A stretch of 64,000 nucleotides of DNA from an uncultured virus (IMG/VR IMGVR_UViG_3300026549_002477) (taxonomy: Duplodnaviria; Heunggongvirae; Uroviricota; Caudoviricetes). The translations under genes were made by a program, and so were the position numbers. Shown here piece after piece: positions 1 to 64,000 of the stretch. Location: IMG/VR virus record IMGVR_UViG_3300026549_002477; one strand, 5' to 3'. The notes beneath the pieces are model-generated. The model saw only the letters and a list, made by a program, of their open reading frames with translations, ran no database searches and was not told the origin of the DNA. Numbering within the stretch: the stretch's first letter is position 1; each line of letters begins with the position of its first letter.

Positions 1-924
1 ATGGTAATTAGTATTGAAACTCAAAAAGAAATGTATAGGTATCTTCTATCTGACAAAAAGACAAACATAAGAAATATAGATAGCAATATACAAGAATTTT
101 TGAGACTGACAATAAAAGAGTTAGCTAAGAAACTATATTTAAGGACAGAGTTATATATTGGTAAGGTTCAGTTACAGTTAGATGAAAACAATAAGGTTGT
201 AAGAAAAAAGAACTATAAATGTGATTCTAACAAACTTATATATGACACATTACATGAGATTAAGAATGGTACAGACTTTGCAAATAAGGATATAGAAAAG
301 CAATTACAAGAGATAGACATTGATGATTATGAGTCTATACCAGAGAGCGGAACAGCTGACAGAAAAAAACTAATTAAGTCATGTATATTGTATTATCAAC
401 ATAAGGAAATAACAGAAGTATCAAAGGGAAAAAGCACTGAAGAATATGACATCATCAAGGAGTCATGGTTGGCAGAACAGTGTTTAGGAAAGTACAGTAT
501 CAATGACCTTGATTATGAATTAAAAGCAAAAAGTCAACCCAAATACTATGGTGGTGGAAAGTATGCACAGGTGCTTAAACCAGATATACAGTTGTATGAT
601 AAAGATAACTTGTTAATAATTGATGTAAAAGTATATAAGAATATACATACATATTCACATGGACAGCTTAAATACGGAAGTAATGCAAATAGATTTCAAG
701 TTAATTCATACATAGGAAAATGCTCAGACAAGTATCATAGAGATAATGTGCAAGGAGTTATATTACATATAGTCAATAGTGACATAATGAATAAGTATGG
801 AGAACTACAGGGGGCAGACATTACAATAGAAAATGATAGACCCATGAAATTATGGTTAATTGAGGATAAAGGGCTAGATTACATATTTAGAGAATATGAC
901 AGACTTATTGAAAATATACTATAG
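1..924 (+). CDS. McrC-like PD-(D/E)XK restriction nuclease subunit (may extend upstream of the window)
   Basis: C-terminal LKPDIQL...LLIIDVKVY...NANRFQVNSY matches the McrC pattern (P/T)DI..IID.K.Y..N..Q..Y; no McrB partner in the window. Confidence 0.6.
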   Translation: MVISIETQKEMYRYLLSDKKTNIRNIDSNIQEFLRLTIKELAKKLYLRTELYIGKVQLQLDENNKVVRKKNYKCDSNKLIYDTLHEIKNGTDFANKDIEKQLQEIDIDDYESIPESGTADRKKLIKSCILYYQHKEITEVSKGKSTEEYDIIKESWLAEQCLGKYSINDLDYELKAKSQPKYYGGGKYAQVLKPDIQLYDKDNLLIIDVKVYKNIHTYSHGQLKYGSNANRFQVNSYIGKCSDKYHRDNVQGVILHIVNSDIMNKYGELQGADITIENDRPMKLWLIEDKGLDYIFREYDRLIENIL

Positions 925-947
925 AACAGATAATAAATCATAATCTT

Positions 948-983
948 GAAAGACCTTCAAACAATGATTTTAGAGGTCTTTTC
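948..983 (+). terminator. Rho-independent terminator
   Basis: GAAAGACCT...AGGTCTTTTC stem just after the McrC-like stop. Confidence 0.6.
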
Positions 984-1166
984 TTATGGCACTCACCGAA
1001 ACCGAACTACAAGACATTATAAGTAGTTCAGTGGCTTTGATTAAAATGAAATAGAAGATGAATAAAATGGTTTGAAGATTATAAAGATGCACATGACATA
1101 CTAATAAATAGCACCTCTAGAATAAAAAATGTCATACTAAAAATAAAAACAGGAGAAGAGAAATAA

Positions 1167-1868
1167 ATGACAAATACTAATAAACTATTAACAATAAATG
1201 AATTACAGGAAGTTCAATACTTTAGCAATGAACAGAAGGAATTTTTAAAGAATTATCAGTTTAGTTATATATTACAGAATTATTGTGATGAATCAATGCA
1301 GACAGACGATGATTGTGGACATTCAATCACCAAGATAGCAGTAGTAGAAAATAATGGATATGGCGATATAAGATATATAGGCACAATAGATATAGCAACT
1401 ACAACATTTTGTTACGATGATTTAATACCAACACTATTTGGGAATGATGATGTAGTAGAACATTATATAAGCAGTAATAACATTAGCAAATTTCCAAGTT
1501 ATTGTAATAAAACTACAAAAAACATATTTAATGATAGTAGGAAAGAAGTGTTTGATAAGTTAGGCATTTTAGCTGATGCAGAGCAATGGTATAGGGAAAA
1601 ATATTCTACAAAAGAAATCGGCACTGATGCAGTATCAAGCTATATAAAGAATAGATTCGGACATCATATATTTTGTGATAAATGTCATTCATTAATAGAT
1701 TCACGTCACTGGAAAAACCTTGGATTTCAGAGAGATTACGAAATGATTGAAGTAGATGGAGAGCCAGTTGAGGTAGAAAGGGAATACTTTACTGTACAGT
1801 GTCCAATCTGTATGGAGTATAAGGAAGTAGACGCAAATAAGCATATAGAGCTCTTTGATTCCATCTAG
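1167..1868 (+). CDS. Hypothetical protein with C-terminal zinc ribbon
   Basis: AGGAG RBS; CDKC...CPIC cysteine pairs. Confidence 0.6.
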   Translation: MTNTNKLLTINELQEVQYFSNEQKEFLKNYQFSYILQNYCDESMQTDDDCGHSITKIAVVENNGYGDIRYIGTIDIATTTFCYDDLIPTLFGNDDVVEHYISSNNISKFPSYCNKTTKNIFNDSRKEVFDKLGILADAEQWYREKYSTKEIGTDAVSSYIKNRFGHHIFCDKCHSLIDSRHWKNLGFQRDYEMIEVDGEPVEVEREYFTVQCPICMEYKEVDANKHIELFDSI

Positions 1869-1956
1869 TTTAAATAAAGATGAAGTTGATATAATGGACA
1901 TTGTAAATATCAGCTTTGACGATGAAGTAACAGATTTCTAATATATACAGAATTAT

Positions 1957-1990
1957 TAAAAGACCCAAGTCAAAAGGCTTGGGTCTTTTT
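1957..1990 (+). terminator. Rho-independent terminator
   Basis: AAAAGACCCAAGTC-AAAA-GGCTTGGGTCTTTTT. Confidence 0.85.
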
Positions 1991-2022
1991 GTGCTTATAT
2001 AGATAGAGTTGATTTTGAAACA

Positions 2023-2412
2023 ATGGCATTTGATGAAAGTATGGATAGAGCACAGCAAGGCGATTTGATTTATTGTGACCCACCTTATACTCATAGTCAG
2101 AGCATTATCTATGGTTCACAGGCTTTCAGTATAGACAGATTATTTGATAAGATAGCAGAATGTAAAGAGCGTGGTGCTTATGTGATGCGATCCATAAATG
2201 GTAGTCGTGAGTCAAACAACAAAGATATTTCAGTAACACCACCTAATGGACTTTTTGAGCGTGACATAGCCGTAAATTGTGGTACTTCTATGATTGATAG
2301 GCTACAGAACGCAGGTGGCACTATGGAAAACGAAGTAGTTTATGAGGGCTATCAAGATGATTTGGTAGTCCTTTTATTTTATAAAATTTTTAGCTTTTTC
2401 TTGACTAGTTAG
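2023..2412 (+). pseudogene. C-terminal fragment of a Dam-family (D12 class) DNA adenine methyltransferase
   Basis: DLIYCDPPY catalytic motif IV lies near the ORF start; the SAM-binding FxGxG half is absent; the fragment begins right after a terminator with no RBS. Confidence 0.75.
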
Positions 2413-2428
2413 TATTAAGTGATATAAT
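2401..2428 (+). promoter_or_regulatory. Sigma-A promoter with extended -10
   Basis: TTGACT-16 nt-TATAAT, with TG one base upstream of the -10. Confidence 0.75.
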
Positions 2429-2451
2429 TTTAATTAAGGTGGTAAGAAGGT

Positions 2452-3033
2452 ATGAGAGAGTTTTTCACCAGTGATACACATTTCTTGCATAACAAAGAGT
2501 TTATATATGCAGACAGAGGATTTTCCTCAATAGAAGAGATGGATGAAGCTTTAATTGAGAATTGGAACAGTGTTGTAACTCCAGAAGATACCGTTTATCA
2601 TCTTGGAGATTTATTTTTAGGTACTGACTTAGAGGCTGGCGGTGAGATACTTAGAAGATTAAATGGGCATATTCATTTAATTACTGGTAACCATGATACA
2701 GAGAGAAAACTAGCTTATATAAAAGAAAATATACCAAATATAGAATCTATTCAACGATCAGAATGGATCAAAAGACATAAGAGAATGATTGTATTATCTC
2801 ATTATCCAGTGATTACAACACAAGCAGTTGATATTAGCCAGTCAACTAGTAAAAGTACTTTATGTTTCTTTGGGCATACACATCAGAAAACAAACTTTAT
2901 GAATGGTTTAAGGTTTGATTATCATGTTGGTGTAGATAGTCATAATCTTACTCCAGTTGACTTGGAAACAGCCTTGAATGATATAAAAGAACATTGGAAC
3001 AAGTTATATAGACAGAGTATGAATGAAGATTAG
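2452..3033 (+). CDS. Calcineurin-like metallophosphoesterase
   Basis: SDTH, HLGD, GNHD, SHYP and GHTH motifs. Confidence 0.9.
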   Translation: MREFFTSDTHFLHNKEFIYADRGFSSIEEMDEALIENWNSVVTPEDTVYHLGDLFLGTDLEAGGEILRRLNGHIHLITGNHDTERKLAYIKENIPNIESIQRSEWIKRHKRMIVLSHYPVITTQAVDISQSTSKSTLCFFGHTHQKTNFMNGLRFDYHVGVDSHNLTPVDLETALNDIKEHWNKLYRQSMNED

Positions 3034-3056
3034 CATTTGAAACATGAGGGAATAAA

Positions 3057-3149
3057 ATGAGTATGGAAAATAAACTTCATATTGTTATGCCAGCTTATAA
3101 TGAACAAGAGACAATACAGACATTTGGTGAGCTTGATGTATACGAATAA
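3057..3149 (+). pseudogene. 30-codon N-terminal remnant of a GT2 glycosyltransferase
   Basis: Manual translation MSMENKLHIVMPAYNEQETIQTFGELDVYE*; IVMPAYNE..TI is the GT2 N-terminal motif; GAGGG RBS present. Confidence 0.65.
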
Positions 3150-3161
3150 CGAATAGAGGTT

Positions 3162-3488
3162 TTGTATATGACTTACAAAGAATTGATAGAGAGCTTTATA
3201 GAAATTCGTGATAACACTGGGGATTCAAGATATAAGTTATATCTTTCAAATGGAAGATCATTTGAAATGTATTATCAGCATAATGGAATATATAAAGAAA
3301 GACCTAGATGGATAGTCGTGCTATATGTTTCTGCTAATGAATACAACAGTGGAATGTGCAATAATACAAATGGAATAGTGTTTATTGACAAGTATTATTA
3401 CAAAAGAGATGCATTGAATGACATTAGGGATTTTTGTGATACAAATAGATTAAGAGTAGTGAGGCTAAATAAAGATAGAAGATTTTAA
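3162..3488 (+). CDS. Hypothetical protein
   Basis: ORF with GAGG RBS; no recognisable motif. Confidence 0.55.
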   Translation: MYMTYKELIESFIEIRDNTGDSRYKLYLSNGRSFEMYYQHNGIYKERPRWIVVLYVSANEYNSGMCNNTNGIVFIDKYYYKRDALNDIRDFCDTNRLRVVRLNKDRRF

Positions 3489-3620
3489 CATATCAAAACA
3501 ATCGTTTATAAATACATATAAATCTCATAATTTTGTTGAATATACATTAAATATAGCTGCTAAATAATATAAAAGTGTTAATAAATAATAAAGAGAGAAG
3601 TTGGAAGGTCGGTAATAAAC

Positions 3621-3938
3621 ATGTATAGAGCAGATGACTTAGCAGATTATATTATATACAAGTGTAATAAGGATGGGAACAGAATAAATAATTTACAATT
3701 ACAGAAGATTTTAAATTATATACAAAATTATTATATACAAGCATTTCATAGAAAAGCTTTTTCAGATGATTTCATAGAATCAAAGTATGGATCAGTTGTT
3801 CCGAGTGTATACAGTAAATATAAAAATTATAACAATAGTCCAATAACTGATACAGATCATAAAGTATTTAATAATATAAGGGATGAAGATAAGAACTATA
3901 TAGATATTATTATTGAAAGCGAACGGCAGTTGAGGTGA
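3621..3938 (+). CDS. Panacea/SocA (DUF4065, GepA-like) antitoxin-family protein, probably C-terminally truncated
   Basis: ADDLADYII...INNLQLQKILNYIQ...F.DD....YG.VVPSVY family signature; the usual C-terminal TH..PW motif is missing. Confidence 0.7.
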   Translation: MYRADDLADYIIYKCNKDGNRINNLQLQKILNYIQNYYIQAFHRKAFSDDFIESKYGSVVPSVYSKYKNYNNSPITDTDHKVFNNIRDEDKNYIDIIIESERQLR

Positions 3939-4090
3939 GCAATGGAATGTTTATCTATAATAAAAGAGCATATAGGGATAAACATTCTATTTGTGGTAAT
4001 ATACAATATTAGCAAAATTGGAGCAAGTCAGTTATCATTGGTAATTTATGATAACTGACTTATTTTGTGCAAATACAGAAAGGAATCATT

Positions 4091-4387
4091 ATGAAACTTG
4101 TAACTTTATTGAAGAAAAACATACATATTTTTGAAACATCACATAGTTCATCTGCCAGAGCAGACGCTGGATGCAATATATCTGCTTTAATTGATCTAGC
4201 AGTCGGAATGAAAAGATTTGACTTAATTTCTGATAATGCTTATTGTGAGTTCAAAAATATAATGCAGGAAAAAGAATACACAATTATGCCAGCTTTGTAT
4301 TGGCATGGTTATCAAGGTCAGATATCTTGGGTATGTGAAAAGTTCTATGGTGATAGACAGGCATGGGTTGGTCATGTAGGTCGTTGA
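4091..4387 (+). CDS. Hypothetical protein
   Basis: AAAGGA RBS before ATG 4091. Confidence 0.55.
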   Translation: MKLVTLLKKNIHIFETSHSSSARADAGCNISALIDLAVGMKRFDLISDNAYCEFKNIMQEKEYTIMPALYWHGYQGQISWVCEKFYGDRQAWVGHVGR

Positions 4388-4411
4388 TACATTAACAAGC
4401 AGGAGGTCAAG

Positions 4412-5638
4412 ATGCCTAAGAAAGAAATTTATGATCACTTAGGAAATAAATATAATAGTATAGCAGACCTTTGTGATCATTATGGAATTTCAGTTCCATT
4501 ATATTATAAGCGAGCTAAGCTAGGTTGGAGTTTAGAGAAAATATTAGCAACTCCTGTTAGTAATGATTTTAAACCTCATAAGTGCAAAGATCACTTAGGC
4601 AACGAATATGACAGTGTGTCAAACATGTGTAAGGCTTATAATATTGGAGTATCAACTTTTCAAAATAGGCTAAAACGTGGATATAATCTTAAGCAAGCTC
4701 TTACAAATGACAGTTTGCATTTAGAAATATATGAATATAGAGGTAAGAAATATTCCAGCATATATAGTATATGTAGAGACTATGGATTTACTCGTTATGC
4801 TATAGAAAATTATACTAGAAAAGGAATGTCCCTAAATGAAGCGCTAGATAAAGTTATAGAGAATAAGAGCAAGGTTTACACAGACCCATTGGGTAGAGAG
4901 TTTAAGACATTAAAAGAATTATGTGCTGCTTGGGGAGTAGATGTAAAAACAGTAAGAATTAAATTAAGAGCTGGAAATTCATTAGAGGAAGCACTTAGGG
5001 TAAATAAGAATAACCGATATGAAATAAAAGACCATTTAGGTAATACATATAAAAATAAAGCAGAGTTGTGCAGAGCATACGGAATAACTGTAGGCACTTT
5101 AAATGACAGATTAAAAGCCGGAATGACTATTGAACAGGCATTGACAAACAAAAAGAGTACTGTACCAATAAAATGTAAGGATTATAAAGGAATAGAGTAT
5201 AGAAGCTTTGATGAGATGTGCAGAGCTTATGGAAAAGAGACAGGAACTGTAAGAAGTAGAATCAAATCTGGATATAGTTTAAAAGATGCATTAACTGGAG
5301 AGACAAGGAAGCAGCGAAAAGGGTCAATAACTGATCCATTTGGAGTTGAGTATGAGTCAGTAGCAAAGATGTGTAAAAAATACAAAGTTAATGACACTGC
5401 TTATGGTTATAGATTAGACCATGGTGCTTGCATGGAAGAAGCACTTAGAATTATTCCGAACTTTTCAAGTGATATGGGAATAAGGGATGTTAAAATTGAC
5501 AGTAGGATTACAGTGATAAGCAAGTTTAATGATTATTATAAAATTTCATATAATGGGTATGAAACATTATGGACGCATGATGACATAGTAAATTATTACA
5601 GAAAGCATATATTGAAAAACAATCCGCTGCATAAATGA
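4412..5638 (+). CDS. Tandem-repeat protein with 7 x ~50-aa HTH-like repeats (putative DNA-binding array)
   Basis: Repeat consensus D(H/P)LGxxYxSxxxxCxxYGIxxxTxxxRLxxGxSLxxAL; AGGAGG RBS. Confidence 0.8.
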   Translation: MPKKEIYDHLGNKYNSIADLCDHYGISVPLYYKRAKLGWSLEKILATPVSNDFKPHKCKDHLGNEYDSVSNMCKAYNIGVSTFQNRLKRGYNLKQALTNDSLHLEIYEYRGKKYSSIYSICRDYGFTRYAIENYTRKGMSLNEALDKVIENKSKVYTDPLGREFKTLKELCAAWGVDVKTVRIKLRAGNSLEEALRVNKNNRYEIKDHLGNTYKNKAELCRAYGITVGTLNDRLKAGMTIEQALTNKKSTVPIKCKDYKGIEYRSFDEMCRAYGKETGTVRSRIKSGYSLKDALTGETRKQRKGSITDPFGVEYESVAKMCKKYKVNDTAYGYRLDHGACMEEALRIIPNFSSDMGIRDVKIDSRITVISKFNDYYKISYNGYETLWTHDDIVNYYRKHILKNNPLHK

Positions 5639-5660
5639 AAATGAATAGGAGGTCAGCATT

Positions 5661-7571
5661 ATGAATACACTCAGTAAAGAAGAAATTAGAAGAAGAACTT
5701 ATGTAGATGTTGTTCAAAAACTTAAAAAATACAAAAAATGTGTATTGTGCAGACCAACTGGATTTGGAAAGACAGTTATGCTTACCAAATTAACTGGAGA
5801 GATACTGAGGGAGAACAAAAAGGTTTTGTATGTTTATCCTGAGGAAGTTATTCGAGAAGACGTTGCAAATAGATTGAACAATGATGATATGCTTAGGACA
5901 CTTGAAATTTTTAAGCGTTCAAAAAATCCAAATCTTGAGTTTATGACTTATGCTAAATTGGCTAGAGTAAATCAGAAAACAGTGTTTAATCAGTACAGAC
6001 TTATTATATTTGATGAATGTCATAGAATGGGAGCAGATAAGACTTCTAAAGGCATTAAGATGTTGTTAAGTCAGCAGAATAAGCATTGTATGATACTTGG
6101 GGCTACAGCTACGCCAATTAGAGGTGATGGGGTTGACATAATCAATAATTTCTTTGATAACATAGTAGTCAGCAAGTTTACTTTGTTTGATGCTTTTAAG
6201 ACTAAAATGATTAATCGTCCATACTATTGCTATTTTGAAGTTGGAACATCAAATTTTGGTGATAGAGCTATAGAGGCTGGATGGAAACATTATGCAGAGA
6301 TGCAGAAATACAAAGAAGACACTGAAGAGTATCAAGAGGCCCATAAAAATTATGTAAAAGATAAGGTTGGCGAGCGTTCAAAATATGTAGAGAATGCTTT
6401 TACAGCTGGTGAAGTGCCTGATGAGCAGGGTAGATTATTTGTTACACATGTAATGAAGTCAAAACTTGCTGAGCATTGTAGCATTCAGAATATACCAGGA
6501 ACAATAAGAAAATATTGCATTGAAAAGAAGCTCATATCTAAAGAATACCCGTATGGGAAGTTTATTGTATTCTTTCACAGTATCGGACATGTAGATGAGA
6601 GAGAAGCGGAAGTAAAGAGTTGGTTTAACAAGGCATTTCCAGAGTTTAGAGTCAGAATTACAAAAATTTATACTGACTCAGCAGATGATGTGAAAGCTTT
6701 ACAGAATCTGTCTTATAGTAAGGGAGTTATAGATTTAATTTTCTGTATAGACATGTTAAATATGGGATACCACATCAATGATTTGACAGGCATTGTAATG
6801 TATAGGGCAACTAAGTCAAATATAATTTACACTCAGCAGTTAGGAAGAGCACTTAGTTCTGGGGCAGAGAGACCGAGTATTGTGTTTGACATTGTTGATA
6901 ATTTACACAGAAATGATGTAATAACTGAGGATAAAGGAATAGCCAAGAGAGCTAGTTTTGATACTTCAAATAGGGGAAATGATAAGCAGGTACAAAAATG
7001 GTTCAAAGAGTTTGACCAGTCAGATGATAAGACAAAGATTCCAGAGGATGTACCAAAGGAAAAAGTTGATGAATACTTTGCAAAAATTCAAGATACTGAT
7101 GACTTTGGAAATCTAACCGGAAAGTTTCACTGGGTTAAGAAGTGGTGGAAATTAACAAATTCAGTTGACCCAAAGACTGACTTTATATCCGTTGATGGTC
7201 TTGCCACAGACCGTGAGATTATGGCTAAGACAGCTGCTTATACAATTGCTATTAAATGTAGAATGGCTTATGAAGCATATGTAAGACAGTTGTGCAGAAA
7301 AGAAAACATTGAATTTGGAATAGCTATCCAAGATTTGGAAAAAGTTATAACTAATGGTGATGTAGAAACATTTGTGAATACAGTCAATGATGCTGTGGCA
7401 GATAAGCATATAAGAGAGTTGCTAAGTACATGGCAATTTTCTAAAATAGAGGGAGATAAAAAAGTAATACCATTAAGGGCATTTGCAGCATTGAAGGGAG
7501 TCAGTGTTAGAGAAGTGTTGTACCGGTTAGGGTTTAGGGGTAACATTACAAGTATTGATAGTATTGAATAA
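5661..7571 (+). CDS. Superfamily 2 (DExH, ResIII-like) helicase/ATPase
   Basis: PTGFGKT, FDECH, GATATP, MLNMG and QQLGRAL motifs; AGGAGG RBS. Confidence 0.9.
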   Translation: MNTLSKEEIRRRTYVDVVQKLKKYKKCVLCRPTGFGKTVMLTKLTGEILRENKKVLYVYPEEVIREDVANRLNNDDMLRTLEIFKRSKNPNLEFMTYAKLARVNQKTVFNQYRLIIFDECHRMGADKTSKGIKMLLSQQNKHCMILGATATPIRGDGVDIINNFFDNIVVSKFTLFDAFKTKMINRPYYCYFEVGTSNFGDRAIEAGWKHYAEMQKYKEDTEEYQEAHKNYVKDKVGERSKYVENAFTAGEVPDEQGRLFVTHVMKSKLAEHCSIQNIPGTIRKYCIEKKLISKEYPYGKFIVFFHSIGHVDEREAEVKSWFNKAFPEFRVRITKIYTDSADDVKALQNLSYSKGVIDLIFCIDMLNMGYHINDLTGIVMYRATKSNIIYTQQLGRALSSGAERPSIVFDIVDNLHRNDVITEDKGIAKRASFDTSNRGNDKQVQKWFKEFDQSDDKTKIPEDVPKEKVDEYFAKIQDTDDFGNLTGKFHWVKKWWKLTNSVDPKTDFISVDGLATDREIMAKTAAYTIAIKCRMAYEAYVRQLCRKENIEFGIAIQDLEKVITNGDVETFVNTVNDAVADKHIRELLSTWQFSKIEGDKKVIPLRAFAALKGVSVREVLYRLGFRGNITSIDSIE

Positions 7572-8243
7572 TTGGGGGTGAAAATAATTGTGGTACCAAA
7601 TAATTCTAAAATAACAAAAGGACCGGATGGAAAGGTTTATAATAGCATATCTGAAATGTGTCGGGCTTATGGGATTTCTACTTCTTTATACAGATATAGA
7701 TTGAAGCGAGGTTTATCTCAAGAAGAGGCTTTGAAAAGTGATATTGATAAAAATTATTACAGGAGTAAGAAGTCAATTAGGCTTGAAGAAATTTGTAAAC
7801 AGAGAGGAATAACTCCAGATACTTATCACAAGAGAATTGAAGCTGGGTATTCAGTTGACCAAGCACTTATGCCAACTGAACATAATCATAAGCATAAGCA
7901 GAAGCAGGTGTCAAGCAAAGCTAAACCATGTGTAGATTTTATGGGAAGAAAGTTCAATAGTAAAAAAGACATGTGTATAATGTATGGCATTGATACAGCT
8001 ACATTTGATAATAGAATTTCACATGGTTGGAGTTTAAAAGATGCTTTAACAACAAATGTTGGAGAAAAAAGAAAAGAAGTTGACTTCACGAATACTGCTA
8101 TATTAGCTCCAAATGGTGAGAGATATAAATCAGTTGAAGACTTATGCAAAGCATATGGGCTTGATGCAGTCAAGTTTAAGTACTTTATAAACGAAGGTTG
8201 GAATTTAGAAGCATCAATACATATGTCAAGGATTAAAAAATAA
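7572..8243 (+). CDS. Tandem-repeat protein with 4 HTH-like repeats of the same family as 4412..5638 (start may be GTG 7590)
   Basis: DGKVYNSISEMCRAYGISTSLYRYRLKRGLSQEEAL plus three further copies, the second lacking the N-terminal hairpin. Confidence 0.8.
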   Translation: MGVKIIVVPNNSKITKGPDGKVYNSISEMCRAYGISTSLYRYRLKRGLSQEEALKSDIDKNYYRSKKSIRLEEICKQRGITPDTYHKRIEAGYSVDQALMPTEHNHKHKQKQVSSKAKPCVDFMGRKFNSKKDMCIMYGIDTATFDNRISHGWSLKDALTTNVGEKRKEVDFTNTAILAPNGERYKSVEDLCKAYGLDAVKFKYFINEGWNLEASIHMSRIKK

Positions 8244-8362
8244 AGTTTAAAGTATTAACTAGTGAAGATATTGATAAAGCAAGAGTAGTTCACGATGAAG
8301 ATTTTAAAGATGTAACGGATTGCTTGTTTAATTATTTTGAAGAACATGTGATAATTGATGAT

Positions 8363-8394
8363 AAGGACGCTGAATAATAAGTAAGCGTCCTTTT
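8363..8394 (+). terminator. Rho-independent terminator
   Basis: AAGGACGCT...AGCGTCCTTTT. Confidence 0.7.
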
Positions 8395-8460
8395 GTTATG
8401 CTTATAGCAGATATGTAAAATAAGTAGTTAATTTTTAAGAAATATTGTGAGGTATTAAAA

Positions 8461-9852
8461 ATGAAAGTCAACTATTTGCAAATGTATGCATACAACGCTA
8501 TGATGTGTGGGTATAATGTATTTATTGGTGGTGGAGCTGGTACAGGAAAGACTTTCATTGTTAAGAAATTTATTAAGGATGCCCGTAAAAAGGGGCTTAA
8601 AATTATGATAACTGCGCCAACAGGTTTAGCTGCTTATAATATTGGTGGAGTTACATTACATCATCAATTTAAGCCACCTATGGGGCCTATCTATCAGGAT
8701 AAAAGTAAGTATGAAATAAATGAAGAATTGCTAGAAACAGATGTATTAGTTATTGATGAAATTTCAATGTGTAGGATTGACTTATTTGATTTTGTAGCCA
8801 ATCAAGTAGTAAGAGCATCAAAACAAAGAAGTTTGGCTGGTAAGCCAAGAATTCAGTTAATTTTACTTGGAGATTTCTTTCAATTACCACCTGTAATTAG
8901 GGGATCAGAGAAAGTTGTACTTGATAAACATTATAAAAGAGACATTGGACCTGGATACTGTTTTGAATCTGTGTATTGGGACATGTTTGATTTTAAGTAC
9001 ATCATTTTAACAGAAGTAGTCAGACAGCAGGATGCAGAGTTTATAAGGAATCTAAATGCTGTTAGAACTGGTGATATATCTGCTATTCATTATTTTTATG
9101 AGAGAAGTAGTAAAACTCCAATAAATGGAGCAATTACTCTTTGTGGCGTAAACAAAGAAGCTGATGAGATAAACGAAAGAGAGTTGCATAAACTTAATAA
9201 AGAGATTAGTGAAATTAGAGCAGTAGCTTATGGTGAAGTGAATGCACAAGATGTTATAGCTGATAGAGTCTTAAGGCTAGCTGTTGGAGCAAGGGTAATG
9301 TTACTTGCAAACAGTGAATTTTATAAGAATGGATCATTTGGTGTGGTAACTGCCATAAATGTAAGGGGTATAGCTATTGAAGAAAACGATACAATCATTG
9401 TGAGACTTGATAATGGCATTGAAGAAGAGATTAAACCATATCAATGGGACGTATATAGATATGAGTTGGAAGATAATAAAGATGGAACTCAGAATCTTGT
9501 TAAAACAAATGTTGGTCAGTTTATACAATTTCCATTGAAGTTAGCTTATGCAATTACGATACATAAGTCACAAGGACAGACATATGATGCAATGAACTTA
9601 AGTCCTTATAGCTGGGATTGTGGACAATTGTATACTGCATTGTCACGTGTAAGAAGTATAGACAAGTTGTATTTGAATTATAGCATTGATAGGCAGTATG
9701 TAGCAGTATCAACAAGTGTAATAAGGTTTAATAATAAAATAGCAAAAGAAGCAAATAAGACACTTGATTTTAATGTTAACCTAAGGCAGACAAAAGAAAT
9801 TAGAACAGAATATAGTGATGACTTAAATAAAGTAATAAACTTAATAAAATAA
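8461..9852 (+). CDS. Pif1-family SF1B 5'-3' DNA helicase
   Basis: GGAGTGKT, APTGLAA, IDEISM, GDFFQLPPV, RQQD, QFPLKLAYAITIHKSQGQT and YTALSR motifs. Confidence 0.92.
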   Translation: MKVNYLQMYAYNAMMCGYNVFIGGGAGTGKTFIVKKFIKDARKKGLKIMITAPTGLAAYNIGGVTLHHQFKPPMGPIYQDKSKYEINEELLETDVLVIDEISMCRIDLFDFVANQVVRASKQRSLAGKPRIQLILLGDFFQLPPVIRGSEKVVLDKHYKRDIGPGYCFESVYWDMFDFKYIILTEVVRQQDAEFIRNLNAVRTGDISAIHYFYERSSKTPINGAITLCGVNKEADEINERELHKLNKEISEIRAVAYGEVNAQDVIADRVLRLAVGARVMLLANSEFYKNGSFGVVTAINVRGIAIEENDTIIVRLDNGIEEEIKPYQWDVYRYELEDNKDGTQNLVKTNVGQFIQFPLKLAYAITIHKSQGQTYDAMNLSPYSWDCGQLYTALSRVRSIDKLYLNYSIDRQYVAVSTSVIRFNNKIAKEANKTLDFNVNLRQTKEIRTEYSDDLNKVINLIK

Positions 9853-9873
9853 CATTTGTAAGGAAATATAACT

Positions 9874-11019
9874 ATGAATAAATATGATATACTATATGAA
9901 AATTATGTGATTACAAATTTTAATTATTATGACTGGCATATATTAAACATTGAACCAAATTATAAAAATGAAAAACATTTTCCTTATTTTGATTATACAA
10001 AAGTAACAGAGGATTCTAAATGGAGAACATGGATTAGAAGTCGAATGATTCCAAGTTCAAGAACTGGAGTTGGAATGTTAGCTTTTTCAAATAGTGAGAT
10101 ATCACCAATGAGTCTGATGATAAACAATTATGGTTTATCTCTAAAAGATCATTATTGGATTAGACCTCATAACAGTGACCTATATTGGGATTGTGTAAAC
10201 CCTTGGAAAAATAAATTTTACTGTGAAAACATATCAAGCGTTGATACTTCAAGTAAAGACAGATTCAATCCAAGTTATACTTTAAATGGTGATTTGAAAA
10301 AGAAATGGATTATTGATAACTTTGGAAATCGAAAATTCATAAAGAGTAATATGGATCAATTCAGCTGTATACAGAGTGTTGCTGAAGTGCTAGCAAGTAT
10401 GATTTATGAACGACAGAATACAGTTGAGTTTGTAAAATATGATTTTTATGATGTACTAGATGACGGAGTTAAAGTGACTGGGGTGATTTGTGATAACTTC
10501 CTTGAACCAGATGAAGAGTTTATACCAGCTTGGGATTTATGTACAACACGAAAGAAAAACAATAATGAAAGTTGGTATGACTTATTTGTTAATCGGTGTA
10601 TAGAATCTGGTTTAGATAAAGAACAGGTGTTAAATTACTTAGACACACAGATTTTAGTTGATTACTTGATTGTTAATGTAGATAGGCACTTTAATAATTT
10701 TGGCGTTGTAGTTGAATCTGGTACACACCGAATAAAGAAAGTTGCACCAATATTTGATAGTGGAAATGCTTTGTATTATAACGGATATGCTTATGATAAC
10801 CCAGATGATATGCATACAAGTTCATTTAGAACAAGAGAAAAAGGGTTAGTAGCATTAGTTAATAATTATAAAGCAATTGATTTGGATAAGTTACCAAGTC
10901 CAACTGAAGTGTATGACTTTATAAATAAATATAGAACGGATGCAGATGCTGAAACTGGGTTTATAACTAGACAGTATAGGAAAAGAATAAACTATATTAA
11001 GTCTAAACAAACAAGATAA
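9874..11019 (+). CDS. HipA/CtkA-like serine/threonine kinase
   Basis: GDLKKKW, SVAEVLAS, NVDRHFNNFG and APIFDSG motifs. Confidence 0.8.
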   Translation: MNKYDILYENYVITNFNYYDWHILNIEPNYKNEKHFPYFDYTKVTEDSKWRTWIRSRMIPSSRTGVGMLAFSNSEISPMSLMINNYGLSLKDHYWIRPHNSDLYWDCVNPWKNKFYCENISSVDTSSKDRFNPSYTLNGDLKKKWIIDNFGNRKFIKSNMDQFSCIQSVAEVLASMIYERQNTVEFVKYDFYDVLDDGVKVTGVICDNFLEPDEEFIPAWDLCTTRKKNNNESWYDLFVNRCIESGLDKEQVLNYLDTQILVDYLIVNVDRHFNNFGVVVESGTHRIKKVAPIFDSGNALYYNGYAYDNPDDMHTSSFRTREKGLVALVNNYKAIDLDKLPSPTEVYDFINKYRTDADAETGFITRQYRKRINYIKSKQTR

Positions 11020-11024
11020 AGTTT

Positions 11025-11066
11025 AAAAGAGAACTATTAGGTTAAATGGCTTATTAGTTCTCTTTT
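11025..11066 (+). terminator. Rho-independent terminator
   Basis: AAAAGAGAACTA...TAGTTCTCTTTT. Confidence 0.75.
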
Positions 11067-11414
11067 ATTATACATATAAGTATAATGAAGTATAAATTTA
11101 TTTTTGTGATAATAAACATTTAGAATTAAATTACATACATTGATAAATTTGAGAGATAAACATTGAGTTAAAAATTGAGTATACATTAGGAAAAATTGAT
11201 GATACTCTAAAATATTTTCAACAGTGTTTTAAAATTGGTTAGGTTTTTGGTTAATTTATTAAAAAGTAAAATTTCAAAATAGCCATAGAATATAATTAAG
11301 TGTATTTTAAATTTTCAAATTATATTAGTTAGCAAAATGGGTATTACTAGTTAGCAAATCTAGGTAGACATTGCACTATCGACCAAGTTTTAAAATTTTG
11401 AGGGAAAAAAGAAG

Positions 11415-12278
11415 GTGAAGAAGATGGGTGAGTTCAAAGATAAGATTCCGGATTTTGATTTTCATATTTTGCATGAAGATTTCGAAAAATTAAGAAAACA
11501 AGATTATGATGATGAGAAGGAAAATCCAGATGAATTTAGGTACTGGTTTGATAAAATGTCAAGCATTGGAGATTCTGGGGATATACTTATTCCAAAGACT
11601 GAAGTTATCGAGATTCCGTATGATTTATACAGTTATATGACAAGTGATAGATACAATAAAGACGATACAGATAAGCTTGGTAAGTATTTCTATGACAGAT
11701 TAGGTGAATTAAAGAACAGTAAAGAATTATTTATCAAGACAGGATTGTTCAGTAATAAATTCATGTTTTCATTTCCACACTATAAAGACGGGGATAACTT
11801 TGGTGAGCATATTCTGAACGTATTCTATGGAGCTATGTGCATTGGATGCCCAAAGTCAATTGACATGGTGTTTAGAGAGTTTATTCATACAAAAACAGAT
11901 AGACCAAGTATATACTGTGGGATGAAATTAAATACCGAGTTTAGATTGTTTTATGACTTTGATGAAAGAAGGATATATAACATTGTAAATTATTGGGACA
12001 AGGATACAATGCTGAATAGCTTAAGTGATTCAGAGATAGTTAATCCAAAAACAGGTGAGCTTGAAAAATGCTTTGATAAGACAGTATTTAGTTCTGTAGC
12101 AGATGAAATTGAAAATGATTTTAATAGTTTACAGGGCTTTTTAGCAACTGTCTTTATGAAGAATATAAAAAACGTTAAAGATTTGCATGGAAAATGGTCA
12201 ATTGATTTTTTGTACGATGGAGAAAGGTTCTGGTTCATAGACATGGCAACTGCTGAGCATAGTTATTATAATGAATAA
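11415..12278 (+). CDS. ATP-grasp fold protein (R2K/Cdc123-like clade suspected)
   Basis: LFIK..., FREFI, TEFRLFY and WSIDF...FWFIDM follow the order of ATP-grasp motifs. Confidence 0.5.
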   Translation: MKKMGEFKDKIPDFDFHILHEDFEKLRKQDYDDEKENPDEFRYWFDKMSSIGDSGDILIPKTEVIEIPYDLYSYMTSDRYNKDDTDKLGKYFYDRLGELKNSKELFIKTGLFSNKFMFSFPHYKDGDNFGEHILNVFYGAMCIGCPKSIDMVFREFIHTKTDRPSIYCGMKLNTEFRLFYDFDERRIYNIVNYWDKDTMLNSLSDSEIVNPKTGELEKCFDKTVFSSVADEIENDFNSLQGFLATVFMKNIKNVKDLHGKWSIDFLYDGERFWFIDMATAEHSYYNE

Positions 12279-12362
12279 AGGTATAAGCCACAAGGTTTGT
12301 GTAGTATCATAAATAATAGCATAAAATTGTAAGGTGTAATAATTTAATTCTAAGATAGGAGC

Positions 12363-12659
12363 TTGAAGTTGGTGGAGGAGAGTGCTATGAGAGACAATAC
12401 TGTTAAGATGTCACTTATAGATCAAGTAATATCAGAGAGTAGAAGATCAACTTGGCATGTTAAGCTGGGGAGCAATGATTTAACAAGCAACGTACATGAC
12501 TGCGGAGTATTTCTCAGGAAAGGAAAGTTTTATTATTATGCAAATACTACATGGTGTAATGTACTGGTTGCTTATGAATCAGAAGATGCTGCACTGACAA
12601 AGCTGCTGAATTTCTTAATTTATGAAAGAGAGAATAAGGTTATTTATGGAGAACTATAA
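12363..12659 (+). CDS. Hypothetical protein
   Basis: ORF; GGAGG upstream of an internal ATG. Confidence 0.5.
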   Translation: MKLVEESAMRDNTVKMSLIDQVISESRRSTWHVKLGSNDLTSNVHDCGVFLRKGKFYYYANTTWCNVLVAYESEDAALTKLLNFLIYERENKVIYGEL

Positions 12660-13416
12660 TAATTGGGAAGAGCGTGCAAGAATTGCCGTTGAACATACTA
12701 ATCAGATGGATAAAAACTATACTGACGAAATTAATAAGTGCCTTGGTCGATCAATGATCTATAATAGAGATATGAATAACATTCCAGTTAACATTGGATT
12801 TGATAAGACACCGGAATATATCGTTGATGATATTGACAGCGTTGGTGCTATTTTTAAATACCAAGAAGAAGGAAAGAGAATTGCAGTATTAAACTTTGCT
12901 AGCTATAGAAATCCTGGTGGGAAGTTTATTCAGGGAAGTAAGGCACAAGAAGAATGTCTTTGTCATGAGTCATTTTTATACAATATATTAAGAGCCCAGA
13001 CAAATTATTACAACTGGAATTTAATGCATATGAACAATGGATTGTATATGAATAGGGCATTATATACACCAGACATTAGGTTTTTCAGAGATAACAAGTC
13101 AGTTCTTTGTGATGTCATTACTTGTGCTTCACCCAATAGAAGAAGAGGCAATAACTTTGGTAGGTTTACAAATGAAGAAAATGCAAAAGCACTTGCAAGC
13201 AGAATTTCATTCATTTGTGATATTGCTTCTACAAGAAGAGTTGACATTGCAATCTTTGGTGCATTTGGTTGCGGTGTGTTTGAACAAGATCCAAATGAAG
13301 TAGCACTGAATTTTAAGAGATACCTTGATAATAGGTCATATATGCAGAAGGTTGTGTTTGCGGTACCAGCTGGAAGAAACAAAAAGAATTATTTATGCTT
13401 TAAGAATGTATTTTGA
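12646..13416 (+). CDS. TIGR02452/DUF2263 bacterial PARG-type macrodomain (ADP-ribose glycohydrolase)
   Basis: VLNFAS.RNPGG.F..GSKAQEECLC and GAFGCGVF motifs. Confidence 0.88.
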   Translation: MENYNNWEERARIAVEHTNQMDKNYTDEINKCLGRSMIYNRDMNNIPVNIGFDKTPEYIVDDIDSVGAIFKYQEEGKRIAVLNFASYRNPGGKFIQGSKAQEECLCHESFLYNILRAQTNYYNWNLMHMNNGLYMNRALYTPDIRFFRDNKSVLCDVITCASPNRRRGNNFGRFTNEENAKALASRISFICDIASTRRVDIAIFGAFGCGVFEQDPNEVALNFKRYLDNRSYMQKVVFAVPAGRNKKNYLCFKNVF

Positions 13417-13469
13417 AAGAAAAGCAACAATGCTGGAATAGCATATACATTAGATAGACTGTTAAAGAT

Positions 13470-14255
13470 ATGAGAAAAGTTTTAAAAAATATAACTCTTA
13501 TAATACTAGTTGGTATAATTATATACTGCTTATTTAATATAGTTTCAACTTTGAATGATAGAGCACAAGCTAAAAATCAGTATGCTAGCTTAGTAGATAA
13601 ATATGTAAAAACTGAAGACAATGTTGAAAGCACAAATAATGACAAAAGTGACTCTGGAAACAATAAAGATGACTTGATAAGCTTGGACATTCAAGGGTTG
13701 GAGGATGTAAATAAAGATTTTGTAGCTTGGATATATTTTGATGATGGCAAGTTAAATTATCCAATAGTACAAGAGCAAAACGATGAACTTAATAAGTATT
13801 TAGATACTGCTTTTGAGGGCAACCATAACTCACATGGTTGTCTTTTTATAAGCAATAATTCAGATGTTGATGCATCAAATTTGTTTGTTTATGGGCATAA
13901 CATGAAAGATGGAACTATGATGGGTAGCTTAAAATACTTATATAATGATCCATCAGGCTTTAAAGATAAGAATTTTTGCTTATATTTTAAAGATGGTTCT
14001 GTTAAGAAATATACTGTGTTTGCCTTGTATGTCGTTGATAAAGACAGTAGTATGTATACTTTTAGGAGCAATGAGTATATGGAATATGTTAATTCAGCAA
14101 TACAAAAAGGCGGTTTGAACAATAAAGATTCTGGAGATGTTCAAGATGCATTTAAGAATAACAGTCAGATTGTTACTTTATCTACTTGTTATGGAAGTGC
14201 TGGTACTAGATATAGACTTTTGGTGCACGGTGTTGAAACAGAAAAATTAAAGTAG
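13470..14255 (+). CDS. srtB: Class B sortase
   Basis: N-terminal TM segment; LNYPIVQ, YGHNMKDGTM and TLSTC...R motifs. Confidence 0.88.
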   Translation: MRKVLKNITLIILVGIIIYCLFNIVSTLNDRAQAKNQYASLVDKYVKTEDNVESTNNDKSDSGNNKDDLISLDIQGLEDVNKDFVAWIYFDDGKLNYPIVQEQNDELNKYLDTAFEGNHNSHGCLFISNNSDVDASNLFVYGHNMKDGTMMGSLKYLYNDPSGFKDKNFCLYFKDGSVKKYTVFALYVVDKDSSMYTFRSNEYMEYVNSAIQKGGLNNKDSGDVQDAFKNNSQIVTLSTCYGSAGTRYRLLVHGVETEKLK

Positions 14256-14272
14256 ATACATTCAAAATAACA

Positions 14273-14301
14273 TTGAAATTTATTAAAGAAAATGTTAAAA
14301 T
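14273..14301 (+). promoter_or_regulatory. Sigma-A promoter with extended -10
   Basis: TTGAAA-17 nt-TAAAAT with TGn. Confidence 0.55.
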
Positions 14302-14333
14302 TTAAATTTATTTTTTAATCTGGAGGACAGGAT

Positions 14334-14726
14334 ATGCTGGCTGAGATATTTGGGGTTGATGGTGAAATTATCAACCCATCAAATGAATTTAGGGAAGGAG
14401 AGGTGTATTTAGTTAACCTTAGCCATACTAGTTCTAAGAACAATAGTATCAAAGTGAATTTATCAGATGCCCTAAATACTTTAGCAACAAGAGATGAGAT
14501 ATTTGTAATCAATATGTGTTTAGATGTAACTACAAATATGCTCGAGGTGTTTGGATTAAAAAATGATAAAAAGCTTAGCGAAGTTAACATTAAGACCTGT
14601 CCAAAAAGAGTGTGGATACCATTTAATGACCTTGTAAGCAAAGAAAATGCTAGTAAACTTATAGAAAAGTATTATATAAACAGAAAGAAATATATGAAAT
14701 TTGCCAGAGAGCATTATTTAGGATAG
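14334..14726 (+). CDS. Hypothetical protein
   Basis: GGAGG RBS; ORF. Confidence 0.6.
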   Translation: MLAEIFGVDGEIINPSNEFREGEVYLVNLSHTSSKNNSIKVNLSDALNTLATRDEIFVINMCLDVTTNMLEVFGLKNDKKLSEVNIKTCPKRVWIPFNDLVSKENASKLIEKYYINRKKYMKFAREHYLG

Positions 14727-14754
14727 AGCATTTAATTAAATTAAGATTAACAAT

Positions 14755-15189
14755 GTGAGGATTAAAATGAACTTAGAATGCATAATGTCATCAACTTATA
14801 TAACGCACATTGCAATGGTGTTTGTGTATGTTAGCTTGGCAATATCTATTATACTGATGCATTATTTAAAAGACAAAGGTGGCTGGAAGAACATATTGTT
14901 AAGTTTATTACTTCCACTTGATATATTTTTTGGTACATTTTGTGCATTTTTAGGAAGCAGTATAATGACACAAACAATCACATATGCAGTATGTGCTGTT
15001 TGTATGATTTTAGCCACATTAGTTATAGTTTATGGAATGTATAAGAAGAGTACTACAACAATAAGTTTGGCAGCTATAAGCTTTGAATTTTCCTATATAG
15101 CTATTAGACTATTTGGTGGGTTTGTGGCTGAAGTACTTTGTATGTATATGATAATCATTGCATTTGTTCATGCAAGAAGGAGGGTTTAA
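14755..15189 (+). CDS. Small polytopic membrane protein
   Basis: 4-5 hydrophobic segments. Confidence 0.6.
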   Translation: MRIKMNLECIMSSTYITHIAMVFVYVSLAISIILMHYLKDKGGWKNILLSLLLPLDIFFGTFCAFLGSSIMTQTITYAVCAVCMILATLVIVYGMYKKSTTTISLAAISFEFSYIAIRLFGGFVAEVLCMYMIIIAFVHARRRV

Positions 15190-15190
15190 A

Positions 15191-15625
15191 GTGGAACCTT
15201 CAATTAATGAGTCTTACATAACAGATAAAGAAATTGTATTAAAATTATTTAATCCTGACGGAACGACTTATGATAAAACTTATCAAATTAGGGATATAGA
15301 CTTCTTTGGAAAAATGGTACATGTTCCAGTTGTTTGGGCATCAAAGCCAATATATTATGATGAAATTCATGTACATAAATACTTTGCATTTAGAAGTAGT
15401 ATAACAGAAATACTTGAGAATTACAAAGATATAAAAGATGAACTATATCCAAAATATATTTACGTTCAAAGTGAAATAGACTGTGGAGAAATACTTCCAG
15501 ATGATTTTAGAGAGCCAAAAGGTGTAGCTCTTGTTTGTGGAAATAAGAGAACTGGCGAAGAATTGATAATATTATCAATAGATGGATACATAGAAGAGTA
15601 TCATAACATATTAGATACAGTATAA
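15191..15625 (+). CDS. Hypothetical protein
   Basis: AGGAGG then GTG at 15191, coupled to the upstream stop. Confidence 0.55.
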   Translation: MEPSINESYITDKEIVLKLFNPDGTTYDKTYQIRDIDFFGKMVHVPVVWASKPIYYDEIHVHKYFAFRSSITEILENYKDIKDELYPKYIYVQSEIDCGEILPDDFREPKGVALVCGNKRTGEELIILSIDGYIEEYHNILDTV

Positions 15626-15640
15626 TCATAGAGGTGCATT

Positions 15641-17305
15641 TTGAATAATTCAGAATTAGACAATCTGATTAAAAATAAATGGAAAACAGATAAAGTTTGG
15701 GAAGAAAGTTTTTCAGAAGATTATAGACCAGGTTATTGCATATTTAATAATACAGCATATGCTCTGGATTTATTATATAAGCATGTTAAAAACAATAGCA
15801 AGATGTGTTTTCATACTGATGTAGATGTTGATGGAATTGGAACAACATATATTTTTAAGAAAACACTTGAAAAGATAGGGTCTAATAATCATCTATTGTT
15901 AATAAACAGGGATAAGGTTCATGGTATCCAGCAGAAGCATGCAGATTACTTTAAGCAAAAACCAATAGACCTAATGATCATTACTGATAGTAGCAGTAAC
16001 GAGATAGATATAATAAAGCAGTTTAATTGTGACGTCCTATGCATTGACCATCATGACTTGTTGCACAGAGATTTACTTGGTTATTGTAATGATGGCATAC
16101 ATAGGTATGTTATTGTAAATAATACTATTGATAATTATGCCTTTGATTTTGATAAGAGATGGCTTATGACAAAGAAGCCAGGGATTTTTGATAATGTTGA
16201 ACCATACAAAGGCACTTCAGCAATGTCATGTGGTTTAGTTGTTTATGAACTATTAAGAATCTTTTGTGACATATATGGGTATACACATCTACTAGAAAAT
16301 ATGAAGTTATACCAGTGGGTTGGTGTGACACTCATATCAGATGTAATAGATACTTTAAATGACAGAAATCAGTGGTATTTAGATAAAACGGTATTTAGTT
16401 ATGAAGTAGAACCTACACTTGATTGTATAATGCATAAGATAAATAAGTATATTAGTAAATTAAGTGTAAGTTACATAGGATACACATTTGCACCATTAGT
16501 AAATAAAGCTATTCGTGCAAATGCTGGAGCTGAAGCTTTGACTGACATTATTTATTATCCAGATAGGATTCTTGATCTTAAGAAGTATGATGAAAATCAG
16601 AAGGATGCAGTTGACAGAGCAATAAATATTGAAATTGTTCATAATGGTGTAAAAACTACTGGGAAAAGAGATTTTAGTAACAGTAGTATTGAGTTAGACA
16701 TAACAAGCCTTGGTATAAATCCTAATTACACTGGAGTTATAGCAAGTCATGTAGGTGGTGATAATAACAAAGCAGCTGCAGTATATTATATAGATCAAGA
16801 AGGTTTATGCAAAGGATCATTTAGAGGTCAAGATAAAAATTTTGATTACAGAGGATACTTTGAAAAATTTGATCCAAGCATTTATGCTCAAGGACACAGT
16901 TTAGCCTTTGGGTTTAGATTGAAAAAAGATTTACTTGATCAAATTATGAAGAATATACCAGAACTTGAGAATAAGAATAAAAATACTTATGATATTGCTC
17001 TTGGACAATGTAAAAATGGAATAATACATATAGGCCAAGAAGACTGGGATAACTTCAGAAGACAAGGATATTTGATGAGGATATCTGTTGGAAATAGTAA
17101 GGTACAAACCAATGATCAAATACTGTTTAGAGTATCAAACAGAGATATTGATTTAAAGACTGCACATGGAAAATTACTTATATACAATGTGTTTGGAGGT
17201 ATTGACAATGGAGGTTTCGAATGTAAAGCCTTTAAACCAGTAACTGATTCTGAAGTTAATGTGTTGTCAACAGTTGATAATGGAATAGAAATGTTCATTC
17301 ATTAG
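15641..17305 (+). CDS. recJ: RecJ-like DHH-family ssDNA exonuclease
   Basis: HTDVDVDG, IITD, CIDHH, SDV, GSFRG and GHSLAFG motifs (DHH + DHHA1). Confidence 0.82.
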   Translation: MNNSELDNLIKNKWKTDKVWEESFSEDYRPGYCIFNNTAYALDLLYKHVKNNSKMCFHTDVDVDGIGTTYIFKKTLEKIGSNNHLLLINRDKVHGIQQKHADYFKQKPIDLMIITDSSSNEIDIIKQFNCDVLCIDHHDLLHRDLLGYCNDGIHRYVIVNNTIDNYAFDFDKRWLMTKKPGIFDNVEPYKGTSAMSCGLVVYELLRIFCDIYGYTHLLENMKLYQWVGVTLISDVIDTLNDRNQWYLDKTVFSYEVEPTLDCIMHKINKYISKLSVSYIGYTFAPLVNKAIRANAGAEALTDIIYYPDRILDLKKYDENQKDAVDRAINIEIVHNGVKTTGKRDFSNSSIELDITSLGINPNYTGVIASHVGGDNNKAAAVYYIDQEGLCKGSFRGQDKNFDYRGYFEKFDPSIYAQGHSLAFGFRLKKDLLDQIMKNIPELENKNKNTYDIALGQCKNGIIHIGQEDWDNFRRQGYLMRISVGNSKVQTNDQILFRVSNRDIDLKTAHGKLLIYNVFGGIDNGGFECKAFKPVTDSEVNVLSTVDNGIEMFIH

Positions 17306-17478
17306 ATTCGACTTAAAATATAACTCTTAATAAATAATAAATAAATTTTTAAATCAATTGTTTTTAAGAATAAAATTATGAGCATGTAAAATAATAAATT
17401 TAAGTAAACATTATGATTGCTAGAAAAACAGAAAGGAGTAAAGTTAGTACTTTGTGAGTATTAACTGAAACAAAGAGC

Positions 17479-18339
17479 ATGAGAATAGGAAACAATGGTA
17501 AAAAGCGGGTAGCTTCAAATCCTGCAGCTAATAAGAACACAAAGAGTGGGCTTGTTGTGCTTGTTGCAGTTGTTATGGTACTGCTTGTGGTATGGGTTTA
17601 CTTGCTTGGAAGAAAGGCTGAGAGCACAACAACGGTTTATATGTGGAACCAAGAGGTTTACAAAAATGCCCAGATTACAGAGGATATGCTTGAGCCATAT
17701 GATATGATTACTGCTGAGTATGAAAAGTATGCAGTAAAGGATTCTGATGGGCATCTAGAAAATAGAATTTTAACTCCTGATGATAAGGATTATATCATTG
17801 GAAAATATGCAGCATATCCACTTCATCAGGATACAATTGCAATGACTACAGATCTTGTAAAAGATAGAACTAACAACAGCGATAGTGTTCTGTATAGTTA
17901 TCCTGGGAAAGACATTGTAAGTCTTGACATTGGTACTGAAGTTCTTCAGACATTTAAGACAATGTTGCAGCCAGGTGATAAGATTAATATCATTGCAATT
18001 TATTCAGAAACTGCTAAAGATTCACAAGCAGAAGAAAGTGGAGGCTCTTCTGATAATACTACTGCAGAGTTAACAAGATCAGAGGTTGCATTTAAAGGCA
18101 TTCCATTTGCTGACCTTCTTAATAGTAATGGTGAGTCTATTCTTGATATTTATGCTGATTATGATTATCAGTCAACATGGATTGAACAACAGTATGAAAA
18201 TGATGATGAGTTTAAGCAGAGAGTTACACCTTCTACAATCTTGGTAGCTTTTACACCTGAAGAGGAAGCTCGTTATTATGATTACCTTTCAAAAGGTGAT
18301 GTTACATTTGAAGTTTCAGTTCCTCAGAGAGAGCAGTAA
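17479..18339 (+). CDS. CpaB/RcpC-like (SAF domain) Flp pilus assembly protein
   Basis: Single TM; I.EDML...IIGKYA SAF-like segment; LQPGDKINII; first gene of a tad-like operon. Confidence 0.65.
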   Translation: MRIGNNGKKRVASNPAANKNTKSGLVVLVAVVMVLLVVWVYLLGRKAESTTTVYMWNQEVYKNAQITEDMLEPYDMITAEYEKYAVKDSDGHLENRILTPDDKDYIIGKYAAYPLHQDTIAMTTDLVKDRTNNSDSVLYSYPGKDIVSLDIGTEVLQTFKTMLQPGDKINIIAIYSETAKDSQAEESGGSSDNTTAELTRSEVAFKGIPFADLLNSNGESILDIYADYDYQSTWIEQQYENDDEFKQRVTPSTILVAFTPEEEARYYDYLSKGDVTFEVSVPQREQ

Positions 18340-18371
18340 TAAAATCATTTAAAATTAAGAGGTATACTTAG

Positions 18372-19289
18372 ATGAGTTTATTTAAGAAAACTGTAAATAA
18401 TGAAATCAAAAAGATGGAACGCGGTGAGTCCATCATAAGCAGAAAAGATGATGATGCTGCTCGTGCTGCTGATGTTATAAAGCAATTATCTGGTGCTGAT
18501 AAGCAGATCAATAGGAAGTTAATTGATAACTTTATAGTTTTTACAAATGCAGCAGGTGGCACTGGAACAACTACTCTTATTACAAATGTTGCCTATGTAA
18601 TGGCAACACAAGGGTTTAAAGTATTATTAATTGATCTTAACATAATGTTTCCTGCTATTCATGCTTATTTTGGGATTGAGCAGAGTATAGATAAAAATAA
18701 ACCGGATCTAGTATCTTATTTACTTGGAAAATCTAAATTAAATGAGTCAATAGACACTACTCATGAAGTACATCTGTTGTATGCTAATAATCGTAATATA
18801 ATGGATGAAATAAACTGTAATGAAAATATTGCACTTGATAACTTTAATCAGTTAATTACTGGAGTTAGAAAGTACTATGATGTTGTTCTTGTTGACTGTC
18901 CAATGAGAATAGATTGCAGATTACAGAATAATACATTCTATAATGCAGATGCTGTGTACCTGGTTTGGGATGAGGGTGTTAATTGTATACTCAATACTGA
19001 AAAAATTAGAAGAAACATGGCAATTACAGGCATCGGCTTATTTACTAAAATGCAGGTAATTCTTAATAAGAGAACTGGCATATTCTATTCAAAATTTGCT
19101 CTTGAAAAATTAAATCTTAACCTTACAGAAATAGTTCCATACGAACAGGATGTTGTGTATGACTCACTTAGGGGTGCTATTTTCTGCAAAAATGGTGAAA
19201 GCAATTCTCCAACATCGAAGTTGTTTGTTGAGAGAATATACAGTTTGACTGATAAAATACTTAAGACTGGCGGATACATCGAGGAGTAA
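18372..19289 (+). CDS. MinD/ParA-family (CpaE/TadZ-like) ATPase
   Basis: Deviant Walker A AAGGTGTTT, KVLLIDLN, YDVVLVDCP and ILNK. Confidence 0.8.
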   Translation: MSLFKKTVNNEIKKMERGESIISRKDDDAARAADVIKQLSGADKQINRKLIDNFIVFTNAAGGTGTTTLITNVAYVMATQGFKVLLIDLNIMFPAIHAYFGIEQSIDKNKPDLVSYLLGKSKLNESIDTTHEVHLLYANNRNIMDEINCNENIALDNFNQLITGVRKYYDVVLVDCPMRIDCRLQNNTFYNADAVYLVWDEGVNCILNTEKIRRNMAITGIGLFTKMQVILNKRTGIFYSKFALEKLNLNLTEIVPYEQDVVYDSLRGAIFCKNGESNSPTSKLFVERIYSLTDKILKTGGYIEE

Positions 19290-19297
19290 TTGTTATA

Positions 19298-21082
19298 ATG
19301 GCTGTTAGAGATTTAACAGGACAAAAATTCTACGAATGGACAGTTTTAAAAGAGCTGGGTAGCGGAAAAGTTCATGTTAGATGCTCTTGTGGCATAGAAA
19401 AAGACATTTATAAAAAAGCTTTACTTGAAGGTAGATCAAAGTCTTGTGGACATGATAAACATAAGAACTTAGTTGGACAACACTTTGGTGAGTGGACAGT
19501 GCTTGAAGATTTAGGTAATGATACTCTGAAATGTCAATGTTCTTGTGGCAAAATAAAGGATGTAAACAGAAGGTCTATTATATATGGTAAATCAAAATCT
19601 TGTGGTTGCCATGGAAAATATAGAAAAGCTGAAGCTAAGAAAATGGCTTACAAAAGTTATAAAGAGAGAGCCATAACTGAGAGTAAAACTTATAAAGCTA
19701 TAGGTAAGACATATGGATACCTGACAGTCATAGACAGAGTTGATAAAGACAGAGTAAAGTGTAGATGTATCTGTGGAAATATTAAAATTGAGTATTTAAT
19801 GCATCTTGAAGCTGGAAATATTAAGTCATGTGGATGCATGCGTAATGAATTAAGAAGCCAATCTATTGAGAATAGAAAGTTAAGCCATATAGGTGAGAAA
19901 TATGGGTATTGGACAATAGTTGGCTTGGACTCTAAAAACAGAGAAGGCTATTATCATTGTAAATGCCTTTGTGGAAACGAAAACGATGTAGCTTTTAATT
20001 ATTTACGTAACGGAATATCAAAATCATGTGGATGTAAAGTAGCTGAAAATAGAAATAAAGCTATGATGCAATTATATGGTGAGATAGCTTCAAATAGAAT
20101 AGATAATCCACGAACAGAATGGCAAATAAACACATTAAATGATAAGAATAAGTTTATAGAATACATTAAATCATTGGGGTATAAACCTACTGGAATTGAA
20201 GAATATATACAAAAAGATTCAAATAAATCATCTTATGAATTAGAATTGTACAATTACATTAAGAGTGTATTACCTAATGAAGAAGTAGAACAAAATGTAA
20301 GAAATGTAATAGACGGTTCAGAGTTAGATATATACATTCAGGATAAAAAGTTAGCAATAGAGTTTGATGGATCTTGGTGGCACAGTGAAAATTTTTTAAA
20401 ACCTGAATATCATTTGGAAAAAACTCTAAAATGCCGAAATGCTGGAATTAGATTGCTCCATATATTCGAGTATGAATGGAATGACACAGTAAAACATGAC
20501 ATATTGATTAATGTTATAAACACGGCTCTAGGTATTAATCATGTAATATATGGAAGAGAAACACAGATAGCTTTTGTTACAAATAACGATGCAGTTGATT
20601 TTTTAAACACTAATCATTTACAGGGGGCTGTAAAGTCTCCATATAAACTTGGATTATATAAAGGTAATGAATTAGTAGCTTTAATGACTGTAAACAAACC
20701 AAGATTTGATAAAGAGTATGATTGTGAAATTACTAGATACTGTGTTAAAGGAAATTATACAGTTGTTGGTGGGTTTAATAAGCTATTTAAGTATTTTGTA
20801 GATAATAATGAAGTACAAACGGTGCTAAGTTATGCAGACATAGCAAAATTTAGCGGAAATATGTATAATGGAGCTGGTTTTACATCTACTGGGTTAACTA
20901 AACCTGGGTATTACTGGGTTAAAGGCAATACATATTTGAATAGATATAAGACACAAAAATCAGAGCTTGTAAAAAATGGTTATGGTACAGAAGATATGAC
21001 TGAAATACAGATTATGAAAAGCTTAGGATTTTTTAGAGTTTATGATTGTGGCAATGAGAAATATGTTTGGAATAGAAAATAA
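19298..21082 (+). CDS. Free-standing homing-endonuclease-like protein (Hef-like): 4 Cys-rich repeats, Vsr/DUF559-like nuclease and Mom-like GNAT domain
   Basis: 4 x G..F/Y..(W/L)TV...CxCG...G..KSCG; ELDIY..KKLAIEFDGSWWH; HLQG...EITRY...SYAD...G.MY..AGF. Confidence 0.72.
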   Translation: MAVRDLTGQKFYEWTVLKELGSGKVHVRCSCGIEKDIYKKALLEGRSKSCGHDKHKNLVGQHFGEWTVLEDLGNDTLKCQCSCGKIKDVNRRSIIYGKSKSCGCHGKYRKAEAKKMAYKSYKERAITESKTYKAIGKTYGYLTVIDRVDKDRVKCRCICGNIKIEYLMHLEAGNIKSCGCMRNELRSQSIENRKLSHIGEKYGYWTIVGLDSKNREGYYHCKCLCGNENDVAFNYLRNGISKSCGCKVAENRNKAMMQLYGEIASNRIDNPRTEWQINTLNDKNKFIEYIKSLGYKPTGIEEYIQKDSNKSSYELELYNYIKSVLPNEEVEQNVRNVIDGSELDIYIQDKKLAIEFDGSWWHSENFLKPEYHLEKTLKCRNAGIRLLHIFEYEWNDTVKHDILINVINTALGINHVIYGRETQIAFVTNNDAVDFLNTNHLQGAVKSPYKLGLYKGNELVALMTVNKPRFDKEYDCEITRYCVKGNYTVVGGFNKLFKYFVDNNEVQTVLSYADIAKFSGNMYNGAGFTSTGLTKPGYYWVKGNTYLNRYKTQKSELVKNGYGTEDMTEIQIMKSLGFFRVYDCGNEKYVWNRK

Positions 21083-21189
21083 GTAAATGTACATTTGAAT
21101 TGTATATGAACTAATAAGAGTTCTGATAGTACATTAAATAATACAGCAAGTGAATGGATTATTAGATAAAATTAAAAATGGAGGCTTAA

Positions 21190-22701
21190 ATGACTAACAA
21201 AGAACTTTTGGAATACCAGACACAACGAGGTGCAAAAATCGGAGATGCTGGTGATTCTAATACAAGAACTTTACAGGCAGTTTTAAATGACTGTCGTAAG
21301 AGAATTGAGGAAGAAAGTCCTAAGTATCGTGATCTTGATATAAATGCTAAGAAAGCTATGATTCATCAGATAATAGTTGACTTTGTTATGGATACAAAGC
21401 CAATGGTTGAAGGATACATAGATGGTGAAAATAGATCAGATACTAGAAAACTTGTAGATGCTTTGGTTGCAGATATTACAGATTATGGTATTCTTACACA
21501 AGCAATGCAAGATGATGATGTATTTGAAATCCGTTCAAACGGACGTGAAATAAAGGCAGAAGTTAAGGGTCATGTAGATGATCTTAAGGATAAAGAGGGC
21601 AAAATACTTAGGTTTAGTACTCCTGAACAGCAGGAAATTATTCTTAAGAAGTTGCTCGGTGATGTAAGATTAACAAAGGCAGCAGCTCTTGTTAATGGTA
21701 TTACTATTGAAGGTTACCGTATTGCAGCTGTTCACAGTTCAGCAATGTCAGATGATCCTAATGATCCAACGGCACCGAAGTTTAATTCTTTTGTTTTAAG
21801 AAAGTTCCATAAAACTAAGTTAAAACTTGGTGATATCGTTAAATTTCATACAATGAGCGATAACATGGCACGTACATTAGCCTTGTCAGTTGCAGGTGGT
21901 CTAACCTTCTTTACAGTAGGGCCGACTGCATCAGGAAAAACTACTACAAACAATGCTATACTTCAGTCAGTTCCACCTTATTTAAGAACTGTTATTATTC
22001 AGAACCCTTCAGAAATTGATCTTCGTATGAAGACTGCTGATGGACGTATGTATAATGATGTTCTGCATTTGGAAGCTAGAGATGTTATAAATCCTACTCC
22101 AAATGATCCTACAATGACAAACTTGATTAACCATACTTTGAGACTTTCACCTTCACTTGTGTGCTTAGGTGAAATTCGTGATAATAAAGAGTTTAAGGAA
22201 GCAACTCGTATTCTTCAAGCTGGACACCCTATCAATACTACATTCCACGCTGAGTCTAGTGAGGGTGCTATTCGAAGATACTTAACTGCTTATCTTGCTG
22301 AATCTGGTAATGAACCATCTGATCTAGCATTAAGAGAAATTACAGAACTTGTTAATCTCATTATTGTACAGAGAATAATGGCTGATGGAACTCGTAAAGT
22401 TCTTCAGATTTCTGAAGTATTGGGTGTTGACCCTGAAGATAGAAATAGACCATTGCTTAATGATTTGTATAGATTTGTTGTTGATGAGGAGCCTGAGACA
22501 GATGATGAAGGTAACGTTATAAAAATTCATGGTCATCACCATAGGGTAGGTACATTATCACAGAAGACTATTGATAGATTCAAGCTTCAGGGTATTTCTT
22601 CTAAGAGATATGATTTTCTTACTAAAGAAGTAAATGAGTTTGAAGTTGAAACTTATACTGGTACTAATATTGATCATTATGGAATTAATTCCAGCAATTA
22701 A
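21190..22701 (+). CDS. tadA: CpaF/TadA pilus assembly ATPase
   Basis: YGIL...DDDVFEI, LRKF, GPTASGKTT, LRLSP...GEIRD, GH...TFHA and RKVLQISEV. Confidence 0.88.
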   Translation: MTNKELLEYQTQRGAKIGDAGDSNTRTLQAVLNDCRKRIEEESPKYRDLDINAKKAMIHQIIVDFVMDTKPMVEGYIDGENRSDTRKLVDALVADITDYGILTQAMQDDDVFEIRSNGREIKAEVKGHVDDLKDKEGKILRFSTPEQQEIILKKLLGDVRLTKAAALVNGITIEGYRIAAVHSSAMSDDPNDPTAPKFNSFVLRKFHKTKLKLGDIVKFHTMSDNMARTLALSVAGGLTFFTVGPTASGKTTTNNAILQSVPPYLRTVIIQNPSEIDLRMKTADGRMYNDVLHLEARDVINPTPNDPTMTNLINHTLRLSPSLVCLGEIRDNKEFKEATRILQAGHPINTTFHAESSEGAIRRYLTAYLAESGNEPSDLALREITELVNLIIVQRIMADGTRKVLQISEVLGVDPEDRNRPLLNDLYRFVVDEEPETDDEGNVIKIHGHHHRVGTLSQKTIDRFKLQGISSKRYDFLTKEVNEFEVETYTGTNIDHYGINSSN

Positions 22702-22735
22702 AGTTGAATTCATATAGGATTGGAGATAAGAGGCT

Positions 22736-23731
22736 ATGCAGTCTATATTTTCAAGATTGGGCACTGTAAGTGGTGCAGTACCCGTAGCAATATTCTTCAT
22801 AATTTTAACTGGTATGTTGATCATAGTGAGGATGACCAATTTACCAATAGTAGAATTAGTCAGAAGATTTTTTAAGATTATAGCAAATTGGTTTAGTGGG
22901 GCTGTCAATAAGCAAGAGACAAACTACCACAGAGATTTAGCTATAGGTAAACTAGATAAGACAAGGAAGACAGTTAAACTGTATGGTTTCTTAAATGATC
23001 TTATAATAGATCTTGGTTGGGCACATACAGGAATAACACCATTTGAACTGTTATGGATCATAATATTCATCTGCTTCGTTGCTTGTACAATTGCTTGCAA
23101 GCTGCTATTTAATTCTTTTGCAATGGTATTAATTATCGGGCCTATTGTAACAGTTGGTACATTCTGTGTGTTATATACAAAAGCAAATATAGCACATGAT
23201 GAACGTATTGAAGCAGTTATTGAAGCAGAAAATATTGTTTGTAACAATATTAAGGAAGGTGTTCTTGTAGCTGTAAGAGAGTCATTAAATAGTATGCCTA
23301 GATCTGTTAGACCAGCTTTTAAAGATTTCGTTGATAATGTTGAAAATGAAAACTATCATATCAAAACAGCTTTGCTTGAGTTAAATGGAAAACTTGGTGG
23401 AGTTGCAGATGATTTCATTAAAAAGTGTATAGTATTTGAGACAGAAGAGGAACATGGTATTGCTGGTATGTTCCAGGATATAGTTCAGATAAACAACCAG
23501 AACCTTCAGTTACGTATTATTGAAAAAAGACATTTTGAAACAGTTAAGCAGCAATTTATAATTGGTGCTAGCATGATTTTCATATTCCTTGCAGGTATTC
23601 TTGTTATATATCCAGATATAAGAAAATGGTATTTAACAACTGCCCTTGGCAGAATTTTACTCAGTATTGATTTGCTTATAATCATTGGTGAGTTTGTTTA
23701 TATCACATATTTGAGAGCTAAGGAACTCTAA
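22736..23731 (+). CDS. tadB: TadB-like pilus platform membrane protein
   Basis: TM - soluble - TM pair topology directly after tadA. Confidence 0.62.
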   Translation: MQSIFSRLGTVSGAVPVAIFFIILTGMLIIVRMTNLPIVELVRRFFKIIANWFSGAVNKQETNYHRDLAIGKLDKTRKTVKLYGFLNDLIIDLGWAHTGITPFELLWIIIFICFVACTIACKLLFNSFAMVLIIGPIVTVGTFCVLYTKANIAHDERIEAVIEAENIVCNNIKEGVLVAVRESLNSMPRSVRPAFKDFVDNVENENYHIKTALLELNGKLGGVADDFIKKCIVFETEEEHGIAGMFQDIVQINNQNLQLRIIEKRHFETVKQQFIIGASMIFIFLAGILVIYPDIRKWYLTTALGRILLSIDLLIIIGEFVYITYLRAKEL

Positions 23732-23828
23732 TAGAATGCCATATTCAAAGAATATAACTGGACAAAGATTTGGAAAGGAACTCTAATAGAATGCCATATT
23801 CAAAGAACATAACTGGACAAAGATTTGG
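23720..23828 (+). repeat. Tandem duplication of 54 bp (period 55, one mismatch) spanning the tadB stop and the start of endonuclease gene 2
   Basis: AAGGAACTCTAATAGAATGCCATATTCAAAGAA(T/C)ATAACTGGACAAAGATTTGG at 23720 and 23775. Confidence 0.95.
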
Positions 23829-25587
23829 GCACTGGACAGTATTGAATGATCCAGGAGGTCAAAAAGCATTATGCAGATGTGATTGTGGGAATGAAAGATG
23901 GGTTTGGAAGTCTCATTTACGCCGTGGGGATTCAACTTCTTGTGGGTGTGATAAGTACAAAAAGATGCATCCAGTAGTTGATGATTTAACAGGACAGAGA
24001 TTTGGTAGGCTAGTAGTTTTAGAAGAACTTGGCGGCGGCAAAATTAAATGTAAATGTGATTGTGGGACAGTAAGGGTATTTGATAAAGTATCTGTTAAAG
24101 GTGGTATAACAAGATCTTGTGGATGTTTGAAGCAAGAAAAAATAAGAGAAGTAAAGAATGATTTAACTGGACAAAGATTTAATGAATGGACAGTCATAGA
24201 AGAATTAGGTGGAAACAAAGTTCTAGCTAGATGTTCTTGTGGAAAAGTAGCTGAACTCTGGAAGTCTCATTTAATTAAAGGCGATACTAAGTCTTGTGGA
24301 CATGAAAGAAACTTAGTAGGAAAACAATTCGGATCTTGGACAGTATTAGAGGAACTCGGTGGTGGACTGGTAAAGTGCAAATGTGAGTGTGGAAACATAA
24401 GGAATGTTTATAAGGAAACTTTACTTGATGGATCATCAAAATCTTGTGGTTGTAAACAAATTGAAAATAGACAAGATACTCTGATGAAAATATATGGTGA
24501 TCCAAGTTCAAGAAGAACAAACAATCCAAGAAAAGATTACCAAATTAAAGCTACAAAATCAGCTGAAGAATTTAAGAAATACATAACAAGTTATGATCAT
24601 AAGCCAACATTAAATGAATTATCTAAAGATTTGGATATTACAGTTGCATTTGTTGGAAGATTAATACATAAAAATCAGCTTGAAGAATTTGTAGATATAT
24701 TTCCAGATAAATCAGTTGGCGAAAAAGAGCTATTTGAATTTTTGAGTAGCATATATAGTGGGAGGATAGTTCAAAATACACGGCAGGTTATACCACCATA
24801 TGAATTGGATGCATATTTACCAGAAAAACACATAGCATTTGAATTTAATGGAAATTATTGGCACTCTGAAGCTATACATGATACTTTTTATCATCAAGAA
24901 AAAACTTTAGCGGCTATTAAGAATAATATTCATTTAATACATATATTTGAGTATGAGTGGGAAGATCAAGAAACTAAAGATAAATTAAAAAATTACATTA
25001 AAGATATAATAGGTAACAATAATACTGTGTTATATGCTAGAAATTGTAGTATTAAAGAATTAGATAGCAATACAGCATCTGATTTTTGTAATAAGTATCA
25101 TCTTCAAGGTTATGCTAATGCTTCTATTAATATAGGATTATATTATGCAAATGAATTAGTTGGGATCATGACTTTTGGTACTCCTAGATTTGGAAGTGAG
25201 TATCAATATGAATTGATAAGGTTATGCTGGAAATCTGGATATAGCATAGTTGGTGGAGCAGAAAAACTATTCAAATATTTTATTAGTAAATACAGTCCAG
25301 ATAATATAGTTAGCTACTGTGATGTAAGCAAGTTTACAGGTAGGGTATATACAAAACTAGGGTTTAGGTTAGCTGATAATAAACTGACACATCCAAATTA
25401 TGTGTGGATAAGAGGAAAAGTAGCATTGAGTAGATATCAGACTCAAAAGAGTAAGTTAATCAAGTATAAATTGGATGCATTTGGCGATACAGAAGATGAC
25501 ATTATGCATAACATTGGGTTTTATAAAGTCTATAATTGTGGAAATTTAAAATTTGTTTACAACAAACAAGAAGGTAATAAACTATGA
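23791..25587 (+). CDS. Second Hef-like protein: 4 Cys-rich repeats, HTH-like segment, Vsr/DUF559-like nuclease and Mom-like GNAT domain
   Basis: Paralog of 19298..21082; ELDAYLPEKHIAFEFNGNYWH; HLQG, ELIRLC and SYCD; stop overlaps the next ATG (ATGA). Confidence 0.72.
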   Translation: MPYSKNITGQRFGHWTVLNDPGGQKALCRCDCGNERWVWKSHLRRGDSTSCGCDKYKKMHPVVDDLTGQRFGRLVVLEELGGGKIKCKCDCGTVRVFDKVSVKGGITRSCGCLKQEKIREVKNDLTGQRFNEWTVIEELGGNKVLARCSCGKVAELWKSHLIKGDTKSCGHERNLVGKQFGSWTVLEELGGGLVKCKCECGNIRNVYKETLLDGSSKSCGCKQIENRQDTLMKIYGDPSSRRTNNPRKDYQIKATKSAEEFKKYITSYDHKPTLNELSKDLDITVAFVGRLIHKNQLEEFVDIFPDKSVGEKELFEFLSSIYSGRIVQNTRQVIPPYELDAYLPEKHIAFEFNGNYWHSEAIHDTFYHQEKTLAAIKNNIHLIHIFEYEWEDQETKDKLKNYIKDIIGNNNTVLYARNCSIKELDSNTASDFCNKYHLQGYANASINIGLYYANELVGIMTFGTPRFGSEYQYELIRLCWKSGYSIVGGAEKLFKYFISKYSPDNIVSYCDVSKFTGRVYTKLGFRLADNKLTHPNYVWIRGKVALSRYQTQKSKLIKYKLDAFGDTEDDIMHNIGFYKVYNCGNLKFVYNKQEGNKL

Positions 25588-26648
25588 AAGTTGAATATGG
25601 TACCGGTGGTGGTGAAATATTACAATACATAGGAAAAAGTCCAGACAGTGAAAATTGGTATCAAACATTAAATAAAGATGCCATGAGACAACTAGCTATG
25701 ATACCTTATGTTAAGGGTATCATTATATGTCTGGCTATTGTACTTGCTACTATTGTGATATTTAAGATCTTCTCTATAAGAAGTATAACACATGGAAAAG
25801 CAATAAATAATGAGTTAAAATATTTAAGTGCAGTAAAGAAAAAAGAAGATCAGGTATTGCAAGCTAATAAATTTATGAAATCAACTACTAGCATAGTTGA
25901 GCATACAAATTTGAGATTGGCTAAATCTTATGTAGATTACTGGACTTATAATCTTGAGAGAGCAAATATAAGAATACCTGGTGGATCAAGAGTAATGACT
26001 GCCCAGGAATTTAATGCACTTATAAGATTTTTTGAAGCAGTCATAGCAATAGCTAGCCTACTTATATTAATATTCTTAAATGCACCTGCTGGATTCTTAC
26101 TTTTAATTATGGACATCCTGTTTTCAAATACACTTCCAATGATGTTTATAAGAGCAAGTGTTAAGGATAAGGATTCAGAGATAGTTAGAAACTTTGCAGA
26201 TTTTTACTTGATGCTGCATTACGTTCTTTTAACAAGCGCAAGTACTCCATTAAGTGGTGTCATTAAATCTTATGATAAAACTACTGAGAGTACTGAAATG
26301 CATAGATTTGTAGACTGTTGTATTCATTATATAGATACATATGGTGAATATGATGCCACTAAATACATTTCAAGACAGTATAGAGAAGTTCCACAAGTAA
26401 CAAAACTAATGAGACTTATAAGACAGGCTAATGAAGGCGGCGATATTAGAGAAGAGCTTATAGGATTCAGGAATCAATTACTTGAAGCTAGAGCAGCAGA
26501 AATGGAAAAGAGAATGAACAAGATGGTTGCTAAAGCACAGCGTTCTTTCTCATTTACACTAACTCCAGTTCTTTTCCAGGCTATCATAAGTGCCATGATG
26601 GTTTATATTGGAGATCTTGGAATGGTTAAGGGACTATTAAATACTTAA
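25584..26648 (+). CDS. tadC: TadC-like pilus platform membrane protein
   Basis: LERANI..., TM pair, DFYLML, LIRQANEGGDIREEL and a C-terminal TM; position in the operon. Confidence 0.62.
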   Translation: MKVEYGTGGGEILQYIGKSPDSENWYQTLNKDAMRQLAMIPYVKGIIICLAIVLATIVIFKIFSIRSITHGKAINNELKYLSAVKKKEDQVLQANKFMKSTTSIVEHTNLRLAKSYVDYWTYNLERANIRIPGGSRVMTAQEFNALIRFFEAVIAIASLLILIFLNAPAGFLLLIMDILFSNTLPMMFIRASVKDKDSEIVRNFADFYLMLHYVLLTSASTPLSGVIKSYDKTTESTEMHRFVDCCIHYIDTYGEYDATKYISRQYREVPQVTKLMRLIRQANEGGDIREELIGFRNQLLEARAAEMEKRMNKMVAKAQRSFSFTLTPVLFQAIISAMMVYIGDLGMVKGLLNT

Positions 26649-26847
26649 AGAGCAGTAAAAATTATGTCATAGACATATAAAATGACATTAGTATTATTAG
26701 ATTTTAAATTTTAAAAAGTTTAGTAACAGATGTTTATGTAATCATAAATGTGGTAAGCTGATAAGCATAATTTAGAGTATAAAGTTAACGAAAAAACATA
26801 TTAAATAAAAAGCAAAGGATAATTAATTTTTGGAGGTAATTTAAATT

Positions 26848-27141
26848 ATGTCTGGAACAGTGAAGAACATATTCAAGGTGCTCATCATAGCTATCGTCTG
26901 CCTTGTCGTTGGTGCTTTCCTTATCAACGTCTTGGCACCCAACGCTACTAACCAGGTGACTAACGCTATTGAGCAGCAGGTCTGGAAAGCAACTGGTATC
27001 TCTCTTGATCTCAATGGTGATGGTTACACAGGTCAGAATGGTGGTAAGGCTACAGCTGGTGCAAACAGAAGTGATAAGAGTAATACTATTGCTGGTAAAG
27101 GTGGTGGCAATACAGTTACCGGTTTCAGCCGTGACAAATAA
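26848..27141 (+). CDS. Putative major pilin (Flp-like position, non-canonical N-terminus)
   Basis: 97 aa with one N-terminal hydrophobic helix; strong GGAGG RBS; high-expression codon bias; own upstream intergenic region and downstream hairpin. Confidence 0.6.
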   Translation: MSGTVKNIFKVLIIAIVCLVVGAFLINVLAPNATNQVTNAIEQQVWKATGISLDLNGDGYTGQNGGKATAGANRSDKSNTIAGKGGGNTVTGFSRDK

Positions 27142-27186
27142 TAATAGTTCCAATTAAAAACAATAACATAGTAGCAAACAACTAGA

Positions 27187-27238
27187 AAGGATGCCTAGGA
27201 CATGAAAGGTTAGTTAAGTGTCCTAGGCATCTTCTTTT
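27187..27238 (+). terminator. Strong stem-loop (terminator or mRNA stabiliser) after the putative major pilin
   Basis: GATGCCTAGGACA...TGTCCTAGGCATC followed by TTCTTTT. Confidence 0.8.
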
Positions 27239-27267
27239 AGGATCAAAGCAACAAGAGGGAAAAACGT

Positions 27268-27858
27268 ATGTCCGATGAAGTAAAAAATATATTTAAAATT
27301 TTAATAAAAGTGCCGTTAATAATTCTTGTGGCATACCTTGTGCTTAATGCATTTGCATTTGCCTTTGTTTATTTCAAGCTTCTTGGTGCTTCTTATGCAG
27401 TAATGCAGGTTGCTATTGAGAATAATTATTTACCTGACCGCGAATATCAAACTCTTGAAAAATACGTTGAAGATTTTGATAATAATACTGAATTTTTGAG
27501 CGAAGCACATGTTATAACTAGTTCTGATTCAGATGCTACTCATGCAACGCCTGGAAATAATACATCTAGGAAACAGTATGGAGCAACTGTTGTAGTTGGA
27601 GTATCTGCTAAGTATAAGATGATTTGGCCATTAACTTATACACAGACAATACAAGAAGATAGTACTGTAAGTAAAAATCAGCGTACTAATGAAAACATAG
27701 AAGAGGGTTCTGTACCTGGTATAAATTCCGGAAGATCACTTGAGTTTAAGAAGGATGATGATCTTGAAAATGATAGAAAGAAAGCAGCTACAAATCAGAT
27801 GTTCAGGTTTGTCTATACAGTTCCGGGATTAAAGTATTATCCTGATATGAGTTATTAA
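27268..27858 (+). CDS. Putative minor pilin (TadE-like position)
   Basis: N-terminus MSDEVKNIFKIL plus hydrophobic helix, resembling 26848. Confidence 0.5.
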   Translation: MSDEVKNIFKILIKVPLIILVAYLVLNAFAFAFVYFKLLGASYAVMQVAIENNYLPDREYQTLEKYVEDFDNNTEFLSEAHVITSSDSDATHATPGNNTSRKQYGATVVVGVSAKYKMIWPLTYTQTIQEDSTVSKNQRTNENIEEGSVPGINSGRSLEFKKDDDLENDRKKAATNQMFRFVYTVPGLKYYPDMSY

Positions 27859-27882
27859 TTTAAATAAGAGAGGTGATAATAC

Positions 27883-28980
27883 ATGGCGTCATCAGTAAAA
27901 TCAATATTTAAAACTCTCTTAGCAGCAATATTAATACCAATAGCTATATCTTGCATAGTTGAGATGTTTAATGTTAATGTTAACTCAGTTAGATTGAAAC
28001 AGCTGATGAAAACATCTGCATATCATGCATGCGATATATTTGCACAGGAATCTTATAGAAATAATGGCAGTTCGGCAACAGATGTTGTTTATGAAGAACG
28101 AGATGCTAACGGTGGTTTAACTGGAAGTAAAACTGTAGTAATTTCAAGGGATATATTTAATGTTGATTATGATAACATTTATGGTTCGAGTCCTTCATAT
28201 TTAAAATTCCTTGGTGGAGAAGCTCCATATTATTATTCAACAGACGTAATAACTAGTGAGATGGCTAATATAGCTATTGCTGGTACTGAAGAATATGATG
28301 AAAAATATACTCCAACAAACGTTGGTGTACCATATTTTGATGAAGATACAACAAATAATATGTTCAGATGGGCATTAGCTAAGGTTTTATCAAACTGTGA
28401 TGATGATCTTATACAAAAAGATGAATCTGGTGAGTATTATGTAAACTACAATGGGTTTGCAGTTTATTTTATGAGAGCTAAAATTAATCAGTATGATTAT
28501 TATAAGAAAGACTTGAATAATTCTGATGATCGTAAATGGCTCGCAGATACAGTACATTATTTTGATGCTAATTCAGAAGATGTTGGTGTTCTTAATGGTG
28601 TAGATAGTGATGAAAACAATTGGGTTATAGTAGTTGGTGTGGGTTATGAAGTACCAGTTAGATATATTGGAATAACTCCTATTAAGAGAGTATTTGAATT
28701 AGCTTGGAATAGAGAAGTTGCTGGATATAATAAAGATGGTGATACAGCACACAGTGTGACATATGATAATAACACTGGCTGGACAACATCTGGACGTCAA
28801 TATGCTAATCCAAACAGTCCTGATGGTAATTATTATTTTGAAGCAAAAGAAGATAAGATCAATGGTGGTGGTTATAGTGGAACAGGTACAAAAGGTATGA
28901 GTTCCGAAGCAGAGTTTAATGAAATACATCAAAATACATTAGCAACAATTGGTACATTATTCTATACACTTGAAAGATGA
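27883..28980 (+). CDS. Putative minor pilin/tip protein (TadG-like position)
   Basis: N-terminus MASSVKSIFKTL plus hydrophobic helix, then a large soluble domain. Confidence 0.5.
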   Translation: MASSVKSIFKTLLAAILIPIAISCIVEMFNVNVNSVRLKQLMKTSAYHACDIFAQESYRNNGSSATDVVYEERDANGGLTGSKTVVISRDIFNVDYDNIYGSSPSYLKFLGGEAPYYYSTDVITSEMANIAIAGTEEYDEKYTPTNVGVPYFDEDTTNNMFRWALAKVLSNCDDDLIQKDESGEYYVNYNGFAVYFMRAKINQYDYYKKDLNNSDDRKWLADTVHYFDANSEDVGVLNGVDSDENNWVIVVGVGYEVPVRYIGITPIKRVFELAWNREVAGYNKDGDTAHSVTYDNNTGWTTSGRQYANPNSPDGNYYFEAKEDKINGGGYSGTGTKGMSSEAEFNEIHQNTLATIGTLFYTLER

Positions 28981-29012
28981 TTAAGAATTAAAATTTTGGA
29001 GGAAATTAGCAA

Positions 29013-30035
29013 ATGTTTGGTAGGAGTAGTAAAAAAGCAGCTGTTGAGCAACCTGAAGTTGCTAATCAAGTAAATAAAAGTAGTGATACAGCTACAGAAA
29101 TTCAGTCAACTAGTCAAGAAGTTGCTGAACAACAAATGCCAGAGCAACAAAACTTTGAAAGCCAAGAGGATCAAACCAAAGATACACAGTTACCTGAGCA
29201 TGTAGATGAGGATCAAACCAAAGATACACAGTTACCTGAGCAGGTAGATGAGGATCAAACCAAAGATACACAGTTACCTGAGCATGTAGATGAGGATCAA
29301 ACCAAAGATACACAGTTACCTGAGCAGGTAGATGAGGATCAAACCAAAGATACACAGTTACCTGAGCAGGTAGGTGAGGCTAAAGGCAATAAGGGTTTTG
29401 TTACAAGAAAATCATCAGAACCAACAGACAGAGTTTTGTATATTGTAGCTGATAAGATTTTACCTGGTGAGCTTGATTACTTCAGGTGTCATAATGCAAA
29501 GGTATCAAGAATCTTCCATAATATAGATGATGCAAGTTCAGTGATGATTATGCAGGTTAGTAAATGTAAACTTGTGATAATTGAATCTGGTACAGGTAGG
29601 TTTACTAATATGACTGCAAGAAATGCAATAGTCGACTTGCTTGGTTTAAGTAGTGATGTAGATGTTGACATTGATGTGTTTTATACTGACTCTGCATTGA
29701 AAAGTCAGATAGAAGAGAATGATAAGGTAAACAATAATGATATTAATTGGTATGACTTTAAATCAACTCCAGACGTGTTAGCTAAGATTTTATCAGAGGC
29801 ACATCTTCATAATGACAATTTTATTTATGATTCACTTAAGCCTTATGAGGATCCAACAGATAATAAGAATCCAATAGATTTCATGGGTTTTGATGAAAAA
29901 GATGCTAAACCAGTCCGTGGAAGTAAATATACAGTTGATATACAAGATGTGCTGATTAACATTGATAATAAAACCAGTCCAGCAGAAGAGTTTCACCCAA
30001 AGATCAAACCAATGAGAGAAACAGAGACAGCTTAA
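29013..30035 (+). CDS. Hypothetical protein with an acidic repeat N-terminus and an alpha/beta (possibly receiver-like) domain
   Basis: GGAGG RBS; 5 x 14-aa repeat; VLYIVAD...LVIIE...DVFY strand pattern. Confidence 0.6.
   Translation: MFGRSSKKAAVEQPEVANQVNKSSDTATEIQSTSQEVAEQQMPEQQNFESQEDQTKDTQLPEHVDEDQTKDTQLPEQVDEDQTKDTQLPEHVDEDQTKDTQLPEQVDEDQTKDTQLPEQVGEAKGNKGFVTRKSSEPTDRVLYIVADKILPGELDYFRCHNAKVSRIFHNIDDASSVMIMQVSKCKLVIIESGTGRFTNMTARNAIVDLLGLSSDVDVDIDVFYTDSALKSQIEENDKVNNNDINWYDFKSTPDVLAKILSEAHLHNDNFIYDSLKPYEDPTDNKNPIDFMGFDEKDAKPVRGSKYTVDIQDVLINIDNKTSPAEEFHPKIKPMRETETA
29166..29375 (+). repeat. 5 x 42-bp in-frame tandem repeat (EDQTKDTQLPE[H/Q]VD)
   Basis: GAGGATCAAACCAAAGATACACAGTTACCTGAGCA(T/G)GTAGAT at 29166, 29208, 29250, 29292 and 29334. 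Confidence 0.95.
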
Positions 30036-30057
30036 GGAGTTATAAACAATGAACATT

Positions 30058-30096
30058 AAACAGGAGTATAGGTTAGATCCGATACTCCTGTTTTTT
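30058..30096 (+). terminator. Rho-independent terminator
   Basis: AAACAGGAGTAT...ATACTCCTGTTTTTT. Confidence 0.85.
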
Positions 30097-30304
30097 GGTG
30101 TCATAAATAAAGTTAGCCTTGACGTATTTATATATTGAAGTATAAATAATTTTGAGAGTAATTTTAGGATTAGAAATAAGGTTTAGCAGTATTATAATAT
30201 AAGTATAACTTTTTAATTTAGTAAAGATAAAGTCGTAATTAAAATAGGCTTAATATATGACTTTATTGTAATTAGTAGTGATTAAAATTTTTGGAGGTAT
30301 AAGG

Positions 30305-31447
30305 ATGAGTTTTGTAGCTATTGATATTGGTGCGAGCAACACAAGATTTGTAGCGGACAATGGGCAGATTAATACACTTCCCAATGATATGTTGTTCCTC
30401 AATGATGGTGAGGTATCTGACATTGTACCTGATAAGGTACAGATTGAAGATAGCCTTGAGTTTACCATTAAGAAGACCAGTGGAAATCCTTGTGAGTATT
30501 TTCCTGTGACAGCTCTTGCAGGTATTATGGCAGAGAGACATGATGGTACACCTGTTACACCGTCTGTTGATGATCATAAGTACAATCAGAGAGTAAACTA
30601 TACAAGTCTTATTCTTGCATGCGCTGTGAGTCAGATTAAGAGCCAGACACCTGAACAGACAGATGTGTTTATTGCAGTACCGCCTATTGAGATTAGAGAT
30701 GCAAGGAAGGTATTTGGTGAGAAGCTTCCTGGAAAGTATGAAGTAAACTTTCCGAAGTTTGGTGCTGGTGGAACAACAGTGACAGTTGACATTCAGAATG
30801 TTTATCTTGAAGAAGAGAGTAAGATGGCTGTATTCAGTTTCTTCTTTGGAATGAACGGTATGCCAATTAAGGAACATATGAAGTATATGCAGGGTCGCGT
30901 ACTGTCAATTGATATTGGAGCATCTACTATTGATCTTGCAATTATTGATAAGGGTACATACCAGGATAAGTCTGGAAGATCATTTAAGATTGGCGGGAAT
31001 GTTGTGAGAGACAGAGTTATGAATGACATTAGTGCAGAGTATTCTACTGATCTGAATGATAGAGATGCAGATAGGACGATTACTGAAGGACGTTTGCAGT
31101 CTGGTAATTCTTATATCAATGTTGGAAGCATTGTAGATGCTGCAAAGATGGAACTGGCTGATATCATTGTTGACCGTATTCCATCTTACTTTAAGAACAT
31201 TGGATCATCTCTGAAGATGATTAATGCAATTGTAGTAAGTGGTGGTGGATCACTTCAGAGCCAGTACATTGAGAATAATGAAGTTGTCAAGACAAGTGAG
31301 TCACTTGCATATTTCATTACTCAGAAGCTTCTTGAAACCTCACCAAATACTGAAGTAGTTGACTATGGTGAAGATGCAAGATTTGCAAACATTAAGGGAC
31401 TGTATATTCTGGCAAGAGTGAATAGTGCAAGAAACAGTGCAAAGTAA
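30305..31447 (+). CDS. ParM/StbA-like actin-fold ATPase
   Basis: Phosphate 1 IDIGASNT, EE connect motif, phosphate 2 IDIGASTID, adenosine motif VSGGGS and FANIKG; GGAGG RBS. Confidence 0.85.
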   Translation: MSFVAIDIGASNTRFVADNGQINTLPNDMLFLNDGEVSDIVPDKVQIEDSLEFTIKKTSGNPCEYFPVTALAGIMAERHDGTPVTPSVDDHKYNQRVNYTSLILACAVSQIKSQTPEQTDVFIAVPPIEIRDARKVFGEKLPGKYEVNFPKFGAGGTTVTVDIQNVYLEEESKMAVFSFFFGMNGMPIKEHMKYMQGRVLSIDIGASTIDLAIIDKGTYQDKSGRSFKIGGNVVRDRVMNDISAEYSTDLNDRDADRTITEGRLQSGNSYINVGSIVDAAKMELADIIVDRIPSYFKNIGSSLKMINAIVVSGGGSLQSQYIENNEVVKTSESLAYFITQKLLETSPNTEVVDYGEDARFANIKGLYILARVNSARNSAK

Positions 31448-31465
31448 TGTTTATAAGGTGTAAAA

Positions 31466-34400
31466 ATGCTTAACAACGATAATGGAAAAATTAAAATTGC
31501 TGTTAAGATAGGTAATACAGCTATTATAAGGTTTAGCAACTGTATTACCTATCGAGCATTGACAATAGAAGATTTAAATAACATAGTAAAATCAAATGGA
31601 TGCCATATCGTTGTTTTTGAAGATATTGCAGAAGATGAACAAGATGATGCTAGGACATTCATTACTGAATTTTCCAAAGATCCAGATAATTATATGATAT
31701 TCCTTGATACTGGGGATAACATTTATACATCTGGTATGGCTGACGAATTTGAAGAAGCAGTATATACTACAGATACTGACATATATAATCAGATTGAGAA
31801 GCTTTATAATGTCTGTGTTAGTCCTTATATGAAAGATAGACATAAGTTCTCATCTGATGCAAATCCTGATACCATTGGTGAATTGATGGGTTTAGGAAAT
31901 GATACAGATGCATCTAACAATGAAACAGATGCATCTAACAATGATACAGATGCATCTAACAATGAATTTTCCAATACAGATGATATTGCAGTATCTGACA
32001 GTCATGATGGGGATTTAGGGTTTACTGTTCCAACAGGGTATAACAATTCTGAGAATGATAAGTTAATTGAACAACTAAAGGCACAAATTGATGAGCTTAA
32101 GAGTGGAAAAGCTGAAGCAGAGGATAGAGTTAATAAGCTAGCTAATGAAAAGGCTGAAGCAGAGGATAGAGTTAATCAATTAGTAAATGAGAAAGCTGAA
32201 GTTGAAAATAAAGTCAGTCAGTTAACAAGTGACCTTGATGCTGAAAGACAGAGACAGGCTGATATAGAGAAACAGCATAGGGAAGAAGAGGAACTTAGAC
32301 TTACAGCTGAGTCACTCGGAATTGCAGTACCCAATAAGCAGAATCATGAAGTTATTGACCAAACAGAATCAAGTAGCAGTGGTTTAGATAGTGATGAAGC
32401 TCTTGAAGAAATTACAAAGCTTCGTGATGAATTATCAAATACAAAGCATGATTATTCTGAAGCAGTTAAGAATCTTGAGTCAGCTACTGATTTAATAACT
32501 AAACTTCAGGATGAGGCAGATGCAATTAGGGCTGAACATCAAGCTATTTTAAATCATTATAATGAACTCGTAAGTTTGGATCAAGACGTTATGGAGGATC
32601 CAATCACTTTAGAGCAATATAATGGTATACTCAAAGATAGTGAGAATACCAAGAAATTACTTGATGATGCTAATGGCAAGATTGAAAAGCTTACTAAAGA
32701 TTTAGCTGATACAAAGCAATCAAGTTCTGAAACTATTAGTGATATTCAAAGCAAACTTGATAAAGCTAATGAAGAACTTAACGAACTTCATGAGCAAATA
32801 GATTCTGGAGAAATTCATAGAGAAGTTGTAGATGAATATGAGAATAAGCTTGCTGACATAAATTCAAGAAATGATGAACTTACTAGACAAGTAGATAACT
32901 TAACAAGTAAAGCTAACGAACTGTCAGAACAGCTTGACAAACTTAAGTCAGAGAAGCAGTACAGAATAGTATTAACATCTTACCTTGAAGATTTGTTTGG
33001 GAATATTAAGAATTATAATGAGCAGAATGAGATAGAGAAATCTGGACTTCTTAGACAAATTACTGATCTTAAGGATAAGTCTGAAGATGACCTGCAGGAA
33101 ACTAAGAGACAGTATGAAGATCAGATTAAACAGATCAAAGATAAAGCTAATAATGATTTAAGGCAGATTAAACTTGAAGATGAAGAAAAGAGTAGGAAAG
33201 AAAAGCAAGAAGCTATTGATAACGGTCAGAGAGCTGTAGATTCTATAAATGAAGAACTTAATAAAACTAGAGAAGACCTTGAAAATGAGAAGAAACAGAA
33301 TGCTAGTTTAAGTGATAGATTAACATTATCAGATAACTTTTCTAACTCTTTACAGAAGCAGTTGAATGAAGCTAGAGATCAGATTGCTAAACTTTCAAGC
33401 GGAAATCTTGAGAGCAGAACACTGCTCGAGAAAAATAATAACCTTGAAAACACTTTGCATCATATTAAATATGAACTTGACACAAGTAAACAGAGTGAAT
33501 TAGCTTTAACAAATGAGAATAATTCATTGCAAGCTACTAATGAGCAGCTAAAAGAAAGTGTTAAGAACTTAAAGAGTAATATTAATGCACTTAAAGCACA
33601 GTTAAATAGCCTGCAGCTTAGCAGACAAAACATGCAGAGTGTATCAAACACAGGGTTTGCAAATGGGTTTGATTCAGCACCAGTAAACCAGGAAGTTAAA
33701 ATTAGTTACAATGGTGGTGCAAAGATAATTCCAGTGTTTGGTTCCGGATCATATGGTGTAACTACAATGGCATTAAGTATTGCAACTAAACTTAGTGCTG
33801 GTAGTAAAGTACTTGTTATAGATATGGATTTGGCATATCCAAAGATTGATATGTATTTGAAACAGAATCCAGCTTGTAATAATATATCTGATAACTATGG
33901 TACTGGAATTAAGAAAACATCATTGAGTTTGTGCTACATGAATGGTATAAGGTTCTTAGAAAGTAATTATATGAACCTTATACATGTAATTACTTACGGT
34001 AGATCAAGATTCGGTTACATGAGTGGTGTATATTATAATCTTGATGATGCAACTTTGTTGGGGTTTGATTATACTAGGTTCTTTGATTTTCTTAGCCAGA
34101 GTTATGATTATATTATTGTTGACTTGGGAAAGTTTGGCGGTAACTTAGTAAATGATAAGATCATAACAGCAATAATTAAGATACCAGGTGTCCGTTCTGT
34201 AGCTGTTACAAACTCTCAGTATATGACAATTAGAAATTTTGTTATCAATTTAAAACAGTTAGAGATAAACACACAGAATTTGATTGTCGTAAGTAATTTT
34301 TATGATAAACAGAAGGTATCAGATAGAAGCAAAAAGAAAATTAGTACTGTTTTAAATGGAATAAATAATACAACTATTAGACTTGAACCTGGCATTGCTA

Positions 34401-34498
34401 TTGGTTGTGATGAAGATGATTTTAACAAAGTGAACTATAATAATGATAATTTAAACAAAGTAAATGTTGAGATTATCCTTGGGTTCGTAGCTCGGTGA
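31466..34498 (+). CDS. 1010-aa protein: N-terminal alpha/beta domain, ~500-aa coiled coil and C-terminal degenerate MinD/ParA-like ATPase
   Basis: Heptad-rich aa ~195-725; IIPVFGSGSYGVTT, KVLVIDMD and YDYIIVDLG. Confidence 0.72.
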   Translation: MLNNDNGKIKIAVKIGNTAIIRFSNCITYRALTIEDLNNIVKSNGCHIVVFEDIAEDEQDDARTFITEFSKDPDNYMIFLDTGDNIYTSGMADEFEEAVYTTDTDIYNQIEKLYNVCVSPYMKDRHKFSSDANPDTIGELMGLGNDTDASNNETDASNNDTDASNNEFSNTDDIAVSDSHDGDLGFTVPTGYNNSENDKLIEQLKAQIDELKSGKAEAEDRVNKLANEKAEAEDRVNQLVNEKAEVENKVSQLTSDLDAERQRQADIEKQHREEEELRLTAESLGIAVPNKQNHEVIDQTESSSSGLDSDEALEEITKLRDELSNTKHDYSEAVKNLESATDLITKLQDEADAIRAEHQAILNHYNELVSLDQDVMEDPITLEQYNGILKDSENTKKLLDDANGKIEKLTKDLADTKQSSSETISDIQSKLDKANEELNELHEQIDSGEIHREVVDEYENKLADINSRNDELTRQVDNLTSKANELSEQLDKLKSEKQYRIVLTSYLEDLFGNIKNYNEQNEIEKSGLLRQITDLKDKSEDDLQETKRQYEDQIKQIKDKANNDLRQIKLEDEEKSRKEKQEAIDNGQRAVDSINEELNKTREDLENEKKQNASLSDRLTLSDNFSNSLQKQLNEARDQIAKLSSGNLESRTLLEKNNNLENTLHHIKYELDTSKQSELALTNENNSLQATNEQLKESVKNLKSNINALKAQLNSLQLSRQNMQSVSNTGFANGFDSAPVNQEVKISYNGGAKIIPVFGSGSYGVTTMALSIATKLSAGSKVLVIDMDLAYPKIDMYLKQNPACNNISDNYGTGIKKTSLSLCYMNGIRFLESNYMNLIHVITYGRSRFGYMSGVYYNLDDATLLGFDYTRFFDFLSQSYDYIIVDLGKFGGNLVNDKIITAIIKIPGVRSVAVTNSQYMTIRNFVINLKQLEINTQNLIVVSNFYDKQKVSDRSKKKISTVLNGINNTTIRLEPGIAIGCDEDDFNKVNYNNDNLNKVNVEIILGFVAR
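31898..31966 (+). repeat. 3 x 21-bp in-frame tandem repeat (N[D/E]TDASN)
   Basis: AATGA(T/A)ACAGATGCATCTAAC x3. Confidence 0.9.
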
Positions 34499-34508
34499 GG
34501 TTGTAATA

Positions 34509-35258
34509 ATGTTTTATAATGTTAAAATTGATTCTAACAACTTCAGTAGTTCTGAAAAAGATTTGCTTGAATGGATTGATTACTTAGCAAGTACACATAA
34601 GTTGACAAGATGTGTGACTGGTTTATTAAAAACAGCTTATGATGAGTATAGTCAACCTGATAGCAAATTAAACAACAAACAGGAAACATACTTAGATAAT
34701 TTGGATTCTGGAATTACTGAAAGGCGTAAGAGTCACAATTCTGAGATTAAGAAGAAAACAGATGAGATGCAAAAGAAGATAGATAAGATTTATGAAATGG
34801 CATATGAAACTTATCTATTAGCTCTTGTGGGAAAGAAAGCAGGTTTAATTGAGGAGCAATCTGAAAACCTACTTTCTACTACTTTTCTTCTTGAAAGACA
34901 ATTAAGTGAACTTCAGTCAGCTGCTGGCACAATGGATTCAAGTCAAGTGTTTGAGTCTAATAAAATAGAAGATACTAAAGAGCGTGCTGAAAAGATAGTT
35001 GAACTAATTATAAAATCTTATAGCGGAATAATTGGTGAAGTTAAGCAGCAGAAAGTAATTGTAGAACCAAAGGAAGAAGTTTTAAAATCAAAAACATCTT
35101 CAGTATCAGCTAAAACAAATGTTGTGTCTGACATTAAAGATGAAAATAAAAAAGATGACGACTATGAAAATCAGATTGTAGACTTTGGTGATGATCCAAA
35201 TAGCAATGATGGATACAATGAAAACATGGCTGATCTTGAAAAATTCTTAGGTAGATGA
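34509..35258 (+). CDS. Putative ParR-like adaptor or coiled-coil protein
   Basis: N-terminal strand-helix-helix pattern, central coiled coil and an acidic tail ending in amphipathic MADLEKFLGR; lies in the actin operon. Confidence 0.35.
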   Translation: MFYNVKIDSNNFSSSEKDLLEWIDYLASTHKLTRCVTGLLKTAYDEYSQPDSKLNNKQETYLDNLDSGITERRKSHNSEIKKKTDEMQKKIDKIYEMAYETYLLALVGKKAGLIEEQSENLLSTTFLLERQLSELQSAAGTMDSSQVFESNKIEDTKERAEKIVELIIKSYSGIIGEVKQQKVIVEPKEEVLKSKTSSVSAKTNVVSDIKDENKKDDDYENQIVDFGDDPNSNDGYNENMADLEKFLGR

Positions 35259-35259
35259 T

Positions 35260-36348
35260 ATGTCTTACGAAAGATTAAAAAAGTTACTTCCAGATGAAAA
35301 TATTGACAATGCAATTGCATTTTCTAGCGATTCATTTTTAATTGAGCATACAATTAGAATCCTTGATGATTTTAGCTCATTCAATTCTAAACTTGATGAT
35401 AATACAGTTAAAGCATTATACAGAATGATTTGCATGTATAGTAATGTTAGACTAAGCTGGATTGATTATGAGAGCAAGGATATTGAAAGTTTAGCTGAGA
35501 AGTCTGTAGAAAAAATATATTATGTTCATTCTGACAAAATTGATAGAATTGCAACAACTAATGAAATAAATAATGGCGTGTCTATTTTGGAAGTAAGAAA
35601 AATGTATCCAATAGGACAGGAAGATAGTGAGTTATTTTACCTTTGGGCTTGGTCAGAGACAGGTAAAAGTTATTATTACAGACAGGCTGGGTTTAAACAG
35701 GATTACATTGATAATAAACCAATAGAAGAATTTTATCCTATGTTAATGACTAGCATAGTCAAGATAGATAAGCTAATTAAATTGCTAAATAACATGGATA
35801 AAATGAATGAAGATATAAAGATACTGAAAAAGATCAAGAAAATTAAATATCCTACATACATGAAAGATGAGATCAATGAAAAGATTTCACCAAAGCAGTT
35901 GATATATTCTATTTATAAAGGATTTCCAAGAGGAAGTAGTAATGTAGAATATAGAAAAGCTTTGGCAATGTCTTTTAGAAATATTGAAGAAAATAAGAGA
36001 CTTGAGCCATATGAGGTAGCTGAGTTAAGAAGAATTTATGCAAAGTTTTTGGAGAATGGTGACACAAGGGAGCCAGTTCAAAAAGTTAAAGAAGCTTGTG
36101 AATATCTTCTTGAACAAAGAGAAAAGGGTACAATCAACGGAAAAGAATTTGTGTTTAAGATAGTAGGAACATTAAAGAAGGGTAATTATTGCAGGTGTTC
36201 TGAAAAACAGTTTAACATTATTTCTGAGGCAGTTGAGAAGTGTAAGAACAGACAAGAATTAGAACAGACAGTTATTACTGATACTAATATAGATGCAGTT
36301 GTGAACAATACTATTGATGATTCTGATATTGGGGAGTTGCCATGGTAG
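35260..36348 (+). CDS. Hypothetical protein
   Basis: Long ORF, translationally coupled. Confidence 0.7.
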   Translation: MSYERLKKLLPDENIDNAIAFSSDSFLIEHTIRILDDFSSFNSKLDDNTVKALYRMICMYSNVRLSWIDYESKDIESLAEKSVEKIYYVHSDKIDRIATTNEINNGVSILEVRKMYPIGQEDSELFYLWAWSETGKSYYYRQAGFKQDYIDNKPIEEFYPMLMTSIVKIDKLIKLLNNMDKMNEDIKILKKIKKIKYPTYMKDEINEKISPKQLIYSIYKGFPRGSSNVEYRKALAMSFRNIEENKRLEPYEVAELRRIYAKFLENGDTREPVQKVKEACEYLLEQREKGTINGKEFVFKIVGTLKKGNYCRCSEKQFNIISEAVEKCKNRQELEQTVITDTNIDAVVNNTIDDSDIGELPW

Positions 36349-36527
36349 TAACAGAGTATAATAATGGAGATATACTTATATTATCTACAGATGATAATAT
36401 GCTTAATACTATTAAACTGTATGATCCAGCAGCTAAGATAGTAAAAATAAGCGATGAAGAGTATGATAAAAATAAAGATGACTTGCAGAAATTAAGAGAG
36501 TTATTGTATAGCCGAGTGAAAGACTGA
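36342..36527 (+). CDS. Small hypothetical protein
   Basis: GGGGAG RBS; fills the operon gap. Confidence 0.55.
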   Translation: MVVTEYNNGDILILSTDDNMLNTIKLYDPAAKIVKISDEEYDKNKDDLQKLRELLYSRVKD

Positions 36528-36532
36528 AGATC

Positions 36533-37129
36533 ATGAAGATTAGAATTGAATCAGACTTTGATGATTTTTATGATTATTTGAGTGACTCAAATGAAACAGA
36601 GTTAATATATAAGAGATTCACTAAAGATAGAATGAATCGTATAAAATCATTGAAATACTTACAAAAATATAGAATTGAGACACTGGAAATTAAACAGCCT
36701 TATGAATTTTTAGGCGAAGCTACTGAGGTTGAGATTTATACTGACCCAAATAGTCACGGGACTAAGGGAAAAAGAATTGTTAAACTTGATGATGCTATTA
36801 GAAACTACTATAATTATCCAGCTAGTATTGTTACAAAGCCTGATGATGGAATGTTATACAAATATTTACAGATTGGATCTAGAAGATTTCAAATGACTAT
36901 AGATTTGGAGAATAAAACTCCAAAGAATTTAGTAGAGAATAAATCAGAGTTTAGTGATAACTTTATGTTTCCAATATATTCAATAGATTATGAAATTATA
37001 AATAGTGAATATATAGCAGTTGACTTTATGAATATTGTTAAGCTAAATGATATTGGAGTTAATTACTTTATGAAACCTGAAGAAGTCATTGGAGAGATAT
37101 ATAAATTTTATAAAGAAGGCAGGGGTTGA
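36533..37129 (+). CDS. Hypothetical protein, possibly a degenerate ATP-grasp fold
   Basis: PIYSIDY...YIAVDF resembles the ATP-grasp C-terminal strands. Confidence 0.4.
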   Translation: MKIRIESDFDDFYDYLSDSNETELIYKRFTKDRMNRIKSLKYLQKYRIETLEIKQPYEFLGEATEVEIYTDPNSHGTKGKRIVKLDDAIRNYYNYPASIVTKPDDGMLYKYLQIGSRRFQMTIDLENKTPKNLVENKSEFSDNFMFPIYSIDYEIINSEYIAVDFMNIVKLNDIGVNYFMKPEEVIGEIYKFYKEGRG

Positions 37130-37130
37130 C

Positions 37131-38078
37131 ATGATAATTTGTGATGATTGTAAACAGCTTTTAACTTGTCACAAGTTCTGTATGATGCATATAGGATATG
37201 CAATGGCTTTATTATTAAGCAATATAGATTTTATTGATACCAATATTGGTGATAAGGAATATATTGATTATTTTAAGGAAACTTATATAACTTGCGGTGT
37301 TTCATATGCTGAAACAACAGAAGAGTTTAGACAAAACGGAGATAAGAGCAAGTTTAGCATAGGGGATATTAGAAGTGCAGCTAGTAAAACGCCGTTAGAT
37401 GCTTCAGATAAGTTATTAACAGTAAATAATGCATCTGCTTATAAGATGATGGCAGACACATTAAATAAGTATTTTAAAACCAATGCAGATTCAGAAAGAG
37501 CAATAAATTCTTTGATAAAGATCGGAAAGGATTTTAAAGATAATAGAAAAGTAGTCACGTTTATAAAGCCAGGTGACTTTATAAATATTAAAGGTCTTGG
37601 TAATTTTAAAGTAGCTAGAATACAATGGAACACTTCTCATGAAGATTATAAACTTAGGTGCGAGATTTCCGTGTTTGATAAAGATACTAATTCATACATA
37701 AATGTTAATCTTGAAGACTATGGGATTAAATATAGAAAATCTGATATATTTGATGCAGAACCATCAACAAAATATGATAGAGAACTTATAAGGATGACTC
37801 AATTTGGTTTGCTTAGACCAATAGAAGTTTATGATTCAAGAACAACTATTGCAGTTGACAATGTTTACATGTATGGGATTGTTGATGATTCTATTGCAAT
37901 ACTTGGTGAATGGAAGGGAAACAAAATTATTCCATATAAGAAACTTAGCGGAAATTGTTATAAACGAGTAATGAGAAATGAAGCATTACTTGCTGAATAT
38001 AGAAAATATATGATTCCATATAAACTTGCAGAACCAGTTAGAATATCAACAAAGGAAGCCATAGGGGGACAGGATTAA
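37131..38078 (+). CDS. Hypothetical protein with N-terminal Cys cluster
   Basis: CDDC...C..FC; ATG two bases after the upstream stop. Confidence 0.65.
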   Translation: MIICDDCKQLLTCHKFCMMHIGYAMALLLSNIDFIDTNIGDKEYIDYFKETYITCGVSYAETTEEFRQNGDKSKFSIGDIRSAASKTPLDASDKLLTVNNASAYKMMADTLNKYFKTNADSERAINSLIKIGKDFKDNRKVVTFIKPGDFINIKGLGNFKVARIQWNTSHEDYKLRCEISVFDKDTNSYINVNLEDYGIKYRKSDIFDAEPSTKYDRELIRMTQFGLLRPIEVYDSRTTIAVDNVYMYGIVDDSIAILGEWKGNKIIPYKKLSGNCYKRVMRNEALLAEYRKYMIPYKLAEPVRISTKEAIGGQD

Positions 38079-38079
38079 A

Positions 38080-38997
38080 ATGAACGTACATGTTATTTTT
38101 GATTTTATGCACATTTATTATAAGTATTTCTTTCAGATGCAGTCCGGAAGGATGCCAAAGTTAACTTCTGATAGTGACATTGTAAAAGAAGTTGGTGGAA
38201 GAACCGAAATGATTTATTATCCACTTAAAGATATTGAGAGAATACGTAAGATGTGCGAGGATAAGAACCTTGAAGTTACATATTCAATATGCTTGGATAG
38301 TAAGTCAAAACGTAAGGATGAGGATGATGCATATAAATCTGGAAGACAGCATGTATTTACAGATGTAGATGATAAAAATATTGAGATAATCTCAAAGATT
38401 TTTGAACAAGCAGGTGGAAATGTTTATAAGGTACCTGGATATGAGGCTGATGATCTTATAGCTGATTTGTGTAATAATTATAGGAGTAACTTTGATGTTA
38501 CATTGATTGTTACAAACGATAAAGATGTACTGAATAACATTTGTGATAATGTACAGGCCATGAGATTTAAGCAAAAAGCAGGATATGAGGTTGTTACAGT
38601 ACAGAATTTTTCATCATATTTATCCAGTGAGTTTAAAGCCGATATAAGATATGATAACTTAGGACTTTTCCTATCAACTGTAGGAGATTCATCAGATAAG
38701 ATTAAAGGAATAAATAAGTTTGGGCCAAAGGCATTTGATAAGATGATGGTTTGGCTTGATGAGAATACAAACATTGATTGGTCAAAAGCTAATAATTATG
38801 ATTATTTAGAAAACATAATAAAAAATGATTGTTCCAAGTATTTAAATGAAGAACAACTTAGTCAAGCAATAGAAAGTTTTAATCTTGTTAGAAATTACAA
38901 GTTGCCTTTCTCACTAGCTTTTCCGAGTAACAAATGTGACAAGAATAAAAGATCAGAAGCATATATGCAACTCGGTATGAAGTCATTGATCAACTAA
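38080..38997 (+). CDS. Stand-alone 5'-3' exonuclease/flap endonuclease (Pol I N-terminal domain family)
   Basis: IFD, YKSGR, GYEADDLIA, TNDKD and the H3TH motif GDSSDKIKGINKFGPK. Confidence 0.9.
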   Translation: MNVHVIFDFMHIYYKYFFQMQSGRMPKLTSDSDIVKEVGGRTEMIYYPLKDIERIRKMCEDKNLEVTYSICLDSKSKRKDEDDAYKSGRQHVFTDVDDKNIEIISKIFEQAGGNVYKVPGYEADDLIADLCNNYRSNFDVTLIVTNDKDVLNNICDNVQAMRFKQKAGYEVVTVQNFSSYLSSEFKADIRYDNLGLFLSTVGDSSDKIKGINKFGPKAFDKMMVWLDENTNIDWSKANNYDYLENIIKNDCSKYLNEEQLSQAIESFNLVRNYKLPFSLAFPSNKCDKNKRSEAYMQLGMKSLIN

Positions 38998-39068
38998 CTT
39001 AGCATTAAAAGTAGCCCTTTGAATAAAAATAAAAATAAATTAAATTATTCAAGAAAGGGGTTTGTAAA

Positions 39069-40382
39069 ATGCAAGCTGGTTATGATCAGTACGGAAATCC
39101 ATCTAATTTACTTATACAGTATAAAAATTACAGACCTGAATATGGACTTATAAATATAAACCTATATAGTTCTGCACCAAGCGTATTATCTGATAGAGAT
39201 AAACAAGTATTTGTCAGAAATTACAGATTTTCAGTTGGTGCTGTGAATATATTTGACAATGTACTTAAGGTTTGTAGGAATAATGGTTTAAAATTAAACA
39301 GAGCTTTATTATCTCAGGGTATGCAGATGAATGAAGCTCAAATAAAAATGATCAACTATATGTATAAGATTTATACTGGTGGAATTGTCATTGACAATGA
39401 TCAACAGTTAATGAAACATCAGAAGTTGATGAATAACGGATCTAGTATTGATATTGGAGACCTTCCTGTTAGTCAAGTTACTGATGTTCCAAGGCTTGTA
39501 CTTATAGCTGGAATTAATCAAGAGCCATTTACAATTTGGAACAGCGAAAATTATAAAGGTGACGATGCTTATTATACTGTAGCAGATATAAGTGGATCTA
39601 CAATCACAATTATGACTGATAAGACACCGAAGATCAAATATGGTGGATCTACAGAAGTTAAAGGTGTCCTTGAAGTTAAAGGAAAAGCTGTTGTAAGAAG
39701 ATATGTAGAAAAGAATTCTGATTTGATACATGAAGTAATATTAAAAACAACAGATTTAAAAGGTAATATAACTTCAATGGATTCTTCTTATACGGACTAT
39801 GAGAAGAAGTGTAGAGATAAATATAAAGAAATACATGATAATTTCTTTAGAGAAGCTCACAGACATCCAGGATACAGATATAAAGAAGATGACCTTATAA
39901 AGTATGCTTACAGATATGGGTTGGATATTAGGGATGTGCACAACATTCAGGATTTAAAAGATCCTCGTTGTCATCAGTATGTTAACAAGACAATAGTATC
40001 TATTAATAAAAATTTTTGTAGATTATGTAACCGTTATATAATTGTTGCATCATTTAGAGAGCCAGATTTTCACTTTGGAAAATATACAATAATCAATGAA
40101 GATGGTAAAAGATACTATGTATTCGCAACTATACTACGAGGTCAGAAAAATGGAGTAACAGGTTTAAAGGGTGGTTCTCAAAGAATTTACAGATATGGCG
40201 TAAATAAAAATAAAATCAAGAGTGATCTTGAGAGAACTGCTTATTGGTTATATAATTATTATCAAACAAATCCATCAAGTAGACTACATGGAATAAAAGT
40301 AAATTATGATGGAGCAAACACAGATTTTAGACTTATTGACAGAGAAGAGCCTGAAGATGATTCAAGCTACGTGGATGTATAA
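39069..40382 (+). CDS. Hypothetical protein
   Basis: 437-aa ORF; AAGGGG RBS. Confidence 0.7.
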   Translation: MQAGYDQYGNPSNLLIQYKNYRPEYGLININLYSSAPSVLSDRDKQVFVRNYRFSVGAVNIFDNVLKVCRNNGLKLNRALLSQGMQMNEAQIKMINYMYKIYTGGIVIDNDQQLMKHQKLMNNGSSIDIGDLPVSQVTDVPRLVLIAGINQEPFTIWNSENYKGDDAYYTVADISGSTITIMTDKTPKIKYGGSTEVKGVLEVKGKAVVRRYVEKNSDLIHEVILKTTDLKGNITSMDSSYTDYEKKCRDKYKEIHDNFFREAHRHPGYRYKEDDLIKYAYRYGLDIRDVHNIQDLKDPRCHQYVNKTIVSINKNFCRLCNRYIIVASFREPDFHFGKYTIINEDGKRYYVFATILRGQKNGVTGLKGGSQRIYRYGVNKNKIKSDLERTAYWLYNYYQTNPSSRLHGIKVNYDGANTDFRLIDREEPEDDSSYVDV

Positions 40383-40384
40383 AG

Positions 40385-41020
40385 ATGCAAGATAAAGAGA
40401 TACTTGAGATGTTAAAAGATGTGCACGGTGATGGAGTTATGTGCACCAATGGTTTATTTTCAATTTATGATAACAAGCATCATGAAATCTATATTGATCC
40501 AATAACTGGCGAGATTGACAAGCGAGCTTCTTATAGGACACTCGTAGTTCTTGATGAAACTATAGTGGCTCAAGTTCTGGATCGTAAGGATGCAAGGTTT
40601 GTCATATTAAAGAAAGATGATCTACATACATTATATAGTACAAAAGGGAAAATATATTATATAGACAATGATCTTGTATGTGATTACATAAATAATTCTT
40701 GTAAGCTTATATCACATACTGGTAAGATACTTAATGTATATAATGATACACAGAGTATAAAGAAGATTTGGAACAGTTATTATATAACTCAATCCTTTAA
40801 GATGTATAGTGATATAGCTTTACATTATAACAGATGCAATGATTCAATAAGTAATATATCAATGAATGAAAGATATGACATTGATATTATTAATAAAACT
40901 AAAGGAACTGTACTTGTAACTCCTATGGGCGGGATTAGTTACAAGTATGATTTTAAGAATAAGAAGGTTTATAACACATTTACAGGTAAAGAAGTGGATA
41001 AGCAATTATTTGTGTCATAG
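40385..41020 (+). CDS. Hypothetical protein (beta-rich)
   Basis: Coupled ORF. Confidence 0.65.
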   Translation: MQDKEILEMLKDVHGDGVMCTNGLFSIYDNKHHEIYIDPITGEIDKRASYRTLVVLDETIVAQVLDRKDARFVILKKDDLHTLYSTKGKIYYIDNDLVCDYINNSCKLISHTGKILNVYNDTQSIKKIWNSYYITQSFKMYSDIALHYNRCNDSISNISMNERYDIDIINKTKGTVLVTPMGGISYKYDFKNKKVYNTFTGKEVDKQLFVS

Positions 41021-41033
41021 CAGAGGATTTAAA

Positions 41034-41528
41034 ATGAATGAAAGAATGTCAAAAGACGAGTACTATTTAAAGATTGCTGAGACTGTGCTAGAGAGAAGTA
41101 CATGCCTTAGAAGGAAGTATGGAGCTGTCATAGTTAAGAATGATGAAATTGTTTCAACTGGTTATAATGGCAGTCCGAGAGGTCTGATTAACTGTATTGA
41201 TAGAGGCGAGTGCCAGAGAGAAAAGTTGATGATCCCAAAGGGTCAGAGATATGAACTTTGTAGAGCAGTACATGCAGAAGAAAATGCAATTATCAGTGCT
41301 GGTAGAGAAAAGACTCTTGGCTCTACAATATACATTGTAGGTAAGGAAGTAAGCAATGGTGAATATGCTAATCCATCTCCATGTATTATGTGTAGCAAAG
41401 CTATTATAAATGCTGGCATTGTTAGAGTTGTTGGGAATGATAAAGGTAAAGTAGCAGAGATTGATCCAGTTAAGATCCTTAATGACTATTATGGAGAAAT
41501 GTTAAGTAATACATTTAAGGATTTTTAA
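41034..41528 (+). CDS. dCMP deaminase (ComEB family)
   Basis: RSTCLRR.YGAVIV, TGYNG, HAEENAI and PCIMC motifs; GAGG RBS before ATG 41034. Confidence 0.92.
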   Translation: MNERMSKDEYYLKIAETVLERSTCLRRKYGAVIVKNDEIVSTGYNGSPRGLINCIDRGECQREKLMIPKGQRYELCRAVHAEENAIISAGREKTLGSTIYIVGKEVSNGEYANPSPCIMCSKAIINAGIVRVVGNDKGKVAEIDPVKILNDYYGEMLSNTFKDF

Positions 41529-41778
41529 TTGAACATTGCATATGTAAGCTTAAAGTCAAAATCATAGTTTATTTAGTTAATTGATTATTTTTCATGAGAT
41601 AGTTAAAAACTAAAAATAATTATTAACATAACATGAAAATCAGTAATAAACCAAGGTTAAAAAGTTGAGTATACAGTGTTGAATTTTTGGTATACATTAC
41701 AAGGTCAACATTGTTGATAAAAAATCAAGGATTTTTAGAATGATTTGTGAACATTGATATTTTGGAGGACATTAAGAT

Positions 41779-43041
41779 ATGGCTAATAAACCAAATTTTA
41801 ACCACAATGAGAACAGTGGAAATAGAAACATTAAAATTGGCAGAGATAACATTGATTTTAACAATAATACATTTGATGATGATCAAACATTAGATTCTTC
41901 TGATGACTTTGACTTTGATGATGATATAACTGATGATACCACTGATTTTCCTAATGTACCAATAGAAAATAAGACGATCAGGCAGAATAATGTTAATAAG
42001 CAAGCTCAGAGATCAATGGATCAGAGTAAGCAAAACAATAGACCAATGAATCAGAATCAACAAAATAGTTCTAGAAGTGTACAGAATGCTGAGGCAAAAA
42101 CTGAGAAGAAGAGTCCATTGTTCAAGAAGGCTAATGATAACAGTAAGCCAGTAAAGGAAAAACCAAAAAAGCAAAAAATTTCTAGCCATAAGAAGACTAG
42201 TAATAATTTTGTTAGACCAGGACATGAAAATGATACAACTACTAAAAAGAATCTTAATGTTAAAAAGATCATTGTTCCAGTTGTTGCAGCAGCTGTTGTT
42301 GTGTGTGTTGGGCTAGCAGGATTTAAGTATTACAAGGCAAATATGGTTTATGATCCTCTTGTAGAAGCTGCTCAGCAAAAGGATAAAATTATCCTTGCTT
42401 CCGAATCAGATAATTCTAGTAGTGATTCCTCTAAGGCAGTTGAAACTGATGCTGATAAGTATGCTAATGTTGAAAATACTGTATTAAATGCTGGAAAATC
42501 AGCTGACTTACCTGTTGTGATAACAACTCAACTTGAAGGTGAGAGTGGATATACTGATCATTCTACTTATATTACAGTTAAGAATAATGGTATCATTGAA
42601 GATGAGAATAAGATAAAAGATATAATTGACAAGTATAATGAAAATGCATCATCAGTGATTAATGCTGATAGCATTAAACAGGATGGATATACAGCTCAGA
42701 TCTATGATATAGAAATTGATATTCCAGATGACTTCCCGACTTCTGATACAAAACATAATAAAACATATATGAAATTTGATGAACCAACTTTTGTTATTAG
42801 AGGTACTGATAAAGAAAACCTTAAAGCTGTTATAAGTGAAGATAATGAGTATGCTATTCCTGTTGCTACAAATGTAACTACAGATGATTTTTCAAATACA
42901 GTAGTTGGCGGAGCTTATCATACATATTGGCTTGTACTGATGCCATCAGATGTTAAGACAAGCGCTTATGAATATGACTTTACTATTGGATCTAATGAAA
43001 TGAATGGGGATCACACAATTATGATGTCTGGTCAGGAGTAA
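41779..43041 (+). CDS. Single-pass membrane protein with a disordered N-terminus
   Basis: Acidic/basic low-complexity N-terminus; TM IIVPVVAAAVVVCVGLAGF; beta-rich C-terminal domain. Confidence 0.7.
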   Translation: MANKPNFNHNENSGNRNIKIGRDNIDFNNNTFDDDQTLDSSDDFDFDDDITDDTTDFPNVPIENKTIRQNNVNKQAQRSMDQSKQNNRPMNQNQQNSSRSVQNAEAKTEKKSPLFKKANDNSKPVKEKPKKQKISSHKKTSNNFVRPGHENDTTTKKNLNVKKIIVPVVAAAVVVCVGLAGFKYYKANMVYDPLVEAAQQKDKIILASESDNSSSDSSKAVETDADKYANVENTVLNAGKSADLPVVITTQLEGESGYTDHSTYITVKNNGIIEDENKIKDIIDKYNENASSVINADSIKQDGYTAQIYDIEIDIPDDFPTSDTKHNKTYMKFDEPTFVIRGTDKENLKAVISEDNEYAIPVATNVTTDDFSNTVVGGAYHTYWLVLMPSDVKTSAYEYDFTIGSNEMNGDHTIMMSGQE

Positions 43042-43046
43042 TAATT

Positions 43047-43979
43047 TTGGAATTACATGTTAAAAAGGCTAAAAAGAAATTAGCTAAAATTGAACATAAA
43101 AAACCAGTAAAGACTACTAAAATTAAAAAGCCTGTAATAAGTACTAGATATGCAGATGAAACAGAATTGCATACTATAGGTATACAGGTTGGGTTTAACA
43201 GAATTACTTATGGATGTATCAAGAGCTGTGAAGCTGAGAGAATCAGTCTTCCAGAGGGAACTATAAATCTTACTGGAAGCTGGGATGAGATAATTTTGAC
43301 AATGTTATCTGCTTTATTAAGCTATGATAATGCTCAAGAGATAATGGTCGATAATGGTTTATGCAGTGACTACTTTATTGTAGACAGCAAATATGGTAAG
43401 TTAACAAGCAACATTAGATATAAGACATATAAGATTCCTGGAACAAACTTATTTCTTGAGATGTCAAACGATTATAAGACTGTATATAAAGCTATAAGAG
43501 ATTTGATTAAGTGCTTAGGATATGAAGAAAAGGACATTATGATTGATATTTATAATCCTAAGACAAGAGAAGTAAGTAAAACTATAGTATTACTTGATCA
43601 AAACGAAAAGTTAGTAAGCATTGATGAATTAAAGGATTACTTAAAAAAGAAGTGGTATATATCTGGCGTAGTTGTAAATAGTCAATTTTATGATTGTTCA
43701 GAATTAAAAGTAGCCCTTGTAATTGTGTTAAAAACATTTGTGTTTAAATATGCAGATGTAAGTAAATATAATACTAAAAAGATAGGCGTGTGTGACATAG
43801 GAGATTCTGAATTACCAACTGCTAGATTGAATGAAAACCAAGAGGTTTATGATGCTGGTGATACAACTGAAGAAATAACTTATATTAAGAAATTAGCAAG
43901 TAAGTATAATGAGGTAGTTAAATTTAAATTAAAAACTATTCAAAAATTTGTTCCTAAACATGAATGGGAAACTGATTAA
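43047..43979 (+). CDS. Hypothetical protein
   Basis: AGGAG RBS then TTG; lysine-rich N-terminus. Confidence 0.65.
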   Translation: MELHVKKAKKKLAKIEHKKPVKTTKIKKPVISTRYADETELHTIGIQVGFNRITYGCIKSCEAERISLPEGTINLTGSWDEIILTMLSALLSYDNAQEIMVDNGLCSDYFIVDSKYGKLTSNIRYKTYKIPGTNLFLEMSNDYKTVYKAIRDLIKCLGYEEKDIMIDIYNPKTREVSKTIVLLDQNEKLVSIDELKDYLKKKWYISGVVVNSQFYDCSELKVALVIVLKTFVFKYADVSKYNTKKIGVCDIGDSELPTARLNENQEVYDAGDTTEEITYIKKLASKYNEVVKFKLKTIQKFVPKHEWETD

Positions 43980-44014
43980 CATTATTGCGTGACTAAAAAC
44001 ATAGGAGAGTTAAA

Positions 44015-45619
44015 ATGTACTACATTTCAAGAGATGCTAAGCCAGATATTCAAGGAATGAAAGCCACTATGGAAGGTTTGATGGCTCGTGGAATTAGGAT
44101 TGCAGATTGTGAGGGTGTTCTTCAGTATTATACTAATAATCGAGAAGCCTTAAAAGATAAGATTAAAAATAGTTATGGAATAAATAATCCAAATAGTTCT
44201 GCTCAAATTACAGCTAAACTTGAAGAACTTAGTGATTCGGAGCAAAACTATAAAGATAGAAATCCAATTATTGAAAATTGTTTTGATGAAAGAACTCATA
44301 AGTGGACTAGCAAAGCAGAGGCTCTTGAAAAATTAGCTGATCTTGGATATACATTTGCTCAGGATATTTTGAGTTATCGTAAGTATAAAAAATATGCAGA
44401 CAGTATTGAAGGAATGTTAAAGGCAAGAGATTCTGATGGGATTGTGCATCCAACAGTAACACTTGCTAAAACTAATAGAATACAGTATTCAAATCCTGGT
44501 ATCCTTACAATTCCAAAGGATTTGCTTTGGAAAATTATTGCACCATATAAACAGGGAGATGTTCTCTTTAGTGCTGATATAAAGAACCAAGAGCCAAGTA
44601 TTTTAATTAATTTTTGTGGTGCTGATGAACTAAAGCCAGCCTTGAGTAGCCCAGATGGTTTGTACGAAACGATGTTTAAGAGCTGTTTTAAACCAAGAGC
44701 AAAGGCCAATGTGTTTGTTGGGATTGGTCTTGAAAACAGGGCTTATGATCCAAAAGCATTGTTAGAGACTGGCAGGATACAGGATATAAATAAATTATAT
44801 GCAGAAAAACCTGGAACAAACAGCATTTATTATAATAATAAACAAGTAACAGAGATTCAGCCAGTTTGTTTGGGTGGAACTAAAGGCGAGAGACCAAATC
44901 TTCCAGATACGGTTGTAATTGAAACAAGTGATGGGTATACATATAGGGTTCCAGTAAAATGGCATGAAGAAGATATAGAAAGTGGTTTTAATAAAAATAA
45001 AGATTATACAATCCTTGGGGATTTGGATGATCTTGAAGTAAAAATCAATAAAATAGAAAGAAAAGAGTTTAAGACATCTTGGAACGCTATAAGCTATGGT
45101 TCTTCTATTCAGGGTGTCAAAAGTATTTGTAAAGTAATTGACGGTACTAAGGTATATAAGTATATTACTGGTATTTCACAGTTAAAGACTTATCGTTCAG
45201 CTATTAGTAAGTGGGCTAGGGGGCATAATACAAGAATTAAAACAGTATTTGGCACTCAGCTGGATGCTGGAGCTGAAAATCAGTATGATGTTAAAAGACT
45301 TGAGAGAATTTTACTTGATCTTCCAATTCAAGGTACTGGTGCAGATATTTTGAGTTTATTGATTAAGCACTTTTATGAGTATACAAAGCAAAATGGACTT
45401 GATGATAAACTTGAAGTATATTATACAAGACATGATGAGCTAATTATTGAAGCTAATGGAGAATGGGTTAGATCAGTAGGAATTGATAAAGTAACAAGTA
45501 TTCTTCATGATATGCTTGAGCACCAAATTGCTGATTGGGTTCCGTTCAAAATGGACATTGGGCCAGTTAGTTCGAATGTGAGTGAATTAGATAGTTTTGA
45601 CATTGATGAGGATGATTAA
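44015..45619 (+). CDS. polA: Family A DNA polymerase, polymerase domain only, with a ~120-aa insertion in the fingers
   Basis: INNPNSSAQI, TNRIQYSNP, motif A SADIKNQEP, motif B RKEFKTSWNAISYG, PIQGTGADI and motif C RHDELI. Confidence 0.88.
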   Translation: MYYISRDAKPDIQGMKATMEGLMARGIRIADCEGVLQYYTNNREALKDKIKNSYGINNPNSSAQITAKLEELSDSEQNYKDRNPIIENCFDERTHKWTSKAEALEKLADLGYTFAQDILSYRKYKKYADSIEGMLKARDSDGIVHPTVTLAKTNRIQYSNPGILTIPKDLLWKIIAPYKQGDVLFSADIKNQEPSILINFCGADELKPALSSPDGLYETMFKSCFKPRAKANVFVGIGLENRAYDPKALLETGRIQDINKLYAEKPGTNSIYYNNKQVTEIQPVCLGGTKGERPNLPDTVVIETSDGYTYRVPVKWHEEDIESGFNKNKDYTILGDLDDLEVKINKIERKEFKTSWNAISYGSSIQGVKSICKVIDGTKVYKYITGISQLKTYRSAISKWARGHNTRIKTVFGTQLDAGAENQYDVKRLERILLDLPIQGTGADILSLLIKHFYEYTKQNGLDDKLEVYYTRHDELIIEANGEWVRSVGIDKVTSILHDMLEHQIADWVPFKMDIGPVSSNVSELDSFDIDEDD

Positions 45620-45646
45620 TGAGAATTGTTTAAGAGGTGAACATTA

Positions 45647-47176
45647 ATGAGTAATAGAAAGCTTAAAATACGAGCTATTGCATTGGGACTTATAGCTAGC
45701 ATGGGTCTTACTGGATGCAGTTCTCTTAAAAGTGAAATGTCTACTTGGATGAATAACAATAAAGAAATTCATCTATCTGTTGAAGATGCAGGTGAGCAAC
45801 CAGAAAGACTTCAGACTACTTGGGTTGAGTTGGATCAGTTAGATACTTTTCCAAAAATCAGATCTGCTTATGATGAAGCATGTGGAAACATCGTGTTCTC
45901 TCTTGGTTCAAAGAATGGGGTTCTGTTTGTAGACTCAGATACTGGGGATACTAATGGTGCTTGGAAAGGTAATAATACATTATACAGTGTATTTAAGAAT
46001 AAGAATTTTGAAAACCTTTGGGGGGATGCATCATTTAGACAGAGTATAGCTGATGCTACTAAGGAGACATTTCCAGATGTAGCTGGTTTTTCAGATGGAT
46101 ACTCTCTGATAATGACTGCTACAAATGCTTATTTTAATATATTTGCAACAAATTCAGATGGAACATCTGGAATGAGTAACATTGCAACAAGAGCTGAAGC
46201 AATGACAGGTATTTATAAATCTGATCATGAAGTTACAGCTCTTACCGAAGATGATAATTTTACATTAGCTGTAGGTAATAATTCAAATAATTTGTATGCA
46301 CAAAATGAAGTGAATAACAGCTATCTTAAGACAGATGATAGCAGTTTAAACTATGATACATACAATAGTCCAATTACAAGAGCAGAAGTATTGTACTTGT
46401 TGATGAATGAGTATTATCCAAGCGAAATGAAAGACCTTGAAAATCAGAAAAATTCTCTGGATGCAGGTTTCACTGATGTAACCAATGGTGGTGATATGAC
46501 ATCTAAACTTGGGTTCACTGATAAATTTGCTCATGAAGAGTATGTGTTAGAATACTGTTTAAGAAAGCCAGATAAACTTGATTCTGAACTATATAAAGCT
46601 CTATATGTTGCTAAAGAACATGGAATAATAAATTCAAAAGAATCTAAATGGTATAAAAATGTTACTGTTTTTGAATGCCTTGACTATATGATTAATACTA
46701 TAGAGGCTAAAATAAAAGAAAATGGATATACAGTAGCCGCAGACATGGGTTCAAATGCTGGCACTGATTATTATGCAGAAGCTATAAAGGAAGCTCAAGA
46801 AGCTGCTGAAGCAAATAGAGAGTCTATCAATATTGAAGGTGCTAAGATCACAAAGATTAGAGACCTTACAAAGATTGATGATCTTCTTAAAGAATGTGCT
46901 GATGAAATTGATATGACTGATGAAGAAATTGCTGAAGCTAAAGCAAACGTTAAGGGATTTACATTTACACCAGTTGATAAGTATATGTACGTAAGTGCTA
47001 GTGCATTGAATGTAAGAACTGGCCCCAATACTTCATTTAGAATTATTAAGACAGTACCACATGGAGATAAAGCGCATATTGTTGGTATATGCAATGAAAC
47101 AAGATGGTTTAGAGTACTTATTGATGGTAAGATAGCTTATCAGTGTAACATTTATTTCTCTGATAAAGCTGAGTAA
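45647..47176 (+). CDS. Lipoprotein with SLH-like motifs and a C-terminal SH3b domain
   Basis: Lipobox LTGC; ATRAEA and ITRAEV; ALNVRTGP.T.F.II...G....W. Confidence 0.72.
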   Translation: MSNRKLKIRAIALGLIASMGLTGCSSLKSEMSTWMNNNKEIHLSVEDAGEQPERLQTTWVELDQLDTFPKIRSAYDEACGNIVFSLGSKNGVLFVDSDTGDTNGAWKGNNTLYSVFKNKNFENLWGDASFRQSIADATKETFPDVAGFSDGYSLIMTATNAYFNIFATNSDGTSGMSNIATRAEAMTGIYKSDHEVTALTEDDNFTLAVGNNSNNLYAQNEVNNSYLKTDDSSLNYDTYNSPITRAEVLYLLMNEYYPSEMKDLENQKNSLDAGFTDVTNGGDMTSKLGFTDKFAHEEYVLEYCLRKPDKLDSELYKALYVAKEHGIINSKESKWYKNVTVFECLDYMINTIEAKIKENGYTVAADMGSNAGTDYYAEAIKEAQEAAEANRESINIEGAKITKIRDLTKIDDLLKECADEIDMTDEEIAEAKANVKGFTFTPVDKYMYVSASALNVRTGPNTSFRIIKTVPHGDKAHIVGICNETRWFRVLIDGKIAYQCNIYFSDKAE

Positions 47177-47182
47177 TACTTT

Positions 47183-47214
47183 AGGAGCAACTACATGGGT
47201 AGCTGCTCTTATTT
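47183..47214 (+). terminator. Rho-independent terminator
   Basis: GGAGCAACTAC-ATGG-GTAGCTGCTCT followed by a T-rich tail. Confidence 0.6.
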
Positions 47215-47382
47215 ATGATTGGGGTATAGACATTGTTTATGACATTAAGAATTAAATTGATAGTTTTTAGATTAAGATGCTGAAGAATCAACTGGAAGTG
47301 CTGAGAATACAGAAAGCACAGAAAACATAGAGTCAAGCGAATCTGAACAGAATGATACTGATGAACAGTAATAATTAAGGCT

Positions 47383-47421
47383 TAATAGGAATGACTTGTG
47401 ACAGAAGTCATTCCTATTTTT
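47383..47421 (+). terminator. Rho-independent terminator
   Basis: AATAGGAATGACTT...AAGTCATTCCTATTTTT. Confidence 0.85.
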
Positions 47422-47535
47422 GTGTGTTGGCATTTAAACCAGCATAAAAGTTAGGGTATGTCTGAATAATTAACTTTTGAGTTGATTTTTACTATGATTA
47501 GCGCATAGTAGTTTTATATGCTGGAGGTCAAAAAT

Positions 47536-48891
47536 ATGGGAGCTGATAATAAACCAAGCAAACCTACATTTGAAAAGGAGTACTTAGATAAGCATGAAAA
47601 ACATGTTGTAAATTCTAATGATCAATTAAATAGGGCAAGAACTAGCACAAATACTGCAAACAAGCCTAATATTAGTAACCAGGGTTCTTCTAGAAACCTT
47701 AAAACTAGTGTGCAGTCAAAACCGCCAGTTACACCCGATAATAAAGATGAAGACAATGGAGGTAAGAAACACATGGAAACATGGATGAAGGTTCTGATTG
47801 CAAGTTTATGTGCTGCTGTTGGAATTGGTATCGGAACATATGCTATCTATAGGCATAATCAAGTAATAGATACTACCAGTCAGGTTGAAATTGAGCAACA
47901 GGTAGATCCAAATGAAGCATCAACAGCAGCTACTACTGAAGCACCAGACATTGGAGACTCAGTAGAGATATCTTCAGAGGCTGAAACAGTCATAGAAGAT
48001 GAAGTCAATCTGACAGAACAGTATAAAAAAGAAGCAGAAGGCTACTGGCCAGATTATAAAGATCAAGTTACTTGTGATGAAGATACATTTGTAGATTATT
48101 ATGTCAATGGAAGAATAGATGGATTAGGCCAAGGTGAATCTTTAGCAAATACACTTCATGAATATGCTAAGAAAAAGTCAACAGAAGATTTATCACAAGC
48201 ACAGTCTTCATCCACTTCTTCCACCGATCAAACGGAAGAGGTTGCATCAGAAGCTTCCACAGAGACAGTTGAGCCTCCGTTATATGAAGTAGAGGATATG
48301 GAGCCGACTGTTATGTATACGACGAATGCAGTGAATGCAAGGAAAGGCCCAGATACTTCCTATGATAAAGTTGTAACCTATAAGAAGAGCACATCCCTCA
48401 CAGCAGTTGGTAGAGTTAGTTCGTTTAAAGGGCAGCCAACGGATTGGTATGAGATAAAGAGGAAAGATGGGACGATGGTGTTTGTAGTAGCCTCCTATTT
48501 AACGACTACGAAGCCGGTTGCATCTTCCGCTTCCACCACAACCACAACCACCTCCACCACCAAATCATCCACCAACACCACTACCACTCAGTCCCAGACC
48601 TCCGCTTCCTCTTCTTCACAGTCAGCATCTGCATCCGCATCCACATCCGCATCAACCACACAGCCCGCTCAGCAGCAGCCAGCACAGCAGCCGGCACAGC
48701 AGCAGCCCGCACAGCAGCAGCCCGCACAGCAACAGCCAGCACCGAGTACAGAGCAACCAGCAGTTACCCCTCCGTCACAGAACATCCCTGGTGCAGTAAC
48801 CAGTGACAATGATGGAATTACAGAGGAACAGCCTGAGCCATATACAGATGGCGAGTTATCAGATGCAGATTTGAATGTTCAGTGGTATTAA
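47536..48891 (+). CDS. Membrane-anchored surface protein with an SH3b domain and S/T- and Q/P-rich tail
   Basis: TM VLIASLCAAVGIGIGTYAIY; VNARKGPDTSY...WYEI...VFV SH3b; QQPAQ repeats. Confidence 0.75.
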   Translation: MGADNKPSKPTFEKEYLDKHEKHVVNSNDQLNRARTSTNTANKPNISNQGSSRNLKTSVQSKPPVTPDNKDEDNGGKKHMETWMKVLIASLCAAVGIGIGTYAIYRHNQVIDTTSQVEIEQQVDPNEASTAATTEAPDIGDSVEISSEAETVIEDEVNLTEQYKKEAEGYWPDYKDQVTCDEDTFVDYYVNGRIDGLGQGESLANTLHEYAKKKSTEDLSQAQSSSTSSTDQTEEVASEASTETVEPPLYEVEDMEPTVMYTTNAVNARKGPDTSYDKVVTYKKSTSLTAVGRVSSFKGQPTDWYEIKRKDGTMVFVVASYLTTTKPVASSASTTTTTTSTTKSSTNTTTTQSQTSASSSSQSASASASTSASTTQPAQQQPAQQPAQQQPAQQQPAQQQPAPSTEQPAVTPPSQNIPGAVTSDNDGITEEQPEPYTDGELSDADLNVQWY

Positions 48892-48900
48892 TTCGTTTAG

Positions 48901-48945
48901 ATGCCTCTTCCTTTTAAACATAACTTAATTGGAAGAGGCATTATT
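48901..48945 (+). terminator. Stem-loop after the surface protein gene
   Basis: ATGCCTCTTCC...GGAAGAGGCAT. Confidence 0.6.
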
Positions 48946-49054
48946 AAAAATTAACAGTTAGACTTATAAAACATCATTTAAATTTATAAATCAACAAAAG
49001 TTTTTGGAAGGAAGAAAAGAGATGAAATACACAGTGAGAAAGGAGGAAGGCATT

Positions 49055-52000
49055 TTGAATTCCAAGGTAGGGAAATTTTTACAGCTATTAATCATAGTAT
49101 TCCTATCTGTGTTAGCCATGTTAGCTTTCAAGCCGTTGCAATCTACCATATATGCCAGTGATTATAATGGTAATCAATCAGAAACAACAGATGGCAGTGG
49201 CAGCAGCTGGGGTAATACGCAATGGGATTATAGTCAGGTAGGTTATCGAGTTTACCTGTATAATATCAACACAGGTTCAGTTATCAGTGACGTAGTTGAT
49301 ATAGTTGGCACCTCCCCAAGATATAATTATGGATTTACCAGTACACGAAAAGGTGGGGGTTCAGTTAGTAGAAGATCAGTCGGTTATCCTGATTATGGTC
49401 ATGGAACAATGCCATCCCCGTTCAATGGTTCCACTTTGCATGGTGCTGCTTTGAAGGCATGGTTTACTGGTGATAACATGCACAATGGCAATAAGTTTAT
49501 TTGGAAGGTTTTTCATAAGAGGCCTACCGATTTACCAGAAGGCACCTATTGTATTCTAGAGGATTTAATGTGGAGAACGGTACCAAATACAACAGCCGGA
49601 AGTGGTAATTCAACCAGCGATGTTTTCTATGGTACTTATAATAACCTTTGTAATGATTATTATCCACATAGTAGTTATATCAATCCCGAGATGAGTGGTG
49701 GATATAAGTGTTATAAGAATGATAATTTTTGGAGATCGTGGCATACATGGTTACCGAATGCATTAGTCCTAGATAATGCAGAGGATGCTGCGAAGTTAGG
49801 ATTAACGGTTCCGGCAGATGCAAAAGTACGAATGTTTAGTACCTTAGGCAATCAAGGTTTAGGAATGCATGCTTTTCATGTAGCTGGAAGTGATTCAATA
49901 ACTCATACCTGGGATAAGAAAAATTGTCCGAAGACACCTGGTAAAGCACCGGATGATACCTCATTATATCCAGCACATGATTCTGATGACCCGAATTATA
50001 ATTGTCATATAGTAAAGTTATATTATGATTTAAAGGATGATGGAAAAACGCCAGATGAGACGAAACCAAGGGTAAAAGATAAGAATTGTTTTTATCGAGA
50101 CCTCACGTGTACGAAGATAGAAGTAGAGGATGAGGAAGAAGTAGGGTATAGAGTAATGGACTGGTCGACATCGTATTCCAGTGGGAATGAGTGGGAGAAT
50201 GTAACGCATTGGTCAGAAGTACCCACACCGATACAGAAAGCCACCAAGAAAACTCTTTTAAGTACAGTTACATTAAAGCCTAATAATGTAACAACTTCTA
50301 AATCAGATAATACTTTGTATGTGTTGCTTGTAAGAACTCCTAATGATACACATACATGGGATCAGCCAAATCATCCAGATGATCCGGGTCCTGCACCTGA
50401 TGATAGTGATAAGTATCCGCCTCATGATTCAGATGACAAGTATTATAATAATAACATTGTTAAGGATTATTGGATTTATGATGAAAATGGTAATCCAAAG
50501 ACACATGTTGGTACATTCCATAGAGAAAAGACAGCTAAGAATATACAGGTTGAAGATGAGAAAGAGTGGAAGGTCAAAGATTGGAAGACTTCAAATCAGT
50601 ATGATCCTAACATAAGTGAGTGGAATGTGCCTGGTACAATCTATCAGAAAGCTGGTAATACAACAGCATATGTTAAGATGGATCCAGAAAAAGGTGAGAC
50701 TACACTGTACGTATTGCTTATTAAATCTGAAGTAGAAGATAAAGAGCCACCAACAGATTGGGATTATCAAGTTTATGAGAGTCAGGTTAGTAGAGGTATT
50801 ACACTAAGAGTTAATGATAAAGGAAAGAATATTCTGTTTGGACATCATTTCAATTGGGATTATCCAGCAATAAATGATGATGGACATGGATTTTCTTGGC
50901 ATTATTGGAAGGTAGTTAATGTTATACACCATACTGATCATCATAGCGATCCTATATATGATTCACAAGGAAATGTGAGTGGGCATCATAACTATGATAC
51001 TCATTGGGACGAAGATATTTGGGGCTGGTCAAGTGGTGGTGATAAACACTCAAGCACTTTCTGGTGTCCATCATATCAGTTCACTGACTACAGATTCCAG
51101 TTAGGTATCAAGAATAAGACTTATGATGATACTAAAGTTGCTTCATTTGGACAAAAAATGGTACTTAACGGAACTAAAGTAACTGGTGATAATGACCATG
51201 TATTCTTTAGAACACCTAGTGGTTATAGCGATGCAGACCATGATCCTGGGGCACAAACTGGTTCTGGACATACAGCACCTGGTGGAACAATAGATGATTG
51301 GGATACATCAATTAACACTAACGGTTATGATTATTATTGTGTAGTATACAGAGGTGAAGATACACTTACATTTGCAGAGTGGAAAGGTGCTTCTGGAGCA
51401 ATCACTGGTTTAAGCAACTTTAAGGTAGCTAACAAGCCACAGGGTCGTTTAAGTGGTAAGGGTGGCAGTAAGAATGGTAAATATTACATCTCAACTGAAG
51501 ATTACAACTTCAGTGATGCTGGAAGAGATAAGACAACCACAGTGCTGTTTGCTGGTGGAAATCCTAGCACAAGTGAGAAAAATAAAGACCTTAGTCCTAC
51601 CCACATTGATCCACATAGTAAGAGTGGTAGCATTGGATTGAATAATCCGCTTAGTGGAAGTTTTGGAATTAAGTACTTTGTATTCTTTGGTGATGAAAAC
51701 GGAAAGAGTACAACAAGTGAGTCTGGTAAGATTGCTAATGATAAGCCAGATGGTAATTATAAGCATTTGAATGGGATTCATGATCCACTTAACTTGTCTG
51801 TTGACGGATCAAAGCAGATGAGCGGTACAATGACTAAGTTAGGAAGCTTCTCATTCTATCCATATGTACAGATGAGATGGGATTCAGCTTTCGATAGTGG
51901 AAAAGATACTAAGATTTATGTTCTTGGTGAATACAAGAGAACAATGAATGTTAGCGGTGAAGCTGAGGTAATTTGGGGAAGAACTTCTGAGGCTAACTTG

Positions 52001-53071
52001 AATATAACTTCTAAACAGTGGTCAACTTCAAGTCAGACTAAGAAGGACATGAAGAGCATGACAGCTAAAGGTTTGCAGAAAGCTTTACCTGGTGGTGCAG
52101 TATTCATGATGGATACTAAGAATCATGATCAGAAATTATATGCTGTAACTTATCAGCCAATACTTACTGATGCAGGTGAGGAACAAGTTAAAAACACTAG
52201 TAGCGTTCCTAACTTCTTAACTGAAAGTTCTGTTACATCTAGACATACACAGTATGTCAAGAGTGTTGAGAAGATCATTGATGATGTGATGCTTGAGCAG
52301 TTTGCAAACAATGCTGACAGTGATCCGTTTGGTGGAAAAGCTGTTGACAATGGTTCTAATATAAGCTTCCTTAATAACGGAATTGATAAGGCAAGCAGCG
52401 AAAGCAAATACTATTTCAACTCACCTAGTATTAATGATAAGAAGGTTGAAGGTGACCTTGATTATGAAGAGGGAAGTACAACAACTGAAGATCACACATT
52501 CTCAACTAACGTTAAGGGACAGTTGTTAATGGATGGAAAAGTCATCATTGACAAGGGTGGATCAGTTGGAAGTTTGAGTGGCATTGCTAAAGATATTAAT
52601 GACAGAACTCAAATTGTTACACACCTTTGGAATAGTATCCAGAATAATGCTGGACATGATGTTGGCAGTAAAGAGTTAGATGGTGGTAATCCTAGTGGTG
52701 ATGATTCTGCTCTTGGAGTTAATAAAGAGCGTGCTGTTAATGCTCCTGATTGGGCTTCAGATGGTAAGTGGTACAATGAAGCATTTGATGGAATAACCAT
52801 TAGAATTACTTCAACTGAGATAACAGTTGGTTTGAAGGATCCAAGTGTTCGTAGCACAGTACTTGATCCAAAACTTATCCCTCCAACAAATAGCAAAGTT
52901 GGTGCTAAGAACACAGCTTCTTACAATGATTCAGCTATGAGAGTCAGACCTACAAGCGGAAAAGTTGTTGGTAGCTACAATAAGCAGAAAGTTGTTATGG
53001 ATGATATGGAGTGGCTGTTCTGGAGTAAGAGATGGTACATTCCGAACCAGACGGTACAAGATCTGAGATAA
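49055..53071 (+). CDS. Very large secreted beta-rich protein (putative adhesin) with a duplicated domain and a His-rich segment
   Basis: AGGAGG before TTG 49055; signal peptide ending IYA; two THTWD...TLYVLL domains; no C-terminal sorting signal. Confidence 0.7.
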   Translation: MNSKVGKFLQLLIIVFLSVLAMLAFKPLQSTIYASDYNGNQSETTDGSGSSWGNTQWDYSQVGYRVYLYNINTGSVISDVVDIVGTSPRYNYGFTSTRKGGGSVSRRSVGYPDYGHGTMPSPFNGSTLHGAALKAWFTGDNMHNGNKFIWKVFHKRPTDLPEGTYCILEDLMWRTVPNTTAGSGNSTSDVFYGTYNNLCNDYYPHSSYINPEMSGGYKCYKNDNFWRSWHTWLPNALVLDNAEDAAKLGLTVPADAKVRMFSTLGNQGLGMHAFHVAGSDSITHTWDKKNCPKTPGKAPDDTSLYPAHDSDDPNYNCHIVKLYYDLKDDGKTPDETKPRVKDKNCFYRDLTCTKIEVEDEEEVGYRVMDWSTSYSSGNEWENVTHWSEVPTPIQKATKKTLLSTVTLKPNNVTTSKSDNTLYVLLVRTPNDTHTWDQPNHPDDPGPAPDDSDKYPPHDSDDKYYNNNIVKDYWIYDENGNPKTHVGTFHREKTAKNIQVEDEKEWKVKDWKTSNQYDPNISEWNVPGTIYQKAGNTTAYVKMDPEKGETTLYVLLIKSEVEDKEPPTDWDYQVYESQVSRGITLRVNDKGKNILFGHHFNWDYPAINDDGHGFSWHYWKVVNVIHHTDHHSDPIYDSQGNVSGHHNYDTHWDEDIWGWSSGGDKHSSTFWCPSYQFTDYRFQLGIKNKTYDDTKVASFGQKMVLNGTKVTGDNDHVFFRTPSGYSDADHDPGAQTGSGHTAPGGTIDDWDTSINTNGYDYYCVVYRGEDTLTFAEWKGASGAITGLSNFKVANKPQGRLSGKGGSKNGKYYISTEDYNFSDAGRDKTTTVLFAGGNPSTSEKNKDLSPTHIDPHSKSGSIGLNNPLSGSFGIKYFVFFGDENGKSTTSESGKIANDKPDGNYKHLNGIHDPLNLSVDGSKQMSGTMTKLGSFSFYPYVQMRWDSAFDSGKDTKIYVLGEYKRTMNVSGEAEVIWGRTSEANLNITSKQWSTSSQTKKDMKSMTAKGLQKALPGGAVFMMDTKNHDQKLYAVTYQPILTDAGEEQVKNTSSVPNFLTESSVTSRHTQYVKSVEKIIDDVMLEQFANNADSDPFGGKAVDNGSNISFLNNGIDKASSESKYYFNSPSINDKKVEGDLDYEEGSTTTEDHTFSTNVKGQLLMDGKVIIDKGGSVGSLSGIAKDINDRTQIVTHLWNSIQNNAGHDVGSKELDGGNPSGDDSALGVNKERAVNAPDWASDGKWYNEAFDGITIRITSTEITVGLKDPSVRSTVLDPKLIPPTNSKVGAKNTASYNDSAMRVRPTSGKVVGSYNKQKVVMDDMEWLFWSKRWYIPNQTVQDLR

Positions 53072-53107
53072 CAAATAGTAAAAATAGTTAGACTTAAATA
53101 AACTGCT

Positions 53108-53144
53108 AATAACGGGTGTCTCTTGTGAGATGCCCGTTATTTTA
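53108..53144 (+). terminator. Rho-independent terminator
   Basis: AATAACGGGTGTCTC-TTGT-GAGATGCCCGTTATTTT. Confidence 0.85.
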
Positions 53145-53207
53145 TGTCTAAAACTTATAATTAAGCCAAAAGAATAATATACAAAAAATTTTAAATTGGA
53201 GGTTATT

Positions 53208-54047
53208 ATGGTTATTACTATTCCAACATTGACATTAGCTGTAATAGTGAGTGAGTCTATGGGTGCACCAGTGCTTGATCCAGATGACTTATTAAGATTA
53301 GTGAGCGGCTCACCAGAATTTGAATTAGTTATAAGTGATAAAAAGAAAGAAGATAATATACCTAGCAAAAAGAAAGATAAGCCAGTTTATCATAATAAGC
53401 AGGTTTGGGATAAGTCTTGCATGAATCAATTTAAGGGTGCAAGTTCTATTGAAGATGCTATCAATAATCATAGTATTAGATATTTCTTAAATAATGAAAC
53501 AAACATTGAAGATATAATTAAAACTGCTGAAAATAATTATATAGACATTGATAATTCTGAGGATGCAGAAATACTTGCATTAGGGTCTTATTTTGGTTTA
53601 TTAAATGAAGAGTCAGAAAATGAATCTGGGTTATATTTAAAAGTAACACGTAGACAGTTTGATGAAATGTTGAATAAAGCCTGTGAAGATAAGTCAAGTT
53701 TAGATAAATATGAATATATACATGAAGGTGACAAAGAATACAATGATAATATAACACTAGCAGAAGTATTGTATTTGACATCAATAAAATTATTATTCAA
53801 TGATTTTAGTAAATATACTGCTGTTGATGGGTTATCAAACATTAAGGATGAAGCTGATAAATTAAGAAAAGCACTTAAAGACCCAGAAAAATACATTCCG
53901 GCTGGATTGGTTTGTGGCTTAAAGGTAGCCAGCGACCACGATTTATTAGATGGGTTCGATGGGTATAGTTGGGATGACTCTGTAGATCAAAAGGATGTAT
54001 TGAGAATTATTATAAATGCTTTGGATAAAAGTGATGAAGCTATATAA
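53208..54047 (+). CDS. SLH-like motif protein, paralogous to the central part of 45647..47176
   Basis: VTRRQF and ITLAEVLYL; L..P.K....L...L.VA..H......W...V pattern shared with 45647. Confidence 0.55.
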   Translation: MVITIPTLTLAVIVSESMGAPVLDPDDLLRLVSGSPEFELVISDKKKEDNIPSKKKDKPVYHNKQVWDKSCMNQFKGASSIEDAINNHSIRYFLNNETNIEDIIKTAENNYIDIDNSEDAEILALGSYFGLLNEESENESGLYLKVTRRQFDEMLNKACEDKSSLDKYEYIHEGDKEYNDNITLAEVLYLTSIKLLFNDFSKYTAVDGLSNIKDEADKLRKALKDPEKYIPAGLVCGLKVASDHDLLDGFDGYSWDDSVDQKDVLRIIINALDKSDEAI

Positions 54048-54075
54048 TTGACATGTATATATAAACTGATATATT
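54048..54075 (+). promoter_or_regulatory. Sigma-A promoter with extended -10
   Basis: TTGACA-16 nt-TATATT with TGn. Confidence 0.7.
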
Positions 54076-54112
54076 CAAATTTTTTAGATTAAAAATTTAA
54101 TGGAGATATAAC

Positions 54113-54991
54113 ATGAATAAAAAGTTTTTAATCATTGCAATGTCAGCATTAATGCTGAGTTTAACTGGATGCAGTTCAAGTGAAAAGCCAGAAGTAGCTG
54201 TTGGAGAAGACAGAGTTGCTACTAGAGATACAGAGATAACATTAGATTCTGACACATCTAGTACAGAGTCAACCTTAGAAACATATGATGATACTGAAGA
54301 AAGACAGATTTGGATCAAAAATAAGCTAAAAGAAAATTATAATAACTTTGTTAAAGCTAAAGCGACTGCCAGTACTGAAGGCGAAATGTTTCTATTAGTG
54401 GATGAGCATGAAATTAAAGTTCCGTTTACTGGAAGTAAACTTAATGAAGTAGGATATGTTAATAGTAATAACAGTAATGTAGAGAAGATGTCAGTAACAA
54501 ATAATTCAGACATGTATACTAAAGGGAATGATGCATTAAAAGTTGGATACATCAACTGGTCTAATAAAGATGTAGGAAAGGCAGATTGTGATATAGCATA
54601 TATGTCTGGAAATCAAATAGCAGTATTTATTGATGATGACTCAAGAAATATAGATTATGGTTTAAGTTTAAGTGATACACTTGATATTCTTGAAGATCAT
54701 GGATATGTAATGAGATACAGTAAAACAAGTGATATAATACCTGGATATGAAAATCTTGACAAAATAAATGTAGCTAATGGTAATGAAATTAATTTTGTTG
54801 AGTATGATGAATATAATAAGACATGGGTTTTAAAGGCAGACAGAGCTAGATTAAGTGATGAAAATAGATTAGATCATGTTTGGGTACTTATACATGGAAA
54901 TGATTCAGAAGGTATTACTAATATAGAATATAATTATGAATATGAGAATTATTTATATTTAGGAAACATATATGATGGACTCTATAAATAA
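54113..54991 (+). CDS. Lipoprotein of unknown function
   Basis: MNKK + hydrophobic stretch + LTGC lipobox. Confidence 0.8.
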   Translation: MNKKFLIIAMSALMLSLTGCSSSEKPEVAVGEDRVATRDTEITLDSDTSSTESTLETYDDTEERQIWIKNKLKENYNNFVKAKATASTEGEMFLLVDEHEIKVPFTGSKLNEVGYVNSNNSNVEKMSVTNNSDMYTKGNDALKVGYINWSNKDVGKADCDIAYMSGNQIAVFIDDDSRNIDYGLSLSDTLDILEDHGYVMRYSKTSDIIPGYENLDKINVANGNEINFVEYDEYNKTWVLKADRARLSDENRLDHVWVLIHGNDSEGITNIEYNYEYENYLYLGNIYDGLYK

Positions 54992-55010
54992 TAATAAGGA
55001 TCAAAAAACT

Positions 55011-55211
55011 ATGAAAGAAAAACTTAAAAAATTATTAAAAGATAACTATGAAAGCCAAGAGGATTTGGCATTGTTGCTTGGAATAACTTATCAATCAGTC
55101 AGTATTAAGATTAATGGGCACAAAGATTTTCGACAAAGTGAAATAAAAGCTATGATGCAACATTATAGACTTACACCAGAACAGGTAGTTGATATATTCT
55201 TTACTGATTAA
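55011..55211 (+). CDS. XRE/Cro-family HTH transcriptional regulator
   Basis: SQEDLALLLGITYQSVSIKINGHKDFRQSEI...IFF. Confidence 0.82.
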   Translation: MKEKLKKLLKDNYESQEDLALLLGITYQSVSIKINGHKDFRQSEIKAMMQHYRLTPEQVVDIFFTD

Positions 55212-55247
55212 TATTGTTTAGTAATTAATTTTTTAACTTAGATTAGA

Positions 55248-56348
55248 TTGGAGATTGAGCAAGTAATGAAATTTTATCATAAACATAGGGATTTAATTGA
55301 CTGCATAGTGGTGTTCTTGTTAGTGGCATTGTGCACATATTATGATTACTTTGAATATGGGATTGCTACTGATGCAACAATAAAAACATTGGCATTACAT
55401 GAAAGAGCATTGTATAATATTCTTGAAAAGGTGTTTATGTTTTATGCATTAATAGCTGGATTGAGAACACCTGTATTAGCTCAGCTAGCTTTGATAATTT
55501 CTTTAATGTCAAATTTTATGTATTATAGGTATGGCAATGTATTATATGCGGCAATACAGATGAGAAGTGATCTTATATGGATTATGATAACTTGTTTAGC
55601 AATGATTATTTACGTGTATGTTGCAGATAAAAAACAGTATCCAGAGAATATGATACGGAATGATTCGATAAATAAGAGATTTTTAAATGATATAACATTT
55701 GAAGATCTTCCAAAAACAATTCCATTATGGAGTTTGATCATATGTTACAGTACGATAGTAAGTTTAGTTGGTGTTATAGCTAATAACACAGAAGAGTACA
55801 ATAATTATGGAGCAATCAAATATTATTTGGGATTCAGTTCAGTTTTAAGTACACTGATGATGATTGGAATATTTACTGTATCAAATTTAACTTATCAGTT
55901 GTTATTAATTGAGGGAATAAGTGAGATTGTAGCATTGATAATGTTAAATAAATATGGTGGAGTTTCACAGTCAGCTAAGTTAGAAGTAGCAAGTGAATTA
56001 ATAATAATCTTTCTAATTTTAGAGAGATACTTAACAGAAGTTGTGATACCAAAAAGACAGATAATAAAGATTCAGAAAATGCAAGAAGCTGCTGAATTAG
56101 AAAAGCTGCACAAGTCAATTAAGGATAAAACTTCAGAAGAGATAAGGAAAGCTGAAGAAAAGGATAGAGAAATTATTAAGAAACTTGATGAAGAAAAAAT
56201 AAAGCAAAGAACTGAAAAGATTGATCCAGAAATATTAAAAGATGGCATTGAAAAGGATGCTAAGAACTTAGAGAAAGATGCTAAGAACTTAGAGAAAGAT
56301 GCTAAGAACTTAGAGAAAGATGCTAAGAACTTAGAAAGTAGCAAATAA
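55248..56348 (+). CDS. Polytopic membrane protein with a charged coiled-coil tail
   Basis: About 7-8 hydrophobic segments; EKDAKNL x4 tail. Confidence 0.7.
   Translation: MEIEQVMKFYHKHRDLIDCIVVFLLVALCTYYDYFEYGIATDATIKTLALHERALYNILEKVFMFYALIAGLRTPVLAQLALIISLMSNFMYYRYGNVLYAAIQMRSDLIWIMITCLAMIIYVYVADKKQYPENMIRNDSINKRFLNDITFEDLPKTIPLWSLIICYSTIVSLVGVIANNTEEYNNYGAIKYYLGFSSVLSTLMMIGIFTVSNLTYQLLLIEGISEIVALIMLNKYGGVSQSAKLEVASELIIIFLILERYLTEVVIPKRQIIKIQKMQEAAELEKLHKSIKDKTSEEIRKAEEKDREIIKKLDEEKIKQRTEKIDPEILKDGIEKDAKNLEKDAKNLEKDAKNLEKDAKNLESSK
56250..56336 (+). repeat. 4 x 21-bp in-frame tandem repeat (EKDAKNL)
   Basis: GA(A/G)AA(G/A)GATGCTAAGAACTTA x4. Confidence 0.92.
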
Positions 56349-56354
56349 AGTTTA

Positions 56355-56849
56355 ATGAGCATCGAAAGGTTGCATATAATGAGTGTTGGAATAAAAGTAA
56401 CAAACAATATTTATATAGGTCTTTGGGAAATTAAAGAGCAATTACTTAGAGATTTAGACGAATCAAAGTTATTATATAATATAGCTTATGATAAAGTTGC
56501 TAAATCTTCTGATTATAAGGAAACAATCATCCAGATTCCAGATTTGGAGGTAGAAATTTCACTTAATAACGATATTATTAAGTATATACGTAGTGGGGCT
56601 AATAAGTATACTATATTAGATGAGATTGAGACTGGTGATAATGATACAATAAAACATATAAGAATCATTAAAGAAGAAATGGAAAAGAGATTTGGTGATG
56701 AATATAACATAAGAGTTGAAAGAATAAGCGCTGATACATTAGGAATGACATTTGTATTATCATCAACAATCACTGATGAAAAAGTTAGAGTACAGATATT
56801 GAAAAATAACTCCAATGAAGTGTATATGAATACAATGTTAGCTTTGTAA
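56355..56849 (+). CDS. Hypothetical protein
   Basis: ORF within the operon. Confidence 0.6.
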   Translation: MSIERLHIMSVGIKVTNNIYIGLWEIKEQLLRDLDESKLLYNIAYDKVAKSSDYKETIIQIPDLEVEISLNNDIIKYIRSGANKYTILDEIETGDNDTIKHIRIIKEEMEKRFGDEYNIRVERISADTLGMTFVLSSTITDEKVRVQILKNNSNEVYMNTMLAL

Positions 56850-56886
56850 TACAGTATGATTAAGATAGGTTTAACTGGAGGCTTGT

Positions 56887-58617
56887 ATGGATGCTCGTGT
56901 AGAGTATTTTAGGAATAAAATAACAAATAGAATAGAACAACTGCATCCGTATATGGCTGAAGAAAAATTCGTATTATACAAGCGAATGATTGAAGATTGT
57001 GATAGTTTTGAAGAGTTAAGAGAAGTTGCAGAAATGGATCTGCAATTTAATTTAGCCATATATTTAAAGGGTATCGAAACAGAACTTAGTGCACATGATA
57101 CAAATACAAAGGATTTAAATGCAGTAACAAATAGTAATGATAGAGCTGCAAGAGTAGCAGTTATAGCATCAAGAAATTCTAAAAATAAGCATAAGGATTT
57201 TGATTATAAGACTGTTGTAAATGATCTTGAAACAACTAGATTAAGTGATGTAGCTGTTAATTTATTATATAAAAGGATACAAGATGCTGATAATCAGTAT
57301 GCAGCCGATGACATAGCTGATCTAGAGAACAATATAGATGGTTTAGATGATCAATCTGAAACATATGAAGACGATACTGACGATTATGATGACTCTGATG
57401 AGTCTGAAGAAGATGGATTAACCATTGAAGATGATTCTGCACAATATGAAGATATAGATGAAACTGAAGAAGATAACACTGAAGAGTCTGAAAATAACAC
57501 TGAAGAGTCTGAAAATAACACTGAAGAGTCTGAAGAAGATTACATGAATAGTGTGATAGACTTTGGAGATGAAGTAACAGATGTTAAAGAATCAGACAAC
57601 AGTGAGAATATAGATGGTTTGGATATAGAGGATGATGAATCTTTTGAAGTAGATGATGAACCAGAAGAAACTGACACTACATCTGGGGAAGTTGATAATG
57701 ACTTTGAAGTAGATGATGATAACTTTGAAGTAGATGATGAACCAGAGGATTCAGATGATGATAACTTTGAAGTAGATGATGATAACTTTGAAGTAGATGA
57801 TGAACCAGAGGATTCAGATGATGATAACTTTGAAGTAGATGATGATAACTTTGAGGTAGATGATGAACCAGAGGATTCAGATGATGATAACTTTGAAGTA
57901 GATGATGATAACTTTGAGGTAGATGATGATAACTTTGAGGTAGATGATGAACCAGAGGATTCAGATGATGATAACTTTGAGGTAGATGATGATAACTTTG
58001 AGGTAGATGATGATAACTTTGAAGTAGATGATGAAACATCAGAAGAATCAGATGATAACTTTGAAGTAGATGATGATAACTTTGAAGTAGATGATGATAA
58101 CTTTGAAGTAGATGATGAAACATCAGAAGAATCAGATAATAACTTTGAGGTAGATGATGATAACTTTGAAGTAGATGATGATTCATATACTGATCCAGAT
58201 TCACTTTATGAGTATGAAGAAGACACAGAGCAAGATGATGAAGACACAGAGCAAGATGATATTGACAATAGTTATGAAGAAAATGATACCTTCGAAGTAG
58301 ATACTGATAATTTTGAAGATGACACTGATAATTATGATGATGAATCACAAGACATAAGTGAAGTATTTGGTGATTCAGGTGATATAGATGAATCTTCTCT
58401 TAAGCAAGATACACCAGAGGATGATCTAGAGTGGTTTAATGAGCATGCTAAACATGAGAAGAAGATAGTAACACCTCAGAACGTTTTTCTAAACGGAACA
58501 AAAAGAGGTGAACAAACGCAGCAAGTATATAATATCATTGGGAACATAGTTAACAAACTTGGAATTTTGAATCAGAAATCTATAAATAAAATTAATTCAT
58601 CTATAAATAGGCAATAA
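56887..58617 (+). CDS. Extremely acidic low-complexity repeat protein
   Basis: GGAGG RBS; helical N- and C-terminal caps around a ~370-aa D/E-rich tract. Confidence 0.8.
   Translation: MDARVEYFRNKITNRIEQLHPYMAEEKFVLYKRMIEDCDSFEELREVAEMDLQFNLAIYLKGIETELSAHDTNTKDLNAVTNSNDRAARVAVIASRNSKNKHKDFDYKTVVNDLETTRLSDVAVNLLYKRIQDADNQYAADDIADLENNIDGLDDQSETYEDDTDDYDDSDESEEDGLTIEDDSAQYEDIDETEEDNTEESENNTEESENNTEESEEDYMNSVIDFGDEVTDVKESDNSENIDGLDIEDDESFEVDDEPEETDTTSGEVDNDFEVDDDNFEVDDEPEDSDDDNFEVDDDNFEVDDEPEDSDDDNFEVDDDNFEVDDEPEDSDDDNFEVDDDNFEVDDDNFEVDDEPEDSDDDNFEVDDDNFEVDDDNFEVDDETSEESDDNFEVDDDNFEVDDDNFEVDDETSEESDNNFEVDDDNFEVDDDSYTDPDSLYEYEEDTEQDDEDTEQDDIDNSYEENDTFEVDTDNFEDDTDNYDDESQDISEVFGDSGDIDESSLKQDTPEDDLEWFNEHAKHEKKIVTPQNVFLNGTKRGEQTQQVYNIIGNIVNKLGILNQKSINKINSSINRQ
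57694..58182 (+). repeat. Nested 21-bp-unit tandem array (DDDNFEV / DDEPEDS)
   Basis: GATGATGATAACTTTGA(A/G)GTA-type units (16 NFEV copies) interleaved with spacer units that keep the 7-codon register. Confidence 0.92.
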
Positions 58618-58618
58618 C

Positions 58619-59755
58619 ATGAAAAAAGTTGTTAATGGCAAGGTAGTTGATATAAAGAATATAGAGTTATTTGAACAAGCAGCTGAGGGTTTAGCAATCA
58701 GGAATACAACTGTTAGCATAACATCTGAAGGTGTAGAAGCTCAACTCGATTCTCCGTTGATTCATAATTACATAAAGCAGTATGACATATTTTTTAGATC
58801 AATGCCATATCCATTATATGCCATAGAATCTGATATTAAATATGCAACACTTGGGAACTTTCTAAAAGCTATAAATCATAATAAGATTAACATGTGGGTT
58901 AACAATGGACTCAATATAAAATTAGATGATAAGACTGGAATGACATTAAAGATTGTCAATAACACTTGGGCAATAAGCTATTGTAATGATATAATCCTTG
59001 ACAACACTGATATGAATTTATATAAAGACAGTGTTGGATATAATGAATACAATTGGGTTCTCAATAAGATCATAAAGAAGGAGAAGACAAACAACTTTTA
59101 TAATGAGTTTATGCCAGATTTTGTAAGAGCTTGTAATGGTCAAGCAATGGTACTTAGATGGGAGCTGAATAACATTTTAACTTTTGCTAGGGTACCAGAT
59201 ATAATGAATTTTGAAGATAATAAGATTATAGATCTGGAAGATAAAAGCGAATATACTCTTGATATATTCTGTAATGGCACAACAAATACAGAGGAAAAGA
59301 TCACTAGGATTGAAATAGGGAATATAGATAATTTAAGTAATACAAGATTTAAAAAGATAAAGACTTATGATTGGAATATTTATCATAAGGGAACTTCTGA
59401 TTCAGCATCTATAAAGATGGATAAAAGAAGGTTTATTGGATTTGATACATTGTTTAATGATATAATAGTTTTAAAAAATAATAGTGGACAGATCAAATTC
59501 CCTATATATAAAGGAGTAATAAGTGATAATAATTTGATATACAGTATAAATGGAAGGTTATACATTACAAAAGTTAATAGAGTAACTAGAAGTGAAAATA
59601 TAGCTAATGGTATTGAATTATATAGCATTGAAGATGATAGAATATACTTTTCTAAGAGTAAGAAAATAAATGATAAAATAACTAAAAACATATTATATAG
59701 TTATAACTTAATGGATAAGAAAGCTAGACTATGTAAAATTGCTTATACTTATTGA
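58619..59755 (+). CDS. Hypothetical protein
   Basis: Coupled ORF; beta-rich C-terminus. Confidence 0.7.
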   Translation: MKKVVNGKVVDIKNIELFEQAAEGLAIRNTTVSITSEGVEAQLDSPLIHNYIKQYDIFFRSMPYPLYAIESDIKYATLGNFLKAINHNKINMWVNNGLNIKLDDKTGMTLKIVNNTWAISYCNDIILDNTDMNLYKDSVGYNEYNWVLNKIIKKEKTNNFYNEFMPDFVRACNGQAMVLRWELNNILTFARVPDIMNFEDNKIIDLEDKSEYTLDIFCNGTTNTEEKITRIEIGNIDNLSNTRFKKIKTYDWNIYHKGTSDSASIKMDKRRFIGFDTLFNDIIVLKNNSGQIKFPIYKGVISDNNLIYSINGRLYITKVNRVTRSENIANGIELYSIEDDRIYFSKSKKINDKITKNILYSYNLMDKKARLCKIAYTY

Positions 59756-59764
59756 GGATTAGAA

Positions 59765-60718
59765 ATGAGCATAGAAGAACTAATTAAATTCATGTACACT
59801 AATATATACATCTTAAATGATATAGATAGATACAAGAATATAATAAGCATGAACAAGCCAATAAATAGATATGACAGTGTAAATAGAATACTAATAGAAG
59901 AGCAATATCCAAAGGCTTCTGATATAAGGACTGCAGATGAATGGGAATTGTTTGGACGTAAGATAAAGAAAGATGCTAAGAAAATTTATCTGATCATTCC
60001 TAATTATACTACTGAATACATAAGTAATTTATCTAATAAGCCAATAGGTGACATATTTAACAGTGAAGAATTAACGAAAGCTCTTCAATATAATATTATA
60101 CATAGACATGATAATGTAAACGGTGTAGATGTTAAACCGGCATATGATGTATTTGATACTTATTCAATTGATGGAAGCAAGTATAAAAATAACAAAATAG
60201 CATTGAAGTCAAGTAATGTAATCACAATGTTGAAAAAGGTAACTAAATGTGAGGTATTAATAAGTTATGAAAATAGGTATGATGCCAGTGATGAAAAAAT
60301 TTACATCAAGAGGGGTAATTACTTTGACATTGTAGATAGTGCTTTTTATCTTTTAAATCAATTTTTTGATGATGATAAAATTATAAACTTTTATAAATCA
60401 ATCTTAAACCTAGATCCAAGTCAAGATGAAATAAAATTAATAAGATCGAGCTTTAAGTATTCATTAGCAACATTATTAAATTCTACTAGACTATTAAGTC
60501 AAAGTGGAATAAAAGATGTTAATAAATTGGACACTGATAAATTGTTAAATATAATAAATGTCGAAACTAGTATCATATTGGATATAATAGTAAACTTAAG
60601 TACAAATGATAAAAACAGTACAATTTATGATGCTACTGAAGATATAAACATTGTAAAAGAAGCTGAGTATGTATTAAATGTTATAGATGCATACAGAGTT
60701 TACAAGATGATATATTAA
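59765..60718 (+). CDS. ArdC-like N-terminal ssDNA-binding domain protein
   Basis: RYDSVNRILIEEQYPKA...EWELFGRKIKKDAKKIYLIIP...YDVFDT matches the ArdcN/DUF1738 pattern Y...N..LI..Q.P.A....W...GR.VKKG...I..P..VFD. Confidence 0.6.
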   Translation: MSIEELIKFMYTNIYILNDIDRYKNIISMNKPINRYDSVNRILIEEQYPKASDIRTADEWELFGRKIKKDAKKIYLIIPNYTTEYISNLSNKPIGDIFNSEELTKALQYNIIHRHDNVNGVDVKPAYDVFDTYSIDGSKYKNNKIALKSSNVITMLKKVTKCEVLISYENRYDASDEKIYIKRGNYFDIVDSAFYLLNQFFDDDKIINFYKSILNLDPSQDEIKLIRSSFKYSLATLLNSTRLLSQSGIKDVNKLDTDKLLNIINVETSIILDIIVNLSTNDKNSTIYDATEDINIVKEAEYVLNVIDAYRVYKMIY

Positions 60719-60737
60719 ATCAATAGGAGAAACAGTT

Positions 60738-61514
60738 ATGGGAGATAAGGATAGCTTTGATGACTTCGGAAGTGACAGTGACTTTAATGATTTTGGTGAT
60801 GGTTTCGGAGATGATTCATCATTTGATTTAGATGATAATAGTAATAACACTGAAGATAATAAGTTTGATGCAGTTATGAACAATAATCAGCAAAATACAG
60901 CTGATGGAAATCAGTTCAATGATCAACAAAATCCAACTACATCAGTATCTAGCAATAAAAAGCTAGCTGTAATAATGATATTGGCAGGAGTTCTTATAAT
61001 TATAGCAGTGCTTATTGTAGCAAGCATTATTGTTAAGAATAAAAACAGCTCAAAATCAAATATAACTATGTCTACTGAGACTTATACTAGTGCACATCAA
61101 AATCAACAAAACGAGTACACACAGTCACAGCAGGATCAGACACAGCAAAATCAGTCACAGCAGGATCAATCACAGCAAGCATCAGAATCAACAGTATCAG
61201 ATGGTTGGAATGAGTGGACTGAAGTAAGTAATAGTGAACAAGTTACATTTGATGATCAGCCAATAGATTCACAGTTTACAGTGACAGATAAGAAGAGTTA
61301 CGCAAGGGTAGCTAATGCAAGCAATAGCTTAATTATGAAAACAGTATTGACTGGGACAATAGATGGTGTAAGTGGTACATATACATTAGAGGTGCCATAT
61401 TCTTTGGGAACTAAACTTGAAAGAGGTCAGTCATTTACAGTCAAGGTTTATATGGGGACATATGTAGGTGAAGATGGTTCTAGTCGAGTTGTAGTAGGTG
61501 GAATTCGATATTGA
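60738..61514 (+). CDS. Single-pass membrane protein with an acidic D/F/G-rich N-terminus
   Basis: AGGAG RBS; TM LAVIMILAGVLIIIAVLIVASIIV; Q/S-rich linker. Confidence 0.75.
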   Translation: MGDKDSFDDFGSDSDFNDFGDGFGDDSSFDLDDNSNNTEDNKFDAVMNNNQQNTADGNQFNDQQNPTTSVSSNKKLAVIMILAGVLIIIAVLIVASIIVKNKNSSKSNITMSTETYTSAHQNQQNEYTQSQQDQTQQNQSQQDQSQQASESTVSDGWNEWTEVSNSEQVTFDDQPIDSQFTVTDKKSYARVANASNSLIMKTVLTGTIDGVSGTYTLEVPYSLGTKLERGQSFTVKVYMGTYVGEDGSSRVVVGGIRY

Positions 61515-61573
61515 AAAATTTTTGAGATTTTTTTAAAAAAGGTATTGCATAGGTTGCTGGGGTGCGTTATATT
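61511..61573 (+). promoter_or_regulatory. Strong promoter P1 with UP element
   Basis: A/T tracts, then TTGCAT (61545)-17 nt-TATATT (61568). Confidence 0.7.
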
Positions 61574-61640
61574 ATAGAAGTAAAGTTGATAGGGATTCAG
61601 AGATAAGAGTAAATTCTATCTGGTTCAAGGGAAAAATAAA

Positions 61641-61693
61641 TTGAAAAAATTTTAAAAAAAGTCCTTGCATAAATCCTATGTCAGCGTTAGTAT
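61641..61693 (+). promoter_or_regulatory. Strong promoter P2 with UP element, a degenerate copy of P1
   Basis: A/T tracts, then TTGCAT (61665)-17 nt-TAGTAT (61688); both -10 boxes are preceded by GCGT. Confidence 0.65.
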
Positions 61694-61838
61694 TTAGATA
61701 GAGGTTGAGAGAGAAATAATTTAAATGCTTCTCCAACTAATAAAAGAGAATATAGCGATTCCTCTAAGGGAGTTGTTATAGATAGTACCTATAAATTCCA
61801 TTCACACAAATCTACAATTTTAGGAGGAAAAGATAGCA

Positions 61839-62684
61839 ATGGAAGAGAACATTAATGGACTGTTTACTGGAAATGATGCTGTTGCACCGGTTGCAGATCA
61901 GGGCGCAGCAAAGACCACTGGGGGCGCTGCTGACAAGGCTGAGCGTCAGGCTATGATTTCTGCATTTAAGGCAACTGAGCAGGAGCAGGGTGCTGATTTC
62001 CTTGCAAAGCTTCGTTCCCTTTCTAGCAGCCTTGAGGTTGTCAATACTCTTGGTTTTGGTAAGAGTGGTAACATCGTTGCTGACAAGGCTCAGAATGAAG
62101 CTAATAAGGCAGCAGCAGCTCCGGGTGAGAAGGTTAAGCACTCTGTTATGAACACCAGCAAGATTGTTGGTTATGTTGTTCGTAACAACGGTACAGCTAG
62201 CATTGATTACACCACCGAGGTTTGGAAGAAGGGTGCTGATGGCGTCTATACTTCTCAGGTTGTTAAGAAGACAATGGCTCCTGGTGAGAGCATTGTTCTT
62301 AACCGTGAGTATATGACAAGATTTGCAGTTCGTCCGGAAATTTCCTTCACCTTCAGCAATGGTATTATCGTTACCAAGTCTAAGGCTGCAGCAAAGATGC
62401 AGTCTGCTGATCCGGCTGATCGCAAGGCATATCTCTCCAGCTTCCACTTCATTTTCAGCAGTGATGCTGGCAAGGCTGTTAATGATCCAGCAGTTAAGAT
62501 CCCGATCGATGACATTGATGAGAACGGAGTTTCCACTGTTAAGCCTGAGTACCTTGAGACTTTCGGTTATCTCATGAATCCGGCTGTTTCCGCTCCTCGT
62601 GCAAAGAAGGCTCCTGGAAAGAAGTTCACACTGCAGGAGCTTACTGCAAACCTCATCAACAGACAGCTTGGCGAAGAGCAGTAA
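61839..62684 (+). CDS. Highly expressed protein of unknown function
   Basis: AGGAGG RBS; marked codon bias (AAG, GAG, CGT, AAC, TTC); tandem promoters; strong terminator. Confidence 0.85.
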   Translation: MEENINGLFTGNDAVAPVADQGAAKTTGGAADKAERQAMISAFKATEQEQGADFLAKLRSLSSSLEVVNTLGFGKSGNIVADKAQNEANKAAAAPGEKVKHSVMNTSKIVGYVVRNNGTASIDYTTEVWKKGADGVYTSQVVKKTMAPGESIVLNREYMTRFAVRPEISFTFSNGIIVTKSKAAAKMQSADPADRKAYLSSFHFIFSSDAGKAVNDPAVKIPIDDIDENGVSTVKPEYLETFGYLMNPAVSAPRAKKAPGKKFTLQELTANLINRQLGEEQ

Positions 62685-62736
62685 TTTGGGGAAGTTCCTC
62701 AAATCAGTTGCCTAGCATAGCTAGCTAACTTCTAAC

Positions 62737-62783
62737 AAAGGGACAGGGCCATCTACTTAAGTAGGTGGCCCTGTTCTTTTTTT
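62737..62783 (+). terminator. Strong Rho-independent terminator
   Basis: AAAGGGACAGGGCCATCTAC-TTAA-GTAGGTGGCCCTGTTCTTTTTTT. Confidence 0.92.
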
Positions 62784-62868
62784 ATTATAATATAGCATTG
62801 ACAAAAATGCAGTTGGCCTATAAATATTATGTAGTATAATTTTAATTTTTAGAAAGGATTTGGTTTAA

Positions 62869-64000
62869 ATGGAAGATACAAACGTTGAACAAAGTTGGTA
62901 TACAAAGTATAGGCCAGTAACTATTGAACAGTACTGTGGAGATAGAGTTAAAAACATTATCAAGAAAAGGTTTACTTCAAGGGATAAAATGCCACATGTA
63001 ATAATGGTTTATGGTAAGCGTGGGTGTGGTAAAACTACTCTGTGTAGAATATTGACCAAGTATTATATGTGTGAAAATCCGGCAGAAGATGGTACCCCTT
63101 GTGAGTCTTGTGAAACTTGCCAAGATATCAATGATATGCTGATTAAAGGGCAGTCAGAAGTTGATACATCTTCTTTGGGTATTAGGGAAGTAGATGCTAC
63201 TGTAGCAAATGGCAAGGATGATATTCAAGAGATCATTGAAGATGCTAAACAACCACCAGTAATTGGTGAATATAAGATTATTATATTCGATGAGTGCCAT
63301 ATGATGACACAGCAAGCTCAGAATAGCTTACTTAAGATTATTGAAGATATTCCACCACATCTGGTAATAATGTTTGCAACTACAAACCCGGAGAAGGTTC
63401 TACAGACTGTTAAAAGTAGATGTCAGCTAACTATTGAAGTTAGAAAACAATCTATATCTGATATGGCAGATAGACTGGAAGAAATAGCTAAGACTGAGGC
63501 ATTAACTTACAGTAAAGAAGCATTAAATGCTATAGCTAAAAAGGGTGGGTGCGTTCCTAGAGAGTGTATTAATATTCTTGAAAATGTGGCTAAAACTTAC
63601 GCAAATACTGTAAACATAGATAATGTAGTTGACTACCTTGGAGATATTTCTTCAGATTATTATATTGATTATTATAAAGCTGCCAATGATTCTTTGAACA
63701 GTGTTCTTAATTTTATAAACAGATTAAAAGAAAATGATGTAAATCCGAGAGACTTTGTAGATGGTTTATTATCATTTACTTTTGATGCTATGTACATCAA
63801 GCATGGAATTAACCTTGAAGATTATCCAGTAAGCTATGTAAAAACTATTAAGCAATTATTTGATATGTATGATAGTAGTGATTTTGATACTTTACTTCAA
63901 ATTCTAGAATACATGTCAAATCATGTAACTGCCGGTGATAGGTCTTCTGCTTCTGATCTAACTATTGCAACTACAGCCATGAGAATTGGTAAGATTAAAA
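62869..64000 (+). CDS. dnaX: DNA polymerase III gamma/tau-like clamp-loader subunit (runs off the window end; absent from the ORF track)
   Basis: Manual translation: WYTKYRP, GKRGCGKTT, C...PCESCETC, EVDA, FDECHMMT..AQNSLLK..E, FATT and KSRCQ. Confidence 0.92.
   Translation, partial: MEDTNVEQSWYTKYRPVTIEQYCGDRVKNIIKKRFTSRDKMPHVIMVYGKRGCGKTTLCRILTKYYMCENPAEDGTPCESCETCQDINDMLIKGQSEVDTSSLGIREVDATVANGKDDIQEIIEDAKQPPVIGEYKIIIFDECHMMTQQAQNSLLKIIEDIPPHLVIMFATTNPEKVLQTVKSRCQLTIEVRKQSISDMADRLEEIAKTEALTYSKEALNAIAKKGGCVPRECINILENVAKTYANTVNIDNVVDYLGDISSDYYIDYYKAANDSLNSVLNFINRLKENDVNPRDFVDGLLSFTFDAMYIKHGINLEDYPVSYVKTIKQLFDMYDSSDFDTLLQILEYMSNHVTAGDRSSASDLTIATTAMRIGKIK

Follow-up and report, generated by a model that had tools for sequence, protein, structure and literature searches.

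The DNA analysed here is a stretch of 64,000 nucleotides (the window) from a contig of ~400 kb, and three pilin-like genes lie on its + strand, as do all other features given below with coordinates. The first, pil1 (26848..27141), encodes a protein of 97 aa with the N-terminus MSGTVKNIFKVL followed by a hydrophobic helix. The second, pil2 (27268..27858), encodes a protein of 196 aa that starts with MSDEVKNIFKIL and in which MSDEVKNIFKILIKVP is followed by a transmembrane helix, the motif E-N-N-Y and a C-terminal PGLKYYPD. In the third, pil3 (27883..28980; 365 aa), the N-terminal MASSVKSIFKTL precedes a transmembrane helix in which E27 and N30 are invariant. The coordinates, N-termini and lengths of the original prediction were all reproduced, and the three ORFs are real. 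A Shine-Dalgarno-like GGAGG/AGAGG is located 6-10 nt 5' of each of them. The ATG codons of pil1 and pil3 each have a stop codon one codon upstream, and the 9 in-frame codons upstream of pil2 include no ATG, GTG or TTG; because of these upstream stops or absent start codons, longer N-termini are impossible for the three proteins.

The pil genes are the last pilus genes of a conserved module, directly behind a CpaF/TadA-TadB-TadC-like set. The order RecJ-like, CpaB-like, TadZ-like, CpaF/TadA-like ATPase, TadB-like, TadC-like, pil1, pil2, pil3, 340-aa protein and ParM-like actin was recovered in 2 viral, 30 metagenomic and 2 genome loci, on contigs that reach ~500 kb. A RecJ-like DHH/DHHA1 protein (15641..17305; Pfam DHH, E 3.4e-7; phrog_2484 RecJ-like ssDNA exonuclease, E 3.6e-35) is encoded directly 5' of the module in the relatives whose loci extend that far. 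Then comes a CpaB/RcpC-like bitopic protein (17479..18339), with a match to TIGR03177 CpaB below the cut-off (E 0.029), a SAF domain (E 0.039) and a full-length BLASTP alignment (E 2e-11) to the annotated CpaB of plasmid pMU3262. The TadZ/CpaE-like ParA/MinD-type ATPase (18372..19289) matches Pfam AAA_31 (E 5.6e-16) and also MipZ and CbiA, while its NCBIfam matches (MinD, 2.2e-14; CpaE_hom_Actino, 1.5e-6) are all below cut-off. The CpaF/TadA-type secretion ATPase (21190..22701) matches Pfam T2SSE (E 2.7e-18) and, below the cut-off, the TadA-family model TIGR03819 (E 7.2e-18); its best PDB sequences are CpaF 8rjf (E 3.3e-20) and next FlaI. The locus has a CpaF/TadA-clade ATPase, a feature of Tad (type IVc) systems.

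Two polytopic, putative platform proteins complete the set. The TadB-like protein (22736..23731), with ~5 hydrophobic spans and a conserved position, has no Pfam match, and BLASTP aligns a 58-aa stretch of it (E 3e-5) with the pMU3262 protein in the TadB position. For the TadC-like protein (25584..26648), also conserved in position, the clade alignment matched the TadC of Bacillota plasmid/ICE loci by hhalign (Prob 94.7%, E 6e-8, 196 columns); the Pfam T2SSF signal is faint (1/14 clade members, E 0.053). The set is interrupted by two paralogous homing-endonuclease-like genes, both missing from the locus L001: one between the TadZ-like and TadA-like genes (19298..21082; phrog_3339 homing endonuclease, E 2.3e-99) and the other between the TadB-like and TadC-like genes (23770..25587; phrog_3339, E 1.5e-94).

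Downstream of pil3 there is always an acidic, conserved 340-aa protein (29013..30035), and the loci long enough to include this place have a homologue there; it belongs to no Pfam or PHROG family, and its window copy carries five tandem DEDQTKDTQLPE-type repeats. A ParM/Alp7A-like actin-fold protein (30278..31447; Pfam MreB-like_C, E 1.7e-8; Alp7A_like_C, 0.0045; phrog_691 partition protein, E 1.3e-28) keeps its place next to the module in the loci long enough to include it. Also syntenic is a 1010-aa coiled-coil protein (31466..34498), with SMC/Rad50-type coiled-coil matches and a C-terminal MinD/TadZ-like P-loop region (AAA_KGGVGR, E 0.037, residues 764-801). A class B sortase is encoded 13 kb upstream of the pil genes. 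The carriers of the module are best explained as a clade of giant extrachromosomal elements (~115 to 500 kb, low GC) from Bacillota of the gut and of anaerobic digesters. Although the clade is filed as viruses, no recognisable virion genes were found in at least one complete member. The element has a complete relative of 264.6 kb, G001.

The core VK[NS]IFK.L occurs three times in the six-frame translation of the window, always at the N-termini of pil1, pil2 and pil3, against 1.8e-3 occurrences expected from composition and one occurrence in 200 shuffled windows combined. When the motif was relaxed and combined with a hydrophobicity filter, the window yielded pil1-3, one in-frame internal TadC-like start and 2 short minus-strand ORFs. 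In the 264.6-kb relative as well as in the window, the motif is confined to the pil genes. Some 30 N-terminal residues are common to the three families, and the pairwise hhalign alignments (pil1-pil2, Prob 83.5%, E 8.4e-6; pil3-pil2, Prob 91.2%, E 1e-6; pil3-pil1, Prob 93.0%, E 3.5e-7) run in register from residue 1 to residues 29-35. At the level of sequence, these alignments show that the N-termini of the three families are paralogous. The claim that the proteins are otherwise unrelated is correct past about residue 30, and the signature itself turned out to be widely conserved, with 187 pil2-family representatives at E <= 1e-3. The identical register from Met1 that had been proposed is a local feature of one subclade, holding in the window and in the locus L032 (4 residues); elsewhere the starts vary (MVK, MxVK, MxxxVK or MGKGAVK) and the prefix has 1-5 residues.

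Type 4 pilins have a lollipop fold, in which alpha-1 is packed on an antiparallel beta-sheet. In these proteins, 20-25 mainly hydrophobic residues form alpha-1N, which is continuous with an alpha-1 helix of ~50 residues. The hydrophobic runs of pil1, pil2 and pil3 begin after residue 10 or 16, and the ~50-residue helix is present in the models of pil2 and pil3. The pilin-like nature of the three proteins, as originally proposed, is supported by their context behind the Tad-like set, the homologous N-terminal helix and the helix-plus-sheet modelled for pil2.

The pil1 proteins are ~85-100 aa long and rich in Gly/Asn/Ser/Thr, and the alignment of 23 sequences displays invariant P31, N32 and E42, a D-x-N-x-D-G loop and a C-terminal V-x-G-F. 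The GC3 of pil1 is 0.418, versus 0.16-0.31 in nine neighbouring genes. Between pil1 and pil2 there is a terminator/attenuator-like hairpin with a U-rich tail (27182..27240; MFE -33.9 kcal/mol, z -5.95), whose stability was matched by 0/200 shuffles and which a simple terminator scan did not pick up. Upstream of pil1 lies a weak promoter-like site (26670..26697; TAGACA-16-TATTAT, 10/12), in a region where the number of such sites equals the shuffle expectation. Contigs from RNA libraries start at 26718 and 26731 (two runs), and those over pil1 stop at 27175-27199 in 4 runs. Their word depth is 15.5-42.1 over pil1 versus ~2-7.5 over the TadC-like gene, pil2 and pil3; these values come from contigs of 4 runs (at most 3 samples, 3 studies) and, since contig depth cannot rank genes, they are a weak hint of pil1 abundance. 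In the best explanation pil1 would be the small, strongly expressed major subunit, of which the GC3 and the hairpin are signs and the RNA contigs a weak hint, and pil2 and pil3 would be two larger minor subunits.

For pil2, 61 homologues were found. Pro at position 16 is retained in 159/201 pil2-family sequences, and among these 159 a K/R is present at position 6 in 140, at position 10 in 148 and at position 14 in 156. The AF2 model of pil2 (pLDDT 75) consists of a helix 3-52 and a 3-strand sheet; the helix is continuous (pLDDT 83-92) and runs into the conserved domain. Among the 50 VIA structure matches listed for pil2, 15 are type IV pilins or pseudopilins, including full-length PilE 1ay2 (Z 5.6, 108 aligned) and the PAO1 pilus 8tum (Z 5.2); with Z 4.7-6.4, below 8, these fold matches are middling, and the top 4 rows are unrelated pita-bread-fold chains (Arx1, methionine aminopeptidase, creatinase; Z 6.5-8.2). 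Foldseek with the same model returned nothing at E <= 0.001 in PDB or BFVD. In the AF2 model of pil3 (mean pLDDT 53.7), the N-terminal helix 2-57 is confident (pLDDT 74-79) and the remainder is poor.

The ESM Atlas neighbour of pil2 is a DUF4320 cluster (score 0.93), a lead only. Membership of pil2 in the TadE-like DUF4320 family was considered and is not supported: Pfam DUF4320 (PF14208) matches 2/47 pil2 members below the cut-off (best E 0.01), the invariant Gly of that family is absent, and hhalign of pil2 against a 7-sequence DUF4320-locus alignment gave no significant homology (Prob 0.9%). Flp (PF04964), TadE (PF07811) and PF16964 gave no match with pil1, pil2 or pil3 at E <= 0.01, and they are not among the 20 families listed for 47 pil2 members at E <= 5.

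Class III signal peptides have a hydrophilic leader that, according to the review PMC10191384, invariably ends in Gly or Ala. In type 4 pilins, Glu at +5 is frequent and not obligatory. As had been noticed, G-x4-E-[YF] is present in none of the three window proteins, and the relatives likewise do not have it at the class III position. G-x4-E-hydrophobic was found within the first 45 aa in 0/29 pil1 and 0/30 pil2 relatives; 5/27 pil3 sequences contain it at the distal end of the hydrophobic stretch, which is not the class III position. Across 29 pil1, 30 pil2 and 27 pil3 sequences there is no conserved Gly/Ala ahead of the hydrophobic stretch, and no conserved Glu(+5) in any of the three families. 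Counted from residue 2, all three window proteins have Lys at +5, and the same place, five residues after Met1, is K/R in pil1-3 of the window and in 140/159 full-register pil2-family sequences. Since they have neither a hydrophilic leader ending in Gly/Ala nor Glu5, pil1-3 do not qualify as canonical A24 prepilin peptidase substrates.

The A24 peptidase family PF01478 is unmatched at E <= 1 in G001, the complete relative on which the absence of this enzyme from the element rests, and was found in 12/14 control genomes; it had no match among the 56 window ORFs scanned either. No polytopic protein with a GxGD-type motif is encoded in the window, and in G001 the GxGD regex matches, which look incidental, fall only inside a 1702-aa protein. 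The MAG G003, which holds a relative, has two A24 genes above the cut-off. The other genome that holds a relative, G004, whose completeness is not established, gave no PF01478 match.

The nearest known systems are the Tad-like loci with DUF4320 (TadE-like) pseudopilins on plasmids and conjugative elements of Bacillota, e.g. pMU3262 of Thermoanaerobacterium saccharolyticum; loci of this type are present in 4/81 Lachnospiraceae genomes. They share the gene order CpaB, ParA-like ATPase, TadA, TadB, TadC, small pilin, medium pilin, and their T2SSF signal is as faint as in the window clade. The window ATPase is ~30% identical (tblastn) to those of DUF4320-type loci and 26% identical (E 3e-32) to the TadA of one such locus of Lachnospiraceae. 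Their pilins have basic leaders of 10-20 residues with an invariant Gly end (7/7) and mostly Glu/Asp at +5, as in the pMU3262 leaders ..RG|ALTLLEW and ..KG|DLTIELL, and next to one of these loci an A24 peptidase (E 1.1e-11) is encoded. In the window system, by contrast, the leader, the Gly and the acidic +5 are all missing, no encoded peptidase was found, and a large third subunit (pil3), the RecJ-like gene and the ParM-like and coiled-coil genes are extra. Judging from gene content and profiles, the machinery derives, as an offshoot, from the Tad-like loci found on plasmids and ICEs of Bacillota and is a variant inside the Tad lineage, because the TadC-like profile match reaches Prob 94.7% and the gene order is the same. 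The proposal of a new branch of the type IV filament superfamily was therefore overstated.

Canonical Tad/Flp (type IVc) pili, such as those of Aggregatibacter and Caulobacter, include Flp, TadE/TadF, the peptidase TadV/CpaA and the ATPase CpaF, and follow the G|xxxxEY rule. The window system shares with them the CpaF-type ATPase and resembles them in its putative TadZ-like and CpaB-like partners and in a very small presumed major subunit accompanied by larger candidate pseudopilins. Unlike them, the window system is found without Flp, TadE, the G|xxxxEY motif or TadV, in a monoderm context without secretin. Archaeal type IV pilins and archaellins have short leaders, and Glu5 is not obligatory in them, but Gly, Ala or Ser is still the last residue of their leaders, and the cutting enzyme is PibD, FlaK or EppA. 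The window ATPase scores best against the FlaI NCBIfam model (E 6.9e-27, far below the cut-off); unlike in archaeal pilins, no Gly/Ala/Ser is conserved at the leader end. The tip minor pilins of the GspK/PilK class are pilin-fold subunits without Glu5, as PMC10191384 also describes, and GspK-GspI-GspJ (3ci0) appears among the structural matches of pil2 (Z 4.9). In that class, one subunit per system is without Glu5 and it keeps a normal leader that is cleaved, whereas in the window system both the leader and Glu5 are missing from all three subunits, the presumed major one among them.

We favour, with a probability of roughly 45%, a type IVc-like filament machine derived from Tad, with subunits that fall outside the canonical substrates of prepilin peptidases and enter it without leader cleavage; we infer the filament formation, the absence of processing and the role of the motif. 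Each subunit would be a bitopic N-in/C-out protein. The shared start (Met, 0-4 variable residues, V-K-x-I-F-(K)-x-L and ~20 hydrophobic residues) would stand in place of a class III signal peptide, and its hydrophobic residues would make up the first half of an alpha-1 helix of ~50 residues. The subunits would enter the CpaF/TadB/TadC-like machine with at most Met or formyl removal, and the lysine-bearing juxtamembrane motif might be a handle for a cytoplasmic or platform partner, a subunit-subunit contact, or both.

A reading that we find rather unlikely is that the three proteins do not form a filament and are bitopic apparatus components like PilN/PilO or TadG-type accessories, with a cytoplasmic peptide that docks the TadZ-like/CpaF-like ATPase or the actin-fold protein and external domains that act at the cell envelope. 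This architecture is matched by the short conserved N-terminal peptide, the single transmembrane helix and the external domain of the proteins. Lysines 6, 10 and 14 of pil2 lie on one helical face ahead of Pro16, as in a membrane-surface docking helix, and such membrane-adjacent positive charges satisfy the positive-inside rule with no need of removal. The actin-fold gene is syntenic with the module, although its protein matches the partition-type ParM/Alp7A families, and the Z values of the pil2 pilin matches are just 4.7-6.4, although PilN/PilO chains are absent among the 50 VIA rows listed. The tiny Gly/Asn/Ser/Thr-rich pil1, with its own codon bias and terminator-like hairpin, has instead the hallmarks of an abundant structural subunit, and the small-medium-large order after TadC mirrors Flp followed by the TadE-like (DUF4320) gene in the nearest plasmid locus.

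It is also possible, but quite unlikely, that the subunits are processed pilins and that V-K-x-I-F-K-x-L is a short non-canonical leader or site removed before assembly by a relaxed host A24 or an unrecognised peptidase. A shared processing enzyme would be expected to keep a short motif strongly conserved, as this one is in the three paralogous families; the prefix variation of 1-5 residues recalls the variable lengths of prepilin leaders, and the nearest canonical leaders (MxxKKxLxxxxG and MINYVKAKIKSF..) loosely resemble the motif. A24 peptidases are common in Bacillota, the host may supply one, and G003 has two such genes. However, leaders that invariably end in Gly/Ala, in the terms of PMC10191384, have no counterpart ahead of these hydrophobic stretches. 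Moreover, no peptidase gene was found in the module, the scanned window ORFs or the complete relative, and G004, with the reservation on its completeness, had none by PF01478. Ordinary export, with the N-termini as Sec-type or lipoprotein signals of secreted or lipid-anchored cargo unrelated to filaments, is very improbable. A basic n-region ahead of a hydrophobic stretch is a generic feature, I-V-A-C is found within that stretch in many pil1 sequences, and the class B sortase could be invoked. But this Cys is not a conserved residue, since L012, L020, L021, L032 and L049 lack it, and the hydrophobic run goes on for ~12 residues beyond it. There is no A-x-A type site, the pil1 helix is followed by the invariant P31-N32, and the modelled pil2 helix passes unbroken into the conserved domain. 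A C-terminal LPXTG-type sorting signal is absent, and the conservation of V-K-x-I-F across paralogues exceeds the need of a generic signal peptide.

Beyond the favoured reading of uncleaved subunits in a Tad-derived machine, a bolder version is conceivable, and we hold it as doubtful: a peptidase-independent type IV filament offshoot of "born mature" pilins, with Met at the place of the leader and Lys for Glu5, which would be a self-contained module on giant, TerL-less, plasmid-like elements of gut Bacillota. If it were true, the module, which has a RecJ-like nuclease and an actin-type partition system as neighbours, could be used for cell contact or for moving the element's own DNA.

To our knowledge, A24 leader cleavage is treated as universal and obligatory for every type IV filament (pili, T2SS, Com, Tad and archaella), and, as a point against the favoured reading, we know of no precedent for an extruded type IV filament whose alpha-1 keeps one or two lysines at its buried end. 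An uncleaved Tad-derived trio without Gly/Ala(-1) and with Lys at the Glu5 site would, if true, be a direct test of the leader-cleavage rule, and would bear on the contribution of Glu5 and of the free N-terminus to subunit docking and on what the platform proteins recognise. The family is well sampled, as the 187 pil2 representatives indicate, and therefore offers a good comparative base for mutational and structural work. In gut and digester metagenomes the module is, in addition, a marker of a clade of giant extrachromosomal elements (to ~500 kb) that is poorly described. Taken from their sequences, these findings suggest that a pilus family may skip a normally universal trimming step.

The three pilin-like genes lie one after the other on the + strand: pil1 (26848-27141, 97 aa), pil2 (27268-27858, 196 aa) and pil3 (27883-28980, 365 aa). 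Each has its own ribosome-binding site, and the encoded N-termini, MSGTVKNIFKVL, MSDEVKNIFKIL and MASSVKSIFKTL respectively, are followed by a long hydrophobic run. Longer N-termini are impossible, because an in-frame stop is found one codon 5' of the ATG of both pil1 and pil3, and none of the nine in-frame codons 5' of the pil2 start is ATG, GTG or TTG. The core VK[NS]IFK.L presented three matches in the six-frame translation of the window, solely at these N-termini, against 1.8e-3 expected from composition and one match over 200 shuffles combined. The original prediction, that three proteins share an N-terminal signature, was thus borne out with respect to the ORFs, their lengths and the motif matches. 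A relaxed motif scan showed no carrier beyond the pil1-3 family, either in the window or in G001, a complete 264.6-kb relative of the element.

The signature is also present in related loci. The consensus is mostly M-x-V-K-K-I-F-x-x-L in pil1 relatives, M-[ST]-[DE]-x-V-K-F-I-F-K-T-L-x-K-V-P in pil2 relatives and M-x-V-K-T-I-F-K-V-L-I-G-T in pil3 relatives. The identical register from Met1 that had been proposed holds in the subclade of the window, but it is a feature of that subclade only, since the number of residues before V-K varies among relatives: one (MVK), two (MSVK, MTVK), four (the window and locus L032) or five (pil1 of locus L001). In the pil2 family, proline occupies position 16 in 159 of 201 sequences, and among these 159 there is K/R at positions 6 (140 sequences), 10 (148) and 14 (156), a spacing that places the lysines on one helical face. 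In profile-profile comparisons, all three pairs of families aligned in register over their first 29-35 residues (pil1 with pil2, Prob 83.5%, E 8.4e-6; pil3 with pil2, 91.2%, E 1e-6; pil3 with pil1, 93.0%, E 3.5e-7). This alignment marks the three N-termini as evidently paralogous, a property shared by pilin sets in known systems. In L049, a contig titled Clostridia bacterium MS499-75, the module is present as a divergent copy with higher GC. Its N-termini (MVKPSVIIAIL in pil1, ..AAAVIKGFGKVIW in pil2 and MAKNVILFF in pil3) keep only the Lys and the hydrophobic pattern of the signature, and two unrelated inserted ORFs separate pil2 from pil3.

Upstream of pil1-3, in a window with a GC content of about 30-35%, the gene order is: a RecJ-like DHH protein, a CpaB-like protein (weak family matches, plus a match at E 2e-11 to a plasmid protein annotated as CpaB), a TadZ-like ATPase of the ParA/MinD type, a T2SSE ATPase (closest among solved structures to CpaF and then to FlaI), and two polytopic proteins, one at each of the TadB and TadC positions. 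On the 3' side, pil3 is followed by a conserved 340-aa acidic protein (p340), an actin-fold protein similar to ParM/Alp7A and a coiled-coil protein of 1010 aa, one end of which is MinD-like. This order, from RecJ-like to coiled-coil, is conserved in the relatives where the contigs extend far enough. The window copy of p340 (29013-30035) carries five tandem 13-residue acidic repeats of the DEDQTKDTQLPE type, and short pieces of RNA-library contigs accumulate over its gene. In each locus long enough to include them, the ParM/Alp7A-like and giant coiled-coil genes (30278-34498) are found in synteny with the Tad-like module, which poses the question of whether partition is functionally coupled to the filament machine. 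The Tad-like operon of the window is interrupted by two paralogous homing-endonuclease-like genes (19298-21082 and 23770-25587, about 600 aa each; phrog_3339, E 1e-94 to 1e-99), whose products have repeated Cys-rich GQ(R/K)FG-x-W-T-V modules and an endonuclease-like C-terminal part. Neither junction holds such a gene in L001, and in L005, L016 and L031 the two junctions show gaps of 1.7-2.1 kb that may correspond to similar inserts. In L001, an ORF for an IS200/IS605-type TnpB-like transposase is located 3' of the module (16179-17366, the same as L040:489-1676; phrog_506 transposase, E 1e-98).

The search for homologues yielded 61 for pil2 in a 90%-clustered database and, by profile against 1.84 billion proteins, 187 representatives with E <= 1e-3, of which almost every one aligned from residue 1; word searches gave three for pil3 and four for pil1. 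The exact pil1 sequence is present on a 400,213-bp contig. Scans with the pil2 alignment located two loci in the viral catalogue, 30 in metagenomes and two in genomes. Among viral contigs, the single ATPase sequence as query retrieved no related locus, and the TadC alignment retrieved the same two contigs and nothing further. The source contigs reach 465-496 kb, and the metagenome records behind L016, L018, L023, L026 and L027 measure 221-496 kb. Human-gut and bioreactor metagenomes are named in the record titles, as is a MAG from water-deer caecum; the stretch is also present, at >=99% identity, in RNA libraries from bovine gut.

Regarding known Tad-like systems, the closest plasmid ATPases are those of Thermoanaerobacterium plasmids, with 30% identity. 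In the annotation of pMU3262, CpaB is followed by an AAA ATPase, a T2SS/T4P ATPase, two membrane proteins labelled hypothetical, a protein of 64 aa and a member of DUF4320, which has weak TadE and TadF matches too. DUF4320 loci were found in four of the 81 Lachnospiraceae genomes searched, with the same gene order as pMU3262 and the window module. The profile of the TadC-like protein of the window clade matched the TadC of DUF4320 loci (Prob 94.7%, E 6e-8), from which we infer that the module is a derivative of the Bacillota plasmid/ICE Tad-like lineage. The pilins of pMU3262 differ from pil1-3 in their canonical leaders (..DERG followed by ALTLLEW and ..NQKG followed by DLTIELL), and a basic leader with an invariant terminal Gly is present in all seven pilin-like proteins of the Lachnospiraceae loci. 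In position, pil2 corresponds to DUF4320, and DUF4320 is an ESM-Atlas neighbour of it (score 0.93, a lead only). At the level of sequence, homology between the two is not demonstrable: hhalign gave Prob 0.9%, and Pfam DUF4320 was found in two of 47 pil2 members, with a best E of 0.01. For pil3 the lead is DUF5411 (score 0.88). Both DUF4320 and DUF5411 are absent from the two genomes carrying relatives.

Another aspect to consider is the kind of element. Every long ORF of the window is on the + strand and GC skew is positive in all 2-kb bins across the 64 kb; in G001, a single strand carries all 154 ORFs of >=200 aa. G001 is filed as viral in IMG/VR and encodes a polymerase, a clamp loader, helicases, topoisomerase II, a ligase, a ParB-like protein and an FtsK-like protein. 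Its 129 ORFs of >=230 aa gave no match to a PHROG for terminase, portal or capsid, nor did the scanned ORFs of the window, and PF03237 had no match in G001. The "viral" label of the clade appears doubtful because these families were not detected in G001; their absence does not prove a plasmid, and the element may be a phage or a megaplasmid. According to a 2026 preprint, TerL-less entries of huge-phage collections can be Bacillota megaplasmids (PMC12934698). Its "Hodors", with 45-47% GC and Rep_3, are unlike the window element, and the words pilus, pili, pilin and CpaF are missing from its main text. Other genes of the window include a protein with a microbial-type poly(ADP-ribose) glycohydrolase domain (12622-13416; PF10021, E 1.4e-26) and replication and nucleotide genes (44015-45619, 40947-41528 and 62869-63999), among them those for a dCMP deaminase, for a subunit of the clamp loader and for a family A polymerase fragment with a Big_4 Ig-like domain. 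As in G001, the polymerase is apparently either split or interrupted by an insert.

The small pil1 protein has invariant P31, N32 and E42 in its family alignment. A D-x-N-x-D-G loop, which resembles a putative calcium-binding site, is almost invariant as well, and the chain ends in a conserved V-x-G-F. The GC3 of pil1 is 0.418 against 0.16-0.31 in the neighbours, and a hairpin with a U-rich tail (-33.9 kcal/mol, z -5.95) lies 3' of the gene. In size, conserved residues, GC3 and hairpin, pil1 thus shows the marks of a candidate major subunit. The RNA-library contig over pil1 ends at 27175-27199 and has a depth of 15.5-42.1 (four runs, at most three samples, three studies), compared with about 2-7.5 over the flanking genes, which is no more than a weak hint in the same direction because contig depth cannot rank genes.

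The pil2 model, built from 47 sequences (pLDDT 75), presents a helix spanning residues 3-52, a further helix and a sheet of three strands. Foldseek found no similar structure in PDB or BFVD at E <= 0.001. In an exhaustive VIA search, type IV pilins and pseudopilins made up 15 of the 50 listed rows (Z 4.7-6.4), including full-length PilE and the PAO1 pilus subunit aligned from residue 1. The model is therefore suggestive of a pilin-like fold but not decisive, because unrelated pita-bread-fold chains (Arx1, methionine aminopeptidase, creatinase) score above the pilins (Z 6.5-8.2). The pil3 model is poor (pLDDT 53.7) save for a 56-residue N-terminal helix. A rival reading, which we consider rather unlikely, is that pil1-3 are PilN/PilO-like membrane accessories whose N-terminal peptide would dock a cytoplasmic partner.

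The defining pilin leader ends in Gly or Ala (PMC10191384), and the predicted N-termini of pil1-3 are without it. A check for co-absence of A24 prepilin peptidases had been proposed. In G001, the sole complete record covered (direct terminal repeats, rated 100% complete), PF01478 had no match at E <= 1 while the control gave matches in 12 of 14 genomes. A Pfam scan of 56 ORFs of the window turned up no A24 peptidase either. Of the two genomes with relatives, one, a MAG, encodes two A24 peptidases and the second encodes none; the completeness of both, like the binning of such elements, is uncertain. A coarse motif search for membrane aspartyl proteases of the GxGD type revealed no polytopic candidate in the window, and the matches in G001, solely in a 1702-aa protein, look incidental. 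For a 144-aa four-helix membrane protein of no family (14755-15189), phmmer gave no counterpart in the related loci, whose extent upstream of pil2 is limited to about 10 kb. The element appears to bring no A24 peptidase of its own, unlike at least one canonical relative, a Lachnospiraceae DUF4320 locus adjoined by one (E 1.1e-11). Cleavage of pil1-3 by a host enzyme, for which the MAG with two A24 genes offers a candidate source, or by an unrecognised one, is unlikely. That the N-termini are ordinary export signals is highly improbable. Lipoprotein, Sec and sortase-substrate readings were rejected; a class B sortase is encoded 13 kb upstream (13470-14255; TIGR03064, E 2.2e-35, below cut-off), and none of pil1-3 has a C-terminal sorting signal.

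The reading we prefer, with a probability of about 0.45, is that of a Tad-derived filament system in which major and minor subunits would carry a leaderless, lysine-bearing N-terminal signature and be used without A24 cleavage. Literature searches on Tad/CpaF in huge or jumbo phages, DUF4320, pilin peptidases and Lachnospiraceae megaplasmids yielded no account of this module or of Tad pilins that lack a leader. A leaderless Tad system would be of interest to specialists because leader cleavage is held to be obligatory and universal in the superfamily.

Follow-up and report, generated by a model that had tools for sequence, protein, structure and literature searches.

A Big_4 Ig-like module in the fingers of a family A DNA polymerase from a giant mobile element of gut Lachnospiraceae

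Family A DNA polymerases represent the best-studied polymerase fold and are workhorses of biotechnology. The window analyzed here, which is the whole stretch of 64,000 nucleotides from the IMG/VR record IMGVR_UViG_3300026549_002477, encodes a polymerase of this family that raises a simple question: what are the additional residues that interrupt its fingers, and what do they do there? The initial annotation had read them as a bacterial Ig-like module of the Big_4 type, a domain usually met outside the cell.

The polymerase gene in the ORF list (44015..45619, + strand, stop codon included) encodes an exonuclease-less enzyme of 534 aa. Its assignment to family A, made in the initial annotation, was borne out by the catalytic motifs and by Pfam, where the ORF matched DNA_pol_A (PF00476) with an E-value of 1.2e-23 and 84.1 bits (cut-off 34.3), the match being composed of two stretches with the insert between them. 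PF00476 was also matched in 58 of the 58 polymerase relatives, and the ORF matched the PHROG phrog_17, DNA polymerase, with an E-value of 1.6e-17. Moreover, the full-length AlphaFold2 model (pLDDT 92.9, pTM 0.88) had the large fragment of Bst Pol I as its top match in Foldseek (3ht3_A, E 3.9e-16, TM 0.60); there were 167 PDB matches at E<=0.001, and among the matches listed all are Pol I-type polymerases.

Motif A (DIKNQEP, D188-P194, 44576..44596, + strand) contains the catalytic Asp and aligns to DYSQIEL of the Pol I-type rows. Motif B, or the O-helix (R349-G362, RKEFKTSWNAISYG, 45059..45100, + strand), and motif C (R472-H473-D474-E475, with HDE at 473-475; 45428..45439, + strand) were located by HMMER alignment to Pol1 of M. 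smegmatis. Among the 58 relatives, D188, K190, N191 and E193 of motif A, R349, K353 and Y361 of motif B, and D474 and E475 of motif C are invariant. The enzyme is a compact thumb, palm and fingers with intact catalytic motif residues and with neither a 3'-5' nor a 5'-3' exonuclease domain; a separate 5'-3' exonuclease gene is located at 38080-38997. No signal-peptide-like hydrophobic stretch was seen by eye in the N-terminal sequence (MYYISRDAKPD...). The polymerase domain of bacterial Pol I (Bst large fragment, KlenTaq, M. smegmatis Pol1) has the same fold, and the Asp, Arg/Lys/Tyr and HDE of motifs A, B and C are common to both. However, the identity to Pol I is only about 16%, the (vestigial) 3'-5' exonuclease and the 5'-3' nuclease domain are missing, about 115 extra residues are present between helices N and O, and position 357 of the O-helix, adjoining a nearly invariant Trp356, is Asn, where Pol I and T7 have Phe or Tyr.

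Where does the insert begin and end? The spacing from D188 of motif A to R349 of motif B is 161 aa. In a set of 111 rows, it amounts to 153-189 aa in the 47 insert-bearing rows (153-172 aa in 44 of them) and to 43-51 aa in the 57 insert-less ones, a survey that bears out the estimate of about 120 extra residues between the two motifs in the initial annotation. The whole insert comprises aa 226-345 (44690..45049, + strand), with about 115 extra residues in place of a loop of 6-11 residues, according to the spacing survey, the secondary structure of the model and the insert-less orthologues in L003, L004 and L007; its limits were set by alignment to insert-less relatives. In the model, it lies between helix N (aa 216-224) and helix O (aa 346-360), and the site can thereby be refined to the N-O loop. 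The range proposed at first, 44690..45055, was right to within two codons, and the peptides quoted for it are present. The pLDDT of the insert blocks is 86-97 in the full-length AlphaFold2 model, and 72.9 for the insert modelled alone.

For practical purposes, the data refute the explanation that the insert is an artefact or a mobile insertion, such as an intein, an intron-encoded ORF, a frameshift fusion or a mis-assembly. Homing endonuclease genes do exist elsewhere in the window (19298-21082 and 23770-25587), but the polymerase is one uninterrupted ORF, the same architecture recurs across numerous samples, in 47 clusters or more, the insert is modelled in one fold at high confidence, and no Hint or endonuclease family was matched in it in Pfam. 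An intein had been discounted from the start by the look of the ends, rightly so: intein junctions have Cys/Ser at the start and His-Asn followed by Cys/Ser/Thr at the end, while the insert starts with K226-P227 and ends with I344-N345, followed by K346.

As for the identity of the insert, Big_4 (PF07532) was recognized by Pfam in the polymerase at aa 290-335 (E 7e-7, 29.1 bits, cut-off 22.1). The match had an E-value of 2e-7 with aa 226-347 alone, and the insert alone scored 30.8 bits, above the cut-off as the initial annotation had led us to expect. Big_4 was found at E<=0.01 in 40 of the 58 polymerase relatives (best 3.7e-11), and 95 of 120 homologues among the matches listed bear a precomputed PF07532 label; the combination of Big_4 and polymerase is already visible in automatic annotation. 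In BLASTP, the insert matched nine of the nine Big_4 repeats of P0217, an unrelated protein with Big_2 and nine Big_4 repeats (Pfam Big_4 E 2.3e-147), with E-values from 6e-8 to 2e-4 and up to 46% identity over 39 aa. In phmmer, it matched four tandem repeats of the solved beta-galactosidase of B. circulans, 8Q2H, with a whole-sequence E-value of 1.8e-10.

Structure comparison gave the same family. The wide search of VIA-align ranked 7nit_A 885-950 first (Z 5.2, rmsd 2.5 A, 65 residues) and 8q2h_A 927-991 second (Z 5.0, rmsd 2.4 A, 64 residues), with modest Z-scores and only Z 3.3 for the third rank; the range 927-991 of 8Q2H is a repeat matched both by structure and by sequence in phmmer. The structure neighbours of the insert in the ESM Atlas were Big_4 domains of GH53, GH127, GH43 and GH2 clusters (TM 0.46-0.53), and the ESM Atlas feature search with the insert gave no usable match. 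When the insert-only model was compared with the PDB by Foldseek, nothing reached E<=0.001, the best being Pif1 (E 0.4), with BbgIII only at rank 22 (E 0.97). Of the two structural routes envisaged in the initial annotation, modelling yielded a confident full-length structure, while Foldseek of the insert-only model was not significant, and it took VIA-align for the Big_4 match to become visible. Chance is excluded as the source of the Big_4 match, and the last approximately 67 residues of the insert are truly homologous to the Big_4 repeats found in secreted glycosidases.

The Big_4 module was delimited by structure to aa 275-341 (44837..45037, + strand), and the Pfam match corresponds to nt 44882-45019. 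It has the signature V..I.PV.....G..P.LP.TV.....DG....V.V.W......Y.V.G in common with the Big_4 repeats of the GH2 beta-galactosidases of B. circulans (8Q2H) and B. bifidum (BbgIII, 7NIT), with a fold match of Z 5.0-5.2 and 23-25% identity; past the conserved Trp, it is longer by two residues and includes a short helix (aa 318-324). The repeats of 8Q2H and 7NIT are tandem and extracellular, in the C-terminal regions of surface or secreted enzymes, whereas the module here is a single copy inside a cytoplasmic enzyme with a family-specific adaptor ahead; it departs from the extracellular or surface and often tandem context that is typical, not defining, for Big_4. That adaptor makes up the first approximately 50 residues of the insert (aa 226-274, 44690..44836, + strand), so that Big_4 is confined to the C-terminal part, a refinement of the original reading. 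It consists in the model of a strand (228-235), two helices (246-252 and 258-261) and a second strand (271-273), and no Pfam family matched it.

How is the insert connected with the fingers? The pLDDT of the adaptor is below 50 when the insert is modelled alone, and for this reason the adaptor probably leans on the fingers. From the topology of helices N and O in the model, and from known Pol I structures, we infer that the insert is placed on the moving part of the fingers. The T7-type thioredoxin-binding domain, by which host thioredoxin is bound, is an insertion at the tip of the thumb; the thumb here is aa ~100-137, and the insert is in the fingers. One explanation is that the insert binds nothing external and alters the opening and closing of the fingers or their stability, and hence nucleotide selectivity or fidelity, perhaps to suit an unusual pool of nucleotides. 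It stands at the N-terminal end of the O-helix, which has the Asn357 beside Trp356 mentioned above, the disorder of the adaptor modelled without the fingers suggests packing against them, and 2.5 kb upstream of the polymerase there is a gene for a dCMP deaminase. However, the motif WNA/WLA in the O-helix is shared with the insert-less relatives, which uncouples the odd O-helix from the insert, and an autonomous Ig-like fold of 67 residues would be a large investment for a purely allosteric role. We consider such intramolecular tuning quite unlikely.

We then turn to conservation. In two independent pairs, dN/dS was 0.10 and 0.05 for the insert and 0.06 and 0.10 for the rest of the polymerase. 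The values of the insert are as low as in the catalytic core; by this measure, it is under purifying selection and its function is retained. The insert is also the least conserved region of the polymerase, with 22-26% mean pairwise identity vs 39-52% in the core, and its conserved residues are mostly core-type (P227, Y261, I281, P297, V314, W316 and G335), plus E248. In the quick tree, the insert-bearing rows were paraphyletic with 7 changes, with P0130, P0136 and P0137 standing among insert-less rows and the insert-less P0171, P0166 and P0184 among insert-bearing ones. This was rejected, as keeping the 47 insert-bearing rows in one clade improved the log-likelihood by 69.85 units over the free quick tree, with a p-AU of 0.876 in the AU test. 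The Pol I-type outgroups and the distant relatives have no insert. These comparisons are compatible with a single acquisition, which is not rejected, in one branch of a polymerase family with an otherwise short loop.

A Big_4 unit captured once might also be a mere passenger at a permissive surface loop, with no function of its own and kept mainly since its removal would disturb folding. The N-O loop does take other inserts in the wider family: P0215, P0216 and P0227 have another, unrelated insert there (spacing 110-120 aa), and the spacing is 117-123 aa in P0183 and P0196 and 76 aa in P0232. The low conservation of the insert and a single origin, which is not rejected, agree with this explanation as well, and insert-less relatives keep all catalytic motif residues. 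Against it, the dN/dS of the insert is low (0.05-0.10), the insert is kept across polymerases down to about 30% identity, and its length is tightly maintained in 44 of the 47 rows. We consider a passenger very unlikely.

What, then, might the insert do? The initial annotation had suggested a role in processivity or partner binding. Our tentative preference is a protein-docking platform, carried between helices N and O by the part of the fingers that moves, rather than a DNA-binding element; the Big_4 module would recruit a replisome partner to a polymerase without other accessory-binding feature. Over 47 proteins, the insert has a median net charge of -3, and the Big_4 part of the polymerase in the window has one of -7; because this charge is acidic, the sequence argues weakly against DNA binding and for partner binding. 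In T7 DNA polymerase, a patch of the fingers binds the helicase tail, as described in a review (PMC7699545). The favoured functional analogy is the thioredoxin-binding domain of T7 gp5, likewise a subdomain insertion that docks an accessory protein. It is, however, a thumb loop that becomes ordered on binding (PMC10201439) and is unrelated in sequence, whereas the insert here has an autonomous Ig-like fold in the fingers and a candidate partner only.

Alternatively, the insert may handle DNA, contacting the single-stranded template or the downstream or nascent duplex and raising processivity or strand displacement like other insertions in the fingers or thumb of family A. Big_4 domains are not known to bind nucleic acids, no recognizable DNA-binding family was matched in the insert in Pfam, and the acidic net charge speaks against such contacts too. 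On the other hand, the insert adjoins the O-helix, a helix that lines the active site, and three basic positions, K265 (74%), R277 (72%) and K327 (64% K/R), are moderately conserved, which counts against a docking-only view and makes DNA contact conceivable. There are also precedents: in plant organellar polymerases, insertion 3 of the fingers works through a lysine (PMC7699545), and SPO1-like polymerases have beta-strand expansions of the fingers that have been linked to template stabilisation (PMC10201439). Furthermore, a search of four related element records revealed neither a Pol III alpha nor a family B polymerase, so the polymerase may have to be processive. On balance, we judge DNA handling to be somewhat unlikely.

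If the docking platform is preferred, which protein could dock? The leading candidate for this specific partner, though a doubtful one, is a 310-aa protein with a lysine-rich N-terminal tail, as its family alignment shows, encoded just upstream of the polymerase (43047..43979, + strand). The charge of this N-terminus is opposite to that of the insert. The 310-aa ORF has no Pfam family and no PDB relative, it matched one unnamed PHROG (E 3e-5), and the leads from the ESM Atlas feature search were all weak, below 0.9. When loci were required to have 3 kb or more of flank upstream of the polymerase, the gene was present there in 12 of 16 insert-bearing and in 0 of 36 insert-less ones; after dereplication, its family is present within 7 kb in 12 of 20 insert-bearing vs 0 of 18 insert-less groups (Fisher 5e-5, confounded by shared ancestry). 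On the tree, which was built with the insert columns, insert and gene make only 1-2 independent contrasts, a number for which the sign test is powerless and because of which their co-occurrence may be a plain lineage trait. The remaining four of the 16 insert-bearing loci (L026, L030, L034 and L035) have no BLAST-detectable 310-aa homologue. Moreover, other neighbour families are equally lineage-specific when insert-bearing and insert-less groups are compared: the 420-aa ORF at 41779-43041 (7 vs 0), an SH3_3 protein family near the polymerase (10 vs 2) and one further family (6 vs 0). That the Big_4 module docks the 310-aa protein as a new accessory subunit, the pair being a two-subunit replicase of giant Lachnospiraceae elements in which no other DNA polymerase was found, is in our estimate unlikely. 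If true, this replicase would be a fingers-based counterpart of T7 gp5-thioredoxin, derived from a domain otherwise known only in cell-surface glycosidases.

Has such an architecture been described before? In our literature search, no description of Big_4 in the fingers of a polymerase was found, in line with the initial annotation, and the term "Big_4" mostly retrieved unrelated "Big 4" papers. UDG-PolA of N4-like phages and other ordered insertions, catalogued by Czernecki et al. 2023 (PMC10201439), likewise place a whole foreign domain in a family A polymerase of a phage or mobile element. In those cases, UDG is fused N-terminally, and beta-strand expansions occur at the thumb or the exonuclease-fingers interface, unlike Big_4 in the N-O loop, and Ig-like or Big_4 terms are absent from the main text and from a part of the supplement of that paper. 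Insertion 3 of plant organellar polymerases and the inserts of Pol theta also interrupt the polymerase domain, fingers included, and add functions to it; according to PMC7699545, however, they are short lysine-bearing loops on DNA in lesion bypass and end joining, unrelated in sequence and without a folded domain. The natural insertions of family A, namely the T7 thioredoxin-binding loop and those of Pol theta and the plant organellar enzymes, have each revealed added processivity, lesion bypass or partner recruitment, and a complete Ig-like domain beside the O-helix is a different design. A domain of "surface proteins" has here clearly been recruited to a replication enzyme of the cytoplasm. 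A folded cargo of 115 residues can be accommodated in the N-O loop with the catalytic motifs kept, which is directly useful for engineering fusions there, and if the insert recruits a partner, it would be a new kind of polymerase accessory interface.

Finally, the polymerase belongs to a giant mobile element of gut Lachnospiraceae, and the insert marks a large uncultured group of such elements of 250 kb and more, whose replication machinery is almost entirely uncharacterised. Besides the polymerase, the element encodes helicases (5661-7571 and 8461-9852), a clamp-loader protein (62869-end) and an SSB. In four related IMG/VR records, two of them rated 100% complete, Terminase_6N, TerL_ATPase and Phage_capsid had no match. 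The Hodor conjugative megaplasmids are not this element, with a GC content of 44-47% vs about 31% here; in the abstract and passages covered of PMC12934698, the only mention of a family B polymerase concerns their prophage. Insert-less sister polymerases (389-424 aa, e.g. 393 aa in L003 and 409 aa in L007) are about 40% identical to the enzyme on either side of the insert, have a related gene neighbourhood with the 5'-3' exonuclease and the 437-aa and 1355-aa gene families, and belong to elements of similar size (IMG/VR records of 250-270 kb), but they have no Big_4, a spacing as in Pol I and no 310-aa gene found nearby. Searches with the 1355-aa ORF gave nothing usable. The polymerase loci of relatives were recovered by alignment-based scans of genome and viral collections, in which single-sequence scans found none. 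In tblastn, the plasmid collection gave no match to the polymerase, and the phage collection gave one record, Micrococcus phage Kurnik, with 27% identity over aa 101-225.

A plus-strand ORF of 534 aa (44015-45619) is recognized as a family A DNA polymerase by both Pfam and PHROGs. The DNA_pol_A profile matches it in two stretches (E 1.2e-23, 84.1 bits against a cut-off of 34.3) and the PHROGs assignment is phrog_17, DNA polymerase (E 1.6e-17). An AlphaFold2 model of the whole protein, built from 58 sequences, has a mean pLDDT of 92.9 and a pTM of 0.88, and its best Foldseek match is the Bst Pol I large fragment, which has the same fold (E 3.9e-16, TM 0.60). Profile, PHROG and fold confirm the polymerase identity proposed in the initial annotation. 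HMMER alignments with solved Pol I enzymes, along with family alignments, put motif A (DIKNQEP) at D188, motif B on the O-helix at R349-G362 (RKEFKTSWNAISYG) and motif C at H473-D474-E475. Because D188, R349, K353, Y361, D474 and E475 are invariant across 58 relatives, the polymerase looks catalytically competent, judging from these motif residues. The Pfam polymerase profile begins about 40 residues after the protein start, and therefore the 3'-5' and 5'-3' exonuclease domains are absent; a 5'-3' exonuclease is encoded separately at 38080-38997.

Two other features of the enzyme were recorded. On the O-helix (aa 356-357, 45080-45085), Asn357 occupies the position held in Pol I-type enzymes by Phe/Tyr, the ddNTP-discriminating residue; position 357 is Asn or Leu throughout the family, and Trp356 is nearly invariant among insert-bearing and insert-less members. 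The C-terminus is an acidic tail, ELDSFDIDEDD (aa 520-534, 45572-45616), disordered in the AlphaFold2 model (pLDDT <50 at aa 528-534); many relatives have a comparable tail, including the insert-less L007, and L003 is without it.

We then measured the spacing between the motif A Asp and the motif B Arg, in residues, over 111 aligned rows. These comprise the window protein with 15 close homologues, 92 cluster representatives and three locus-derived proteins. The spacing is 161 in the window protein and 153-189 in the 47 insert-bearing rows, window included, versus 43-51 in the 57 insert-less rows, among them the Pol I-type rows with DYSQIEL; six rows are intermediate (76-123), and one fragment was set aside without a spacing. 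In the alignment the insert occupies aa 226-345 (44690-45049) in place of a loop of 6-11 residues, in agreement with the extra segment between motifs A and B noticed beforehand at 44690-45055. It is flanked in the AlphaFold2 model by a helix at aa 216-224 and the motif B helix at aa 346-360, which by comparison with Pol I we take to be helices N and O of the fingers. The site is unusual for a very well-studied polymerase fold, and the loop between the two helices looks like a hot spot for insertions.

The insert was originally described as a Big_4-type Ig-like domain, and this assignment is right, as is the observation of the insert itself, with the Big_4 part limited to the last ~67 residues. 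Big_4 (PF07532) matches aa 290-335 between the two DNA_pol_A stretches when the whole polymerase is searched (E 7e-7, 29.1 bits against a cut-off of 22.1), and the stretch 44690-45055 searched alone gives 30.8 bits. At a threshold of E<=0.01, PF07532 also picks out 40 of the 58 insert-bearing relatives, with a best E of 3.7e-11. The insert aligns to all nine Big_4 repeats of P0217 (E 6e-8 to 2e-4, at most 46% identity over 39 aa), an 823-aa protein of Big_2 plus nine Big_4 repeats that surfaced among the polymerases in the exhaustive search of representatives. Searched alone, it also matches four repeats (851-919, 927-995, 1338-1405 and 1427-1478) of the solved Bacillus circulans beta-galactosidase 8Q2H (E 1.8e-10). 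An insert-only model (4 sequences, pLDDT 72.9) was compared with 48,161 PDB representatives, and its best matches are BbgIII 7nit_A 885-950 (Z 5.2, 65 residues at rmsd 2.5 A, 23% identity) and 8q2h_A 927-991 (Z 5.0, 64 residues at rmsd 2.4 A, 25% identity), the latter a repeat matched by sequence as well; a Lig Ig-like domain is third (Z 3.3). In the ESM Atlas, the structural neighbours of aa 273-345 are Big_4 domains from GH53, GH127, GH43 and GH2 clusters (TM 0.46-0.53). Counting against the assignment, the Z-scores are modest and Foldseek with the insert-only model gave no significant match. In the model of the whole enzyme the insert blocks reach pLDDT 86-97.

The first ~50 residues of the insert (aa 226-274) have no family match in Pfam and drop below pLDDT 50 when modelled without the remaining enzyme; they probably form an adaptor packed on the fingers. 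Intein ends had been denied for the insert, rightly, as Pfam finds no Hint domain in it and the junction residues are not intein-like. In the wider family, other inserts occupy the same helix N / helix O site (P0215, P0216, P0227, P0183, P0196 and P0232), one of them unrelated and giving a spacing of 110-120 aa. P0183 and P0196 carry a shorter insert with an LP..V....W pattern (spacing 117-123 aa), in which Pfam at E<=0.01 did not find Big_4.

In 2023 a reclassification of family A polymerases (PMC10201439) gave a catalogue of ordered insertions and an incorporated UDG domain; a term search of its main text and part of one supplement returned no mention of an Ig-like or Big_4 element. A full-text literature search found no paper describing the architecture, and the initial annotation knew of none; it is visible in automatic annotation (precomputed labels, ESM Atlas). 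A word-indexed search gave 303 homologues; among the 120 matches listed, lengths are 479-548 aa and 95 carry the precomputed label PF07532+PF00476. At E<=1e-3 the exhaustive search gave 606 cluster representatives, of which 75 reach E<=1e-30; they fall into forms of ~515-550 aa and ~390-420 aa. Both insert-bearing and insert-less forms were found in this survey: the former in IMG/VR records of 268 kb and 250 kb and in Lachnospiraceae MAGs (L005, L006), the latter in a record of 265 kb that has direct terminal repeats and is rated complete, in one of 116 kb and in a Lachnospiraceae MAG (L007). Around the polymerase, the two forms have related gene orders.

Once the insert columns had been removed, a quick tree scattered the insert-bearing rows, a pattern that the AU test marks as unreliable. 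The tree holding all 47 insert-bearing rows together is 69.85 log-likelihood units better (p-AU 0.876), and one origin of the insert is therefore compatible with the data; since the insert is missing from Pol I-type outgroups and from the remoter relatives, a single gain is the simplest reading. No other part of the polymerase varies as much as the insert, whose mean pairwise identity is 22-26% versus 39-52% in the core. Its dN/dS in the two independent close pairs to hand (L001/L010 and L013/L014) is 0.10 and 0.05, versus 0.06 and 0.10 for the remainder, and despite its variability it is under purifying selection; that it is carried as a passenger domain we regard as improbable.

As to function, the module sits directly ahead of the O-helix, which in Pol I-type enzymes swings in the course of nucleotide selection. 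That the insert serves as an intramolecular tuner is rated as unlikely. The insert is net acidic, with a median charge of -3 over 47 proteins and -7 in the Big_4 part of the window protein. Conservation falls mainly on core residues (P227, Y261, I281, P297, V314, W316 and G335), and the only charged positions that are moderately conserved are E248, K265, R277 and K327. Charge and conservation weakly favour a protein-binding role and disfavour a DNA-binding one; handling of DNA by the insert, against which the acidic charge is a weak argument, is considered unlikely, and a protein-docking platform is our tentative reading.

For a partner of such a platform, gene neighbourhoods were compared across 89 loci. 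After dereplication, the family of a 310-aa ORF directly upstream of the polymerase (43047-43979, plus strand) has a member within 7 kb in 12 of 20 insert-bearing groups versus none of 18 insert-less groups (Fisher 5e-5); among loci whose upstream flank reaches 3 kb or more, the figures are 12/16 versus 0/36. The 310-aa protein matched no known family and begins with a lysine-rich tail. Insert-bearing loci form one clade with one exception, and therefore provide only 1-2 independent contrasts between the insert and this gene; other neighbour families equal its clade specificity, and four divergent insert-bearing loci have no detectable homologue. For these reasons the 310-aa protein is a doubtful candidate for the docking partner, and docking itself is put no higher than tentative. 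The other genes flanking the polymerase have an envelope-associated look: upstream, a 420-aa protein (41779-43041) whose N-terminal half is of low complexity and which has a hydrophobic segment, and downstream, two SH3_3-domain proteins (45647-47176 and 47518-48891), of which the first starts like a lipoprotein. Both families, 420-aa and SH3_3, are likewise specific to the insert-bearing lineage.

The window has a GC content of 29-42% in 2-kb windows, ~31% over most of it, with a peak of 0.416 at 48001-50000 over a low-complexity coding stretch rich in Gln/Pro/Ala/Ser/Thr. Throughout 1-64000 the 2-kb windows all have positive GC skew, and the ORFs listed at >=300 aa are all on the plus strand; together these suggest a single long unit of co-oriented replication or transcription. 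Encoded in the window are two helicases, a RecJ-like nuclease, ParA-like and actin-like partition proteins, a secretion-type ATPase, a dCMP deaminase, a clamp-loader subunit and two homing-endonuclease-like proteins. The last are paralogous plus-strand ORFs of ~600 aa (19298-21082 and 23770-25587; phrog_3339, E 2e-99 and 2e-94) that flank a T2SSE-type ATPase gene (21190-22701) and an ORF at 22736-23731. Two ORFs sharing phrog_1065 and phrog_3377 (HNH endonuclease), with PVL ORF-50-like repeats (4412-5638 and 7572-8243), stand either side of a DEAD/ResIII helicase gene (5661-7571).

Four related records (G001-G004) are classed as viral in IMG/VR, one having direct terminal repeats. In all four, neither Pol III alpha nor a family B polymerase was found, and Pfam Terminase_6N, TerL_ATPase and Phage_capsid gave no terminase or HK97-type capsid match; the elements may be jumbo phages, following the IMG/VR class, or plasmid-like. 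The insert-bearing G001 and G002 have only one polymerase match each, and the insert-less G003 (265 kb, holding L003) has a second family A polymerase in a 1171-aa frame (contig 44793-45908, E 1.7e-67). Searches of Pfam, PHROGs and PDB sequences gave no match for two very large ORFs, of 1010 aa (31466-34498) and 1355 aa (49004-53071), and the latter is a conserved neighbour of the polymerase in insert-bearing as well as insert-less elements.
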